Shown: piece after piece, positions 1-64,000 of the stretch
Layout: each line of letters begins with the position of its first letter
Position numbering within the stretch: the first letter of the stretch is position 1
Assembly (NCBI GenBank): GCA_019828565.1
Contig: JAHDYR010000048.1
Coordinates: forward strand, 1-64,000
Direction: 5' to 3'
Source of the DNA: Carpediemonas membranifera BICM
Taxonomy: Eukaryota; Protista; Fornicata
Length of the DNA: 64,000 bases
Made by a program: the position numbers and the translations under genes
Notes under the pieces: model-generated
Told to the model about the DNA's origin: nothing
Seen by the model: the letters and a program-made list of their open reading frames with translations, nothing else
Database searches by the model: none

Positions 1-1320
1 TTCGTCGAGCTGTTGTTTGAGGCGAAGCGCGCTGGTAATGTTCTTAATGCAACAGGGCAGGCCTTTGTATTCGCCGAGACTCTCCGCCTAACAGTCATGC
101 ACGTGGTGCAGAAGAGGTTTGGCAGCGCGGATTGCTCAAAGGTCCCCGCTGTTCTCGTGGAGCGTTTCCCCGTCATCTCTTTGAGTTCCGCGCACGGCGT
201 TGTGGGTCACCTGACGCCAGTTGGCGAGTTTGGCGTGTTCGCAGGCCCGTTCCCCGATGGTTACAACTGGACGTGGACGTGTGATAATTCTGCGGAACTG
301 AACGTCGAACAGTTCGTCGAGATGCAATGGAGCTACGTCATCGCTACTGCACGCACGCTTAACACTCAGCTGTGTGATACCGCCTCCTGGAAGCTGTTCT
401 TCCCAACCAAGTTCTGTCCACAGGGCTGTGCAAAGGAGTGTGCGCGGATGGTCACCACCTCTAACTCATTCCTGTACTTCTACGAGGATGGCGACCATAA
501 CAAGCTGCTGGCCAAGTTCGACCGCCACAGCCTTGGGCGCGCTGACCCCTCGTCAGACTTCATGAGCAAACGTACCCAATTTTCTATGTTCCGTAAGATC
601 ATGGACCATGTATATTGCGAGTGCTCAAGTGAACCAGTGGGAGACGTGAGGGAGAAGCCCCCCCAGATTGTGTCCATACGCCCAGGTGCGCGGCATTGGA
701 ACCAGGTCACGCCCATCTCCGAAGATTCGCTCTCCTATTCACTCCAGCGTGATCTGACGTCGACTCACCGCTTTGACATCACCGCTCTGATCGGCGCGAT
801 CTCTTCCCACCCCAAGCTGTTCGTCCAAAACATGATCCAACAGCTCTGCAACATTTACTGTGATGATGTCTATGGCATCTGTTCCACGATTCTTCATCGC
901 GACGCACGTCTCTGCAACATCTGCGTCATCAACAAGCTGCCCGATGCTGACTTTACTTTCGCCCCCGACGCCGAGAAAGGGGACGTTGCGTTCCGCCTGA
1001 TTGACTGGGAGTGGATGCAAGTGTTTGGTGGCTTTCGCCTTGTCGATGGGGATGCAGAACAAGCCCGCCGATCCCCCAACAACGTCGACCATGTAACCTC
1101 CACTAGTTGCCAGCTGGCCCAGCTGATCGGCAGCATGGAGCATTACAATCATGTGAACAAGGTGGTAGGGATGGACAACGCTTTGACGTTGCTGGAGTCG
1201 TTGCAAGAGACCGTGACGACATTAGGTGAGACGATAAGAAAGGCAAGCTACGAAGAGAGACTCGCGAAGTTTACTTCGCACATTGACCAGTGGAGTGAGC
1301 AGAATCTGGCGAGAGAGTAA
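1..1320 (+). CDS. 5'-partial PD-(D/E)xK nuclease-like + atypical protein kinase protein (Crinkler/CR-effector-like), copy 1
   Basis: Frame is open from the window edge. FEAK at the start, kinase-like HRDARLCNI and LIDWE motifs near the C-terminus. Near-identical to 11692-13496. Confidence 0.7.
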   Translation, partial: FVELLFEAKRAGNVLNATGQAFVFAETLRLTVMHVVQKRFGSADCSKVPAVLVERFPVISLSSAHGVVGHLTPVGEFGVFAGPFPDGYNWTWTCDNSAELNVEQFVEMQWSYVIATARTLNTQLCDTASWKLFFPTKFCPQGCAKECARMVTTSNSFLYFYEDGDHNKLLAKFDRHSLGRADPSSDFMSKRTQFSMFRKIMDHVYCECSSEPVGDVREKPPQIVSIRPGARHWNQVTPISEDSLSYSLQRDLTSTHRFDITALIGAISSHPKLFVQNMIQQLCNIYCDDVYGICSTILHRDARLCNICVINKLPDADFTFAPDAEKGDVAFRLIDWEWMQVFGGFRLVDGDAEQARRSPNNVDHVTSTSCQLAQLIGSMEHYNHVNKVVGMDNALTLLESLQETVTTLGETIRKASYEERLAKFTSHIDQWSEQNLARE

Positions 1321-3945
1321 AAGGGACCGATGACCCGGGATTGTAACTGGCCCACGAGTCGAACGGAGTCTCTCACTCTGTGAGAGGCCCGCGACGTCGA
1401 CTTCCGAACTTCATAAGTGACGATTCAACGATGCAACACGCTGGCAAATGCATGTATTGCCGAGTGTATGCTGACCCGATAAGCCTCACACTTCCTGTTC
1501 CTCCCTTCAAACCGCATGAGCTCAGCCACTCAAAAACAAAATTTTAAGATGAAACTGTCCGAACCCCATAAACCACTCAAACAGATCCCTCAGCCGCTGT
1601 AATCAACGAATACACGTCCCCCAACCCCGAGTGGCTCACCCCCCAGTCATCGACCTCATTCTCGAGCTGCACCGCCTCCATCTCATCAAATATGTCCGCA
1701 AGTTCAGCAGTGTGGGTCGGAACCGTGAACAAACGGGTACCGTAGGTCGACCCAGTGAGGACTGCGGACGGCAGGGCACTCTGGACAACGTCGGCGATGA
1801 GATCAGTCTCCCCGGTACGCTCGGGACCAGTCACCACGAGTTTGTAGCCGAGCCCATAGTGTCTCTTAAGGTCCTCGGTTGGGGCCATACACTTCAACTT
1901 GCCGCCAACAAGGAAGGCAACGGATTTGCCGCAGACTTCGATTTCTTCCATCGAGGATGACGCGAGCAAGATCGTCGAGATACCGTTAGATTGTGCGATA
2001 TACCGCCAGATCCGCTGGCGGGTGACTGGGTCAACCCCGAACGTCGGCTGGTCGAGCAGCAGGACCGGGGGGTCCCCTAGTATGGCTAGGGCCACCATCA
2101 CAACCCTTTTTTTGAGCCGGGGTGAGCGTGCTCGTGGCAGAGTTCCGTATGGCGTGCATATCTAGAATATTGAGCACTTCGCTGATTCCATCAGCCAGGT
2201 CGCCCCCGACGAGACCCTTGATCCTTCCCACGAAGGCGAGATGCTCTCCTACAGTGAGCATTGGCCATAAATAGTCCTGCTGGGTGCACACCCCGATGGA
2301 CCTGTACACCGCCCGAGAGCCATTCGCCTTGGACCCAGCGACAGTAGCGGTTCCCTTCGGCTTAACCTGCGATGTGAGGACGTTGATGAGCGTGGATACA
2401 CCCACGCCCGGCGGGGCTAGCGAGGGCGAGGGTCGAGCCTCTGGGGATGACGAAGGAGACGTCGTCGAGGGCCTGTATGGTCTGGCCGAACTGCTGGCGG
2501 AACCTCTTGCTGATGTGTTTGACGACGATGCCGTCGGCGTCGTCGGGCATGGCTTCAGCTTGCATCCGCTGCTGCTGGACAGAGGGGTGTGGTAGGAGAG
2601 CGCCTGGGACAAGAGAGCGGCGTCTGGTACGAATAGCAGCAGGGGTGGCCTCTTCTTCGACCACTCTTGGGTCAATACGGTGAGTAATAAACCGGAAAAC
2701 GAAGACGAGGGAGCGGAGGCCGAAAGAGACCGTTAGCACGCGGTTGAAGCCCTTGGACGCGTAGAAGAACGCCGTCGTAACAAGTTCCGACAGCTTCCAG
2801 TCGATAATGAACCCGATGCAAAGCTGCACCGGCGTCGTACCAATAATCATGAGCACGAATGACCAGAACGGCCAGCCGACGGTGGTAAGGTATGCTCCGT
2901 TATGCCCAACTGTAGAGACGTCGGCGAGGATCTTGAGGGCTGCCTGGAGCGAGGCTGAGGGCAGTACAAGCGGAATAAGCTCTGTCGAAGAGAACTGGTC
3001 CGAGAGATACGAGACGATGCACGCCGATTCGTTGAGAACAATGGCGACAACTGTGCCTACGATGACGGCGACATGGACGTTTCTCAGCAGAGGCGCGATC
3101 ATCATGGCTGTGGAGGCAAGGTTGGCTGCAAAGGCCACGAATAGAACAAAATATAGGAAAAAAATTGTTCAGGGTGAAGAATCTGATGTCGAAAGCAAGG
3201 CCACTGATGATGATCGGGGTCAACGGGATGCACATGACACAAAAAGGCCACCCCGTAGTTAACTGTCCAATAAACTGTGCGACGTACACCAAGGATCGAC
3301 AAATGACGGCGCATTCCCAGAGAGATATCCGCAGCGAGGCCGACCAGGATGGAGGGCAGCGCCATATGCAGTGCCATACCAAGCGGCTCTACGAGAGAAA
3401 GTGCTGTGTAGTCAACGGCGGCCTCGTCCTCCTCCCCTGGGGTAGTCCGCGGTCGAGTGGGAGACGTATGAGAGGGCCGGGGAGACTGTCTGGAGCCAGG
3501 CGTTGGTCAGCATGTCATTCAGTGGGAGGAGGTGGGTGGATGAGAAGGAGCCCGCGCTGTTGGGCTGGGTAACGGTGTCGTTGACGAGGATCTTCACGTC
3601 AAGGCCGGTGGAGTCGGCCTTACTGAACACTACGGCACCCAGGGTCTCGTTGTGGTTGTCCCACGAGTCAAGGAAGAAGGTGTTTGCGGCAGCCTCAGAT
3701 GCGGGCACGAACCTGGGAGAAACAACCCCGTTGATAGTGGAATTCTCAATCCCTGCGAGAAAACCTGATGCACCGCTGTCGTCTAGCTTGCCTACATCGA
3801 CCCCTGCGTCCTCCGCATAGAAGACTGTGAATGGTTCAGGCTCGGAAGACTTTGGACTGTGAGCGGCGGCACTGACCTGAGACCAGCGCTGTGTCATATT
3901 GCTAGGTGTGGAATCAGCTTCAAAGTATACGTCGAAGTTCGTGCT
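1..3945. repeat. Segmental duplication unit A, copy 1 (copy 2 at 12178-16116)
   Basis: Near-identity read directly, offset about 12,177; differs by a few substitutions and homopolymer indels. Confidence 0.97.
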
Positions 3946-4113
3946 AAGGCTATCGGCGGATAGGTACACCAGGGCAACAACACCGACTGGTACGGCGAGG
4001 AGGGTGAAGATGGTGATGTACTTGCGCTTCCAGTGATTGATTAGGACAAAAAGATATGCGAAGCTCTGCAGTGTGAGCTCACCGACTAACGGTGGCGCAG
4101 ATACAAGCTTCAT
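1577..4113 (-). CDS. ABCA-family half transporter (one TM region + one degenerate NBD), copy 1, full-length but with several homopolymer frameshifts
   Basis: ORF pieces 3412-4143, 3102-3377, 2362-3138, 2031-2675 and 1577-2101 stitch into the 771-aa ORF of copy 2. Motifs IGVCTQQDYLWPMLTVGEHL and LLLDQPTFGVDP. Start could also be 4143. Confidence 0.85.
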
Positions 4114-4285
4114 GCTCCGACGCTGGGAAAAAATACATCCCATTTAGATCACAGATTCGCAGCAGGTAGAGAGTGAGCGGCGACCAAAGGGCGGGGCGGG
4201 GGCCTCTAGACTGGCCAGGGCGCCTACTATGCAGTTTTAGCCATGCGCAAAAAAAGCTAAACACGACGAAAGTAGCTGCAACCTA

Positions 4286-6004
4286 ATGCCGTGGGCAGAT
4301 CTCACCACTTCATGGGTAGATGCCTACTCTCAGATCATAAGCATCATTAACAAGGACACCGAGGAGACGCAGTACAACTCGTTCATCCTTGACAACCACA
4401 CTGCGCAGAGCCTCTCCATCTGTGTCTCACAGACTGAGATTCTCAAGGACTCTGTGTTCAGCAGCTATCACATCGACAAGATCCCTCAGGAAGACCTTAT
4501 TCATCTCCGTGCCATCGTTTTGATTCGCCCCACGCCCGAGAACCTCACACTCCTTCGCGGTGAGCTCACGAATCCGAAGTTCAAGGACTACTTCATCTTC
4601 TTCACCAACAGAGTGCCTGGGGAAGAGTACCTTGAGCGCCTGGCTCACGCTGACACGAAGGAGCTCGTCCGCTATGTCGGCGAGGTATACATCGACTTCA
4701 TGCCAGTCAACGACACTCTTTTCGACCTCGCAGTGCACCAGAAGAAGCTCAAGTACGATGGAGACGACCTCAAGGACATTGCTGAGCGCCTCTCCTCCGT
4801 TCTGATCGCACAGGGAAGGCGCCCTGTTATCCACTACATCGATGCGTGCGAACAGACCAAGCGTCTCGCAGTCCGGCTCGACTCCATCTTCCAGAGCCTT
4901 AAACTGCCCGACTCTGTTACTCTGCGACCATGCAACCTTGTCCTTGTTGACCGAGCCGAGGACCCCCTCACGCCGCTCACGGTGAACTGGACGTTCCAAG
5001 CTCTTGTCCACGAGGTGTGCACAGTCAGCGCCGGCCGGGCTATGAATGTTGCCAAGGAAGGAGAGCCCGTGGAGGCGGTGCCCTTTGCCTGGACGATGGA
5101 TGAGTATGCCAAGCTCGCGTTTCAGGACTACGGTGAGGCCAGTCGGATGATTGGGCAGATGTGTCGCACAAAGATCGACAACAGGCAGAGTGTGATGCAG
5201 CTCCAGGGGGCCGACCTGAGCGCTTATCGTAACTTTATCGACAAGATGCCGGAAACTCTTCGCTACGAGACTGCCGTCGATAACTACTTTAAGGTGCACG
5301 GCGCTCTCAACCCCGCGTTCAAGAAGAAATCGATGTATGAATGGAGTAGGTGGCAGCAAGACGTCCTGACTGGCGCCATGAAAGCCGGCTCAGCCACAGC
5401 CTCGTTCATCGCGAAACTCAACCCGGCCACTGAGGATAACTTGGAGATGGCACTCAAGGCGGCTGCCCTGTTTGCTGTGAAGTTCCAGAAGGGCGAAAGT
5501 GAGCCTCCACTCAAGGATGTGACCAAGCTCATGCGAGAGCTGTGCAACAGCGGTGTCAGTATCAGAGAGCTTGACTTCATCAGTAAGGCATTCAACTACG
5601 GGCAGAATAAGAACCGATTCCTAACGGGTGGCAAGAACTCACAACCCGTGTACCCGCCAGGCATGGTTGACAACGAGTTGATGAAGGCACCACCACTTCT
5701 TACTAAGCTCATGCAAGCCCTCGCCAGACACCAACAAGGCGACGTCCAGTGGATAAGAGGCAAGGGCGGGGCTGGCTTCTTCCAGACAATTAGGGATGAA
5801 GACACTGTCGACGGAGATGCATGTATCTTCATCCTAGGCGGCGTGACGTTCGCTGAGGCGGCGACGGCGAGGCTGTTTAACAGACAGCTGGGGTCGAGAC
5901 TCATGATTGGCGGTAATGTCGTGCATAACACTGACAGCTTCTGTGCCGCTCTGTCGCAGCTGCCAAACTCGGAAGCAGTGCACGTAGGGGAGTTGTTGGG
6001 ATGA
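4286..6004 (+). CDS. VPS45: Sec1/Munc18-family protein, Vps45-like
   Basis: LIRPTPENL..L..EL.NPKFKDYFIFFTN, LERLAHADTKELV..V.EVYIDF, DRAEDPLTPL..WTFQALVHE, FILGGVTFAEA, IGGNVVHN. Confidence 0.85.
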   Translation: MPWADLTTSWVDAYSQIISIINKDTEETQYNSFILDNHTAQSLSICVSQTEILKDSVFSSYHIDKIPQEDLIHLRAIVLIRPTPENLTLLRGELTNPKFKDYFIFFTNRVPGEEYLERLAHADTKELVRYVGEVYIDFMPVNDTLFDLAVHQKKLKYDGDDLKDIAERLSSVLIAQGRRPVIHYIDACEQTKRLAVRLDSIFQSLKLPDSVTLRPCNLVLVDRAEDPLTPLTVNWTFQALVHEVCTVSAGRAMNVAKEGEPVEAVPFAWTMDEYAKLAFQDYGEASRMIGQMCRTKIDNRQSVMQLQGADLSAYRNFIDKMPETLRYETAVDNYFKVHGALNPAFKKKSMYEWSRWQQDVLTGAMKAGSATASFIAKLNPATEDNLEMALKAAALFAVKFQKGESEPPLKDVTKLMRELCNSGVSIRELDFISKAFNYGQNKNRFLTGGKNSQPVYPPGMVDNELMKAPPLLTKLMQALARHQQGDVQWIRGKGGAGFFQTIRDEDTVDGDACIFILGGVTFAEAATARLFNRQLGSRLMIGGNVVHNTDSFCAALSQLPNSEAVHVGELLG

Positions 6005-6607
6005 GTAAAGGATATGCTCGGTTGGTGTTGTCGATGGCTGACGGCGGCGCAGTGTGGTTTTTGAAGGAGTCCACACCGAATTGCGCAGTATATATTTTAA
6101 AGCTACCGGGCACTCCTCCCCAAGTGTCCGGCCCCGACATGAGGCTGTCCCGGCACCCAAGATAAACGCTGACCCGCGATGATTGTACAATCCGCACTGT
6201 TGCGCAGTATAAAGTCTGGCTCGGCACGTTCATCCAGCCGAAGAAAGACCAATACGCTGACTACGATGCCATCGTTGTCACACTCAGTCACTCCAACCGG
6301 CAACCACAACACCACGCGAGTCGCCAGCCCGTGACCTAGTTGTGGGGGGACAAGAGATGTGCAATCACGGACATAGAGAGCTTCTCTGACCGCCAAGCTC
6401 TGTCAGTTCTCGCGATCGCACTAGTGGGCTGGCCCTTGAAAAAAGGCATTCGAGCTCCGCAAGGCACACCGCTTCCTCCACCTAGCCACGTCCGTAATTA
6501 ACCCCACATCTCCCCCTCCCACCGCCGCCACTCAGCGGAGCCAACGTGGAAGCGCCTTGGCTTAATTACATCTTATTACATCGCACACTTGCCATAAAAT
6601 GCACCAT

Positions 6608-8259
6608 TTACTGATCCTTCGAGAGGGCGCGCCCGGCCTTCAGCACCTCATCCACGAGCAGGAGCTGGGATGAGATCACAGCGGCGGACTGCACAAGCTG
6701 TACCTTCACGTTATAGTTGTCAACAACGCCCATCTCAACCGGGTTCATCGGCTTCCCGGTCTCGAGGTTGAGCCCAACGTGCACGGGCTTGCCGTCCTTG
6801 GTGCCGTCGCCGTAAGCCTCGAGGAGAGCGATCGTAGTCTCCTGGATGCCAAACCCAGCGTTCTTCGCTAGGGTCTTGGGAAGAACGAGTAGCGTGTCAG
6901 CAAAGACCTGCACGCCGACCTTCATGGGGCCCTCGACCTTCTTGTACTCGCGCATGAGGTGGTTGTGCATCTCCACCTCGATACCACCGGCACCTGCGAC
7001 AATGCAGCCGTCGGTGATGGCGTTCTTGACGGCACGGAGACCGTCGCGGACGGCATCCTTGATCTGGACAATCGTGTGCTTGTTAGGACCCTTGATGAGG
7101 ATCGTGCAGCTGTGGGGGTCGTGGACCTCGTCAATGAAGGTGAACTTATCGTCGCCGAGCTCCTCTTCCCATACGCTCCCCGCAAACCCGAGAACATCAG
7201 CGCTGAGGTCATCGAGGGAGTTAACTGCCTGGCCACCACAGGCGAGCTTGATGCGCTCCATGTTACGGCGCTTGGCGCGGCGGAGGGCCACGATGCCGTT
7301 GTCGGTGAGAGCAGACAGAGAGGGGCCGTCAATGCCCTTCTGGTTGATCACCATGAAGGATTCCTCGCTGTCGCCGATCACCTGCTTCTTGAGCTCGATA
7401 ATCTTGTTGACGCGCTCCTCGACGAATTGGCGCTCAGCAGCAGCAAGCTGGGCGCGCTGCTCGGGGTTGTTGTACGTCATGGTAGAGCTGTCCTCTGTCT
7501 TTTCGTATTCAAGAGAGACATTCATCGTCAAAATGTGAACGTTCTTCGACTTGGCTGAGCGGCCGGCCGTTCGGCTTCCGTGGTCGAGCACGAGGCCCCT
7601 GATGAGCTGGGTATCCATGTCACGGCCAGAAGGCATCGCCATGATCTCAACCATGTGAAGATCAATGGCCTTTCCCTCCTGGTGGATGGTCATGACAGCG
7701 TTGGTGACAATGTCGGCAAGGCTGTCGGCGAGACGGGGATGCAGCTTCGTGCGGAGGCTGGTGCGGGCAACCTTGATGAGCTCGTCGTAGATGGGCTCAA
7801 TCGGGATCTTGCAGGTCTTGATGAACTGAAGAACACTGTTCTTGGCGTGCTCAATGCCGTCCGTGATCACACGGGGGTGGGTGCCTTCGCGGAGGATGTA
7901 AGCCTCAGCCTGGTTAAGCACCTCGCTGATAAGAAGAATCGCAGCAGTTGTACCATCGCCAGCGATGTCGTCCTGAGCGGTTGCGGTACGCGCAATCAGA
8001 GACGCGGTGGGATGCTGAATCTGCATCTCGGAGAGAAGAGTGGCGCCATCCTTGGTAATCTTGATGTCACCAGCACCGGAAACAAGCATTTTCTGGGTTC
8101 CAGCGGGTCCGTAGTCTGGGTTAAAGGGCTGTGGAATAACAAACTGGAGCGAAGCACGTCGGAAAGGCCACGAGCGGCCATCATGTTAAAAGCAAGAGTA
8201 TGTCCGCGGCGTACAATTTCCGCTTTGGGGTTAATGCTCTGCAAGGCTCCTGAACTCAT
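6608..8259 (-). CDS. CCT6: Chaperonin CCT subunit zeta; one intron (8116-8144)
   Basis: After removing the 29-nt GT-AG intron the N-terminus reads ...[27 protein letters not shown]. Also GDGTT, LRRAKRRNMER, QIKDAVRDGLRAV. Confidence 0.96.
8116..8144 (-). other. 29-nt spliceosomal intron (CCT6)
   Basis: GTTTGT...TTAACCCAG; removal restores the frame and the conserved N-x-G-P-x-G-T motif. Confidence 0.93.
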
Positions 8260-8624
8260 TGGGCTGCAATTCTGCACGAATTTTCACGAAAAAATTATGC
8301 AGACATTTCGCCCTTGTACAGGCGAAGGAGATGACATGCAGAGATCTCGGCGTCAAATACATCTAACTAGACCATGCTCTGACTCGCCTGTAAGTAGTTT
8401 TTATATTCCGGCACGTCCACACTGAGGCCGAATGCCAGGATTGATCCGCGAGACGGCCTGCTTATCTTGCCAGCAGTTTCACTGGTGCCCAGAGACACGC
8501 CTGGATCACAGTTTGGCCGACTCTAGAGGAGCAACGCTCGTCCTCCAATCCTCTGAGCAACAGGAAAGTGCAGGCAAGTTTACTCGGGGCAGCAATGAAA
8601 GAAACGACCATCAACTCATCACCC

Positions 8625-8938
8625 TCATACTCCAAAGGGGGCTACGAAGTCGAGGGGGGACGATACGCCGGCCCGCTCTCTTGCGATGGTGGTGTAGCCA
8701 ACGGTGAAGCGCTCAACGAAGTTCTTGATCTCTGTATAAATGAGAAAAGGGTTGAATGGGGATACTAACGCTTCTTTTCCCTGTCTGAGAGCGTCGGTTT
8801 GTTCAAATTGACGTACTTCAGGAAAGCACGGTCAGTAACAGTCTGAACATACTCCTGGAAGAACTGGCGCTTCATCTCAGCAGAGAGACGCTCTACTTCC
8901 TTGCGTTCCTTCTGTACGCGCGTTGGGAGGAACTTCAT
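8625..8938 (-). CDS. Small Tim-like (Tim8/Tim13-type) intermembrane-space chaperone, 91 aa, no cysteines; intron 8732-8769
   Basis: Spliced product: MKFLPTRVQKERKEVERLSAEMKRQFFQEYVQTVTDRAFLKYVNLNKPTLSDREKKQIKNFVERFTVGYTTIARERAGVSSPLDFVAPFGV. Helix-loop-helix register matches small Tims (T.xCFxKC...LS..E..CxxNCVERF). Confidence 0.7.
8732..8769 (-). other. 38-nt spliceosomal intron (small Tim-like gene)
   Basis: GTTAGT...TTTATACAG; removes an in-frame stop and gives a 92-codon frame. Confidence 0.85.
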
Positions 8939-9022
8939 ATTGATGATGACGGCGGAGGACGCACGGAGAGTCGGCTCAAGTCTTGCCAAGGAACGCCTTG
9001 TGTTCAGGAGCTAGGCACGGTC

Positions 9023-9294
9023 ATGGATAGACGTCTTGGCTTGGACTGTCTCCCGCCGCACCCCAACACGGCCATTGAAGACAGGCATCACACCCGCCCG
9101 ACATCCACAGCGACAGAGAAGTCCATGCGGTCCCGGGGCCACGTGCAAGTCCCAGACTCGTGGTCAGTGAAGACCCTATGACACAGGGTCACAGTGACTG
9201 ACACCTGTGTAACTGCCACAAGCCATCCGATTCAACCACAAAGACGACGACCCGTCCTTATCCTGCACAAACACAGACGGACTGCGTCTCCCAT
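9023..9294 (+). ncRNA. Candidate RNase P RNA (RNase MRP RNA not excluded)
   Basis: Pairings in the expected order: P1 AGACGT(9029-34)/GCGTCT(9284-89) plus ATGG/CCAT; P2 TGGCTTG(9037-43)/CAAGCCA(9219-25); P3 CTGTC(9046-50)/GACAG(9112-16); CR-I AGAAGTCC(9117-24) pairing with CR-V ACAGACGGACT(9273-83); P12-like hairpin GTCAGT..GACCCT/AGGGTC..ACTGAC; UGNNA (TGTAA 9208-12). No long ORF in this gap. Confidence 0.6.
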
Positions 9295-9400
9295 CTCCTG
9301 CATCATTGGAGACCTTATGATCGCCACAGACCTTGCCAGTTATTGAGGTTCGACCGCAAAACTGCGCAGACTTTGTATCGCGTTATATCGAAAGTTCACA

Positions 9401-10153
9401 ATGACCATCAAGTATTTCAGTTTTGACGTGGAATGTGCCGCAACTGGCCCTGGCCACAATGATAGAGAGGCCTGCTCTGTATCTCTTGTCGATTTCGACG
9501 GCAAGACGCTGTTTTCAACTGCGATTAACATCGAAAGCACCATTCTCTCTCCGCTAACGCCCATTACGGGCATGACAGAGGACGATATCAAGAAAGGCAT
9601 CTCCTTCGACGATGCCAAGGAGAAGCTTGTCTCTTTTCTCGGACCCAACGCCGTCGTCGTCGGTCAAAGTATTGGAAACGATCTAGCGTACATGAAGCTG
9701 ACCCAGGGCATCGACTACCACAGTGCCATCGACATTGCCGAGGGATTCCAGATCCGCAACAAAAAGTACAACAATTTCGACCATTTCAGCCTTGCCAAGG
9801 AGGTATATGCGGCGTACGGAGTGGTTATGCATGTCGCTGGTCACACTCACGACCCTGACGAGGATGCCAGATACAGCATCCGTCTCTACCGCGACTACCT
9901 CCATGGAAGCAAGAAGCGGAACAGCCCGCAGACAAGAGCACTCAGGAGAAAGATGCAGCTCCACAACTGGCAGAAAACCTGGCCTGAAGAGCTGTCCACG
10001 CCCTGGGCTGGTGTCGAGGGCGTCTGCTCGTTCAAGTTCAATCCTTCCAAGTGTAGGTGCGGTCAGCCCTGCATCTACGAGAACGGCCTGATGACCCATG
10101 ATGAGTGGGAGGAGCGTCGTGTCGCTCGGGAGCTTGCTAATGCCGAGATTTGA
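9401..10153 (+). CDS. DEDDh 3'-5' exonuclease (REXO4/ISG20-like)
   Basis: FSFDVECAATG (ExoI), VGQSIGNDL (ExoII), HDPDEDA (ExoIII). Confidence 0.85.
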   Translation: MTIKYFSFDVECAATGPGHNDREACSVSLVDFDGKTLFSTAINIESTILSPLTPITGMTEDDIKKGISFDDAKEKLVSFLGPNAVVVGQSIGNDLAYMKLTQGIDYHSAIDIAEGFQIRNKKYNNFDHFSLAKEVYAAYGVVMHVAGHTHDPDEDARYSIRLYRDYLHGSKKRNSPQTRALRRKMQLHNWQKTWPEELSTPWAGVEGVCSFKFNPSKCRCGQPCIYENGLMTHDEWEERRVARELANAEI

Positions 10154-11614
10154 TAAACCTGCTAGGGTTGGGTGGCAAGGCTGGCAGACCAGTGGGCGTC
10201 ATTGTAAAGTCTGGTGTAAATTAGAGCATCCAGCCAGCATAAAGACGTTCTTTACATACACGACACCTAGTTCTTCCCCTTCCGCTTCCTCGGCTTGCTG
10301 CTACCGCCCTTCTTCTTGCCCTTGTCAGCCTTGGTCTCCTGTGCGGCAGGCTCGAAGCTGAGGTCAGCCCCCTCATCTTCCTCGGTCACCTTGAGGTCCT
10401 CCTCGTGTGTCTTCATATAAACCTTGGTCTTCACGATGGATGTCTTGACCATCTTGGCGAAGGCATCGAGGTCGACCTTGTGAGGTATGATCTTGGCCTT
10501 CTCAACGGCGCCGTTGTCGCCCAAGTCAAAGCCGGCGTTGAGTGCGATCTTCACGACCACGTTGTCAACTCGCGCTATGACTGCCCAGCGGCAGAATGTC
10601 TCAGGCTTCTTCGGGTCGGCCTTGTTCCTAACCTTCTTAAGCAGAGCGGACATGCCGGCGTTGCGGTGGCCGATGGTGAACTCACCGCGGCAGACGGCGG
10701 CCCAGGACGCGCCAAGGTCCCGGAGAGCGGGCGGCACGGCGTTGCTGGAGAGACAGATGAGGTCATGGTCCCTAAGATGGTCAAGGGCGCCCGAGATGAA
10801 GCGCTGGGCCCCCTTCTTTGAGGAAAACGCCCAGCGACCGTCAAAGATGCGCTGGACGCTCGAAGAGATGCCTGCGGCCCACACAGCCTGGCCAACATAC
10901 ACTGGGCGATACTTCTTGCTCACCTTAGAGTCGGGGTCAGCGCCGGGGGTGTCGTCGAGCACGAGGTTGGCGATCTGGGGCACGTCGTTCATGCCGAGGA
11001 ACATGTTGGACCGTGACTCCGCGGGCAGAGTGAGATTGACTTCAACAGAGTCGTGCAGTTTTGGGGCATCTGGGTTGGGGTCGTTGGAGACGTCGTCGGC
11101 GTCCTCCTCGGCCTCGTCGTTGACCGGGAGCTGGAAGGAGATGGTCTCGCCGGCCTCTGTTTCGATACGCTGCAGTGCCTCGAAGAATTCCTTGGCGGGC
11201 AGCTTATCGAGCTTGGCCGCGTCCGCGAGGTCGAGCTTGCGCTGGGCGATCTCCTTGCGTCTGAGCCACTCTGCGAGGTTAGCCTCGTCTCTCTTCGCCT
11301 TGATGTCAGCGGCGGCCTTCTCATCGACAGCTCCGCCCTTCTTCTCGGGGTAGGCGTTGACTGGCATCGTCTCGGGCTCCTGGTCGGGCAGGAGGTAGCC
11401 AACCTCGACGGCCCTGGCGCCCTTAGCGTCCTCGACGTTGACTAGCTGCAGCTGGAGGTCGCGCCACTCCTTATAAATTGGCCCGACCGCCAGAGTGCCG
11501 TCAGCGACCTGCTTGGCGAGGTCGGCGGGGTTATAGTGTAGAGGGTTCTTCACGATCTTGCTGCCCTTGCTGATGACGCCCTTGCTCGCCTTCTTCATCT
11601 TTGTCAGTGCCGAC
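10081..11614. repeat. Segmental duplication unit B, copy 1 (copy 2 at 16126-17658)
   Basis: Matches copy 2 apart from one C-run indel; covers the exonuclease 3' end and the 3' part of the Zn-finger gene. Confidence 0.97.
10267..11614 (-). pseudogene. 5'-truncated copy of the 16312-18623 hypothetical gene
   Basis: Identity with the full copy stops at 11614. An internal ATG (11598, MKKASK) could still give a shortened product. Confidence 0.75.
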
Positions 11615-11691
11615 TCCGCTTGCCGGCTGACTCTCGCGATCAGTCCCGATCGCGGCCCAGTCGAGCGAATGTGCACTTTTGCTCACAATTG

Positions 11692-13496
11692 ATGTTTCAC
11701 TGTAAGAGTTACACCACCGGGTCCACCACTACGAATGCAGCAGACTATGCTAAACCACAGTACTACCGCCAGCATACTTCGATCTGGAAACAACCCAATG
11801 AGAAGCTCTGCAAATACAACCTTTCGAAGGGCGAACAACAGTACAAGAACGAGAACGACTTTGTTGCATCCATTCCCACACGCTGTTTTGCTGGTGAGGA
11901 CGTTATCGCCTGGTCTTACGCCCCTTCCTCCGGGAAAACATCACTCGCACTCCTCACAACAGAGGACACGCTCAAGACTTCGCTGTTGAACGCAACTGAA
12001 GACGTTAAGACGAAGCTTAAGCAGCAGATTGGCCCTAAAGTAGCTGATCGCTTTACAGATGACCGGTTGCTCAGCCATCTCTCCACCGTGTTCGAGCCCT
12101 TCAGCAAGGCATTGCTGCACCATACCGCTCAGCCCGACGCCGTCGTGTTTGTTTACCTCCCCGAGCACGATTTCGGCTTCGTCGAGCTGTTGTTTGAGGC
12201 GAAGCGCGCTGGTAATGTTCTTAATGCAACAGGGCAGGCCTTTGTATACGCCGAGACTCTCCGCCTAACAGTCATGCACGTGGTGCAGAAGAGGTTTGGC
12301 AGCGCGGATTGCTCAAAGGTCCCCGCTGTTCTCGTGGAGCGTTTCCCCGTCATCTCTTTGAGTTCCGCGCACGGCGTTGTGGGTCACCTGACGCCAGTTG
12401 GCGAGTTTGGCGTGTTCGCAGGCCCGTTCCCCGATGGTTACAACTGGACGTGGACGTGTGATAATTCTGCGGAACTGAACGTCGAACAGTTCGTCGAGAT
12501 GCAATGGAGCTACGTCATCGCTACTGCACGCACGCTTAACACTCAGCTGTGTGATACCGCCTCCTGGAAGCTGTTCTTCCCAACCAAGTTCTGTCCACAG
12601 GGCTGTGCAAAGGAGTGTGCGCGGATGGTCACCACCTCTAACTCATTCCTGTACTTCTACGAGGATGGCGACCATAACAAGCTGCTGGCCAAGTTCGACC
12701 GCCACAGCCTTGGGCGCGCTGACCCCTCGTCACACTTCATGAGCAACCTTGCCCTATTTTCTATGTTCCGTAAGATCATGGACCATGTATATTGCGAGTG
12801 CTCAAGTGAACCAGTGGGAGACGTGAGGGAGAAGCCCCCCAGATTGTGTCCATACGCCCAGGTGCGCGGCATTGGAACCAGGTCACGCCCATCTCCGAAG
12901 ATTCGCTCTCCTATTCACTCCAGCGTGATCTGACGTCGACTCACCGCTTTGACATCACCGCTCTGATCGGCGCGATCTCTTCCCACCCCAAGCTGTTCGT
13001 CCAAAACATGATCCAACAGCTCTGCAACATTTACTGTGATGATGTCTCTGGCATCTGTTCCACGATTCTTCATCGCGACGCACGTCTCTGCAACATCTGC
13101 GTCATCAACAAGCTGCCCGATGCTGACTTTACTTTCGCCCCCGACGCCGAGAAAGGGGACGTTGCGTTCCGCCTGATTGACTGGGAGTGGATGCAAGTGT
13201 TTGATGGCTTTCGCCTTGTCGATGGGGATGCAGAACAAGCCCGCCGATCCCCCAACAACGTCGACCATGTAACCTCCACTAGTTGCCAGCTGGCCCAGCT
13301 GATCGGCAGCATGGAGCATTACAATCATGTGAACAAGGTGGTAGGGATGGACAACGCTTTGACGTTGCTGGAGTCGTTGCAAGAGACCGTGACGACATTA
13401 GGTGAGACGATAAGAAAGGCAAGCTACGAAGAGAGACTCGCGAAGTTTACTTCGCACATTGACCAGTGGAGTGAGCAGAATCTGGCGAGAGAGTAA
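11692..13496 (+). CDS. PD-(D/E)xK nuclease-like + atypical kinase protein, copy 2 (full length; one frameshift in a C-run near 12840)
   Basis: ATG 11692; QPDAVVFV...LLFEAKR; HRDARLCNI; LIDWE. The C-run has 6 C here and 7 C in the open copy 1. Confidence 0.75.
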
Positions 13497-16116
13497 AAGG
13501 GACCGATGACCCGGGATTGTAACTGGCCCACGAGTCGAACGGAGTCTCTCACTCTGTGAGAGGCCCGCGACGTCGACTTCCGAACTTCATAAGTGACGAT
13601 TCAACGATGCAACACGCTGGCAAATGCATGTATTGCCGAGTGTATGCTGACCCGATAAGCCTCACACTTCCTGTTCCTCCCTTCAAACCGCATGAGCTCA
13701 GCCACTCAAAAACAAAATTTTAAGATGAAACTGTCCGAACCCCATAAACCACTCAAACAGATCCCTCAGCCGCTGTAATCAACGAATACACGTCCCCCAA
13801 CCCCGAGTGGCTCACCCCCCAGTCATCGACCTCACTCTCGAGCTGCACCGCCTCCATCTCATCAAATATGTCCGCAAGTTCAGCAGTGTGGGTCGGAACC
13901 GTGAACAAACGGGTACCGTAGGTCGACCCAGTGAGGACTGCGGACGGCAGGGCACTCTGGACAACGTCGGCGATGAGATCAGTCTCCCCGGTACGCTCGG
14001 GACCAGTCACCACGAGTTTGTAGCCGAGCCCATAGTGTCTCTTAAGGTCCTCGGTTGGGGCCATACACTTCAACTTGCCGCCAACAAGGAAGGCAACGGA
14101 TTTGCCGCAGACTTCGATTTCTTCCATCGAGGATGACGCGAGCAAGATCGTCGAGATACCGTTAGATTGTGCGATATACTGCCAGATCCGCTGGCGGGTG
14201 ACTGGGTCAACCCCGAACGTCGGCTGGTCGAGCAGCAGGACCGGGGGGTCCCCTAGTATGGCTAGGGCCACCATCACAACCCTTTTTTGAGCCGGGGTGA
14301 GCGTGCTCGTGGCAGAGTTCCGTATGGCGTGCATATCTAGAATATTGAGCACTTCGCTGATTCCATCAGCCAGGTCGCCCCCGACGAGACCCTTGATCCT
14401 TCCCACGAAGGCGAGATGCTCTCCTACAGTGAGCATTGGCCATAAATAGTCCTGCTGGGTGCACACCCCGATGGACCTGTACACCGCCCGAGAGCCATTC
14501 GCCTTGGACCCAGCGACAGTAGCGGTTCCCTTCGGCTTAACCTGCGATGTGAGGACGTTGATGAGCGTGGATACACCCGCCCCGGCGGGGCCAGCGAGGG
14601 CGAGGGTCGAGCCTCTGGGGATGACGAAGGAGACGTCGTCGAGGGCCTGTATGGTCTGGCCGAACTGCTGGCGGAACCTCTTGCTGATGTGTTTGACGAC
14701 GATGCCGTCGGCGTCGTCGGGCATGGCTTCAGCTTGCATCCGCTGCTGCTGGACAGAGGGGTGTGGTAGGAGAGCGCCTGGGACAAGAGAGCGGCGTCTG
14801 GTACGAATAGCAGCAGGGGTGGCCTCTTCTTCGACCACTCTTGGGTCAATACGGTGAGTAATAAACCGGAAAACGAAGACGAGGGAGCGGAGGCCGAAAG
14901 AGACCGTTAGCACGCGGTTGAAGCCCTTGGACGCGTAGAAGAACGCCGTCGTAACAAGTTCCGACAGCTTCCAGTCGATAATGAACCCGATGCAAAGCTG
15001 CACCGGCGTCGTACCAATAATCATGAGCACGAATGACCAGAACGGCCAGCCGACGGTGGTAAGGTATGCTCCGTTATGCCCAACTGTAGAGACGTCGGCG
15101 AGGATCTTGAGGGCTGCCTGGAGCGAGGCTGAGGGCAGTACAAGCGGAATAAGCTCTGTCGAAGAGAACTGGTCCGAGAGATACGAGACGATGCACGCCG
15201 ATTCGTTGAGAACAATGGCGACAACTGTGCCTACGATGACGGCGACATGGACGTTTCTCAGCAGAGGCGCGATCATCATGGCTGTGGAGGCAAGGTTGGC
15301 TGCAAAGGCCACGAATAGAACAAAATATAGGAAAAAATTGTTCAGGGTGAAGAATCTGATGTCGAAAGCAAGGCCACTGATGATGATCGGGGTCAACGGG
15401 ATGCACATGACACAAAAGGCCACCCCGTAGTTAACTGTCCAATAAACTGTGCGACGTACACCAAGGATCGACAAATGACGGCGCATTCCCAGAGAGATAT
15501 CCGCAGCGAGGCCGACCAGGATGGAGGGCAGCGCCATATGCAGTGCCATACCAAGCGGCTCTACGAGAGAAAGTGCTGTGTAGTCAACGGCGGCCTCGTC
15601 CTCCTCCCTGGGGTAGTCCGCGGTCGAGTGGGAGACGTATGAGAGGGCCGGGGAGACTGTCTGGAGCCAGGCGTTGGTCAGCATGTCATTCAGTGGGAGG
15701 AGGTGGGTGGATGAGAAGGAGCCCGCGCTGTTGGGCTGGGTAACGGTGTCGTTGACGAGGATCTTCACGTCAAGGCCGGTGGAGTCGGCCTTACTGAACA
15801 CTACGGCACCCAGGGTCTCGTTGTGGTTGTCCCACGAGTCAAGGAAGAAGGTGTTTGCGGCAGCCTCAGATGCGGGCACGAACCTGGGAGAAACAACCCC
15901 GTTGATAGTGGAATTCTCAATCCCTGCGAGAAAACCTGATGCACCGCTGTCGTCTAGCTTGCCTACATCGACCCCTGCGTCCTCCGCATAGAAGACTGTG
16001 AATGGTTCAGGCTCGGAAGACTTTGGACTGTGAGCGGCGGCACTGACCTGAGACCAGCGCTGTGTCATATTGCTAGGTGTGGAATCAGCTTCAAAGTATA
16101 CGTCGAAGTTCGTGCT
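12178..16116. repeat. Segmental duplication unit A, copy 2 (probably begins at 11615, matching sequence upstream of the window)
   Basis: Matches 1-3945. Confidence 0.95.
13753..16116 (-). CDS. ABCA half transporter, copy 2; frame intact but N-terminus and first TM lost at the 16117 junction
   Basis: 771-aa ORF from an internal ATG; the upstream MKLVSAPP...TM segment of copy 1 is absent. Confidence 0.8.
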   Translation of the reverse strand, partial: STNFDVYFEADSTPSNMTQRWSQVSAAAHSPKSSEPEPFTVFYAEDAGVDVGKLDDSGASGFLAGIENSTINGVVSPRFVPASEAAANTFFLDSWDNHNETLGAVVFSKADSTGLDVKILVNDTVTQPNSAGSFSSTHLLPLNDMLTNAWLQTVSPALSYVSHSTADYPREEDEAAVDYTALSLVEPLGMALHMALPSILVGLAADISLGMRRHLSILGVRRTVYWTVNYGVAFCVMCIPLTPIIISGLAFDIRFFTLNNFFLYFVLFVAFAANLASTAMMIAPLLRNVHVAVIVGTVVAIVLNESACIVSYLSDQFSSTELIPLVLPSASLQAALKILADVSTVGHNGAYLTTVGWPFWSFVLMIIGTTPVQLCIGFIIDWKLSELVTTAFFYASKGFNRVLTVSFGLRSLVFVFRFITHRIDPRVVEEEATPAAIRTRRRSLVPGALLPHPSVQQQRMQAEAMPDDADGIVVKHISKRFRQQFGQTIQALDDVSFVIPRGSTLALAGPAGAGVSTLINVLTSQVKPKGTATVAGSKANGSRAVYRSIGVCTQQDYLWPMLTVGEHLAFVGRIKGLVGGDLADGISEVLNILDMHAIRNSATSTLTPAQKRVVMVALAILGDPPVLLLDQPTFGVDPVTRQRIWQYIAQSNGISTILLASSSMEEIEVCGKSVAFLVGGKLKCMAPTEDLKRHYGLGYKLVVTGPERTGETDLIADVVQSALPSAVLTGSTYGTRLFTVPTHTAELADIFDEMEAVQLESEVDDWGVSHSGLGDVYSLITAAEGSV

Positions 16117-16125
16117 GAACGTGCC

Positions 16126-17658
16126 GAACGGCCTGATGACCCATGATGAGTGGGAGGAGCGTCGTGTCGCTCGGGAGCTTGCTAATGCCGAGATTTGATA
16201 AACCTGCTAGGGTTGGGTGGCAAGGCTGGCAGACCAGTGGGCGTCATTGTAAAGTCTGGTGTAAATTAGAGCATCCAGCCAGCATAAAGACGTTCTTTAC
16301 ATACACGACACCTAGTTCTTCCCCTTCCGCTTCCTCGGCTTGCTGCTACCGCCCTTCTTCTTGCCCTTGTCAGCCTTGGTCTCCTGTGCGGCAGGCTCGA
16401 AGCTGAGGTCAGCCCCTCATCTTCCTCGGTCACCTTGAGGTCCTCCTCGTGTGTCTTCATATAAACCTTGGTCTTCACGATGGATGTCTTGACCATCTTG
16501 GCGAAGGCATCGAGGTCGACCTTGTGAGGTATGATCTTGGCCTTCTCAACGGCGCCGTTGTCGCCCAAGTCAAAGCCGGCGTTGAGTGCGATCTTCACGA
16601 CCACGTTGTCAACTCGCGCTATGACTGCCCAGCGGCAGAATGTCTCAGGCTTCTTCGGGTCGGCCTTGTTCCTAACCTTCTTAAGCAGAGCGGACATGCC
16701 GGCGTTGCGGTGGCCGATGGTGAACTCACCGCGGCAGACGGCGGCCCAGGACGCGCCAAGGTCCCGGAGAGCGGGCGGCACGGCGTTGCTGGAGAGACAG
16801 ATGAGGTCATGGTCCCTAAGATGGTCAAGGGCGCCCGAGATGAAGCGCTGGGCCCCCTTCTTTGAGGAAAACGCCCAGCGACCGTCAAAGATGCGCTGGA
16901 CGCTCGAAGAGATGCCTGCGGCCCACACAGCCTGGCCAACATACACTGGGCGATACTTCTTGCTCACCTTAGAGTCGGGGTCAGCGCCGGGGGTGTCGTC
17001 GAGCACGAGGTTGGCGATCTGGGGCACGTCGTTCATGCCGAGGAACATGTTGGACCGTGACTCCGCGGGCAGAGTGAGATTGACTTCAACAGAGTCGTGC
17101 AGTTTTGGGGCATCTGGGTTGGGGTCGTTGGAGACGTCGTCGGCGTCCTCCTCGGCCTCGTCGTTGACCGGGAGCTGGAAGGAGATGGTCTCGCCGGCCT
17201 CTGTTTCGATACGCTGCAGTGCCTCGAAGAATTCCTTGGCGGGCAGCTTATCGAGCTTGGCCGCGTCCGCGAGGTCGAGCTTGCGCTGGGCGATCTCCTT
17301 GCGTCTGAGCCACTCTGCGAGGTTAGCCTCGTCTCTCTTCGCCTTGATGTCAGCGGCGGCCTTCTCATCGACAGCTCCGCCCTTCTTCTCGGGGTAGGCG
17401 TTGACTGGCATCGTCTCGGGCTCCTGGTCGGGCAGGAGGTAGCCAACCTCGACGGCCCTGGCGCCCTTAGCGTCCTCGACGTTGACTAGCTGCAGCTGGA
17501 GGTCGCGCCACTCCTTATAAATTGGCCCGACCGCCAGAGTGCCGTCAGCGACCTGCTTGGCGAGGTCGGCGGGGTTATAGTGTAGAGGGTTCTTCACGAT
17601 CTTGCTGCCCTTGCTGATGACGCCCTTGCTCGCCTTCTTCATCTTTGTCAGTGCCGAC
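16126..17658. repeat. Segmental duplication unit B, copy 2
   Basis: Matches 10081-11614. Confidence 0.97.
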
Positions 17659-18623
17659 CTCGACTGGGCGGCGTGGGACTGGCTCCTGCCCTTCTGGGCC
17701 ACGTCCTGCTCCTGGCGCTCCTTCTCTGTGCGTCTGTCGACCGTGCCCTGGAGCTGACGTCTGCCCTGGCGACGGGAGGGACGCAGCGTCATGGAACGCA
17801 TCTCGGTGTCCTTGACGAAGTAACGCTTGCTGTGCTCAGCGGTCATGCACCACGTGGCGAGCTTCTTGGCGGACTCGACCTCCTCTGTGCTCAGGCCGGG
17901 GATGAGGGCGTCGGCGAGCACAGCGGCACGGTTATAAAGGGCGCGGTAAAAGTGACCGCGGATCACCCCGATAAAGGCCTCGGGCTGGAAGAACCGGATC
18001 CAGTTGAGCGACACGAGTGCCCTGGTAGCAGCGCTGACGGCCATGTTGAAGAAGGATTCCTTCTCGGCTTTGTCCTTGGCCTCCGACCCAGAGACGACGA
18101 GGCGGACGCACTCGGTCATAATAAAGTCAAGCTCGGTGGCCACAGAGAGGGTCGCAGCATCGGTGTCGGCCACAGCTTGGTTCTTGTTGCACCAGTCGAC
18201 TGTCACATCGCGGGGACCCATCTTGATCTTCATGACAGTGGGAAGGGAGGTAGGACCCCAGGAAGCGCTGCACTGTTCGCATGTGTGGAGCTTGGAGATC
18301 TTGGAAGCCTCGGCGTTGTTGTCGTTAGAGCGCCAGGGCTCCTTGTTATCGCCGAAAGCGCACTTGGGGCAATAGGCATGCTTGCAGTTCCAGCAAACGG
18401 CAGCGTCGTGCAGTGTTTCGAGGACGCACTCACACTTGGAGCATGTCAGGTGGCGATCGGCGCCAACAACGCTCTCAACAGACTGGTAACGGCCATCCTC
18501 AGCGAGTTCGAGCATACTACGGCACTCTTCGGGGCTGAAATCGGAAGTGCAGAAGTTATCGGCAGCATCCAACGCGTTGTACTGGTCAGGTTCGACAAGG
18601 TTCCCTTCTATGCCGAAGATCAT
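16312..18623 (-). CDS. Hypothetical protein with N-terminal Cys-rich zinc finger (FYVE/RING-like) and basic C-terminal tail; likely artefactual C-run frameshift near 16413
   Basis: CSKC...CWNC...YCPKC...TCEQC. The true C-terminus (…KPRKRKGKN) is seen in copy 1. Confidence 0.75.
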
Positions 18624-18760
18624 GCTGGTTGCGTCTTTTCATGCCAAGAAAAAATGCGGGATCAAAGCTCGCTCAATGAGCCACCCTGTGCGCCCGACCA
18701 GACATTGTCAGAGACAGGATAGGGGTCTAACTGCCTACAGACCCCGAAAATGGGTCATTT

Positions 18761-19450
18761 ATGTCGATTCGTCCGAGTCACGAATATCATCACAAACAGC
18801 GTGCAAAACCAATCCTCCTGAGCATGCATCTGTCCGGTGGTTCTGGTTTGCAGTTCCACACACTAGACGAGTTTCACAGGTACATTATCGATTGTGAAAA
18901 CCGCAACAACACAACGTGGGTGAAGACAAACGGTTCTCGCGAGAGTTCAGGGGGGAGAATGACTTATAGGTACCGCTGCCATGTATGTGCACCAAATCAG
19001 AAGGATCAGAAGGGGAAAACACGCGTCCCCGCAATAGGTCCAGTTGTTCATGCCCGTTTCGAACACAACGGCGGCGTCTGGCTTGACGAGGAGAGCTTGC
19101 ACGTGCTCAACTCACACGGCCATTCACCCAGCACCGAGCCCCCAGCAAGCATAGCCATGCGGATGGTCGCCAAGCAGTACCTGCGTAACAACATGACTGA
19201 TGGTGCCGGAATGTACCAAGTCGGCGCCGTCCTTGCCGCACTCGAGCGGGAGCTAGGCCTCCCACATCCGCCTAAGCCGCACCATACGGTCAAGGTGGGG
19301 AACCTGCTGCGTAGTGTCCGCAAGACGAAGTTAACTATCCCGTCGCCCTTGAAACATCCAAATATGCTTGTTGTGGGCGGGGTGCAGCTTGGAGAGGCAC
19401 CACCATTGGGTGTGGACGTGACTGGTACGGCGTTTCCCCTACCGCCATGA
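18761..19450 (+). mobile_element. Truncated MULE/FAR1-like transposase-derived ORF
   Basis: GLQFHTLDEFHRYI...WVK..S....YRYRC...HGH resembles the FAR1/WRKY-like DNA-binding domain. LGVDVTG resembles the first MULE catalytic D-x-T motif, and the frame ends just after it. Confidence 0.5.
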
Positions 19451-19828
19451 AGGGACCCTGGTCGGCTTGAGCTGACATCAACAGACTAAAATTGCGCGTC
19501 ATGGATTGTTGTGTTGCTGAAGTCTTCCAGACTAACCTGTTATGTTCAGTCGAACCCGTTGCTTTGTTCTCGGGTTGATTGGTTGTCGCAAATCTTTGAC
19601 CATGATGACAACAAACGATTGCACTCTTGCCGACCCAACACAGATCCACGGCCTCGCAGCACGGCCAAACTCGACACTCGAGGCATCATTGGTGGCGCGA
19701 GATTCCCTAGATATCCAGATTCAGCACAATATATCTGTCGACCAAAACGGAGATTTTGACAAAAGAATGTCTCCAAGAACGGCGATAACTCCACCAAAGT
19801 CTTAGTCAAAACACTGAGAACCAGGAAT

Positions 19829-20816
19829 ATGAAGAGTCTTTTCTTAGGTTTGCTCCTTCTCGCCACAATCGGTCTCTGCGTCGACTGTGAATGGTATGGC
19901 GTCAGCTCCATGACTCTCAGCAGCTATGACGAAGCTACTGAAGACAGAACTTTAACCTTTTCTGTTGTTAGCGCCTGCCAGTCCCTTGTGAGCTCCTCTA
20001 GCGTGCTGAGGCTGTACCAAAAGTCTGCCAGCTTCTTCGAAACCGTCACTGAGTATGTATTTTCGCCACTTGGCATGTAGTATCTCCTTACCCAGCATCA
20101 CCGACAACATTGAGTCGTCCAGCCTTGTCCATCTCCCCGCTGGCGCGGCCAACGTCACCTTCGATGTCTCTAGCTACGGCACCGACAACGAGTACTACCT
20201 CTGTGTCTCCCTCGACGGCGATGACAACGTCTATGGCTGCTCGTCCTCGTACTACGTCCTGGGCGACGACAACCTGAACATCGGTGGCATCATTGCTGGC
20301 GCGATGGGCGCCATCGTCTGGCTGCTCATCATCTGCTGCTCCCCACTGTGCCTCTGCTGCGTCGTGTGTGTCAAGATCATCTGCCTCATCAGCTGCGTCG
20401 TCATCGCGATCAAGCTCTTCTGCGGTGGGTCAAGCTCTAAGCTGAACCCTAACACTGTCCAGGCCAACACCAACAACCCCATGTTCTCCAACGGCCCGCC
20501 CCAGCCTTACGGCGCATACGGCCAGCCCCAGCAGGGTTATGGCCAGCCTCCCCAAGGCTACGCCCAGCCCAACCAGCCGGGTCCCTACCCTCCCCAGCAG
20601 ACGTACCCTCCCCAGCAGGGTCAGGTCCCCCAGCAAGGCTATGCCCCCCAGCAGGCCCAGCCCCCTCAGCAGGCCCAGACCTACGGCCAGCCTGGCTTCG
20701 GTCAGGGCGGCTACCTGCCCCAGGACCAGCAGGGTCAGCCCATGCAAGACCCCGCCGCCCAGCAGCAGCCCCAGGGCTACGCTGGCCCGCCACCTCCTGG
20801 CGACAACCAGGCTTAA
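19829..20816 (+). CDS. Type I membrane protein: signal peptide, Cys-containing ectodomain, Cys-rich TM, P/Q/Y/G-rich tail; intron 20053-20095
   Basis: MKSLFLGLLLLATIGLC; intron GTATGT...CTTACCCAG joins ORFs 19829 and 20055 in frame (an alternative in-frame acceptor is at 20080); ICCSPLCLCCVVC; NPMFSNG. Confidence 0.85.
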
Positions 20817-21011
20817 GTGTGACGCTTGATGTCATAAATGATGAATGAATAGACGCTTGCTTTTAATTTTTAAGAAATGACAGCTCCTTCCCACCTTGAC
20901 GATGGCAGTTACACATCCTGCGGCACGGCAGAGTCACATTTGGTTGAGGGAATCGTGAATCAAGCTTCCGGGATTTGGATCCCGGGCGACCATTTGGGAC
21001 ACAATTTTGAA

Positions 21012-21863
21012 ATGAAGCAAGTGATCCTTTTGGTGCTACTTTGTGTAGCTCTTTCATCTTGCCTTGATTGCAGCATCCATGGTGTCCACAACTTTACCTT
21101 TGGCGACTATCAGCAGGCTGCAGAGATAAGAAATATCTTCTGGGAGGTCGAACCCAGCTGCATGGGCCTTATTCCTGCTGCTGGAACGTACGACGTCGAA
21201 CTTTTCGTCAGGAAACCTGAATGGAATGAGACGAAATACGTTCCCGTTCAGGAAATCGCCACCATGAGCACGACTGATATCACGACAACAGGAAAGGCCT
21301 TCACGGCGATTAGAACCAACTACTACGCCGTGGAGGATGAGTACTTCGTCTGTATCAGTGTCGGGACCCATATTTACGGCTGTTCGGACGAGGCCCATGT
21401 CCTTGGTCAGGACGACCCCGACAGCTTCTCCAAGTTCGCTCTCGTCGTGGCGGTGATGATTCTTGTAGCTGGCATAGTCGCATGCTTATTCCTGTGCGCT
21501 AAGTTTTCGATCATCGGTTTAGTCATCACGTCGTATCTGAGACGCCGCGCCAAGCTTCATGCCAGAGTCGCCGCTGCCCGCAGGAATCTGCCGCAGGAGA
21601 CGGCCAACCCCATGTACAGCAACGGCGCCGTGCCCCAGTTCCCGGGGCAGCCCATGCCACCAGCCCAGCCCAACCAACCGATGCAGCCGCCCCAGCCGGT
21701 CTACCCTCCCCAGCAGATGCAGACAGGGCCCCAAGACTATGCCCCACCGCAGCAGCAGTTTGCCGAATACAACCAGAACCCCTACGGTAACTATGGTACC
21801 CCGCCGCCGCCCCAGGAGGGCTATGGCGCACCAGCGTACAACCCCCATGGCAATCAGGCGTAG
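21012..21863 (+). CDS. Tandem paralogue of the preceding type I membrane protein
   Basis: MKQVILLVLLCVALSSCLDC; shared EY.lCvS....iYGCS...VLG.DD, NPMYSNG and terminal NQA. Confidence 0.85.
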   Translation: MKQVILLVLLCVALSSCLDCSIHGVHNFTFGDYQQAAEIRNIFWEVEPSCMGLIPAAGTYDVELFVRKPEWNETKYVPVQEIATMSTTDITTTGKAFTAIRTNYYAVEDEYFVCISVGTHIYGCSDEAHVLGQDDPDSFSKFALVVAVMILVAGIVACLFLCAKFSIIGLVITSYLRRRAKLHARVAAARRNLPQETANPMYSNGAVPQFPGQPMPPAQPNQPMQPPQPVYPPQQMQTGPQDYAPPQQQFAEYNQNPYGNYGTPPPPQEGYGAPAYNPHGNQA

Positions 21864-21979
21864 GATGACGCAGTATGATTGATAAATTCTCCCACAAAGA
21901 GTCGATGGGGTGGGGCAAGATATATCATTTACAGAATAATCAGCGATTTACTGCAATGCACGAAACTCATGTAATTCTC

Positions 21980-23743
21980 TCACCCAAGCACCTTGGACAC
22001 CGCGCTCTCGAGCTCAGCGGCGTCTTGCTCTGCACTAATCAATTGATACAACAACTGAACCGACTCTGCCTGCTGGAAAGAAATGATGCCAAATACGAAG
22101 CGGTGTATAGCGTCGTCGGCCTCGACCCGCTGCTCCAGACAAATAGGCTTGAGATAATCATACAGTCGCCGGACCTGGCCCTGATCTGGGACAATCTCAG
22201 CCAGCTTCGCCCGCAGTTTCACGACCTGGACGTTAGCACGCTCCTGTCTGTCGAGGAGGGAGGCGATGGCGCTGTCACCCATGGCCTGGGGCACCTCTTC
22301 GTTATCGTCCGAGTGGACCTCGAGGTCGGTCTGTTCTTCCATCTGGTGCGCTCTGAGTATAGCCTCGAGCGTCTCTTCAAAGGAGATCTCCACAGTCTCG
22401 AACTCCTCCTGGACTGTCTCAATAGGCGCCTTGTCGAACTTGATCAGCACTGTCTGACCAGCCTCCTCGGGTGACGCGTTCTCCACACCATCAAAGAGTA
22501 GGGGTGACTCGGGAGTGACTCGGCCCATATCGGGGCTGGGGGTCATCAAAAGATTAGCCTGACCCGACATACGACGGAGTCTGCCCTGCGGCTTCTGCGG
22601 TTCAGACACGGGGCGGTCAGGCGATGCGACGTTTCGAGCCCTTCTGAGGTCATCAACCGACACTCTCTTCGCCTCCTTAAGTCGGGCCATAGTCACTGGA
22701 TGGGCCGCGGAGCTGGGCGTCTGCTCTCTCGACGCTTGTTTTGGGGCAGGTTTAGGCGGGGTGGCCGGGGGTTGGGCCTCTTCGACTGGGACAATCCTGA
22801 GCGGTGTGGGGACGCCCTTGCGGATACGAGAGGACGAGGGGCGTTCTGTCTTGGCAGGGACCTTGACAGAGGCCTTGGCTGAGGAGACGCGGCGGTTCTT
22901 GTTGAGTTCCTCGACCGACGGCAGGTCGATTCCCAGCTTCCGGGCGTGTGAACGGAGCACAGGCTTGGCGAGGAGCTCATCGGCCGAGGGTCTGGCCGCA
23001 GGGTCCTTGTTGAGGCACCTAGCGATCGTATCTGCTATGGTCCGTGAGTACGAGGTTGGGATTGGGTGGTACGTCCCCCTAATGATCTTAAGAATGAGCG
23101 CCGCCTGGTTGTTCGCGGTAAACGGGTGTCTTCCAGTACAGAGCTCGTACAGTACACAGCCGAGTGCCCACATGTCGGACTTTGAGTTGTACGACACGTT
23201 CTCACAGAGTTCAGGGGAAAGATAGTATGGCGTCCCGACCATCGTAGAGGCAAAGGACTCGGTGTCCAGCTTGCGGGCAACACCGAGGTCTCCAACCTTG
23301 ACCTTGTTGGCCTTATCGAGGAAGACGTTGAGGCTCTTGAAGTCTCGGTGGAGGTACTTACGGGAGTGCATGTACTGGAGGGCTAGGAGCATCTGGATGA
23401 GCAGGGACCAGATGATCTTCTCGGGAATCTCCTTGCCTGCGCTCTTGCGGATGAAATTCTGCAGGTCTCCGTTGGCTGCATATTCCATGACGATGTGAAG
23501 CGAATGCTCCTCGATAAAGGAGTCGTAGTACTTAATGATATAGTTGCAGTCGAGATCTGCGAGAGTCTTGCACTCTCTAACTGCTGAATCCTTCTCCTTG
23601 ACGCTCATGCCCTCCAGGCTGATCGTTTTGATCACGTATATGCGATTGTCCAGCTTGCGGCGGACTTTCTTGCAGGATCCGTATGAACCCTTGCCAATAG
23701 TTGCGAGTATGTCGAAATCGCCGAGGCAGGAGCGCCGTGGCAT
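21980..23743 (-). CDS. NIMA-related (NEK) protein kinase
   Basis: IGKGSYG, HRDFKSLNVFL, GDLGVAR, VGTPYYLSPELC, KSDMWALGCVLYELC; C-terminal coiled coil. Start taken at MPRRSC. Confidence 0.93.
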   Translation of the reverse strand: MPRRSCLGDFDILATIGKGSYGSCKKVRRKLDNRIYVIKTISLEGMSVKEKDSAVRECKTLADLDCNYIIKYYDSFIEEHSLHIVMEYAANGDLQNFIRKSAGKEIPEKIIWSLLIQMLLALQYMHSRKYLHRDFKSLNVFLDKANKVKVGDLGVARKLDTESFASTMVGTPYYLSPELCENVSYNSKSDMWALGCVLYELCTGRHPFTANNQAALILKIIRGTYHPIPTSYSRTIADTIARCLNKDPAARPSADELLAKPVLRSHARKLGIDLPSVEELNKNRRVSSAKASVKVPAKTERPSSSRIRKGVPTPLRIVPVEEAQPPATPPKPAPKQASREQTPSSAAHPVTMARLKEAKRVSVDDLRRARNVASPDRPVSEPQKPQGRLRRMSGQANLLMTPSPDMGRVTPESPLLFDGVENASPEEAGQTVLIKFDKAPIETVQEEFETVEISFEETLEAILRAHQMEEQTDLEVHSDDNEEVPQAMGDSAIASLLDRQERANVQVVKLRAKLAEIVPDQGQVRRLYDYLKPICLEQRVEADDAIHRFVFGIISFQQAESVQLLYQLISAEQDAAELESAVSKVLG

Positions 23744-24028
23744 TGCCGTTGATCGTAACGGAAAGATGAACTGTGCTAAAACTGCACGCACGATGGTCGA
23801 TTCTGATTGGGTCAACTGGATGATGTGTGTGTTGCTGCCATGTAGGAATGGCGAGACTGGCTGCGAGTTAGCAGTCTCCTTCAATGCTTCTGATCAAGAC
23901 ATGTTTGGATTCAATAAATGCTCGTGCTAGATATTATGCGGTCTTCACAAGACATACGGCCCTTTTCGTGGCTTTAAATCATCGTAATCATGCGCTTTTC
24001 ATTGTGCATTTTATGACAAAACCAAACG

Positions 24029-24523
24029 ATGTCGGATCAAATACTGGAAAATTACGAGGGCGCCATAGTAGAAGGGCGCCCCCATGGACATGGAAAGATC
24101 CGCAATGAGAATGGATCGATATATGTCGGTGATTTCTCGCTTGGAGAGTATCACGGTGAGGGGACACTCTATTTCCCCGGCCAAGGCAAAATAGACGGAT
24201 TCTGGGAGCATGGATCACTTAGTTCATTCAAGTTCTACTTTGAGGACGGCCTTCCTTTCGAGCTTCAGGACTGGGGCTACATTACCGAGAAGAACCGTCT
24301 CTTCCAAGCCGAGCTCGTCAACGGAATCGGCACACCAGTCACAAAGGAGCATCCCGATGGCACATACTTCGTCGGTGACGGCTACTATGACCCTAGCAAC
24401 GGCAAGGTGTTCGACTGTGAGACTGGGGCGGAGCTTCGTCGTGTGACTGGGACCAAGGAGGTCGAATGGATCAAGGCCAAGTGCTCATACAACTATAAGC
24501 CGGGGGACGTGCCCGGTAACTAG
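24029..24523 (+). CDS. MORN5: MORN repeat protein 5-like
   Basis: Three MORN repeats, then FEDGL....WGY...R.F..E..NG and P.GTY.VGDGYYDP...WI...C. Confidence 0.8.
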   Translation: MSDQILENYEGAIVEGRPHGHGKIRNENGSIYVGDFSLGEYHGEGTLYFPGQGKIDGFWEHGSLSSFKFYFEDGLPFELQDWGYITEKNRLFQAELVNGIGTPVTKEHPDGTYFVGDGYYDPSNGKVFDCETGAELRRVTGTKEVEWIKAKCSYNYKPGDVPGN

Positions 24524-24705
24524 GCGTGTACATATGATTGTATTAAACGAGTCAGCCTGACGCGGTGGCCGGCAGATGTGGGAGTCGACCATGAAGAAGT
24601 CATGAACGGTCCGTGCCCCGGGATAGGGGTCTTATCTTACTGCCGGTCTGATACTCTCCCTTGACATCGCACGATCCCGCGGGGGCAGATCAATGCTAAA
24701 ACTGC

Positions 24706-26885
24706 ATGACACGAGCACTCTTGCTTGGCTTTCTCTTATCGATAGCTCTGATACTGATGGCCAACACAATGCTGAATCGCGAAGACAAACCCGCAACACC
24801 GCACGGATACATGCGCTGGGACCTCAATGCCGCCGAAATCGAAGCCATGACGGCTCTTCTCATCAAGAGGGATGAGGTTTGTTCTCTACCAACCCAACTA
24901 ACACTAGGATATCCTTAACAAGGTCGTGGCTATTCCCGATGCGGAGAGGACTTTTGCCAACACCTTTGAGCCCCTCATCGAAGACGTCACCGACGAAGCT
25001 GTCGGTTCCTCCATCTACCAGCCCTCCTACATCTCTCCTGTAGCATCAGTCCGCGACGCCTCGTTTGCTGCCAAGAAGGCGATGAGCGAATACGGTGTCA
25101 CTTCTTTTATGCGCCAGGACGTTTACGATGCCCTCGTTGCTCTAAAGAACAACACTCGCGAGTACGACGCAATGCACCCTGAGGCCCGCCGCATGCTCGA
25201 TAAGGCTATTGAGAAGCGCGAACGCAGTGGCCTAGGTCTACCCGAGGCGCAGCGTGAGAAGGTCAAGTCGATTCGGTCCGAGATCGTCAAACTCTGCACG
25301 GAGTTCCAGGAAGTCGTTCAGAACGACGACACCCGCGTCCCCTTCACCAAGGAGGAGCTCGCTGGCATGAGTGATGACTTCCTCGAGTCTCTCACTCATC
25401 TGGACGACGGGCGCTATGAGGTAACGCTCAAGTATCCCGACATCATCCCCATCGCACGCCAGTGCACTGTACGGGAGACCAGGAAGAAGATGAGCCTCGC
25501 TAAGGGCGCTGTTGGCTACCCCGAGAACCTCGAGCGCATGTCCAAGATCGTCTCTCTTCGGGCCGAGCTCGCTGAGCTTCTTTCTTTCAATACGTACGCA
25601 GACTATCGCCTTGCCGACCGCATGGCGAAGAGTGCGGATGGCGTGCACGCCTTCTACGAGGATCTTGTCCCCCGAGTTCACCCCGCCGCATCGAAGGAGG
25701 CCCAGGCCATTCTTGCCCGCTCCAAGACCGAGGGCGACCTCATAGCCCCATGGGACATGAGCTTCTACCAGCGTGAGATCGAGGAGGAGCAGTTTTCGGT
25801 CGACCACGAGGCTCTCCGCAAATATTTCCCCATGGACAACGTCCTGGACGCCATCACCGCTATTGTGGACAAGGTGCTCCACATCAAGCTGGAGAAGGTC
25901 CCCGCCCGCGTCCAGGTGGCGCACACTGGTGATGCTCGGGTCGCTCAGGCGTTGTACGATGATATGGCGAAGAACGGCATCATCGAGGGCGACAGCATCG
26001 CCGTGTGGCACGAAGACGCCGTACCCTTCAAGGCCTCCGACGAGTCCGGTGCTCTTCTCGGTTATCTCATCATGGACCTGCACCCCCGGCCCCATCGGTA
26101 TGCCCACGCTTGCATGATCACGCTCCAGCCAGCCTCTCACAACTCCCATGCTGTTATCGGCCTGCTCGCCAACTTCCCCCGCCCCACTGAGGGCAAGCCT
26201 GCATGTCTGAGACACTCTGACGTCGAGACGTTGCTTCACGAGGTTGGCCACTGCCTGCATGACTTGTCATCTGAGACTTACTACGCTGGTACATCTGGTA
26301 CCACTGGAATTGAGCATGACGCTGTGGAGCTCCCTTCCCAGTGGTTCGAGGGCTTTGCGTGGGATCGTGAGGCCCTTAAACTGCTCGGCACGTCGACTGA
26401 CGGCGTGGTCATCTCGGATGCTGAGATCGACAACCTTCTCAACTCCCGCAAGGCCAACAAGGGGCTGGGAATCATGCGCCAGGTGTTCTTCGGCCAAATC
26501 GACCAGTACATCCACCAGAACGCCGGCCTGTCCGCTTCCGATCTCAAGGAGCGGTACGCTACCATGCGTGCTGAGCTGACGTATACCGAGGAGCCCGCCG
26601 AGTCCTGTGGCCTTGCCTCGTTCGCCCATCTCGTGGGTGGGTACGACTCTGCCGTTCGTTTTTACTTCCATTTTCATATTTACATAGTACTACGGCTACA
26701 TGTGGGCAGACGTGCTTGCTGCCGACTGCAGACTTACAGGGCTCGACGGCGAGGGTGGACGGAAGTTCAGGAAGGAGGTACTCTCTCGGGGTGGGGCCCG
26801 GGACGCGGCAGACAGCGTCAGAGCGTTCCTCGGCCGTGATGCGAACGCCCAGGCGATGTTGAAGGAGCTTGGGTTGGTTGAGTAG
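24706..26885 (+). CDS. M3-family metallopeptidase (thimet oligopeptidase/neurolysin-like); introns 24877-24907 and 26654-26687
   Basis: VTLKYP, DLHPRPHRYAHA, TLLHEVGHCLH, DAVELPSQ; splicing restores GGYDSAYYGYMWA. Confidence 0.93.
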
Positions 26886-27028
26886 GTATAAATGGCATGA
26901 TTGGCCGAGGGGCGGGCCCTGACGGTCTCTATTATCATTTAGCGTTGCGGTTGGAATGTTTACGGGGTTCGCAGTGAGTGGACCGACCACCACACACTAC
27001 ACTACATCATTTATTTATATTTGCAAGG

Positions 27029-29533
27029 TCAGATGGCATCGTCATCACCGTCCGCGGGACCGCGGGGAGGATGGTGCTGCAATGCATCCCGAGCGATGAA
27101 ACGTTTTGAGGGACTGCCATCGTCATCCTGCCTGCTGCCCTCCGACCCAGCGTCTACCAGGCCGACCTCCATGTCCCTGAGCCACCCGATGGTTGACTCG
27201 AGGAGCATGGCGGACTCACTGAAGTCGGGATTAGAGCCCTGGCTTCCAGAGAAGTGGCTGCCTGGGCTGCGTCCTGGCTCGTCAGCTGCATCGTCATCGA
27301 CGTCGGGGGCCCGTTTTGATGGCCAGTTATCGTCATCGCCATCGTAGCGTCGTGTCACAGGGCATGGCGTGTGGCGACGCAAGGCTTCACTGAGCGATGC
27401 AACCCGACCGGCGAGGGTCGATTGCAGCTCAGTGTTCTGGACCTTGATCGCGGTGTTCGTTGTGGTTGTGCGCTTTGTCTTCTCGCGCTGTTTCACTTTC
27501 CGGAGTCGGCTAGCTTCAGTTTCGAACGCAGCACCGTGTAACTCGCTGCTGGGCTGCTCCAGATCGACGGGCTCCACCTCCGCAACAGGGGCATCCAATG
27601 GCGGGCACTCGACCCCCAGCTGGCCGAGGACCCAGTCTAGCGCGGCGATCTGCCCGCGGAGGTGGGAGTTGACCAGGCTGAGGTCGTAGTGTCGCTGCCG
27701 GATCACCCCAGGTGTCTTCTTGGCAGCCTCTTCGGGATCCTCACGTGTTTCAGCGGGATAAGGGACTGCTTCCATCGTGCTGCCGTCGAACCCGGAGAGT
27801 GCTCCGGAAATGTCTTCCTCGGCGAGGCCAAGGGCGACCTGGAGGTCATTGATCTCGGCCATCACGGCGTTGATCTCATCCCTCAGGATGGCGTTGTTAG
27901 CAAGGTTGCGCTGCTTTGCCGTCATTCCAGAAGCATCGACCTTGACGTCGCGCTTGGATGGTAGCACACGGTCGGTGTTCCCAGGCGCATTGCCGCGACC
28001 AAGCAGCATCCGTACATAGAGGAGCGCCTTCTGCGCGCCCTGCCGCCACTTGGCCTCCTTCATGACCTTGAGCTTGTGCTCCAGAAGATCGCGTCTTGGT
28101 AGTTCTGCCAAGCCAACCTGGGTGGGAAGCGCACACAGCGACGGCCCTGGATAAGCTGGATGAGCGGCATCTCCAACCTTAGGGGCGAGTATGTCACCGG
28201 AAGGCTTGCCGCCGCAAAGGAAGGAGGGCTGAAGCTTTGGGAGATGCATACGCATGTCAAGGTCCAGGTCCATTGCCTGCATCATGCCGATCATCATTCG
28301 CGAGTCCCCTGCACCATCGCTCCCATTGCTCTTGCGGTAATGCTTGGGCTGGTGGGCGTCGTCGTCGGCCTCGTAGTGACCTCGCTTTGTGTCGTGACCA
28401 TTGGCTGCCCCACCGTCGCTGTCATCGTCGTCGCAAGTGGGCCGGATCACCGCTGCGCCAGACTTGCGGATGTAGCGCTCGAGGAGCTCATCGAGAGATG
28501 CTTCGCGATCAGGCAAGAGCTCGGTGAGCAGCGTGCTCTGCGCGACTAGCTTCGCACTCATATCGTCCAGAAGGACCTCCTCTTTGCGTTTTCTTTCTGT
28601 CTTGAGTTGACCGACTTTCTTCTCCCTCTTATCGTCGCTAAGCCCAGCATCGGGTTCCTGCCGCTCGACAGGATCAGGCTCGGGGATTGCGTTGGGTGTC
28701 GCGTGACTGCTCGTGACGTTGAGAAGGTTGAGCACCCAGTCATAAGTCTCGACATGCCCACGCAGCCTGCGGTTCTCGAGACGACACTCGAAGTTGTTCG
28801 CGATAGAGGCCCTCTTGCCGCTGCGTCTCCGTCGAATTGGGGAGGGAAGGCGGAATATTTTGCCAAGCCTCCTCTGATCTGAAGGTGGGCGTCTCAGGGC
28901 CTCGACGATCTTGCCCTCACACCGCTCTAGTGCCTCCCTGAGAGAGGCAATCTCTCCTGCAATGAGCCTGATCTCCGCGCGAAGCCTGTCCCTCTTCCAT
29001 TTCGCTCGATCATTTGATCCCTCGATATCGGCGGGGGCTTCGAAGTCGAGCACGCTTGGCATGGCTCTATCAGTGGGGTCGAACTGTACTGGGTCGGTGA
29101 TGAGGCCGCAGGCCCAAAGTTTCTGTTGGATCTCTTCTTCGGATTCACGAGCACCCTGCAACCAACAAAGCAACTCCATCAGCTCTAGCTTGCGCTGCAG
29201 AAGCGGCCCAGTAGTTCTAGGTAGCGTGTCACTCGACAGGGTGTCGACATTGTGCCTCCGTGATGGCCTCTCCATGGTCTCCATTGGCAGCTCATGTGCT
29301 CTGGGCGGGAGTGGGATTCGGGACTCACCGGATGACTGGTCAGATGAAACATCTTGGCCCTCCGTGACGTTGATGTTCTGGGACGATGGGAGCTGACACC
29401 TGTATACAGATCCATCGAGAAGGTCAACAATGGGGATGCTCGAAGCGTTTGCCTTCTGCTGGGAATCTTCAGGCAGAGAAGCGCTATTGTCTGGCAAATT
29501 ACCACGATTGCCCGTCATTTGCTGGACTTTCAC
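27029..29533 (-). CDS. Hypothetical protein with two diverged copies of an unrecognised ~300-aa helical module
   Basis: 834-aa ORF; LLQRKLELM..WLQGA / LLEHKLKVM..WRQGA and LRGHVETYDWVL / LRGQIAALDWVL. Confidence 0.75.
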   Translation of the reverse strand: MKVQQMTGNRGNLPDNSASLPEDSQQKANASSIPIVDLLDGSVYRCQLPSSQNINVTEGQDVSSDQSSGESRIPLPPRAHELPMETMERPSRRHNVDTLSSDTLPRTTGPLLQRKLELMELLCWLQGARESEEEIQQKLWACGLITDPVQFDPTDRAMPSVLDFEAPADIEGSNDRAKWKRDRLRAEIRLIAGEIASLREALERCEGKIVEALRRPPSDQRRLGKIFRLPSPIRRRRSGKRASIANNFECRLENRRLRGHVETYDWVLNLLNVTSSHATPNAIPEPDPVERQEPDAGLSDDKREKKVGQLKTERKRKEEVLLDDMSAKLVAQSTLLTELLPDREASLDELLERYIRKSGAAVIRPTCDDDDSDGGAANGHDTKRGHYEADDDAHQPKHYRKSNGSDGAGDSRMMIGMMQAMDLDLDMRMHLPKLQPSFLCGGKPSGDILAPKVGDAAHPAYPGPSLCALPTQVGLAELPRRDLLEHKLKVMKEAKWRQGAQKALLYVRMLLGRGNAPGNTDRVLPSKRDVKVDASGMTAKQRNLANNAILRDEINAVMAEINDLQVALGLAEEDISGALSGFDGSTMEAVPYPAETREDPEEAAKKTPGVIRQRHYDLSLVNSHLRGQIAALDWVLGQLGVECPPLDAPVAEVEPVDLEQPSSELHGAAFETEASRLRKVKQREKTKRTTTTNTAIKVQNTELQSTLAGRVASLSEALRRHTPCPVTRRYDGDDDNWPSKRAPDVDDDAADEPGRSPGSHFSGSQGSNPDFSESAMLLESTIGWLRDMEVGLVDAGSEGSRQDDDGSPSKRFIARDALQHHPPRGPADGDDDAI
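27127..28084. repeat. 958-bp coding cassette, copy 1 (copy 2 at 34458-35415)
   Basis: Colinear, same orientation, constant offset 7331, scattered substitutions. Confidence 0.96.
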
Positions 29534-29899
29534 TCCTTTTGGTTTTAAAGCATTGCCGACAAAGTGACACAGCCCGAATTACATTATACATTTGTCTAAC
29601 ATAACAGTGTGTTTTATGTCCATAACACCTTCTAAGACTATGAGAGCCACTCCTTTGATACATAGCCATCAGTTGACTGTTCCACCGGCTTGTGCCCTTG
29701 TTTCCGACTCGATAACGGCCATTTCGTCTGAGAAACCGACTCAGTCGTTTGGCACGGGTTGGTCCTGTTGGTGACAGCAGACAACGGTAGCTGGAAGTCT
29801 CATTTGGTGTGACGAGACAAGAGGGTCCAAGAATTTGGTGGTGTCATGATGGAAAAACGACCGATCTCTCTTTGAACGCATGGTTGCATCCAATTCTAC

Positions 29900-31636
29900 G
29901 TGCGATAGTGCTAGAACACCGCTGATTGTGATGCATCGCCTTTCTGCCACGGCGGCAGGTGATGTGCCTGGCGACATTCCCAATCTTATCCGCCATGCTT
30001 TCTCCAGACACTTCAACGAGGTTCTTCCAGAAGCACAGATATAGAGACAACTATACCGACCAGCTCCACTAAGCAGGAACTCCTCGCCATGCTTACCACG
30101 ATGCCCCCACTCGTTCCAGCTGCCAGTTCCTCCTCAACCGAGCTCGTACCACACTCGAGGACTGCAAGTAGGACACTGACGGAGACGGAGGTCAGCATGA
30201 ACATCACGCTGCTTCCTGGCCAGGACCTCCCCGCGCGATTCTTCACCCTGCTCCAGGGCACGCTGGGGCCATCCTCATGCACGCTGGGGCCGACCCGGAC
30301 CTGGAGAACACTGAGACACATTCCGAACTCTCGCAGAAGGAAATGTGGTTCCTCTGCAGGAAGTTCTACTTCAGCATGCTCGTCGCTGAGAAGGACGGCA
30401 GCGTCAGGTCGATTGCATACAGCTCGACGTCTTCAGAGCCTTTTTACGAGCCTGGATCTGCCCCAGACGAGACTACTGATACTGTGTGGACTCTCCATCG
30501 GTTCGCAGGCCCAGTTTTCGAGCGGGGACCTTGTAGCACCAGATTTACCTGGGTCCGCATGCCGCCAGTGTACGAAACCACTGCCCATGACGCATGCTTC
30601 ATCGCCCAGACCGTGAAGGGCCTCTACTGGTGGAGATCTGAAGTGATTTCCAATGATGGGCCAGTTCGGAGTTGGAATGACATGAGCTACGACTTCAGTA
30701 TCCCATGCTCAGGGTGGGGTGGGCAAGCAGTCGAGGCTACTTGTTGGGGTGAGTCTATCGAGCAGCAATAAGACCCCAGCTGGGCTCCGGGATGGATCGA
30801 AACTTGCTGTCCAGCCCTTGTTCCATTCACCGACTGCCCTAAAGTCGCCAGGTACGCTGCCAGCCTGCCCCACTGGCGGAAACATCGTATAGTGCGCTCG
30901 ATCGTAGATGTAGTGGGATGCATATTCCTGCTGACGCCTGTTGACCTTGTTGTCTGGGGTGACGTCGCTGAGGAGTTCGCAGGTAACGCCGCGAAAGGCC
31001 TGACTTCATTCTGTCCAGTCAGCCTTCCGTCAGGTTCTGTCCCAGATCACATCATGACAGAGTCTGGCGTTGTGGTTTTGACGTGTGGTCGGAAGCAGAT
31101 GATCGCTGACCGCGACAAACCCGAGCTTGAGATCGGTTGGTCAGGTGGTCCAGAGCAGCAGTTTGTGGATTTACCGTTTTGGGTTGACCGCATTCACCAC
31201 GTTTCCGTCTTTCCTTTCGTTCAGTATCTTCCTCAGCGGCGACGACAAGATTCTTACCAGGGCCGGGGTCGACGAAGTTCTTTCCCATGATTTCAGGGGG
31301 ATTTATGAAGACAGCGAGACAAAGGTGTGGGCCACTGAAAGCGAGACGCGACACATTTGTACCAGAGAGCGTATGCTTGATGCGTACATCGATGGGGGGA
31401 AACTGGCACCAGGTATTGTCGAGCGTTCCGTTCAATTTGCTGCAACTCACTTCAGTGCACGTGACGAGTGCGTGATGTTCTGCGACAAGCGGCTGCTGGT
31501 TCCTCTCGGATGGAGAAGATGTGACGCGATGCTCTGCGCCAGACTATGGGACGAGTATTATTTGGTGTTGTTGACAAGTTTTAAAGATCAGAGAGTGGTG
31601 TGTATCGAGATCTGTTACTGCCAATTGGAGGCATAA
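29900..31636 (+). pseudogene. Degraded, inverted paralogue of the central domain of the 31816-35868 protein
   Basis: Fragments in different frames (GDVPGDIPNLIRH, SMNITL...TLLQGT, AGADPDL...WFLCRKFYF, FTDCPKV, LLTPV, LPSGSVPD, FVDLPFWV) each match the intact gene in order, with stops and frameshifts between them. Ends are approximate. Confidence 0.8.
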
Positions 31637-31815
31637 TACACATCAACTAGAATATAAAGCTGGTGATTATGGCCTCTGTGCATCCAGTCATACCCAACCC
31701 AGCTGCTTCAGAGGCCTGGGCGATGATGGCTCCTGGCCAGAAGGAATCAGCGCGAGTCAATAGAGAACAATGATTGAGTTAAATCACATTTACCACATTA
31801 TGCACGCCAACGCGA

Positions 31816-34800
31816 TTAGACCAAAGCTTCGCCAGCCAGGTCGACCTGCGTCTCTTCAGTCACACCTCTCACATCCAGGCCCTTGAGGTCCCACAGCTTG
31901 GCCGTCTTGTCCATTGAGCTGCTGACCAGTGTCGACCCGTCCTGGGAGAAGTCCACACGCCGCACGTTCTGTGCATGGCCGCGAAGAGTACGCATGCACT
32001 TGCCCGTGGCGACGTCCCACAGCTTGATCGTCGCGTCACGGGAGGAAGAAGCAATCATCCTTCCGTCGGGCGAGAATCTGAGTCCGCGAACGAATTGGGT
32101 GTGCGCGCCCTCCTCGAACCTCGCGAGGCAGGCCCCGGTGGCCACATCCCAGATCCGGACGAACCGCTCGTAGCCGCAAGACGCGAGAAGCGTGCTATCA
32201 GGTGAGAAAGCAACGCAGAACACGCTGCCGCCCTGTTCTTCGAGCGTCTGAATCACTGCACCGGACGCAGCGTCCCAGAGCTTGATCGTGCGGTCATCGG
32301 ACCCGGATGCGATCAGCTTGCTGTTGGGCGAGATAGCCACGCAGTTGGTCTGCTTGCCATGATCCATGCCTCTCCAGGCCATGCGGTTCCGGGCCAGATC
32401 CCAGGCGATGATGGCACCGTCACCCGAGCTTGAGGCTGCGAGTGTCTTGTCAGGAGACAGAGCGATGCCGACGATCCACTTGTTGTGGCCCACTAGCGGT
32501 TTGCCAATGAGCTCACCCGTTTCTGCGCTCCACACCTGGACAGTCTTGAGACCTCCAGTGACGAGAAGCTTGCCGTCAGGTGACGCTGCGACATCCCAGA
32601 TCTGCTCACCGGTCGGGACGTTCAGTCTGCACTGGCCGGTGGCATCCCAGATTCGAAGGGTCTGGTCCCAGCTACTCGATGCAACCGAGCCGTCGGGGAG
32701 CATGGCGACAGCAACGACGCTAGCCCAGTTCGACGCAGCGTGGCCACGATAAGTGTAGATGGACTCGTCGATCGCGTGATCGGTCGTCTTGGGCCAGGTC
32801 TGTTGATCCTCGATGGTGACGAGGGGCTTATCACCAGAGTCGAGTGTGACACCGTTGACCTGTCTTTCCACTTGATCCATGCTAAGGTCACTGGCAGTGG
32901 GCGCGGAGTCAAGCTCCACTGTCTCATATCCAAGCTTGGCAGGCAGCTCTGCGATCTGATCAGCGGATGGTGACGCGAGGTCGACTCTGAGCCAACCATC
33001 GTCGGTCTTGACAAAGACTGTCTGCTCGAATGTGCTTGGCGAGAACACGACAGCGGAGGCCTTGGCAGTGATGGAAGCGGTCAGGACTCGCGTGTTCGTG
33101 TCATCGGAGACATCCTTGACGATGCGGGTCGACCCATCGGCCACGAGGGCCACAAGCAGGGGGTGCATGGCGAAGCGTTCAGTCCCAGATGGGAAATGGA
33201 GAGAGCTGGCAAAGTCGCCGGTTGATTCAGGGAGCAGGCCCGACGCGGTCATGGCGGGCGTCGATCGGCCGACAAACATGACCTGCTGGCGACTGCCGAG
33301 CAGGCTGAAGTCGTTGTTGCTGTGAGCCCATTCGACCCAGAACGGCAAGTCGGTGAAGGAACCTCTCTGGTCGTTGCTGCCGATCGCGCCAATGTCGCTG
33401 CCGACGATCTGCCAGTCGCCCATTGTGAGTACGACGCTCTGAGCGGTGGAGACGATGCCATTAGGGATGAAGCCGTCGGGCAGGGCCATGGGGTGGAACA
33501 TGCATACGTCTGCCTCAGGCACGGACTCGTCGATCAGCCCCTTGTTGCCCAGTGAGACGGCGCCGACTGGGGTCAGGATGGCCGTCCAGTCGCGGTGGTG
33601 GTCAATCACCAGCCCGTGTCGGTGCCAGTCGCGGATGCCTGCCACGTATTCGTGCACTTCGGGACAGTGCAAGAACGCGACTCGGGCCGGCCTAGCCATC
33701 CTACGCCTCGGGTCCTGCTCGTTGAATCCGGGAGGGATCGTATCGCGACAGAAGCCGTATACGCCACTCGTTGTGACGAGCAGGATGGAGTGAGTGCCCA
33801 GACCGTGGTGCTCGAGGATCGGGGGGACGTGGACCCTCTGGTACCGGTCCACCTCGCCGAAGGTCGTGCGGAACTCGAAGAGTCGGCCCGCGTTGAACCT
33901 GTGAAGCATGGAGTGGATGTCGCCTGGGTGCTGCGGGTCGAACGACTCGTCTCTGAAGAAGCCGTTGGTCAACGCGACCTGGTTGCAGAAGTAGAACTTC
34001 TTGCAGAGGAACCACACGAGCTTGTCTGCCACTGTGTATGGGTCTCTCGTGGTCTGAGATGCCTGGGACGGGTCGGCTGAGGGGCCGTTGAGGTCCGGGT
34101 CGGCACCGGCTTCCATGAGGATGGCCCAAGCCGTTCCCTGGAGCAGGGTGTGCAGGGCGTCGGGAAGCTCCATGTTCTCGTCGAGCTCGACGTTCATGGA
34201 CAGCGGGGGGCCGTCTGTGAGGATCGAGCGGGCGCGGTCGAGGAGGGTCTGGGCCTCAGGCTTGAGCTCGGGAATGGCATCGAGCATGGCACTGAGCTCG
34301 TCGAGGTCGGCTGGTGTGGGCTCGATGACCTCCGGCTTCTGCACTGACGGCATGACCCCGCCAACGTGCCTCGAGTAGACGTGCCTCAGCAGCGTGGGGA
34401 TGTCCCCGGGGACGTCGGCCGTCACCGCCAGAGAGCGACGATACGCATCAACGAGTGCCTGCCTGCTGCCCTCCGACCCAGCGTCTACCAGGCCGACCTC
34501 CATGTCCCTGAGCCACCCGATGGCTGACTCGAGGAGTATGGCGGACTCACTGAAGTCGGGATTAGAGCCCTGGCTTCCAGAGAAGTGGCTGCCTGGGCTG
34601 CGTCCTGACTCGTCAGCTGCATCGTCATCGACGTCGGGGGCCCGTTTTGATGGCCAGTTATCGTCATCGCCATCGTAGCGTCGTGTCACAGGGCATGGCG
34701 TGTGGCGACGCAAGGCTTCACTGAGCGATGCAACCCGACCGGCGAGGGTCGATTGCAGCTCAGTGTTCTGGTCCTCGATCGCGGTGTTCGTTGTGGTTGT

Positions 34801-35868
34801 GCGCTTTGTCTTCTCGCGCTGTTTCACTTTCCGGAGTCGGCCAGCTTCAGTTTCGAACGCAGCACCGTGTAACTCGCTGCTGGGCTGCTCCAGATCGACG
34901 GGCTCCACCTCCGCAACAGGGGCATCCAATGGCGGGCACTCGACCCCCAGCTGGCCGAGGACCCAGTCTAGCGCGGCGATCTGCCCGCGGAGGTGGGAGT
35001 TGACCAGGCTGAGGTCGTAGTGTCGCTGCCGGATCACCCCAGGTGTCTTCTTGGCAGCCTCTTCGGGATCCTCACGTGTTTCAGCGGGATAAGGGACTGC
35101 TTCCATCGTGCTGCCGTCGAACCCGGAGAGTGCTCCGGAAATGTCTCTCTTGGCGTGGCCAAGGGCGACCTGGAGGTCATTGATCTCGGCCATCACGGCG
35201 TCGATCTCATCCCTCAGGATGGCGTTCTTAGCACGGTTGCGCTGCTTTGGCGTCATTCCAGAAGCATCGACGTCGACGTCGAGCTTGGATGGTAGCACAC
35301 GGTCGGTGTTCCCAGGCGCATTGCCGCGACCAAGCAGCATCCGCACATAGAGGAGCGCCTTCTGCGCGCCCTGCCGCCACTTGGCCTCCTTCATGACCTT
35401 GAACTTGTGCTCCAGGAGCGCGCCAGTCAGAAGTTCGGCCAGGTCCACCTGGATGGGAAGGGAACGCTGTGATGGCACTAATGGATAAACGACAGCAGTA
35501 ACGGTCCCATTCGTTTGCCCCGTGTTCCGCGTACCACGGGGAGGAACGTTGGCTGCGCGGTTGTGGGCCTCGTTGAGATCGTTTCCCGGGACCGGCATCG
35601 CGATTCCGGCAAACTCTTGCATTTGAATGAGTATATCGAGGAATGGCAAGCTAGCACTTTCATATGAGGCACTATGACCACCATCGTGGACAGTAGTCGG
35701 TCCAAATGGTGATACAGAAGACATCTCGTGCCCATTGTTCACCATCGGCTCGTTAGTGCCATTGTTTGCGCCGCTGGCTTGGTTGTTACCACCGGGCGCG
35801 GTCATCGACGGGTTATCGATGCTTCGGTTTTTGGTGTCTCCCGAGTTATATCGTTTACGCGTGTACAT
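31816..35868 (-). CDS. Chimeric 1350-aa protein: shared cassette module + 'WFLCKKFYF' domain + C-terminal WD40 propeller
   Basis: About seven WD40 repeats (approx. 31870-32750; ASGSDDRTIKLWD etc.); the N-terminal part equals the 958-bp cassette. Confidence 0.88.
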   Translation of the reverse strand: MYTRKRYNSGDTKNRSIDNPSMTAPGGNNQASGANNGTNEPMVNNGHEMSSVSPFGPTTVHDGGHSASYESASLPFLDILIQMQEFAGIAMPVPGNDLNEAHNRAANVPPRGTRNTGQTNGTVTAVVYPLVPSQRSLPIQVDLAELLTGALLEHKFKVMKEAKWRQGAQKALLYVRMLLGRGNAPGNTDRVLPSKLDVDVDASGMTPKQRNRAKNAILRDEIDAVMAEINDLQVALGHAKRDISGALSGFDGSTMEAVPYPAETREDPEEAAKKTPGVIRQRHYDLSLVNSHLRGQIAALDWVLGQLGVECPPLDAPVAEVEPVDLEQPSSELHGAAFETEAGRLRKVKQREKTKRTTTTNTAIEDQNTELQSTLAGRVASLSEALRRHTPCPVTRRYDGDDDNWPSKRAPDVDDDAADESGRSPGSHFSGSQGSNPDFSESAILLESAIGWLRDMEVGLVDAGSEGSRQALVDAYRRSLAVTADVPGDIPTLLRHVYSRHVGGVMPSVQKPEVIEPTPADLDELSAMLDAIPELKPEAQTLLDRARSILTDGPPLSMNVELDENMELPDALHTLLQGTAWAILMEAGADPDLNGPSADPSQASQTTRDPYTVADKLVWFLCKKFYFCNQVALTNGFFRDESFDPQHPGDIHSMLHRFNAGRLFEFRTTFGEVDRYQRVHVPPILEHHGLGTHSILLVTTSGVYGFCRDTIPPGFNEQDPRRRMARPARVAFLHCPEVHEYVAGIRDWHRHGLVIDHHRDWTAILTPVGAVSLGNKGLIDESVPEADVCMFHPMALPDGFIPNGIVSTAQSVVLTMGDWQIVGSDIGAIGSNDQRGSFTDLPFWVEWAHSNNDFSLLGSRQQVMFVGRSTPAMTASGLLPESTGDFASSLHFPSGTERFAMHPLLVALVADGSTRIVKDVSDDTNTRVLTASITAKASAVVFSPSTFEQTVFVKTDDGWLRVDLASPSADQIAELPAKLGYETVELDSAPTASDLSMDQVERQVNGVTLDSGDKPLVTIEDQQTWPKTTDHAIDESIYTYRGHAASNWASVVAVAMLPDGSVASSSWDQTLRIWDATGQCRLNVPTGEQIWDVAASPDGKLLVTGGLKTVQVWSAETGELIGKPLVGHNKWIVGIALSPDKTLAASSSGDGAIIAWDLARNRMAWRGMDHGKQTNCVAISPNSKLIASGSDDRTIKLWDAASGAVIQTLEEQGGSVFCVAFSPDSTLLASCGYERFVRIWDVATGACLARFEEGAHTQFVRGLRFSPDGRMIASSSRDATIKLWDVATGKCMRTLRGHAQNVRRVDFSQDGSTLVSSSMDKTAKLWDLKGLDVRGVTEETQVDLAGEALV
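34458..35415. repeat. 958-bp coding cassette, copy 2
   Basis: Matches 27127-28084. Confidence 0.96.
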
Positions 35869-36690
35869 ATAACAAATGCCCCACTGGGTCCCAGAGACAA
35901 GTCAAGGAGACTGGCGCCAGATCCCCTGTGCTATGCTCTTTGGCCGTTTCACCCAGCACTCTGCGGTCTTGCGATGACATTGTGACATTGTGAAGTATCA
36001 TAGAGTGCACAGTGCAAGCACTGCGTCTCTCCACTTCAATTAGCTTGCCCGGAGGAGAAGACTAGCGGCTGGTTAGCCGTAATTGGTGTATTGGGGTTAT
36101 AGTTGGGAAGACGGGCTGGATTTCTGAAAGCACTGGCTTGATACTGTGCATCCGTCATGAGGCCGCAATCAACTCGGTGGAGTCAGAGGGTAAGTTTAGT
36201 GGTGGTGCGGTGGAGTCAGGGACGGTCGCTCCACGCGTGACCCGTCCCGACATCCCCCTCAAAAAATTAGCCCCGTTCCCGTGCTGTTCAGCAAAGTGGA
36301 CGACTTCCCTTGACTCGGCCCGATCCGATTGCGACCAAATCTTCTCCGAAGAGTGGGGCCGAACAATCCAAGATGTTCTGTGCAGCAGTCTTGTCTCTGT
36401 GGGAGAGATTGAGCCAAGTGGTGGTGGATCGGAATTGAGGCGTTGCTGTCTGTACCATGGAGCACCTTGACAATTCAGGTTGTGGCATCGCATCGTGCGC
36501 CTCGTGTAGCGAGTTCTACGGAACCTCGCGCGGCAGAAGGGGCAGACGAGTGAGATACTGCAGTCTTCCGATACTGATTTTTATAAACTGCACAATGACT
36601 CAGGGGTGCAGGGCAATTGATGTCACAACATGCAGGGCCCAACCACCCATGACACAGCGCCATTCAATCATATTTTACAACCAATCATCC

Positions 36691-38605
36691 TCATGCTCTA
36701 ACATCCAGAGTCCTCCGACAACCCTGGCACGTGATTTGCCGTCTAGTCGCGCTGACCTTCTTGTTCTCGTACTCACAATGGGGGCAAGCGACCGTCCGTT
36801 GGGAATCCAAGTCTTGCGGGAGGTCGACTGTCTGGCGTGGCGCTATCTCACACGGGCGGTTGTAGTGGCGGAGGTGTTCCGCCTGATCGGCCATGCGGCG
36901 AAGGCACTTGTGGCAGAACTGTTGACCACAGAAAGGACATGTGGAGATCTTGCAACTTGCTAGGCTCCCTTCGCGGGATGCGAGCTCGCCACACGCGGGA
37001 CAGCGGCGATTGACGGGGACGTCCACAGCAGTGCCTCCACCGAGCGTGACCAGCTCGCAGTTCTGGAGGTATTCTCTCTGCTCAAGCAGTAATTTGATCT
37101 CGGCATGCGTGAAGCGGTGCTCGTCTCTTCTGATGACATAAAAGTTTGCGGCCGCTCCATCTTCCACAGCAGGAACGCAGTCCGCGAAGAGCTGGCGCAT
37201 GACCTCGGGCTCCTCGATGCGGGGGATGAGCGAGCTGCCGTCGCATGCAGTGTACACGCGGTACTCCTCGTGGAACCTGACCTCTGATGCACCAGGTTGG
37301 GGGAGCTTGGCACCGAACATGTGGAAGGCGAAGCGGCGGCGCGTCTCGTCGTCCTCGAGCACGGCACGGAGGGCGTCCTGCACACCGTGGCTGTCCGCGG
37401 GGAAGCGCAGCACTGCCATGACGGCGTCGACCGTGAGCGGGTTGGGGCGCACGAGCAGGGCCCGCAGCTGGGCGGCGGTCAGCGCGGCAATCATCTCGCT
37501 GAACTGCGTCCTCGCGGTCATTCCGTTACGAATGAGTTGTATCCTGTCAGTAAAGCGGCTCAGCACCTCGCTCCGGTAGGCATTGAGGTCGCCCTCAAAG
37601 CCATCGAGCGGGCACTTTGCCCTGGCTTCCTCTATGGAAGTGTTAAGCGCCCGGTCGACGAGCGGCATCAGCGCAGCTAAGTCGATGCGGCCACCAGCGA
37701 GCGCGACGAGCCAAGTGTTGCTGACCATGTCGGCCGGAAGACGGATCCCGTCGAGCAGCATGAGCTGCAGCACGCGGCCGAGCCCCAGCAGGACGGGGCG
37801 CAGGTCGTCGATGGGATAGTCGAGGGCGTCAGGCATGAAGACCAGCGTGCCCTCAGTCACTCGGAAGACCGGCACGGAGAATCTCATGGTGCCGATGGAC
37901 TGGGCAATTGAGGTCTGCGGCAGCTTGACGACCAGGTCGGGCAGGGCCTTCGCGGACTCCTTGCCAGACAGTGTCGCGGGTACCGCTAGAAGGTCCTCCT
38001 CGCAAGCACCGATGTTAGTCAGAGTGTTGCTGAGGTTGTCGTCGAGGGTGAGGTCAAGAGGGTCCTCCGCAAACATCTTCAGCCGGGTGCGGTCGATGGC
38101 GTCGACAAAGGCGTGGGCCATCGCGAACCTGCTGCTCGCCGCGTTGAGGTCGACCTCGGGGTCCAGCTCGTTGGCAGAGGCGGCGAAGAGGCCGTCGGCC
38201 AGCGCGCGGCGGACGGACCAGCGGGCCTCGAGGTGGGTGGCGAGCATACCGCAGAGCACCTCGCGTAGGGCTTGGGGGACTGCGACGGTGGCGAGCAGGG
38301 CGTCGCAAAGCTTGTCTTCGTTGACGGTTGAGAACTCTTTGAGAGTTCCCATGAGGAGAGCGAGCAGCTGCTGGCAGAAGGCGGGGTAGTCCGGCGCCAT
38401 GGCCCCGAGCATCGTCAGGCCCGCGTGGTAGACGTCAGCGGCCTGCTGCTCGCGGTGGCTCAGCTTCTTCCCGGAATTGCGGGCGGCGATCTCCTCGGGC
38501 GCGCTGAAGGCGAGCGTGCCGATGTTGACTCCGGTCGCAGTCATGTTCACGGCGTCCATGTTCGAGGCCGTCTCGAAGTCGACGAGCACGGGGTGGCCCT
38601 CGCGC

Positions 38606-38638
<33 letters not shown>

Positions 38639-41600
38639 CAGATGCCCGCGCTGTGCAGGTCGTGGATCGCGGTGAGCAGGCCGTGGAGCAGTCTGCGCTG
38701 AGTGTCGGGCGAGTCGGCTGGGGCGTCGCGCAGGTGGTTTTCAAGGCGCTCCATGACGACCGAGCAGGTCTGCTCAGCGAGGTTGATGAGGACGAAGTGC
38801 AGCTTTGGCACTGCGGGACTGTGCGCCATGCGCGACAGGATACCCGCCTCGCGGTCGCAAAGCTTCCGCTGGTGCTCGTTGTCGAGCTTGAAGGTCTTGC
38901 CGAAGTAGGTCTGGCCGTCGCGGGTCACGATCTGGCACAGCGCTCTGTTCTCGCTGACGGTCGACTCGACGGCGAAGTCGGACATCGACAGGTCGACGAG
39001 CATCTCGGGGAGGTCCATGAGGTGGGCCAGCCCCATCTCGCGCAACTCGGCGAAGAGGCTGGCCGACGGCGCGGTGAGCTCCTTCAACTCAGGACAGAGC
39101 CGGACGAGCTGCGGCGTGCGGCGGGCCAGGGCGGTCTCCATGGCCTCGAGCTGGATCTGGACTGCCTCGAGCTTCTCCTCATTAGCAGCTGCCAGAGCAA
39201 TCTCCCGACGACTGTTGTTTCTGGCGATATCCTCCTGCAGCCACTGAGCGTTTTGCCTCAGCTGCTGGTAATCGCCCAAATCGTGGAAATCGCGGGCGAT
39301 GCTGTCGGCCTTGGCGAACCCCGAAAGATGGCTATTGGCCCCTGCCACAAGGCCACGGAGCTGAAGGATCTTGAGTTGGTCGGGGGGCGTAAAGTCGGCA
39401 GTTTTAGACCGCTGACTGGCCCAAGACCACGCTTGACGTACAGAAGGATGAAGGAAGGCGCGGAGGTTGGCGAATCGGTCGGTCCCGACCTTCTGCTTGG
39501 GGACTTCGGCGAGCAGGGTGCGCATATCCTCAAGGGAGGGAAGCACAGGGTTCTCCATCTCAGCGACCCTGGCGAGCAATGCAGCGGCCGTCTCGGCGTC
39601 TTCAGCGACGCGCTTCTCCAGCAACGCGACACCAGCCTCGGCCTGGGCGATGATCAGACTATAATCAGCAGTCCTAGTCTCCGGCAGACGTCGAGCAGAC
39701 CCAAGCCTGCCGCTGAGCACCTCAGGTGAGGGTACAGCAGTGTTATCGTGAACAGGGACGGAGAATGAAAGCAGGGGGTGGTCCTTGAGCATCAAGTTCA
39801 CCTCGATGGCCTGCTTCAATCTCAGTTCAGCGCGGAGTGAGGCAATCTCACTCTTCATCGTGTGATAAATAGTGGAGTTTGCCCGGGCAAGCACTTCGCA
39901 GACCTTGCTGCTGTGTCTATCGGTCACAAACAGCCCGCCCTTCATGGTGACAGTCGAGCTGGTCGGTCTGAACTCAACAGCAACCGCGGAAGGCATTGAG
40001 GTGCTCGATGCGACGTGGGTCAGGGCCAGCTCGAGGTGTGACAGAAAAGCGACCGAGAGTTGGACGTCAGCGCCGACCTCGCGAGCACAGAAGAGGTGTA
40101 TCCGCTTGGCCTCTTGGAGCTTATTGTACTTGAGGAGGATCTTCTTGATCTCGACAATCTCTGGCCCCACCATCATGTGATGAGAATCCATGCGGACAGT
40201 AGCTCTGGGTGCATCGAGCTGGACGCTGAATGACCGTGGGGCGACGCTTGAGCTCTCCAAATGCTCGAGCAGCTTTGTTAGACTGGGAAGATCGGCGTGA
40301 GTGACGCAGAGGTCTGTTTCCTCAGTGATCGGCTCGGCGCAGATCTCGGACAGCCGCCTGCTGAGCTGCGCACGGTTGAGCGGGTTGAGCGCGGTCTGCA
40401 CCTCGGCTTTCTCAGGAGACGACTGGAAGCCGTTGCGGTCATAGCTGATGGTGCATTCGGGGCGGGTCAGCCTCATCGCGAATGAGGTGGGCAAGGTCTC
40501 CCGCTGCAGCAGGAGGCCAGCCACGGTCTTCAGGTCGCCAATCGTGAGCGGCGCGTGCTCGCCCAGGCTGATCTCATTGTCGGTCGAGATGGCGTCGAGG
40601 TGGGCGGTCAGGAAGCTGAAGCCGCTGACAACATAATCGACAACATCGCTGGGTGGGGCGACCTCGAAGCCGGTCGGGCCGAGGGTGACGGTTGTGGCTG
40701 GGTCAGCCAGCCGCATCTCGAAGGAGCGGGGGGCAACCTTCCGTTCAGTCAGTATGGCGAGGGCCACGTTGAGGTCGCCAATCGTGAGCGGCGCGTGCTC
40801 GCCCAGGCTGATCTCATTGTCGGTCGAGATGGCGTCGAGGTGGGCGGTCAGGAAGCTGAAGCCGCTGACAACATAATCGACAACATCGCTGGGTGGGGCG
40901 ACCTCGAAGCCGGTCGGGCCGAGGGTGACGGTGGCGGCTGGGTCGTCGAGCTGAACCTCGAATGAGCGGGGCGCGACCCTAGAGGCCTCGACGTGTGCGA
41001 GGAGCTTCTTCAGCGCGGGAAGGTCGGCGTGGGTGACTCTGATCTCGACATCGCCGCTAATGTCACCAGCACAGATACGAGAGACCTCGTTGCTGAGGCG
41101 CTGATGGTTGAGGGCGTTAAGAAGAGGCTGTACTTCAGCACTGGCTGGCACACAGCCGAAGCGGTTGTTGTTCATTCTCACGGTGCATTCGGGGTGGGCC
41201 ATCCTCATCTCGAATGAGCGGGGCAGGCCCGTGGCGAGGATGTGGATGACGACCCGTGCCAGGTCGGCGAGGTAGAGGGGCGAGTCGTCAGACGGCAGGC
41301 GGATGTCGGCAGCGAGTGTGGGTTGGGCGCAGACCTCCTTGATCTCTGGCGAGTGCTTGATATGCCACTGCTTGGCGGTCTTGTCGTTTGAACCAGACAG
41401 CAGGGTCGATCCGTGCGTCCCAAAAGCGAGGCAGCGGACACTAAGGGCATGGCCGACAAGGGTCTTCAGACACTCGCCGCTGCGTGTGCTCCAGACCTTG
41501 ATGGCTCCGTCGTTGGACCCTGAGACAGCGGTGTCGCCGTCTGGTGCAATAGAGAGGCACCTTACTGTCTTCCTGTGGCCGCTGAGAGTCGCTCTGGGCT

Positions 41601-43656
41601 GCCAGTCCTCCGTGTTCCAGAGAATGACGGTATCACCAGCACTGGACGCGAGCAGATTGCCATCTGATGAGAAGCTCAGGCAGTGCACTCCAAAAGCTCC
41701 CCTCAGAGTGTGCTGCAGGTTGCCCGTCTTCGCGTCCCAGACTCTAATTGCCTTGTCCTTGTCACCCGATCCTGTGACAACCACGCTGCTGTCCGGAGAG
41801 ATAGCTACCGCCCGTACACTATCAGCATGCCTAGAGAGCGTCAGCTTGCACTTGCCGGTCCACTGAATATCCCAGACCATGGCCTTCTTGTCCGTAGAGC
41901 CTGTGACGAGGGTGTTATTGTCATATGAGAACGCCAAGCATGTGACAGCCCCGGTATGGCCAGAGAGTTCGAGCGGCTTCCCCAACTCAGTGTGGGAAGA
42001 CAGGCTTTGACCCGTGTTGGAGTTCCACAGTCGAACCGGACCTTCACCCCCAGAGGCGATGGTCGACCCGTCGCTGGATGCGGCTAGGCAGAATACCTGA
42101 CCGTCATGGGTCATTGTTCGCTCAACTTCACAAGACGGTGTCCAGACGGTGAGCGTGCGATCGGTCGACCCTGTGACCATGCGGTTGTCTGGTAGCATCA
42201 CCACTCCCGTGACGTTGTTGGTGTGGGCATGGATGGACGCGATACAGTCTCGGCGGGCCTTGGCCCACGTGGCGAGGATGGCGTCGAGCTCGTTGCTGTG
42301 CTCGTTGGTGACTAGAGCCCCGAACCTGAGCCTGACGGTGGCGTTGGTATCGGTAAGCCTCATGGTGAAAGCGCTGGGAAGGTCGTCTTGTACCACGAGG
42401 CGGTCGAGGACGCGGGTGAGGTCGGCGACGGTGCCCTCGAGGCGGACGATGGCCGCGGCCGGGACAGGTTGGGCGAGGGTCTGGTCGAGGGCGGTGAGCT
42501 CGGGAGAGCGACCAAGTGACCACTGCTTGGCGGTGTTGTCGTCAGATCCGGAGATCAGTGTGGCAGTGTATGGCAGTGCCCCGTCGGTGAAAGCGAGACA
42601 CCGCACACTCGACGTATGCCCCTCGATCGTTGCAGTACAGGCGCCATTGCCCACGCTCCAGAGCTTGACGTTCTTGTCCTCTGAGCTTGAGGCGAGAGTC
42701 GAGTCATCGGGGGAGAAGCCCACGGCAAACACGGCCTTGGTATGCCCGCGGAGAGTGCTGAGGCAGACCCAAGTGTTGCAGTCCCACACGCGGATATCAC
42801 AGTCGCGGGACCCGGAAGCAAGGAGTGAACCGTCATTGGAGAACACGACACATGAGATTTCCTTGCCATGGCCGACCAGTGTGTGTTCGAGTCGACCTGA
42901 CCTGATATCCCAGATCTTGAGGGCCTTATCGTGGTATCCTATAGCCACAGTGGTGTCGTTGGGTGAAAGGGCAATGGACCTGGCGCACTCGTTGTTTGTG
43001 GCAATCACGAGTGGCTCCTGCACTTCCCTGGCGCCCATCACATGATGGATCACCCAGAGCTTGCTGCTGGATGCAAGGATAAGCTTTTCATTGCGTGTGA
43101 AAGCCATTCCGATGATTCTCGAGCCAACCCGCCGGATGGTATCAACGAGGTGACCCGACTCAGCGTCCCATAGCTTGATCGCACGGTCGGTACCCGCAGT
43201 CGCTACAATCATGCCGTCCCATGACACAGCGAAGGATGAGACGTTGCAGCCGTGACTTAGGCACTTATGGCTGCCGTCGGGGAGGCTGAGGACGACGGGG
43301 TTGTTGGCCGAGTCAAGTCTCGAGACGACAGTCCCGTCGGGCATGATGTCCATGCCTGTAACAGCGTCGCTGTGCCCATGCAAGACCTTGAGGCATCTAG
43401 GGACCGAGTTCCAGGCGTCCAGCAGACTGTCGACCAGACCATGGTGTGCGGTGGCACTGAAGAGGCCCTGGGTCATGGTGACAGTGAGGTTGGGCTCAGT
43501 CAGCCTCATGCTGAACTCGCATGGAAGCTCAGCAAGCGTCGAGAGGTGGTCGACGACGTGGGCGAGGTCGTCGAACGTGAGGGGCGAGGCGCCAATGGGG
43601 ACGAGGTGAAGCTTGTCCTCTGGGGCGAAGACGCGCGTCGTGGCGTCTCTGATCAT
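36691..43656 (-). CDS. 2321-aa multidomain protein: two WD40 propellers, eight ~75-80-aa novel repeats, coiled coil, Ser/Thr kinase, HECT-like domain, IBR/Rcat-like finger, zinc ribbon
   Basis: WD40 GH...WD repeats; HRDLKPEN, DFE, GTLAFSAPE; LGRVLQLMLLDG, LTAAQLRALL, RRRFAFHMFG, VYTACDGSSLIP; RRCPACG...SCKISTCPFCGQQFCHKC; CPHC...CQGC. Confidence 0.88.
40532..40932. repeat. Intragenic direct repeat, period 240 nt (161 nt exact: 40532-40692 = 40772-40932)
   Basis: Read directly; duplicates TVTLGPTGFEVAPPSDVVDY...PLTIGDL. Confidence 0.95.
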
Positions 43657-44113
43657 GTGATCTACTGCTCTGCACTCGCTGCTGCGTGAGATTCTCGGGG
43701 AGGACGCACCATTGCTCAGGTATACTGCGTAAGCGCTCTTGAACTCGCCGCGGGCTGCATCTCTGCACCAACGGGATAGGGAACGTACCAGCTGCGTAAA
43801 TGCACATGATATAACTTACTTTCTGCATCGTCGTTGCTGCATTCGTTCTTTGCTTGTCCAAGTCTGATATGGTCTCGGTCACGATGTTGAGGGCATCGTG
43901 ACAAACTGTAAATAATGGCCAAACTCACAGATAGAGTGCAGATAGTATGTGCAAGTCTAAATGCGCATGAATGCCCTCGAAATACGGCTTGCCTCGGCAG
44001 CTGAATAGTGTTCTTTGTATTACCACAAAAAACTGTCAGTGCCCAGGGAAAGTGCGATATTCGTCCTCTAACATAGCATAGAAGTGCCGTCAATACTCCA
44101 CAGCCGGCCAATC

Positions 44114-45142
44114 ATGGCCAACCGGCTGCGGACTTCCGGACCCTCCATCGCCACGAGTCAAGAGCAAATGTCGCGGCATTCTGGCGAAAGACGTCGGGAT
44201 TCTGTCTCATCCACACGTTCTAGCTCTACAGCGCCGGGAATTGGGATTCAAATGATCGATTCTCCAGCGGAAGTGCCACTTTTGGCAAAAGCGGTAGCTC
44301 CTGGAAGCTACGGGGCGTATTCAAACGATGTTACAAGCGAGAAGGGGAAACGCAAGCACAGTCGTACCAGGAAAGCATCACTTGTCCCAGATATTGCGAC
44401 ACCTGTGCTCATTGGCAATGAACGAAGCAATCTAGTCAACGGGAGTCGCCGCAAGCACCGTCCAAGCGTGCTGTACACACTTGGATGCTTTGCCACGCTC
44501 CTTCTTTCTCTCTTTGCAGCTGTGGCTCTTACCGTCCTGATTTACATTCTTGCTGCTTTCTTCTCGAACATCGGCATGAGGGAATGGGATGTTTTCGGCA
44601 TCCATAATGACGATGGCAAGGAATACGATGCTGCAGTAGTGTTAGGCTTTGTCCTTGACGGCCAGGACAGCATCCAGCCCGAGCTAGAGGCCCGCCTTCA
44701 AACCGTGCTCGACCTTTATCTCTCCGGCCGGATTGTCGGTGAGATCATCCTCTCTGGCGGCAAACCAAGCACGTCCCACGAGAAAGCTGAGGCCGAGGTG
44801 ATGGGCGAGTGGCTTGAGGTCCGCGGCGTCCCCTCTTCCAGGCTGGTGCAAGAGGGGCAGAGCCGAACGACGGCAGAGAACGCCAAGTACTCCATTCCCA
44901 TCCTCGTCAACTCAAGCTACAAGAGAGTAGTGATCGTTACTAACACTTTCCACCAGTATCGCTCCTTCTGGCTCTTTCACGGCCAGTGCGACGGGGCCGC
45001 TTTCTGCCAGGCGAGGTTCAGGATGGCCGACGCCCGGAAGCTTGAGGGCTCTATTTCACGAAGCAGGCACCAGTATGACTTCTTTCGGGAGATCCTGGCG
45101 ATGGGGCTGGCCATCCTTAAGGGAAACGTCTCTTTTTGGTAG
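44114..45142 (+). CDS. Membrane-anchored DUF218 (YdcF/ElyC/SanA-like) protein
   Basis: TM helix, then AAVVLG, IILSGG, EAEVM, E.QSRTTAENA, IVTNTFHQYRS, REILA. Confidence 0.88.
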   Translation: MANRLRTSGPSIATSQEQMSRHSGERRRDSVSSTRSSSTAPGIGIQMIDSPAEVPLLAKAVAPGSYGAYSNDVTSEKGKRKHSRTRKASLVPDIATPVLIGNERSNLVNGSRRKHRPSVLYTLGCFATLLLSLFAAVALTVLIYILAAFFSNIGMREWDVFGIHNDDGKEYDAAVVLGFVLDGQDSIQPELEARLQTVLDLYLSGRIVGEIILSGGKPSTSHEKAEAEVMGEWLEVRGVPSSRLVQEGQSRTTAENAKYSIPILVNSSYKRVVIVTNTFHQYRSFWLFHGQCDGAAFCQARFRMADARKLEGSISRSRHQYDFFREILAMGLAILKGNVSFW

Positions 45143-45231
45143 CCTACACGACCTTTCATCTTACAAACATAAACTGCGAATCGACTCAGCAACTACAGTA
45201 GTGGTCTGTATACAAACACTTTACAGAGACT

Positions 45232-48200
45232 CTATTCCTTGACGAAGTTCCATACCTCAATCTCATCTGGGGTAAACACCGGTGTGCCTGCCAGCAGCGT
45301 GCCTGCCTCCTCGCTGGTCGGCTCAAAGACGCCGAGGCTGTAGCTCTGCTCCAGCCGACTCGAGCAGTTGGTAAAGTCATCCGCGAACACGAGATCGCCC
45401 TGGGGCCCGCCGAACGAGATATATGACCCTCCCCGGGCATCGTTGGACACTAGCGCCTGCATGGGCGTGACCTTGTGATAAATAACGGCCATCTGCTCAC
45501 GGTCAGTGCCGGGCGGGCAGAGGGCGAGCTTGCTGGGGATGAACACATCCTCGGTGAGGGAGAAGAGGCAGCACTTGGCTGACCCCGTCTTAACACCGTT
45601 TGACCGCCACGGGGCAGAGGCGAAACCACCAAAGATGTGCTCACCCACTCTAGCGAGGATGACCGTTGACCCGTTGTCGTCGACCACAGCATGCATGGCG
45701 CCCATATCGCGTCCGTTCTTCCAGTCTGCCCACAGCAGTTTAGTGCTGGGGACTCTCGAGGCGATAGGGAGGGAGAAGTACATAACCTGCTTGGATTCGT
45801 CGCTGGATAAGATGTGAGAGTCGGCAAAGGGGACAGCCGTGAGTGTGACCTGGTTGGCCTCCATCATGGACCGTGTTTCCTCAGCCAGACGGCGAAGGGA
45901 GTACTGCCGGAAGACCTCAGAGAGGTCAGCCCGTTGCTGCTGCTGGTTGGCAGGATCCCGGGCTGTGGCACGAGCTCCAGCAGTCTCTCTGACCGCCTGG
46001 TCGGGGGATGGCGAGGGCGAGGGTGAGGCGTGGCTCATGGCCCCGCTCTGGGGCTGGTTCGTGTGGGGGGCGGACTGGCTGTCAGCCTCACGGAGGGAGG
46101 AGACTGAAGGGCCCCTGGACCGGCGGAGGCGGGTCTCGGAGGCGTCACGGTGCATGTCTGGGCGGGAGGGCTTGTCCGCGGCGGCCATTGGCTCTTGGAC
46201 AGGCTCGGGGCGGGTGGGCTCGGCGATCATGCCCATGTTGTTGTTGAATGCCTGCTCTACAGGCTCGGGGGGCACAGCCTCGTCCCTCTCGGGCTCTTGC
46301 TGCTCTCTCGCCATAGGGGCCGGGCGCTGTTGGCTCGACCACATAGGGTTGGTCTCGGGCTGGGCAGGTTGAGTGGGTTGGGCGGTGAAGCTGGGCGTGT
46401 CGTAGCCCATGTCGCCTTCAGGGAAGGAGGAGGCGGCTGGCTCGACCGGGATGGAGGACTGTTGGCGTTTGTTCTTCATCGTCTCTGCCCACAAGTCGCC
46501 GTTGCGGCGGACGATAGGGGAAGCGGTTTCAGACGCACCTGCGCCGCGAGCAATGACTTTCTCTGCCGGGTGGTTCGGCCCCATCGCCTTGAGCGCGCTG
46601 AACAGCACGCGCTGCTTCTTCTTGCCCTGCTGCTGATCCTGCGCGTTCATCTGATTGAACGTGTTCGGGAGTTCGGTGGGCGTGGGGTCAAAGGGTCTGG
46701 CGGGCGCCTGGGGTGTGGGCTCCTTGGCCTTGCCCTTGTTCCGCTGGAAGAGTGTGGCTCTGAAAGCAGAAGCGCTGGGGGCGGGCTTGAAGTCATCGAA
46801 CCCAAAGGCGTCGCCGTCCTCCAGACCAGGCTGGGGCTGGGGGTCGTAGATGTCCTGGGACACTGTCGGCTGGGCCCACTGCTGCTCGCCGAACTGACCC
46901 ACGCCGCTGTGGGGCTGGTCAAACAGGCCCGCGGGGGTGAAGTTACCCTCGGTGACGTCCATGTCGCCTGTAAGCCGGAGGTCAGCCTCTACGTCGATGT
47001 CGCCCTTGACGATGAGCTTATCGTGCAGGATAGCCCTCATCTGTTGATGACGGCGCCATAGATGGAGGAAGCGGACGGGAGTGAGGTGCTCTCGTTGGGA
47101 GGACAGGAACTGATCGAGCCAGTGGATCTGGGACAACTGGCGCCGCATCTCGATCTCCTCGCCAAGTAGTGTGTTGAGCTTGCTCTGCGTCTTCTCCTGT
47201 AGACGGTATAGGATCTGCTGCAGCTGGCGGTAGATCATCTCCTCGACAGATGCAGAGTTCTTGTACACATCGCGGAGTCTCTCGTCGATCTCCTTAAGGT
47301 GCTCCCTGATGGCATCCCTGCGGGCGTCGAGGAGGGGATCCTGGTCTCCCGAGGCGTTCATCGCCTTCTCGTATGCTTGGTGCACCGACACTAGACGATG
47401 CGTGGCAGACTCACCGGCGCTGTGGTTGCCCTCCATCTTGCACTTAACGCACACAGGCTCCTGGCACGTGGGGCAGAAGTACTCGACGGTCATGTCTGGG
47501 TGGTGGGGGCAAGTTCCGAAGAACAGAGGGTGCTCCTTGATCGGGACACGGACATGGCGGGCCACAAGCTTGTTCGCAGCGTGTACTTCGCGGTCGCAGG
47601 CCGGGCAGAGCTTGGCGCTGTCGGCAGCGCAGTAGACGGTGGCGTTGGCCTCTCCACATGCATCGCAGAGGTACTGCTCGCCCTGGGGGGCCTCGGGGTC
47701 GTACTCGAACTGCACTAGGAAGCACGGCATGATCCTGGCGCCGTCAGCGAGCATATACTTGTGACGGTAGAACTGTACATGCCCTGGGTCGTCCTCCGTA
47801 AAAAAGTTGACGGATGTGGCGCGGTCGGCTTCCATCTCCTTCAAGCGGGCGGCGACTGAGATGCTGTTCTCGCCGTCACAGACGTAGACGGAGTCGTATC
47901 CATCGGGGATTGTGAACTTTTCGTTCGAGGGGTCGTTCTTCTCGGTCTCGACGCAGTAGGGCTTGCCTGTCGCTACCTGGCAGAGAAGGGCCTCATAGCG
48001 GTTGTTCTTAGCGCGCTGGGAGAGGTCCATGAGACCTGTGGTGATCGGGAGCCCCTTCTCGCCAATCTTGAAGCCACGCTGGCAAATGTCGTGGACGGTG
48101 TTCTCATTGTCCAACGTGAGGGTGTTAATCCAGCTTTCGACAATCATGGAGTCCGCAGATAGTCTCTCGAACTGCGCTGCGACGTGTGGGTTAACAACAT

Positions 48201-48321
48201 TCCAAATATTCACAATGCGGGCCTTTGATGAACCCGTGGAGAGATGAAGCAGATACTCTATACGCTGCGCGTCATCACTATCTTCGAGGATCGGCAGGCT
48301 ATGCTCTATCGCCGTGCTCAT
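45232..48321 (-). CDS. Tandem B-box + coiled-coil protein with C-terminal TLDc domain and possible degenerate PARP-like N-terminus
   Basis: CDAC...ATVYCAADSAKLCPACDREVH; CPHH...YFCPTCQEPVCVKC; TLDc-type IFGGFASAPW...LFSL...EIEVW. Confidence 0.85.
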   Translation of the reverse strand: MSTAIEHSLPILEDSDDAQRIEYLLHLSTGSSKARIVNIWNVVNPHVAAQFERLSADSMIVESWINTLTLDNENTVHDICQRGFKIGEKGLPITTGLMDLSQRAKNNRYEALLCQVATGKPYCVETEKNDPSNEKFTIPDGYDSVYVCDGENSISVAARLKEMEADRATSVNFFTEDDPGHVQFYRHKYMLADGARIMPCFLVQFEYDPEAPQGEQYLCDACGEANATVYCAADSAKLCPACDREVHAANKLVARHVRVPIKEHPLFFGTCPHHPDMTVEYFCPTCQEPVCVKCKMEGNHSAGESATHRLVSVHQAYEKAMNASGDQDPLLDARRDAIREHLKEIDERLRDVYKNSASVEEMIYRQLQQILYRLQEKTQSKLNTLLGEEIEMRRQLSQIHWLDQFLSSQREHLTPVRFLHLWRRHQQMRAILHDKLIVKGDIDVEADLRLTGDMDVTEGNFTPAGLFDQPHSGVGQFGEQQWAQPTVSQDIYDPQPQPGLEDGDAFGFDDFKPAPSASAFRATLFQRNKGKAKEPTPQAPARPFDPTPTELPNTFNQMNAQDQQQGKKKQRVLFSALKAMGPNHPAEKVIARGAGASETASPIVRRNGDLWAETMKNKRQQSSIPVEPAASSFPEGDMGYDTPSFTAQPTQPAQPETNPMWSSQQRPAPMAREQQEPERDEAVPPEPVEQAFNNNMGMIAEPTRPEPVQEPMAAADKPSRPDMHRDASETRLRRSRGPSVSSLREADSQSAPHTNQPQSGAMSHASPSPSPSPDQAVRETAGARATARDPANQQQQRADLSEVFRQYSLRRLAEETRSMMEANQVTLTAVPFADSHILSSDESKQVMYFSLPIASRVPSTKLLWADWKNGRDMGAMHAVVDDNGSTVILARVGEHIFGGFASAPWRSNGVKTGSAKCCLFSLTEDVFIPSKLALCPPGTDREQMAVIYHKVTPMQALVSNDARGGSYISFGGPQGDLVFADDFTNCSSRLEQSYSLGVFEPTSEEAGTLLAGTPVFTPDEIEVWNFVKE

Positions 48322-48596
48322 CGTCTCGATTCTAAACAGCGAGAATTTCCTTAACCTGCGTGAAAATTCGCTACTGATTGCGGGTGACGAGAGTGGACAT
48401 GAGGGGCGGAGTGCTGTTCATTGGCTGTGGAATGGGTAGGGTTATAAATCAGACCTTCATCACCCAGTGATGCTGAATGTGAAGATTGCCCACCAACCGA
48501 CTGAAGCACTCTGGTCACCCAGTATGCTATATCCCTTCGCACCCACACCACCGATCCCCATGCCAATAACCGCGGTGCTTTTTACAATACCCTGCC

Positions 48597-49255
48597 CTAA
48601 TCTGACTCGCTGCCAGACGACTCTGATGACTCGGAGCCAGACTCGGGGGTCTCAGCAGGTTGATGGGGCTCAGTCTCCGCCTCAACCTCCTCGTCTGACA
48701 CAGACTCCTCTTCATCCTCATCTTCCTGGACTTCCTTCGCCTTCTGCTGCTCGCACAGCCTGTCCATGATCTCCTTCCTCTGTGCCAGCTTATCAAAGCT
48801 CAGCTTGCCGAATAGAGGCAGGTAGTTCTCGTCCTCGGGGAAGAGCTCAACATACGTCAGCTGCGAGTCGAGAACAGCTCCCTCCTCCTTCAGCCTGACC
48901 AGCTCGGCGATGGCGGCCTGCTTGGCAGTGTCGTCGTCGTCGTCGAGGGACTGGAACTTGAGCACGGCGGCCTCGAGGTTCTTCTTGGTCTTCTCAATGC
49001 TCCGCTTGACCTTGGTGCGCTCCACAAAGCGAAGGTCCTTGAACTTCTTCTTTGTAGCCTTTTGTTTCGTGAGTTCTACGTGCCGAAGCTTCAGCTTCTT
49101 CTCAATATCGCCAAGCTGCTGCTCGATCTTCTTCCTCTGCGATTCTTCGGCATCGCCCTGGGTAAGAGAGGTTTGCATGGACATACTAGCTTTCTGCGTA
49201 GCCTTTTAAGGCTCTGCCGCTTGGCCTTGAGTGTTTTCGCTGTTTCCGTCGCCAT
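48597..49255 (-). CDS. EFG1: rRNA-processing protein Efg1-like; intron 49158-49186
   Basis: KKFKDLRFVERTKVKR, LTYVELFPEDENYLPLF; a 29-nt GTATGT...CTTACCCAG intron links the upstream ATG 49255 in frame. Confidence 0.8.
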
Positions 49256-49410
49256 CACGACCCAGCCTTTCGAAATGCGCTAAATTTCGACACTAGTCTC
49301 GCCGCCCGCCGCCCGGACTCAGTCAGCGACCCGCCCCATGCCCCGAGCCTTCATTTCGCGGGCTTCTTTTTTTCTTGCAAAAGATAAGCGATCACAAAAG
49401 CGGACGACGA
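49256..49410. promoter_or_regulatory. Putative bidirectional promoter between EFG1 and SPB1
   Basis: 155 bp between divergent start codons; GC-rich core and T-tract. Positional inference only. Confidence 0.45.
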
Positions 49411-51765
49411 ATGGGAGCTGGTGATAAGGATCGCCATCAGAAGACCGGTAAGGGACGTCTTGATCACTTCTATTACCTCGCCAAGCAGCGTGGTCTTAGA
49501 TCGAGAGCTGCTTTCAAGATTGAGCAGCTTGGCAAGGACTTCAACCTTTTCGAGGACTGTAACGTCATTCTCGATCTCTGCGCTGCTCCCGGTGGCTGGA
49601 CGCAGATCGCTGCGAAGGAGATGCCCAAAGGCGGCCTCGTTGTTGCCGTGGATCTCGACCCCATTCCCACGATTGATCCCTCCACAGTGAACGCCACCAT
49701 CAAGACCTACGTGACCGATATCACCACGGAGCACTGCCGTAGCACTGTCCGCAAGGCTGTTAAGGAGCACTTCCCCGCCACGTCGAACCCCGTGGTCGAC
49801 GTTGTTCTTCACGATGGTGCCCCCAACATGGGTGCTGACTGGAACCTGGATGCTTTCCAGCAGAACATGCTTGTTGTCCATGCCATGCGTCTTGCCGCTG
49901 ACATGCTGAAGGTCGGGGGGACTTTCGTGACCAAGGTCTTCAGATCTCGCCACTACAACAACCTCCTCGCCCTCATGAACGAGCTGTTCGAGGATGTACA
50001 GGCCCGTACACCTAAGGCCACCCGTGAGACCTCTGCCGAGACCTTCATCGTCTGCCGCCGCTTCAACATGAAGCGCTACGCCAAGATTGACAAGGAGTTC
50101 TTCAACTTCGACAACATCTTCGTCGACCAGGACGCCAACGAGCCCGTCCGTCTCAAGGACATCGTCTCCTCCAAGCCCAACCAGGACGGCTACTCATACG
50201 TCCGCGGCGGCGTCCTCCTTGAGAAGAAGATCGGCCTGACAGAGTATCTCTCCACTGACCTCCCGGCAGACCTCCTCAACGACGCCAACATCATCGAAAT
50301 CGACCCTGAGACCGACGCTAAGGCCCTCGAAGTCCTCTCTGAGCTCAAGATCTGGCCTAGAGGCATGAAGAGCATCACTGACCTCCAGGACGTCGCGGCC
50401 GACCTTAAAGTGCAGTCTAAGGACACGATCAAGAGCCTGCTCAACTGGCAGCGGAAGATCAGATTCCGTTTCCTCAGCGCCATGGCGCCCCTGCTTGAGA
50501 GTGGCAGCGAGGAGGAGGGTGAGGGTAGCGAGAGTGCGTCTGGTTCAGAGAACGAAGACGACGCCCTGGACAGCGGCTCGAGCTCGGAGTCAGAGTCGGA
50601 TACCGATGAAGAGCTGGACGACGAGATCAGGCGCCAGAAGAGGCGTGAGAAGGCTAAGCTTCGTCGCAGTGCACGCCGTAAGAAGGCCCGTCTCTCTCGA
50701 ATGGTGATGGGCAACGTCGACCCCCTCATTGCCCTCGAGACTGCTGAGGGCGAGGCCCGCACACTCTTCACCCAGAAGATTCTCACTGGTGAAGTTGAGA
50801 TCGACGACGAGGAGCCCGAGCCCACCAAGATTGAGGTCCGCGACAACTCCGAGTCTGACGCCAGTGACGCCGAGAAGGATGAGTTCGCCGACAAGATGAA
50901 GTCGACCCTCGTCAACAGGCCCAAGGTTTCCCTGCCTACCTCCAACTGGTGGCAGAACGAGATATTCTCCGAGGATGAGGACGAGAGCAGTGCCAGTGAG
51001 GCCAGCGACGCCGAGCTCGACAAGGAGATGCCCAAACGCCAGGCCAAGAAGACAGTCGAAGAGTGGTCATCAGATGATGAATCCAACTCCGACACTTACA
51101 ACTCCAGCAACCAGAGCGGGTCCGACAACGACGATGAGGAGCTGGACTCGGACGACGGCTGGACGACCGACGACTCGGCCCGAATGGCCCAGAAGCTCGC
51201 CATCGGTGCGAAGATGATGCGGAAGAAGCAGCGGGAGGAGATGGAGGACGCCGCATACAACCGGTACAACTTCGACGACGAGGGGGTCGACATGCCAGAG
51301 TGGTTTGCCAAGGAGGACGCCTTCTACAATAGGCCGATGATGCCTGTTACCAAGGAGGAGGTCGAGGCCTTCCGGGCACGGCGTAAGCAGATCACAGAAC
51401 GCCCTACGAAGAAGCTGCTGGAGTTCAAGGCTCGTCAGATGCAGCGTAAGAAGCGCGAGGAGGCCAAGATCCTGGCCAAGGCTGCGCATCTCGCTGATCA
51501 GGACATTCCCGCCACGGAGAAGCTCAGAGAGGCGGAGAAGCTCGGCAGGCAGAGGTCTAAGCTCGACAAGAAGATCAGACAGAAGCCCAAGGCCAAGCGG
51601 CTCGATAAGAGGATGAAGGCTGACGGCGCGGGCCACGCCCTTGCTGGCGGGTCGGGTAAGAAGGCGCTGAGGAAGAACGGTGTCCTCTCGATGAAGCGGA
51701 AGCAGGGTAAGGCTGCGGGCAAGACGAAGCCCCGGACTAGGAAGGGGAGGTTCGGCCGGAGATAG
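49411..51765 (+). CDS. SPB1: rRNA 2'-O-methyltransferase Spb1/FTSJ3
   Basis: KTGKGRLDHFYYLAK..G.RSRAAFK, LDLCAAPGGW, VLHDGAPN, FVTKVFRS, D.AYNRY..DD...PEWF, DKRMKAD. Confidence 0.96.
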   Translation: MGAGDKDRHQKTGKGRLDHFYYLAKQRGLRSRAAFKIEQLGKDFNLFEDCNVILDLCAAPGGWTQIAAKEMPKGGLVVAVDLDPIPTIDPSTVNATIKTYVTDITTEHCRSTVRKAVKEHFPATSNPVVDVVLHDGAPNMGADWNLDAFQQNMLVVHAMRLAADMLKVGGTFVTKVFRSRHYNNLLALMNELFEDVQARTPKATRETSAETFIVCRRFNMKRYAKIDKEFFNFDNIFVDQDANEPVRLKDIVSSKPNQDGYSYVRGGVLLEKKIGLTEYLSTDLPADLLNDANIIEIDPETDAKALEVLSELKIWPRGMKSITDLQDVAADLKVQSKDTIKSLLNWQRKIRFRFLSAMAPLLESGSEEEGEGSESASGSENEDDALDSGSSSESESDTDEELDDEIRRQKRREKAKLRRSARRKKARLSRMVMGNVDPLIALETAEGEARTLFTQKILTGEVEIDDEEPEPTKIEVRDNSESDASDAEKDEFADKMKSTLVNRPKVSLPTSNWWQNEIFSEDEDESSASEASDAELDKEMPKRQAKKTVEEWSSDDESNSDTYNSSNQSGSDNDDEELDSDDGWTTDDSARMAQKLAIGAKMMRKKQREEMEDAAYNRYNFDDEGVDMPEWFAKEDAFYNRPMMPVTKEEVEAFRARRKQITERPTKKLLEFKARQMQRKKREEAKILAKAAHLADQDIPATEKLREAEKLGRQRSKLDKKIRQKPKAKRLDKRMKADGAGHALAGGSGKKALRKNGVLSMKRKQGKAAGKTKPRTRKGRFGRR

Positions 51766-51978
51766 GCCGATAAATGCGGATTATTAGTGTTGGTGAGTGT
51801 GGGTGTGTATGGGCGAGGATTCGGGCCTGGCGCCTTACCGTAGAGCTTGAGTATGTGAAGTCTGCCATAGACGGTTGCGAGTCCTACTTTACTGCTTGCA
51901 CTGTGCACTCTATGATACTTCAGTACGGTGCATTTTAAGGGAAGGAGAAAACGCCGTCCCGAATTTTCGGCGTCCGCA

Positions 51979-54309
51979 ATGGTGGACGAAATCAATGAAC
52001 AGGATCTGCTGGATACAGCAGCTCACCTCGTCGAGCAGCGCCAGTATCGCCAGGCGATCGGCATGTATGAGCATTTCCGGGACCACATCAAGGCCACGAT
52101 GGAGACGTCGACGTTCCAGCACACTCAGACGCTCAGACTTCAGCTAGCTGATGTATATAACACTCTTGGCGCTCTTTGTGAGATCACAGGCGAGTATGCC
52201 GATGCTTTTCAGTACGTCTCGAGAGCAGCAGTCATATGCCCCGAAAACGCCGCAATTGCCGCCCATCTCGCCATGCTAGGACTACATACAATGGCCATCT
52301 GCCAGACCAGACTCAACCTGGTCCTCGGTCTCCTCACCTACGCCATATCTAAGGCAAAGTCCAAGCAAACCGAGGCGCACTGTCTTGCTTGTCGCTGTGC
52401 TGTAGCTCACGCACTCCGTGACTGGAGTGGTGCGATCTCTGACGGCATCAGAGCCAAGGCCCTCGGCCCCAAGCTTGTTACCGCGCTCGTAGTCCTCGCT
52501 GACACTTATAAGTCAACAAGTCGGATGGAATCTGGTACGTTATACATGAATGCTATTGAGATCGATGACAGGGCGAAGGCGTGCATCGGTAGAGGTTTTG
52601 CCCTCGATCGAGTAGACGAGATTTTGAAGTTTTTCCGCATGTTTTGGCCCGCGTGGGTCGGTCGGCCCCGACCATCGTTCACATACAAGGCCAAAAAGTC
52701 CCACTACGTGCCCGATCACGACATCCGCAGCACCTCTTGTCCTGTTGTGACGACGATGAACTTTCTCCAGTCGGTGCACAAGGGCGGCGAGAGTCTACCC
52801 GAGCCTGACAGTCTGCCAATGAATAGAACAACGCCTTTCGGCCGGCCTAATACCTCGGCCTGCACACCCAAACCTGCACGGGCATCTAGCAGTGTTCTTG
52901 CAGCGTCACAGCGCTTGGACACGCCTCGCCGTTCGAATCACTCCCCCCAGAAGGTCCTGCTGCCGTTCATACCAGTCGCATCTCCCGTCCCCGACTCAAG
53001 AAGTCAGGGCCGCCTGCAGGTCGGAGAGGTACCCGTCCCACACGGGGCGACTCGGCAGACTTATGAGAAACCGTGGTCGTCGCCCAGGCCGGCGACCACA
53101 GAGCACCGCAAGTCACCACACAGGTTTAAGAGTGAGAAGCTGAACTTTTCTCCGGCCCGCAGCTACCGCAAGCCGTGGCAGGAGACGCCCAGCTCTCCAA
53201 TGACCCAGTGCACCCCCATCCCTGCCCAAGATTCCCCAAGAACGAAGGCTGTGACTCCACTCGACCTGACTCTCGATGCATCCCCGCCGCCGCTGACTGC
53301 CGATAACATCACACCCCCGCCGCCAGATACTGGGTCGATCCGCCTCGCCCGAGTCCTCGCAGAGACTGTAGCTAGAGCCTCGCCGGTGCTGGCAGTGAAG
53401 GTCAAGGGCGATGACTCACTCCTTGACGGAACCCGCACAGCGAGAGTCGCCCAGCGTCGAGAGATGGAGCTGTTGAAGAGAGCGACGAGTGAGTATCTCT
53501 CGACGCTCACACCGAGAGTCCGCCCAGCCCAGCCAGTGGTGGACGCCTCGACGCTCGGCCACTCACCCAGAGTTCCTCGACAGGATGACCGTCAGGCTGT
53601 GAATCTGTCACCAATGTATGTCGGGTACTCTAGAACAACTCGGGCGGGTGGGTTGACTGACTCAGAAACTGAGTCGGAAGAGGAGACCGCGAGAGTCGAG
53701 GCTAGCGCCGCTGACGACACCGTTATCAACTTACTGGCGGCCTCGCTGATCAAGAAGGCACCCGAGCTGATGCCAGAGACGCCCGAGGCTCTTGAACCAG
53801 TCGAAGATGCCAGAGTCGATCTGACTCCGACTCTGAGTGAGTCGCAGATCCGACTCATCGATGTCCCGCGTCCCTGCACAGCGGACGGGGTCCAGCCTTA
53901 CTCACTCACCTCCACACTCACGGAGCGTCTGCGCGGTGATTCCCCTTTGGTGGGGAGTAACAGTGTCCGCAGTTTTATACCGAGCAGTTTACGGCAGACT
54001 CCGATGTCGAGTCGAGTTGCGGGATCTCCCAGGTCCCCTCGGAAGCCAGCCACGCCACGTACTACGACTCGGCCGACCAGACTGAGCACGAGCGGAGATG
54101 CAGGCAGCATCCACGGTAACACCAGTGAGCATGCGCCGTCCTCGCCCTTCGTCAGGCGTGTGACTACCCCTACTCTTGTGTCCACCCCGGCCCGGTCAAC
54201 TTCAGGGTTCAACAGCCCGCGGTCGCCGTTGAAGGGATCTCTCTCTTCAGCACAGATGGCGGCGTTGAATCAGTCGAGCAGGATCAAGAAGATGGGCCAG
54301 TTTCGGTAG
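51979..54309 (+). CDS. Protein with N-terminal TPR-like helices and a long S/P/T-rich disordered tail
   Basis: ADVYNTLGALCEITGEYADAFQYVSRAAVICPEN TPR pattern. Start codon uncertain. Confidence 0.7.
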   Translation: MVDEINEQDLLDTAAHLVEQRQYRQAIGMYEHFRDHIKATMETSTFQHTQTLRLQLADVYNTLGALCEITGEYADAFQYVSRAAVICPENAAIAAHLAMLGLHTMAICQTRLNLVLGLLTYAISKAKSKQTEAHCLACRCAVAHALRDWSGAISDGIRAKALGPKLVTALVVLADTYKSTSRMESGTLYMNAIEIDDRAKACIGRGFALDRVDEILKFFRMFWPAWVGRPRPSFTYKAKKSHYVPDHDIRSTSCPVVTTMNFLQSVHKGGESLPEPDSLPMNRTTPFGRPNTSACTPKPARASSSVLAASQRLDTPRRSNHSPQKVLLPFIPVASPVPDSRSQGRLQVGEVPVPHGATRQTYEKPWSSPRPATTEHRKSPHRFKSEKLNFSPARSYRKPWQETPSSPMTQCTPIPAQDSPRTKAVTPLDLTLDASPPPLTADNITPPPPDTGSIRLARVLAETVARASPVLAVKVKGDDSLLDGTRTARVAQRREMELLKRATSEYLSTLTPRVRPAQPVVDASTLGHSPRVPRQDDRQAVNLSPMYVGYSRTTRAGGLTDSETESEEETARVEASAADDTVINLLAASLIKKAPELMPETPEALEPVEDARVDLTPTLSESQIRLIDVPRPCTADGVQPYSLTSTLTERLRGDSPLVGSNSVRSFIPSSLRQTPMSSRVAGSPRSPRKPATPRTTTRPTRLSTSGDAGSIHGNTSEHAPSSPFVRRVTTPTLVSTPARSTSGFNSPRSPLKGSLSSAQMAALNQSSRIKKMGQFR

Positions 54310-54537
54310 GGGGCCGGTATTGTACTACATAGCAGCATGGAGCGTATAAATCTCTCCTCTTACCGTGTTAACGTTAGGAAATGGGTGACTTTCGTGTGCT
54401 GATTTCCGAAGCAACGCAAAAGACAAGTGGCAAAAAGCCAGAATGTGATGTGAGCAGACGTATAGCTCGGCTGACCTACCGCGGAGCACTGCACCGTTGA
54501 CCTGCGCTAAACTGCGTCGTCGAGAAGCAAGCTCCTA

Positions 54538-56577
54538 ATGAAGGCGGAGACAGTGAGCTGCATCAATCCGACAGTTGATGGCATAGTATGTCTTGCTAAC
54601 TCTCCTCGGACCAGTTTGGGTCACAAGTTCTGCGCCGTATGCCGTTCAAGCGTCATTAGCATTATAACTCTTGTTAGCGGTGAGTGCAACGGCAAATACG
54701 GCCGTTTCCTCGATGTTATTGTTCCCACTGGCATAGAAGTATCCTACGCGTGCTGGGCGACCTCTTCTGACGCCGAGAACGGCCATGGCTTCCTCGCCGG
54801 CCTCCGCCTCTTCATAGGCAGCAAGACGGGCCATGTCCTTGAGTGTAAGCTCAACGACCTCTCCTTTGAGTACGTAGAGTGCAATGCGGGCCCCGTAACG
54901 CACATGGCGGTCTCCCCCGACCAAAGCCACCTCCTCGTCGCCTGCCACAACGGCGTCCGCCTCTTTGCCCTCGTCGCACCCGACGAAGCGCCAGTCCTGG
55001 TGCCCATTATTCGCCCCTTCACCCCCCACAAGGGCCCCGTGACGAACGTAGCCTGGTCTCAAGACGGGCAAGTGTTTTGCACTGCTGGCGGCGGTGTCGT
55101 CCACACTCAGACGTTGTCAAGGTCATCCCCCGACTCCTTCCCGTCTATCCAGTTCGCCATGCGTAGGCTGAGGGCAGACCCGACGTGTATTGCCGTTGTT
55201 AACGACGACACGCTCATTGCTGGCTCGGACATCGGCGAGATCTCCGTCTGGGAGCTCTCCAGTGGCTCCAGACTCTCTGTAGTTGCCACTAAGAACGCCA
55301 CGCCCGTCGAGAGCATAGCTACGGGCGACTACGAGGGCCACACCGTCCTCTTCGCCGGTACCACGGACGGCGGCCTCCTCCTTCTCGAGCACCTCGAGCA
55401 CCGCGAAGAATGGCACTCATACGGCCTTCACAGACCACACTCGCACCCTGTAACAGCCCTGACGTTCGATGAGGAGTCGGGCATTGCTCTGGCTGGGTCG
55501 GTTGACTCGCGACTCTCGGCAATTAGTGTGAGCGAGTTTAAGCGGCGGGCCATCTTCCACCGCTTCTCGCCCATGCTCATCGACCGGTCCCGTTTCCATA
55601 TCAGCTCTACCGGCCGTACTGTCGCAGCGATCACCACCGTCTCACCTGGCACCGCCCGGGTATTCCACCTACCCGCTCCAGACTCCGGCGACACATGCAC
55701 CCACGCCGTCGCAGTGGTGGGCAAGGACGGGGCGACCCCTGACAGGTTCCACGGCGTTGCTGTCTCCCCCTCGCGGGCGGCTGTGGCGGTGCAGACTCAG
55801 GCCGGGGTGAGACTTTACTACCAGCCTGACGAGTCGAGTCCCGAGTCATTCGAACGCATCCCATGCTTCGACGCAGACCTGGCCGAGCTCCCCGGGGACG
55901 CTAGGAAGTGCGTGCTCCCCACCCCAGTCAGTGCTATGGACTTCGCCGTCGTACACGATGAGGATGAGGATGGTGTGGGTGTGGAGTATCTCTTCGCTAT
56001 TCTCTCTACCGGCACCATGGTCAAGGTTGCCATCAATGGCGCCGTTGCTGTCGTCGGCAAGGTCTGCGCCGGGCCGGTCGCTTCCCTGCGTCTGGTCGAT
56101 GGTAGTCTCCTCGCTGTAGGCACTGATGGTGTCATATCTGTTATAGATCCCACATCTGGATCTGTGACCGCCGTATCTATCTCGGATCCTGTGATCGCCG
56201 CCACCGTGTCAGACGGCACCGTAATCGCCCAAACATGCCGCGGCACGATTGTCTCCGCATCTCTGGAGACACCACATGCCGTAAGATCCATCGCTACGCC
56301 AACTCGGCTGTCTGACAAGCTTGCTGGGCTCGTCGACCTCTCTATCGTCGCCGGTCGTCTGGTTGGTACGTCTCCTGGGTACATGATGGGTGCTGCCGTG
56401 GACGAGGGGCTGCCTGAGATGGACGAGTGCATCGTGAAGAAGAGGAACGAGCATATTGCTTGCAGTCAGGGTGCAGTTTATGGCGATGATGAGAGCGTGG
56501 TCGTCGTGGAGGTGCCGTGGAGCAGACTTGCGGCAGGGCTCCCACCAACGGTCTATGTGAAGCGCTTTAGCTCATAA
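54538..56577 (+). CDS. UTP4: WD40 protein Utp4/cirhin-like (SSU processome)
   Basis: Double-propeller-length WD40; C-terminus VVVEVPWSRLAAGLPPTVYVKRFSS matches the Utp4 terminal VER.....LP.....KFG motif. Confidence 0.78.
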   Translation: MKAETVSCINPTVDGIVCLANSPRTSLGHKFCAVCRSSVISIITLVSGECNGKYGRFLDVIVPTGIEVSYACWATSSDAENGHGFLAGLRLFIGSKTGHVLECKLNDLSFEYVECNAGPVTHMAVSPDQSHLLVACHNGVRLFALVAPDEAPVLVPIIRPFTPHKGPVTNVAWSQDGQVFCTAGGGVVHTQTLSRSSPDSFPSIQFAMRRLRADPTCIAVVNDDTLIAGSDIGEISVWELSSGSRLSVVATKNATPVESIATGDYEGHTVLFAGTTDGGLLLLEHLEHREEWHSYGLHRPHSHPVTALTFDEESGIALAGSVDSRLSAISVSEFKRRAIFHRFSPMLIDRSRFHISSTGRTVAAITTVSPGTARVFHLPAPDSGDTCTHAVAVVGKDGATPDRFHGVAVSPSRAAVAVQTQAGVRLYYQPDESSPESFERIPCFDADLAELPGDARKCVLPTPVSAMDFAVVHDEDEDGVGVEYLFAILSTGTMVKVAINGAVAVVGKVCAGPVASLRLVDGSLLAVGTDGVISVIDPTSGSVTAVSISDPVIAATVSDGTVIAQTCRGTIVSASLETPHAVRSIATPTRLSDKLAGLVDLSIVAGRLVGTSPGYMMGAAVDEGLPEMDECIVKKRNEHIACSQGAVYGDDESVVVVEVPWSRLAAGLPPTVYVKRFSS

Positions 56578-56700
56578 TTTAAACACAGCGGTTGAATGAT
56601 GATGTCTTTCATTCTTGAATGGTCTATACTTACGAACTCAACAGAGCGGGGTTAGGGGTGTATGAGGTGTGATCCCGACTCACCACTACTATGAGCATGT

Positions 56701-57933
56701 GTGCCCAATGACGCCGTTGAACTCGTCAAATTTGACGAGATCATTTCGCGTGAAGCGATGCTGTTTGAACTCCCACAGCTTGCCCAAGGCTTCTTGCATG
56801 AGTTGTGCAAGCACTCCACTGATATATCAAAGCTGTTTGCTGCTGAAGATGATGTTCTTACGGGTCTTATCGCTTCGCTGAAAGGCCCACAGCCCACATC
56901 TCAAGGAATAATGGCGCTTGCTTCACTTTGCCGCAGTTCCAGTGATGCTGCGATGAAGGTTCTTGAATCCGATACGGTAGAGATTCTGATCGCGCTCGTC
57001 GGGTCTAATGACGATGCCGCTGTCCAGGCCTCGGCCATCCAGGTCCTCACGGGCATCGTCGCCCACTCCGAGGAGCACGCGAAGCGTCTGATCGCCCGTG
57101 TCTCCCAGGGCCGGCTCGCCACGCTCCTGTGCCGCATCCTACCCGGGTCGAGCAAGCCGCCGTCGCCCACGGCCCCGCCCAGGCCCCGGCTCTCAGTCCA
57201 CGAGAGCGTGTCCAACAAGCTGATCGACTCTCTGGGCCGGCCCCCTGCCCCGAGCACCCCCTCGACCCTCCGGACCGTGGTGCTGCACACGGGGCCGATC
57301 AGGGCGCTCACCACGGCGAATAACACGAGCGAGGATGAGGAGGAGGAGGAGGCGAAGGCCGCGTCCGAGTCGTACTCGTACTACTCCTACGACTCGGACA
57401 GTGACTCTGACTCCGAGTCTGACTCTCACTCTGGTGATGAGACACCGGCGTCGAAGGTCAACCCGACGCCCACTCTGATCCCACAGGTCCCACCGTCACC
57501 CCCTCTTGCCCCAGCCGAGCCCATTACCGACGATACCCAGGTCACGGGCCCGAGTCAGAGCTCACAGTCCGAGGCCACCCTGCCCCCGAGACCCGTGAAG
57601 CGGAAGGCGCCCATGGAGCCTGTTGTCCAGCGGAAGCGGGTCGAGACCAGCTCGAGCTCGGAGTCCGATGAGCCTGAAACAGCCCCAACCCCAACCCCCG
57701 CCCCAAAGGTCACCCCGAAGCGGTCCAAGTCAAGTGACTCCGACTCTGACTCGGGCTCTGAGTCTGACGGTCTGGCTGATATGATCGCCATGTCTGGGCG
57801 GAAGGAGGCGGTCCAGGTCGGCCCAACACCGGCCAAGCGTAGGGAGGCGGCCCGGCTGATCAAGCGGACCCGGAGCCTGGACGAGCTGCACCAGAGCCGG
57901 CATCTGATCCAGACCCTGGCGAAGGAGGGGTAG
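56701..57933 (+). CDS. Hypothetical protein, armadillo-like N-terminus and acidic/proline-rich tail; 5' end unresolved (possible upstream exon)
   Basis: Long ORF with amphipathic helical repeats (VEILIALVGSNDDAAVQASAIQVLTGIV). Confidence 0.6.
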   Translation: MPNDAVELVKFDEIISREAMLFELPQLAQGFLHELCKHSTDISKLFAAEDDVLTGLIASLKGPQPTSQGIMALASLCRSSSDAAMKVLESDTVEILIALVGSNDDAAVQASAIQVLTGIVAHSEEHAKRLIARVSQGRLATLLCRILPGSSKPPSPTAPPRPRLSVHESVSNKLIDSLGRPPAPSTPSTLRTVVLHTGPIRALTTANNTSEDEEEEEAKAASESYSYYSYDSDSDSDSESDSHSGDETPASKVNPTPTLIPQVPPSPPLAPAEPITDDTQVTGPSQSSQSEATLPPRPVKRKAPMEPVVQRKRVETSSSSESDEPETAPTPTPAPKVTPKRSKSSDSDSDSGSESDGLADMIAMSGRKEAVQVGPTPAKRREAARLIKRTRSLDELHQSRHLIQTLAKEG

Positions 57934-58120
57934 CGCGTCTTGAGGAGTTCAGTTGATTGGCGGGTGGCTTTCTCGTTAGTTTGTCTAAAGGGCATAGTTC
58001 AGACGTTTGTTGATGAAGCGGTACTGAAGTTGATTAGATCAACTCATTGTCGTGTCAAGTCCTCGTGGCAGCTCAATCAAATGATTAGCTCCTTTTTCGG
58101 TCGTGACATGCCGACAAACG

Positions 58121-59041
58121 ATGGAGAACTTCCTTTGGCGGATCAAATTCCTCTCCAAACCAGAAGATCTCCTTGAATTTCAATGTGAACGCTCATGGCT
58201 ATCGCTCATCGTGCTCCTTCCGCTCTTCGCCGTTGTGCAGCAGGTCTTACTCAGCACAGGCAACGCCATTGCGCACTTTCTTCCAGTAGAACGAAAGAAG
58301 TACGGCAAATTTGCAGAATCCTTTGCCTTTTTTAACATATACACGACGTACGTCGTTATCAACACTCTCATCCTCTTCAAGGACGGCTCGCTCTTCGACC
58401 ACGAGCGCCAGTGGACGAACCTCTTCGACCTCGAGACCTTCCTTCGCTCGGAAGAGCGTATCCGCATTGTTGAGCTCTGCCAGTTCTCGTACTACGCCGT
58501 CTCGATGGTCCGAATGTTCCTCAGCGAGCGCCGCAAGCACCGCGACTTCCCTGTCATGCTCATCCACCATGTAGTGACCCTCGGCCTCATCCTGTTCTCC
58601 TACCCCGACCCGTTCTACCACCGCACAGCCATCACGATCATGCTCGTTCATGACGTCTCTGACGTCTTCCTCGAGGGCTCCAAGATGCTCGTCTACTGCG
58701 GGCAGGGTCTGTCTGACTGCACATTCAAGGTGTTCGCTGTGGTATTCCCCCTCTCTCGGCTCGTGCTCTACCCGTACTTCTGCGTCTTCAACTATATCCT
58801 GCACTCACCCTCCGTCGCCGCAGAGTACAAGGGTCACCCCGCCCTGCACCCGGGCGACGAGAACTACATGAAGCCCGGTTGCATCCTCTTCCTCTGCACC
58901 CTGCTCGTGCTCCACCTCTACTGGTTCGCCCTCATCGTCAAGATGGCCATCCCATCGTTCATGGGGAAGCACACGGAAGGTGATATAAGGTCGCCCGAGC
59001 AGCAGGCCCGACTGAAGGAAGAGGCGGCTAAAAGTAAATAA
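58121..59041 (+). CDS. LAG1: Ceramide synthase (Lag1/Lac1, TLC domain)
   Basis: Lag1 motif RDFPVMLIHHVVTLGLILFSY...LVHDVSDVFLEGSKM; LHLYWFALI; GDIRS. Confidence 0.93.
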   Translation: MENFLWRIKFLSKPEDLLEFQCERSWLSLIVLLPLFAVVQQVLLSTGNAIAHFLPVERKKYGKFAESFAFFNIYTTYVVINTLILFKDGSLFDHERQWTNLFDLETFLRSEERIRIVELCQFSYYAVSMVRMFLSERRKHRDFPVMLIHHVVTLGLILFSYPDPFYHRTAITIMLVHDVSDVFLEGSKMLVYCGQGLSDCTFKVFAVVFPLSRLVLYPYFCVFNYILHSPSVAAEYKGHPALHPGDENYMKPGCILFLCTLLVLHLYWFALIVKMAIPSFMGKHTEGDIRSPEQQARLKEEAAKSK

Positions 59042-59097
59042 TGTAAATAGTGCACAAGTCTCTACAAATCTTTATCTATCAATCCAGACTGTCGAAT

Positions 59098-60806
59098 CTA
59101 GATCAAATCCCACAGATCCACCTCCTGGCTTCCATCTCTACCAGGCGACACCTCAGCCTCACCATCCCCCTGGCCCACCGCTGACCCAGTGCCACCCCGT
59201 CCAGCTCCGGACTCCAACGCAGCCACCCTCGACTCCAGCCCCTCCATCTTCCCTGCCACCTCAGCCAGCTTCGAGCTCAACTCGGTCTGACTCGCTAGGA
59301 GCTGCTGGACCATTCCGACGAGGGTCGACTCCTTTGAGTCACCCAACCCACTTGGCCCGACTGCTTCAAACTGATTAGCGGTGTTCGCGGCCTTGGGCAG
59401 CGGTGTTTGGCTCATGCTCGGCGTCATTGTCATCGGTGTTGCGGTCGGTGTGGTCCTGGCTGACGAACTCCGAGATCCGACAATCAGTGGAGAAACCGAG
59501 TGAGACTTGCCAATCGGAGTTGACAAAAAGGGTGGACGCGGTGGAAGTGAAGCGGTCGAGGGAGATCTTGAAGGAGATCTGTAAGTCGACCCCACAGTCG
59601 CTTCGAGTCGAGTCAGTTTCGAGGTCATGGCCGCCTTATGGATGCCGTTGGAGTGCTTCGCTAAGGCAGACTCCACCTGCCTCTTCTGATCTGACATTAC
59701 TCTCGGTGTAGCAAGAGCTACTTGTGAGACAGGCAACCCGGTTGAGTTTTCTTTGAAACGTGCTAAAATTGGGTCATCGCCAGGTCTCGAACCCACGTCC
59801 AATGCAATAATCTCCCCCTTATCCGTTCCCCCTACAACAGTTCCAGGGCTGGCGGCCGTAATCGAGGAGAACCGCACGGCGTCGATTTGCTGGTCAAAGA
59901 AGGGCCGCTTGGCCACACCAGTGAGGTTGGTAGTCAGGGAGACGGTTACACGTCCGTCTCTACCGGCGGTGGCGATGTAATCACCGTTGAAATTGGTTGA
60001 ACCGCTAGATATGTAGCACGCGACACATGGCCCGGAATGAATGTGTGCCATCCCTATCTCGAGCCAGCTATCAGCGCTGTCGGCAGCAAAGAGGCGAACT
60101 TGCCCACTGGCATATGTTGCTAGGAGTTGGAATGGCGAGGTTGTTGTGGGGACGGGGCAAAAGGAGAGCGACGTGACTGCATCTGACTCGGACGAGACAT
60201 GGACGGTCGACATATCTGTTACAGATTTGGTGGTATCATCGTACTTGATTCTTGTGACATGAATCTTCCCAGAGACGTCAGCCGAAGCAATATAGTCGAT
60301 GGATTCAACGTAGGAGATGTAAACGGACGGCGCTGAGCACACGGCCGACACTGCGGCGTAGTGCAGCTTCTCTCTGCTCACGATGGCCTTGCTTCTCAAG
60401 GAATACAGGAAGAGCTCACCCGAGTCGTTGCCAGCTGCGAGGAAGCGGGAGTTCTGAGTGATTGTAGCTGCTCTGAGGGGTGAAGGGGCAGCATTCTCGC
60501 CCATGAGTATGGGATCCAGGAGCAGCGTGGTGCCAGTGATGGTGGGTGAGCCCTTGGAGCGGAGGGCGCATAGTGCGGCGTGCCCATCGGAGCCGATCGT
60601 CACACAGGCGTTGTATGTGTTAGTAGGGGGTAATATGATGGTAACGTACTGTTAGAGCTCCACATGGCATCGTTGACGGGATATCTGTTGTGGGCTACGT
60701 CGGGGATGGTGCAGACGAGCGTAGGGCCATTCGATCCGGAGATATTCCATACTCGGGCGATATTAGAGCACGATAGCAGGTATTTTGGCGCCGTAGCACG
60801 CTTCAT
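59098..60806 (-). CDS. NEDD1: NEDD1/GCP-WD-like WD40 + coiled-coil protein; intron 60615-60649
   Basis: Spliced N-terminus gives WSSNNNACVTIGSDG, resembling NEDD1 WSSNNN.LV; WD40 domain, S/T/P linker, C-terminal coiled coil. Confidence 0.7.
60615..60649 (-). other. 35-nt intron with apparent GT-AT ends
   Basis: GTACGT...CTACTAACACAT; this excision restores the frame, and no usable AG lies nearby. Confidence 0.7.
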
Positions 60807-60935
60807 ACCAAATTCCCGCGCCGGTCTCCTTCGATTCTGTCTGATATCATAATCTCCATGTAACACACGTAAATCACCCAACCAACATCTCCAAAGCCGT
60901 AGTAAAGTTTAAATAAGCGTAGAGACGCCCCAGGC

Positions 60936-62610
60936 TCACCCTGTGATGTCCGCTAACCCAGGTACGAGTGTCATGACCGAGCTCCTCGCCGTTGGCTCCA
61001 TCTGGAACAAAACGAACGCCACACGCATCAAAACAGGGTATGAGGTCTCCATGCGTGAGTATGCCTCCAGTGCGGTCTGGTTTGAAGCAAACGTCGTGCC
61101 TCTCACCGCGCTGAGTTCGTCATAAAGTCTCGTTTCAACAACATCGATGTCAGCCACGCTCTGAGTTACGAACAGACGAATGATCTCCCGTATAGTCCTC
61201 CTCGCCGCCTCCTGGTGTGCCTCAGGCATCGTTGTCCTGTCGTTAAACTGCTCTGGGTCAAGCATGTAACAAGCAGCCATTCCCCCAACCCAACCGTTGT
61301 TGCTGAACGAGCTGTCCACAATGTCGAACAGGTCCCTTTGTAGAGTGCTGTTGGGGTCAGCGAAGGTATGGTTCGACACTTCGAGCTCTCGCATGAGGAC
61401 GTACAGCTCAGACAAGCTGACGGCCCTGGAGTGGAGGACGTCAAAGCTCGTTGAGAGGGCTGTGAAGAACGTCTCGAGTGGCCTCAACGTGTTCCAATCC
61501 TCGTTGGCAGCGCTACGCCATAGAGCAGTGCTCTCGTCCGCCTGTATGCTGGCCGACTCTTCGAGCACCGCCTTCTGGGCTGCTCGCCAGTCGGATGTGA
61601 GGTCGAGCTCAGGCCCGCCGAGACCTAGAGCCATTGGAGAAAGCGCCTGCATCTGCAGCGAGCGTCTGTCCCGCCGTGCCATGATTTCCCTAACAACGGG
61701 CAGGTTAGTCACAGTCGCGGCGATTGTCTCCAGGATCCTGAGGCCGCAAGTGTACACCTTGATGGGATACGTCGCGTCCGTCGGGTGAGTGGGTGTGATA
61801 GACGGCATCTGATCGAAACCAGGCACCGCAGTGCATACGCTGAGGACCGTATACTGTGGGCTCGTGGCGATGAAGTGGCGGACAAGGTCGGCGGCGTCCT
61901 GGGGTGCTCGGGGGACGCTGGGCAGCACCTTTCGCTCCTCGACCCCGGGGCATGAAAGCACCCCTGTGATCTCCGAGCTCTCGCCCATAGTGAGCTTGAG
62001 CGTGCCACACAACTCCGTCGACTGCTGTGCCGCTGGCGGCGGGAGGTCATGTGGTGGGATCAGGATGTCTGCCCGCGGAGTGATGGATTCAAGAGTGGAG
62101 AGGGGGTCGCTGACGGTGTCACCCAGGCTCTCGTGTCGGGCATGCTTCTGGAGTGTGTCGCTGAAACTTGGGTTCAAACTCGAGATAAAGGAGTTGAAAT
62201 GCTCACTCTCAACGAGGGCATCGTATTTGATCCCGATGCTGTCTGCTAGCCGCACCAGAGTGTTGGTGATGTCCGTCTGGGGAGGGATCGGGTCCGCTTT
62301 TCGCTTACGGGTCGACGTCGTTGTCGATTTCTTGGACTGCGGAACCTTATTCGCCTCTGCATCGGTCTTTGCCTCATCAGTTGCCTTGGTGCATAGTAGA
62401 ATATGGTTCACGGCGCTTCCTAAGTGAGTATGAGTGCTGAGACATACTCTTTCGCTTATCCATCTCGATACCGCAATACTTGCAGGATATTAGCTTCTTA
62501 CTATCTCCGTCTTTTTCAACGACATCGAAATGGCGCGTGGTAAAAGGACACTGCGGCCGTCCTCCTGGCATCCGTTCAAACCCGGGGGGCTTTAAACTGC
62601 GAAATCTCAT
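60936..62610 (-). CDS. BED zinc finger / hAT-transposase-derived (ZBED-like) protein; intron 62420-62447
   Basis: HF.......ISCKYCG......AVNHILLC (BED finger after splicing); LVESEHFNSFISSLNPSF; YPVLMRVAFVLFQMEPTARS (hAT C-terminal dimerisation-like). Alternative start at 62571. Confidence 0.75.
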
Positions 62611-62736
62611 GTCCTCGCGAGTAGGGGCATATAGTGTGCTTGCCCCTTCTCGCGCGCTTTATTCCCACGGGCCTCGCCCTTCTTTCTCTCGTCCTGATTC
62701 GATAAGTTTATACGTCGTGTGTGTAGCACACCCATC

Positions 62737-63368
62737 TCAAGCTGTCGGCTGGTCAGGCAGCCTCTCGATCTTCATAGAATGGTGGCCGACGTACATGATT
62801 GGGATGCCCGGTACCTTTCTGACTTCCCGACGGAAATCCCGGTCATTAGTGGCAATGATGAAGCACATGTGGGCCTTCGCATGGTCCATGAGGCACTTAT
62901 CACCGTATCCACGCTCGTCCTCGTGGACGCACTTGATCCGCTTCACCCGGGGGTCCTTGGCGAGCTTCAGAGCAAGACCCATACGCTGGCCATGGCGCTC
63001 GAGCTCGTTCATGATGCAGTCCGTGACGAAAGGGGTGCACTTGGCTAAGAGACAGTCCATCATGCTGGTGACGAGGTCGAGTTTGTGCTTGATGGCCTGA
63101 TTGAGGAAGGAGGTATCCACAAGGACGTTGTACGGAGGTGCAAGGCGGGTGTTGTATGTAAAGAACATGGCGGAATCGTGTTGAAGGCTGTATTAGGCGG
63201 TAGAGTTGGACAAACACTTGCTTCTCGTGCTTCTCGACAGCCTTTTGCATGGCTTCCTGGTTCTCCTTGCTGGATAAGAGAATGGGGAGGTACAAACGTT
63301 CTAGCATCCCGCTTTGAGATGGTCTTCTTCATGACCGCAAACTTGCGCTGCTTCTTCGCTGTTCCCAT
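62737..63368 (-). CDS. FCF1: rRNA-processing PIN nuclease Fcf1/Utp24; introns 63270-63297 and 63188-63215
   Basis: MGTAKKQRKFAVMKK; FFTYNTRLAPPYNVLVDTSF; MMDCLLAKC; IATNDRD..R..RKVPGIPIM. Two 28-nt GTTTGT...AG introns give a 192-codon frame. Confidence 0.95.
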
Positions 63369-63690
63369 CAGTCTTTTGCTCCGTCCAGTGAACGCTTGGC
63401 TAGCCTGCGCGGGGAGATATGGGACGTGATCACCCCTCGCAAGGGTACTACAGACCTGCTTGAATACTGTGCTGACCCATGTTCCCTTTTGAAAGATATC
63501 CGGAAAGAGCATTCCTCGCTCTCTTCCACAACAGGCTCTCCCGCCCGATTTAAACACGATGGGCCGACTCAATTCATATACACACACGCTTATACGCTCA
63601 ATCTCCACATTGCCTTCTCATCCTTATTCTGCGATTATCATTCCGGCAAATGGCTCCGTTAGCTGAGCGCCTACGCCGATCAAACCGAAA

Positions 63691-64000
63691 ATGTTCAATT
63701 ACCTTGTCCAAAAAGCCGCCTTGAGCCCCAAGCATTCCCCCAAAGACGGCGGACGCCTTCTACTCCGATATACGACGTTTAGCCCGTCGAAAACCATCGA
63801 TGTTCCGTGTGAAACGGGAATTCATGCGGTTATGCCCATCAAGAAGAAGAATGCTCTTCTCTCTCTCGTTGATCTGGCCAAACTCTCATACACAGACCTT
63901 GATACAAACACCACGCGCATCTTCTCGACCGCACACAGCGATATGGCTGTCGCCGTCGAGCCTCTAACGGACGATCAATCAATGATCGTCACATGCGGTA
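63691..64000 (+). CDS. 3'-partial ORF, probably WD40-like
   Basis: Open from ATG 63691 to the window edge: MFNYLVQKAALSP...TAHSDMAVAVEPLTDDQSMIVTCG. Confidence 0.5.
   Translation, partial: MFNYLVQKAALSPKHSPKDGGRLLLRYTTFSPSKTIDVPCETGIHAVMPIKKKNALLSLVDLAKLSYTDLDTNTTRIFSTAHSDMAVAVEPLTDDQSMIVTCG

Follow-up and report, generated by a model that had tools for sequence, protein, structure and literature searches.

Two protein modules known only from Carpediemonas membranifera and their apparent exchange between dispersed paralogues

Within the window, a stretch of 64,000 nucleotides from Carpediemonas membranifera BICM (assembly GCA_019828565.1, contig JAHDYR010000048.1, positions 1 to 64,000), three long minus-strand ORFs, here called g1, g2 and g3, occupy positions 27029-43656. 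To judge from their sequences, g1, g2 and a pseudogene lying between them are patchworks assembled from two modules, A and B, known only in C. membranifera; the absence of these modules elsewhere may mirror thin sampling of close relatives. Since paralogues swap modules at domain borders, the stretch is best regarded as a local sample of a family of binding proteins that spans the genome and evolves fast, rather than as a self-contained defence locus. The explanation as a whole, in which two species-specific modular families gave rise to a mosaic g2 and a recipient g1 and probably encode modular adaptors, is assigned a probability of about three in four. The first-pass annotation had proposed a 16-kb accessory locus as a candidate system of recognition or defence. 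A discrete system of this kind is not supported: partners of the modules lie on other contigs, and the genes flanking the stretch are housekeeping genes. Of the birth-and-death, domain-shuffling cluster that it also proposed, the shuffling, the duplication and the pseudogenes stand, while the self-contained local system does not. Domain shuffling with birth and death is supported because g2 is a mosaic of three sources and the families show birth-and-death dynamics.

C. membranifera is a free-living flagellate. Its genome is intron-poor, and the assembly, made from nanopore reads, has values (24.2 Mb, 57% GC, eukaryotic rDNA) that match those of the genome paper (PMC8516963). The rDNA and the assembly size led to the rejection of a bacterial origin.

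The first gene, g1 (27029..29533, minus strand), is an 834-aa ORF, or 829 aa when counted from its ATG (29518), and the deposited protein model equals this ORF exactly from that first ATG. Neither Pfam nor PADLOC families match it. The protein consists of a low-complexity N-terminus, module A′ (28274..29236, minus strand), a recent copy of module A and a 32-aa tail. A′, an old A-family member that has diverged, covers residues ~100-420 and matches A at 27-29% identity, which bears out the A′ + A layout first proposed for g1. The recent copy is a cassette shared with g2, spanning codons 469-802 in g1 (27128..28129, minus strand, with DNA similarity reaching 28154) and codons 137-470 in g2 (34459..35460, minus strand). 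By blastn, 27127-28154 and 34458-35488 are 95.8% identical over 1031 nt with a core free of indels; the near-identical, in-frame cassette noticed at first sight is thereby confirmed, and the 958 bp given for it was slightly short. At the protein level, residues 454-802 of g1 and 121-470 of g2 share 90.6% identity. The two copies, the only ones in the genome above 90% identity, differ by 33 substitutions and zero indels, and each is set in frame within unique flanks, with the cassette boundaries inside the ORFs of both genes, as the first-pass annotation had it.

The g2 cassette terminates in an A-B linker motif also present in other A-B genes. Because the g1 copy contains this linker, the direction of transfer is fixed as g2 to g1, and g1 is a gene of the A-only type that recently acquired g2's A module in full. 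The cassette pair has a dN/dS of 1.0, which suggests that g1 may be a decaying by-product rather than a working gene. Within its recent part, the cassette pair differs at 17 sites, and each of these differences alters the amino acid, with none silent (P ~0.009, for a window picked after the data were seen).

Module A itself is an orphan of ~15-20 copies, modelled as a bundle of five long helices (pLDDT 77). It stands alone or, in different genes, precedes ankyrin, RCC1-like or WD40 arrays, five A-family genes holding long ankyrin arrays. An exhaustive search with a profile of A through 1.84 billion representatives returned 11 strong hits, with none found beyond C. membranifera: ten hits were looked up, and the eight strong ones among them all belong to this species (8/8). 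A word search returned g1 and g2 alone, the ESM Atlas gave no usable match, and neither A nor A′ has a Pfam family. Fold searches (Foldseek and VIA wide against the PDB, and the Atlas) found nothing over helical-bundle noise, with a best Z of 6.3; the plant resistosome coiled-coil fold, at Z 5.8, falls within that noise. A basic, leucine-rich stretch in A was considered as a bZIP and rejected, since a search admitting E values up to 5 returned no bZIP family and the motif spacing does not fit. The long helices would serve self-association or docking.

The second gene, g2 (31816..35868, minus strand), is a 1350-aa ORF combining A, B (a helical head followed by an RCC1-like propeller) and a WD40 propeller; the deposited model begins at a later Met (35745) and has 1309 aa. 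Each part has its own nearest relative. Module A resembles that of g1. The B head (33949..34458, minus strand), a conserved helical domain of ~165 aa, is nearest to a gene on contig 5, with 83% DNA identity from residue 469. The B propeller (32869..33948, minus strand), RCC1-like and seven-bladed, is nearest to a gene on contig 10 (80% at the amino-acid level), and the second propeller, a WD40 propeller of seven repeats (31864..32751, minus strand), is 79% identical to the same contig-10 paralogue. The switch of affinity is visible along the protein: over residues 461-580 the contig-5 gene is the closer one (75-98% identity, versus 40-59% for the contig-10 gene), and from residue 581 onward identity is mostly 63-100% to contig 10 versus 19-56% to contig 5. 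In DNA comparisons, the match with the contig-5 gene begins at residue 469 and that with the contig-10 gene at residue 539; the breakpoint between head and propeller lies near 34130. In all, the g2/g1 exchanges have three breakpoints, every one located at a domain border. In a tree from a quick search, in which many forks are unresolved, g2 pairs with the contig-10 gene (support 100) and this pair with a contig-29 gene (support 99). Upstream of the contig-10 paralogue there is no remnant of module A. The A + B + WD40 composition with domain shuffling that was proposed for g2 is confirmed, and the shuffling goes further than first noticed, with three source paralogues and breakpoints at borders. 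The gene was assembled by ectopic recombination or gene conversion among dispersed paralogues.

Module B, the conserved 165-aa helical head plus the RCC1-like seven-blade propeller, is part of a family that numbers at least 260 copies (a count that rests on motif matches and includes pseudogenes) arranged in tandem arrays with pseudogenes. DNA motif counts were 101 versus 2 in the control and 262 versus 1. Of 453 candidates from a first look, 78 were scored, every one of them significant (78/78); the relatives are without exception named C. membranifera (71/71 and 77/77). Neither module is single-copy, and the genome-wide search shows the B family to be clustered, with near-identical duplicates beside frameshifted copies: a 3.5-kb tandem unit is 99.9% identical, array copies are 94-98% identical and some of them frameshifted, and one inverted pair is at 91%. 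B copies multiply through tandem and segmental duplication and decay to pseudogenes.

The identification of the propeller rests on structure as well as on paralogues. An AlphaFold2 model of B (pLDDT 77.7) has as its best Foldseek matches the RPGR RCC1-like domain, RCC1, HERC2 and UVR8 (E 6e-8 to 4e-6, probability 1.0, target TM 0.44-0.49). Paralogues of B reach Pfam RCC1 and WD40_RLD, Atlas neighbours carry PF00415 and the family consensus contains the repeat motif GQLGLG; the B of g2 itself has no Pfam match. In three genes the RCC1-like propeller is fused to a WD40 propeller. The head is the more conserved part, with a pairwise identity of 0.52 versus 0.35 for the propeller. Recent B pairs have a dN/dS of 0.5-0.65, and none of the pairs compared has a domain-wide dN/dS above 1.

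The inverted B pseudogene reported between g1 and g2 is present at 29874-31200 on the plus strand. It accounts for positions 10-403 of the 557-position family HMM, broken into four pieces, searched separately and never joined, that lie in three frames and contain stops. Its identity to every family member is only 31-34%, which marks it as an old wreck; the idea of a recent inversion of g2's own B is rejected on the same figure. The wreck is an independent B copy.

The likeliest function of the A and B proteins would be that of modular adaptors or binding proteins. The conserved B head would plug into a common partner, the variable propellers would bind diverse protein targets and repeated whole-module exchange would create new combinations. 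F-box and BTB-MATH proteins of nematodes and plants are expanded substrate-adaptor families that evolve by birth and death. Like them, B combines a small conserved head with a variable binding domain and occurs in hundreds of clustered, lineage-specific copies with pseudogenes. Skp1, for which the C. membranifera genome yields two matches over the cut-off (contig 26 near 615.3 kb and contig 13 near 109.5 kb), is a candidate partner of the B head. The head as an F-box itself finds no sequence support: a Pfam hmmscan of 11 B heads with E values up to 10 found neither an F-box nor any other family, searching PDB sequences with a profile returned no F-box protein, and canonical F-box models had no matches in the genome in a search run without a positive control. 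With RCC1, RPGR, HERC1/2 and UVR8, B shares the predicted fold, its C-terminal ~390 residues modelling as the same seven-blade propeller at a sequence identity of 10-15%. Unlike these RLD proteins, which are a handful, B exists in at least 260 copies and carries a species-specific conserved helical head in front, and no evidence points to a putative Ran or GTPase exchange activity of the RLD kind.

For free-living metamonads, we know of no published description of an innate-recognition repertoire or of a large adaptor repertoire. In the paper library searched, no paper pairs the species name with RCC1, and the genome paper is silent on these families. The stretch offers clean, datable examples of entire modules passing between dispersed paralogues, all three breakpoints lying at domain borders; it adds another orphan module, A, which occurs joined to three types of repeat array, and it ties the A family to a large RCC1-like family. 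Should the proteins prove to be adaptors or receptors, they would show a protist diversifying its binding with no domain dedicated to switching; otherwise the stretch is still a well-resolved example of a gene born by fusion in a genome that is compact and poor in introns.

A first alternative is a combinatorial intracellular recognition repertoire that lacks a switch, in which A and the conserved, docking B head would be recombined with ankyrin, RCC1-like and WD40 sensors by ectopic gene conversion at domain borders. Such a repertoire is unlikely; if real, it would be the metamonad equivalent of NLR, TRIM or F-box immune-type receptors, built from parts without known homologues. In the form closest to the first reading, the locus or the families it samples would serve recognition or defence inside the cell and do so with no NTPase switch, A being the common signalling or oligomerising head and the arrays the diversified sensors; this is quite unlikely. 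The combination of heads with repeats recalls the logic of NLR and TRIM proteins. As in fungal NLR/HET and plant R-gene loci (STAND + WD40, ANK, TPR), an N-terminal module is joined to ankyrin or WD40 arrays, with clustering, gene conversion and pseudogenes, and the C-terminal array is present here as the seven WD40 repeats of g2 and as ankyrin repeats in other A-family genes. The swapping of whole modules among paralogues, the size, clustering, pseudogene load and species-specificity of the B family, the run of amino-acid changes in the post hoc cassette window and the dN/dS of recent B pairs are also in keeping with a recognition role.

Unlike NLR/HET and R genes, however, the C. membranifera genes have no NOD/NTPase (NACHT/NB-ARC, Walker A), and no known death or effector domain (TIR, HET or other) was found in them. 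With E values up to 0.1 admitted, Pfam returned no NTPase family for g1 or for residues 1-1030 of g2, and the Walker A motif GxxxxGK[ST] occurs in neither gene, which bears out the early remark that a NACHT/NB-ARC switch is missing. PADLOC defence models gave no specific match, the matched families being just the generic kinase of g3 and WD40 repeats of g2. The g2 WD40 repeats contain no internal DNA repeat and, in contrast to NLR/HET arrays, are not of the highly self-similar, concerted-evolution type. Among paralogues, no domain-wide dN/dS is above 1, and the nearest B-WD40 pair, g2 and the contig-10 gene, is under purifying selection (0.2-0.3), again unlike NLR/HET and R genes. The resemblance of A to the resistosome coiled coil lies within noise, and nothing ties the proteins to infection or prey.

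A second alternative holds that the genes encode cytoskeletal or flagellar scaffolds, so that their expansion would serve cell architecture and not recognition; this is rather improbable. Carpediemonas is a fornicate, as is Giardia, the best structural match of B is a domain of a ciliary protein (RPGR), five A-family genes hold long ankyrin arrays and g3 combines a kinase, repeats and a Cys-rich tail. In Giardia, the Nek and Protein 21.1 families (ankyrin plus coiled coil, some with RING) are expanded, strain-variable and of obscure role (PMC3218828), and like the families described here they are large and dynamic and mix ankyrin, coiled coil, kinase and RING-type tails. Against this, no sequence kinship to Giardia proteins was detected: the searches with the A profile and for B relatives found neither module A nor the B head in Giardia, and all matches are from Carpediemonas. 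The TALM-type ankyrin signature is rare (0-3 TALM motifs per A-ankyrin protein of many repeats), and more than 260 copies with many pseudogenes would be odd for structural parts.

It is highly improbable that the modules are mobile-element genes or the duplication an assembly artefact, despite the high copy number, the near-identity of some copies and the nanopore reads behind the assembly (PMC8516963): no transposase, reverse transcriptase or integrase was found beside the copies, the duplicated units hold host genes, the cassettes differ by 33 substitutions with no indels and sit in frame within unique flanks, a paralogue pair is under purifying selection and g1 and g3 equal their deposited models. 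A transposon origin of A and B is rejected on Pfam searches of the modules and of the ORFs beside three arrays (ThiF, papain, M16 peptidase), which found host genes only.

The third gene, g3 (36691..43656, minus strand), encodes 2321 aa, and its ORF equals the deposited model exactly. It was first taken as a further unit built from the shared parts. This does not hold: its similarity to g2 is of the generic WD40 kind (32-35%), and as a member of the g1/g2 module pool it is rejected, the 32-42% similarity seen there being again generic WD40. As to the description of g3 as a giant WD40/kinase/ligase gene, the two WD40 propellers (41317-43404, minus strand) and the Pkinase domain (38194-38922, minus strand) are solid Pfam matches, and between them lie 80-aa repeats encoded by a 240-nt tandem (40532-40978, minus strand). 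The putative ligase part, which would call for the RING1-IBR-RING2 triad of RBR E3 ligases, depends on one IBR match of 17.0 bits, below Pfam's cut-off of 24.3, and on the Cys-rich tail (36694-37008, minus strand), which has no sequence relative in the PDB; this tail contains five CxxC pairs within residues 2219-2313.

Three long neighboring genes lie on the minus strand of the window: g1 (27029-29533, 834 aa), g2 (31816-35868, 1350 aa) and g3 (36691-43656, 2321 aa). Each of them, like every paralog discussed here, is a single ORF, so spliced models are unnecessary. The deposited protein models are identical to g1 (from its ATG) and to g3; the deposited g2 model begins at a later methionine than the ORF. 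The g2 protein joins A, a species-specific helical module, to B, a helical head followed by an RCC1-like propeller, and to WD40 repeats. The domain shuffling proposed in the first-pass annotation is real and well resolved, the segments of g2 being closest to different paralogs. Residues 461-580 are 75-98% identical to an A-B gene on contig 5, against 40-59% to a B-WD40 gene on contig 10; from residue 581 to the end, identity is mostly 63-100% to the contig-10 gene, against 19-56% to contig 5, with two 40-residue windows in this part dropping to 52% and 34% relative to contig 10. The DNA agrees, as g2 matches contig 5 at 83% from residue 469 and contig 10 at 79% from residue 539 on. Relative to contig 10, synonymous divergence is 1.3 within the head and 0.4-0.7 outside it, and dN/dS is 0.2-0.3 throughout. 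So g2 is a working gene under constraint, and it has two or more recombinant borders, both of them at domain limits. In a quick tree, g2 pairs with the contig-10 gene (support 100) and a contig-29 gene joins that pair at 99; the remaining A-B genes branch apart from these, and their placement is unresolved.

The near-identical cassette previously reported in g1 and g2 is present, but it measures about 1.0 kb rather than 958 bp. Self-comparison of the window aligns 27127-28154 with 34458-35488 at 95.8% identity over 1031 nt, with a gapless core, and residues 454-802 of g1 correspond to residues 121-470 of g2 at 90.6% protein identity. The whole A module is contained within the cassette, whose end (...SEGSRQ) is the exact start of the B head in g2. 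The final ~30 residues of the cassette are a linker motif found otherwise only in the other A-B genes. Because g1 carries this A-B linker without B, the cassette was copied from g2 to g1. A', an older A copy (g1 residues ~100-420, minus strand), matches A at 28-29%, and g1 seems to be a gene of the A-only type that acquired a second A. The 334-codon core of the cassette contains 33 differences, 25 replacing and 8 silent (dN/dS 1.01). All eight silent changes fall within the first 50 codons; over the other 852 nt, identity is 98% and all 17 changes are replacing, none silent. Under neutrality, 17 replacing changes out of 17 have P ~0.009, which is only a hint because the partition was picked after the data had been seen. 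Except for the copy in g1, no other A exceeds 41% identity to that of g2 in any 40-residue window, and values are typically 10-30%. An inverted B pseudogene between g1 and g2 had also been described and was found. The opposite strand at 29892-31266 matches g2 residues 462-868 in the self-comparison, and the family HMM locates the dead copy at 29874-31200 (plus strand), where positions 10-403 of 557 are covered by four pieces, searched separately and unjoined, in three frames broken by stops.

Across the genome, A has ~15-20 matches at 22-33% identity. Mapped ORFs place it before a long ankyrin array in five genes, with ankyrin and B in one, with B in one, and with B and WD40 in g2 and one contig-29 gene; several further genes (360-510 aa) consist of A alone. 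No Pfam family was found for A in a Pfam scan and no neighbor in the Atlas, and a word search of proteins returned no relatives except g1 and g2. An exhaustive search of 1.84 billion representative proteins with a profile of 12 A modules gave 11 strong matches, and all eight of those identified to species belong to C. membranifera; two further matches, a scallop protein and a read assembly, are marginal. The predicted structure comprises five long helices (pLDDT 77, pTM 0.69), and fold searches in all libraries gave no match above the level expected of any helical bundle. Alignment columns ~285-340 of A (g2 residues ~345-395) show a basic stretch followed by heptad-spaced leucines, superficially bZIP-like; a bZIP reading was rejected, as no bZIP family matched and the motif is spaced differently. 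Two A-only genes of 456 aa on contig 1 (1,234.9 and 1,254.0 kb), ~19 kb apart in opposite orientation, have identical search statistics and look like another recent duplication within the family.

The B region of g2 has no Pfam match, although it belongs to a very large family. An AlphaFold2 model built from 60 family members (pLDDT 77.7) consists of ~165 helical residues and then a β-propeller; its best Foldseek matches are the RCC1-like domains of RPGR, RCC1, HERC2 and UVR8, and the Atlas agrees. Mean pairwise identity is 0.52 in the head versus 0.35 in the propeller, where the last blades vary most. An F-box in the head is unsupported by sequence: none was found in 11 heads (Pfam, E up to 10), no F-box protein among PDB sequences by head-profile search, and nothing with the canonical models PF00646 and PF12937 in a six-frame genome search run without a positive control; Skp1 is present in two copies (contig 26 near 615.3 kb; contig 13 near 109.5 kb). 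Six-frame searching with B gave 453 first-look candidates, and each of the 78 scored is significant; most are stand-alone ORFs of ~540 aa with 36-42% identity. Back-translation of two conserved motifs gave 101 genomic hits for one (2 in the control) and 262 for the other (1 in the control). Deposited proteins matching the family or its head number 71-77 (clusters at 90% identity, 297-945 aa) against these 262 DNA hits; pseudogenes may make up many of the copies, or repeat-masking of the family in gene prediction may have left them without annotation. All B relatives in the protein collection bear the name Carpediemonas membranifera. That B might be an ordinary transposon protein is contradicted by its neighbors, since the ORFs between copies in the sampled arrays are ordinary host genes (ThiF, papain, M16 peptidase), with no transposon genes. 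Within these arrays, one 3.5-kb unit recurs at 99.9% identity, some copies are 94-98% identical and carry frameshifts, and one pair in inverted orientation is at 91%; recent pairs have dN/dS of 0.5-0.65. On contig 13 (709-719 kb), a 5.45-kb tandem unit, 3.5 kb of it at 99.9%, holds a B-family and a ThiF-family gene, so that very recent segmental duplication amplifies host genes together with B. Its two copies are separated by a spacer that contains an ORF for a papain-type protease.

The first-pass annotation had treated the 16 kb from g1 to g3 as one accessory system; this reading is not supported, as nothing marks the stretch as such an island. The g3 gene encodes two WD40 propellers, whose repeats share 32-35% identity with those of g2 and are no closer to them than to other WD40 proteins, and a protein-kinase domain (38194-38922, minus strand). 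HRD and APE are present in this domain, DFG and VAIK are absent by simple pattern search, and the kinase may be atypical or inactive. An 80-aa repeat (40532-40978, minus strand, residues ~893-1052; 240-nt tandem unit, 94% identical as DNA and 84% as protein) has no Pfam family and is a recent internal expansion in this giant gene; weaker copies of it lie around residues 812 and 1138. The Cys-rich tail gave one IBR match, below threshold. Flanking genes encode an M3 peptidase, a kinase, a DUF218 protein, a B-box/TLDc protein, an Spb1 rRNA methyltransferase and an ABC transporter. The B-box/TLDc gene (45232-48321, minus strand), two genes downstream of g3 past the DUF218 gene, is a 1029-aa ORF with two B-box zinc fingers and TLDc, an unusual pairing adjoining the locus.

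The recognizable NACHT/NB-ARC switch is absent, as had been stated: the searches yielded no NTPase, and no death domain, enzyme or specific defense model either. The parts that are present (two propellers, a conserved head and a long-helix module) are all protein-binding, and we therefore infer that g2 and its kin act as modular adaptors. By analogy, a role in defense is possible. The Nek and Protein 21.1 families of Giardia (PMC3218828) offer a likeness by analogy within the same eukaryote group, but have no detectable homology to the Carpediemonas modules. Three things are new: the A family, which combines with three kinds of partner array; the subgroup of A-B-WD40 genes; and mosaics that run from border to border and can be dated.

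Carpediemonas membranifera is a free-living, marine anaerobic flagellate and no pathogen. The 69 contigs of the assembly total 24.2 Mb, include eukaryotic rDNA arrays and have 53-63% GC. The published genome has 57.1% GC and a probable haploid state (PMC8516963). On contig 23 (3.8-53.4 kb) and contig 26 (near 937 kb), six SSU rRNA copies of 1777-1793 nt occur in a ~9.5-kb tandem array, and the drop in their Rfam scores from 604 to 541 bits suggests that the rDNA units are unusually heterogeneous among themselves. ITS1 and ITS2 span only ~110 nt apiece.

Follow-up and report, generated by a model that had tools for sequence, protein, structure and literature searches.

The window analyzed here comprises the first 64,000 nucleotides of contig JAHDYR010000048.1 of Carpediemonas membranifera, a free-living protist that feeds on bacteria. 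It harbors at positions 36691 to 43656, on the minus strand shared by every feature described below, one open reading frame of 2321 aa (protein P0001) with zero internal stops and no sign of introns. The initial annotation had read this region as a single giant protein, which agrees with a frame that is open throughout, and the motifs it quoted were recovered where it had placed them: HRDLKPEN at aa1674, DFE at aa1693, a HECT-like segment at aa1959-2145, and an Rcat-like one at aa2217-2251. From the N- to the C-terminus, the protein consists of two WD40 propellers set amid eight domains of ~80 aa, a linker, a kinase, a HECT fold, an Rcat-type finger, and half of an IBR, and it belongs to a WD40-repeat-kinase-HECT-Rcat family expanded in Carpediemonas. 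Pfam and profile searches covering all parts of the protein retrieved no NACHT/NB-ARC NTPase domain. Support for expression of the gene is thin and comes from the contigs of a probable RNA run, which match several pieces of the gene exactly and are free of splice joints; one of them (36960 to 37322) runs from the codon of the HECT Cys into the beginning of the Rcat. None of these contigs spans the gene and the type of run was guessed, so that a single transcript is at best presumed.

The WD40 repeats were detected as 13 stretches matching PF00400 in two blocks, corresponding to propeller 1 (42511 to 43380, about aa93-382) and propeller 2 (41347 to 42231, about aa476-770). Eight repeats of ~80 aa, overlooked in the initial annotation, flank and follow these propellers: copy 1 lies at 43381 to 43620 (aa13-92), copy 2 at 42232 to 42462 (aa399-475), and copies 3-8, with a β-α-β-β-β-α order, form a tandem of six at 39847 to 41316 (aa781-1270). 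This tandem includes a recent internal duplication (40529 to 40978) consisting of two 210-bp copies that are 94% identical and 240 bp apart. The repeat was modelled with a confident fold (pLDDT 90), and sequence and structure searches returned no match to it in Pfam, the PDB, or the Atlas; a fold assignment was dropped, given a best VIA Z of 4.3, a Foldseek E of 0.48, and an Atlas TM of 0.56 to part of FliK. At least 150 occurrences of the domain were counted in the C. membranifera genome, with most of the repeat-bearing genes on contig C5 sampled through five proteins. Between the tandem and the kinase runs a linker (39007 to 39819, about aa1280-1550) that has no family match and is, judging from its sequence, probably helical or coiled coil.

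The front end of the protein appears to be exchangeable. Repeats 4-6 of this gene share 83-94% identity with an ankyrin/TKL-kinase subfamily, and its kinase, HECT, and Rcat share 69-87% identity with P0002, so that the gene is a mosaic of two subfamilies; elsewhere in the genome, the repeat-WD40 front end is fused either to ankyrin repeats and a TKL kinase or to a triple AAA ATPase. The ~80-aa repeats may accordingly serve as spacers or interaction modules that move together with the WD40 propellers as a swappable unit. The positions R1-2, R1, and D-1 have been described as the hot spots of the WD40 top face (PMC3419727). At the 21 such sites, pN reached 0.57 in comparison with 0.15 elsewhere (permutation p 5e-5) among seven single-propeller paralogues, which are to be distinguished from alleles of this gene, and it also exceeded the domain-wide pS of 0.27 in the same set. 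Since these sites are surface-exposed and their codons also show raised pS, positive selection on the putative ligand face is suggested rather than proven. The earlier proposal of the WD40 propellers as a variable sensor finds support in this hypervariability among paralogues, with ligand binding as the presumed function, and we consider it likely that the protein acts as a receptor.

The Ser/Thr-type kinase (38179 to 39006) matches Pkinase with an E of 7e-20 over aa1579-1821, and the features attributed to it in the initial annotation, namely HRDLKPEN, DFE instead of DFG, and the absence of a Gly-rich loop, were all found. Sequence inspection revealed the β3 Lys (K1587), the αC Glu (E1603), HRD...N, the metal-binding Asp (D1693), and APE; K1587, E1603, HRDLKPEN, and D1693 are invariant across 11 close copies, and the two departures from the consensus, DFE and the absent Gly-rich loop, are common to the close paralogues. 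The nearest solved structure, CaMKK1, is distant (best E 2.6e-11). By its conserved residues, the kinase is probably active.

The segment that follows (37165 to 38160, about aa1833-2164) bears a divergent internal HECT, whose recognition rested on structure and family profiles. This copy has no Pfam match to PF00632, which was weakly matched by two of 29 aligned family members (best E 0.0045), and it found no HECT among PDB sequences either by phmmer or by hmmsearch with the family profile. The AF2 model of aa1830-2321 (pLDDT 84), in turn, retrieved by Foldseek HECT ligases in all of its best 50 rows (best E 1.9e-8). VIA aligned 261 residues with UBE3C (Z 13.2, rmsd 12.3, the lobes being flexible) and, when the HUWE1 C-lobe was taken in isolation, 95 residues at an rmsd of 2.9 (Z 7.9); its rows 1-19 were HECT domains, and the row after them was the HOIL-1 RING2, aligned on the finger region. 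Comparison of the family profile with four ordinary HECTs of the genome by hhalign gave a P of 91% and an E of 1e-6. The predicted two-lobed HECT fold is hence confirmed on the model; the segment delimited earlier, ~37150-37950, is indeed HECT, and its start has to be moved from 37950 to near 38160.

The Cys singled out in the initial annotation, Cys2138 (37243 to 37245), falls in the catalytic loop of the C-lobe as judged from sequence spacing and modelled secondary structure: the loop that holds it connects two strands, and the conserved Pro follows seven residues later, an arrangement shared by three of the genome's four ordinary HECTs. This register stems from spacing and model rather than from residue-level superposition, and the hhalign alignment is offset by two columns. 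Three features depart from the canonical domain. First, the HECT is internal, with ~157 residues C-terminal to it, whereas HECT domains have been described as C-terminal (PMC3673628). Second, there is no free tail and no Phe four residues from the end; the tail of E6AP is required for chain formation and dispensable for thioester formation (PMC6463701). Third, the E2-binding subdomain of the N-lobe is shortened (37522 to 37683, 53 aa here, 23-32 residues fewer than in ordinary HECTs) and its β-hairpin is missing; this stretch spans 51-55 aa in all measured family members in comparison with 76-85 in ordinary HECTs. In HECT structures, this stretch carries the E2-binding β-hairpin and docks the E2, and its shortening makes ordinary E2 loading doubtful.

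Downstream of the HECT, an Rcat-type zinc finger with a preceding helix (36841 to 37107, about aa2184-2272) carries Cys2235 (36952 to 36954) at the catalytic position. The Rcat region aligned with the HOIL-1 RING2 at a VIA Z of 4.8, and small RBR-type proteins supplied its closest outside matches, through their own Rcat domains. Where most RBRs carry the catalytic His, two positions past the Cys, there is an Ile, with Met, Ile, or Leu in relatives; the HOIL-1 Rcat is active despite a Trp in place of this His (PMC9527308). The RBR-like part of the earlier reading therefore stands as regards the Rcat-type finger and its Cys, and falls short of a complete RBR, as the RING1 is missing, the IBR is truncated, and the His is replaced. 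Ahead of the finger, neither a RING-type Cys pattern nor a Pfam match to RING1 was found, and the HECT occupies that place. A review from 2014 (PMC3940038) was aware of no BRcat or Rcat that occurs in isolation from RING1.

The last 152 aa match the IBR profile (PF01485) at 24.6 bits, just above the cut-off of 24.3, and the final feature (36694 to 36825) is the first half of an IBR/BRcat with one zinc site; the remainder of the IBR and the further Rcat present in relatives are absent. This stretch had been taken for a terminal zinc ribbon; an independent zinc ribbon was rejected, as the final 44 residues share 50% identity with the beginning of the complete IBR in the paralogue L026, and both paralogues and a relative from a second assembly run on into an IBR and another Rcat. 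On contig C26, this full tail, whose second Rcat has Cys-x-His, occurs in five near-identical copies, two of them with long intact frames; P0014, which comes from assembly GCA_002919055.1, has it as well. These complete tails indicate that kinase-HECT-Rcat-IBR-Rcat is probably the older arrangement. Like most of its close paralogues, the present gene ends inside the IBR. We considered that the lost tail might survive downstream as a remnant or behind an unspliced intron, and rejected this, since neither is present beyond the stop.

The paralogue count suggested in the initial annotation was carried out genome-wide: a search with the C-terminal 492 aa gave matches at 75 places, among them ~10 close copies that are intact, five distant copies, and numerous broken stretches. 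Other members join the same kinase-HECT to a RhoGEF, or the HECT-Rcat to a PARP-like domain. Homologue searches found the kinase-HECT-Rcat unit, among the matches listed, only in this genome and in GCA_002919055.1, a relative with a housekeeping protein 71% identical and a GC content of about 58%; P0024 and P0029 were discarded as unrelated chance matches. A viral origin was also rejected, the viral matches being ordinary giant-virus HECTs only, at 8-12% identity. Mean dN/dS amounts to 0.42 in the kinase, 0.43-0.46 in the HECT, 0.31 in Rcat1, and about 0.6-0.7 in the WD40. Together, these observations are best explained by a fast-evolving birth-and-death gene family with exchange of parts. An alternative is that this gene is a decaying or near-neutral chimera, the functional members being those that end in an IBR and a canonical Rcat. 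Many copies are frameshifted or fragmentary, the gene itself is a recent mosaic that falls 60 residues short of the complete form at its C-terminus, and its RNA support is weak. However, the 7-kb frame is open, the enzymatic domains show dN/dS values of 0.28-0.50 when compared with those of paralogues, and at least eight further copies end near the same point of the IBR with intact catalytic residues, so we judge decay to be very unlikely.

Cys2138 and Cys2235 are both invariant across the 11 close copies. Among the aligned members, the HECT Cys is kept in all ten that have the Rcat Cys, two of these belonging to the second assembly GCA_002919055.1, and in none of the six that lack the Rcat (lost, or replaced by a RhoGEF) or its Cys; in one of the six, L037, a Cys is found three positions away. 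On the tree, this co-retention requires three to four changes, the tree being weak and compatible with a single origin. For the most part, then, members retain both cysteines or neither, which hints at a functional coupling between them.

In another reading, the HECT would serve as a scaffold devoid of catalysis and the fingers would recruit ubiquitin or partner proteins, leaving the kinase as the sole enzyme of what would be a sensor-kinase. The strongest argument for this pseudo-ligase is the truncated E2-binding subdomain, to which the degenerate catalytic loop and the His-less Rcat1 can be added; moreover, in distant paralogues the HECT fold persists although the Cys is missing, with a RhoGEF behind it, and divergent HECTs may be dead, as exemplified by G2E3 (PMC3673628). 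Yet the HECT Cys is kept while its neighbors vary, also among members of the second assembly, which are about 25% identical, and the dN/dS of Rcat1 is the lowest among close paralogues; a pseudo-ligase of this kind appears to us rather unlikely. A further reading has a single active Cys, which is all that each of the known mechanisms, HECT and RBR, needs: the HECT could act alone with the fingers recruiting substrate or ubiquitin, or it could merely dock the E2 in the place of RING1 while ubiquitin passes directly to the Cys of the Rcat. IBR and Rcat have a common fold that can be non-catalytic (PMC3940038). Either arrangement leaves the joint keeping or loss of the two cysteines unexplained, and we regard a single active Cys as distinctly unlikely.

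We favor instead, at slightly less than even confidence, an intracellular immune-type receptor-enzyme combining a variable sensor, a kinase, and a cysteine-based ubiquitin output. In this explanation, the WD40 top faces would bind a variable ligand, foreign or stress-derived, and the probably active kinase would switch on the C-terminal HECT-Rcat unit, which may form one cysteine-based ligase with the HECT occupying the place of RING1. Cys2138 would accept ubiquitin and, the HECT having no free tail for discharge onto lysine, would transfer it to Cys2235 of the Rcat, which would modify the target. A HECT that lacks its discharge tail and keeps its Cys alongside that of the Rcat is what a HECT-to-Rcat relay predicts. 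The short E2-docking subdomain, the His-less Rcat1, the loss of the canonical second Rcat, the small number of independent cysteine events, the precedent of dead divergent HECTs, the thin evidence for expression, the limits of the selection analysis, and the lack of a NOD/STAND module all count against this explanation. As to its parts, we lean slightly toward some ligase activity, and a true two-cysteine relay, a reasonable hypothesis of the initial annotation for which cysteine co-retention is the one indirect support, seems fairly unlikely. The boldest form would be a new transthiolating E3 class within a kinase- and WD40-gated protist immune receptor: a HECT in the place of RING1 would hand ubiquitin on from its Cys to that of the Rcat and, in complete members, perhaps further to the second Rcat. 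We consider this quite unlikely.

In line with the initial annotation, which recognized this architecture from no described protein, no description of it was found in the open-access literature, where we met no report of a HECT followed by Rcat/IBR. With HECT E3 ligases such as E6AP, NEDD4, and HUWE1, the protein shares the two-lobed fold and the Cys in the C-lobe loop, and it differs in that the HECT is internal, lacks the Phe tail and the E2 hairpin, escapes Pfam detection, and has Rcat/IBR fingers behind it. A kinase joined to a divergent HECT is known from the class IV GL-Bikonta proteins of Naegleria and Ectocarpus, in a survey whose text makes no mention of IBR (PMC3673628); here, the fingers are additional. 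RBR E3s (Parkin, HHARI, HOIP, HOIL-1) have the Rcat fold and Cys position in common with it, the nearest in sequence being the small RBR-type proteins P0023 and P0027-P0032, and the complete relatives of this gene also possess an IBR and a canonical Cys-x-His Rcat. In contrast to RBRs, there is no RING1, the order is HECT-Rcat-IBR(-Rcat), and the first Rcat is devoid of His. The RING-Cys-Relay of MYCBP2 likewise involves two cysteines and a possible passage of ubiquitin within the chain (PMC9527308), but its folds, a RING and a tandem-cysteine domain, are unrelated and were absent among the structural matches by Foldseek and VIA, and the relay is proven there and hypothetical here. Fungal NWD/HET-E receptors offer a parallel at the front end, with a hypervariable WD40 ligand face, exchange of parts, and varied effectors (PMC4986451); the present protein differs in having no NACHT/NB-ARC, an N-terminal WD40, and an output made of kinase and ubiquitin-ligase folds. 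The family also points to a repertoire of NLR-like receptors lacking a NOD in a free-living metamonad, and it introduces an abundant domain of ~80 aa for which neither the PDB nor the Atlas yielded a structural match. By the features compared, the protein is neither a canonical HECT, nor an RBR, nor an NLR; if it functions at all, it would do so in the manner of a transthiolating E3 placed behind an NLR-like sensor. Its family breaks two rules, that a HECT is C-terminal and that an Rcat comes with a RING1, and retains both cysteines, and it thereby provides a natural system in which to ask whether the chemistries of HECT and RBR can operate in series.

The unnamed domain of about 80 residues, the copies of which span window positions 39847-43620 in the main gene, was found in at least 150 places genome-wide, many of them on contig C5. 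Its AF2 model reached a pLDDT of 90, and searches against PDB, Pfam and Atlas yielded no match for the fold. WD40 propellers flanked by this domain characterize a larger family with varied outputs, comprising ankyrin plus a TKL kinase in the proteins P0040-P0042, ankyrin in P0039 and a triple CbxX/CfxQ-type AAA ATPase in P0043. Within the window, the gene next downstream of the main gene (31816-35868, minus strand) encodes a 1350-aa product bearing a C-terminal WD40 propeller, in which the ~990 N-terminal residues produced no Pfam match. The genes for a DUF218 protein (44084-45142, plus strand), a B-box and TLDc protein (45232-48321, minus strand) and an Spb1-type rRNA methyltransferase (49375-51765, plus strand) are ordinary neighbours.

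Among the longer relatives, the C-termini of the paralogues L026, L029, L031 and L032 and of P0014 conserve the canonical Cys-x-His in the second Rcat and lack its second zinc site, before which the protein stops in both assemblies. In the distant paralogues L037 (protein P0008) and L040, a RhoGEF domain (E 3e-26 and 1.5e-13) follows a HECT fold devoid of Cys at the catalytic position. The N-terminus of the protein P0012 (residues 1-98) gave a weak Ras-family match; in another, P0026, a fragment of the HECT-like C-lobe is linked with a chromodomain region, perhaps through fusion of the gene model with a retroelement.

The 1518-aa frame of paralogue L034 (G000:C26:713156-717709) carries in its N-terminal part a PARG catalytic domain of microbial type (E 1e-6), placed before the kinase, and in P0018, from the second assembly, HECT-Rcat precedes a PARP-like domain (E 0.02). 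A tie to ADP-ribose signalling is possible.
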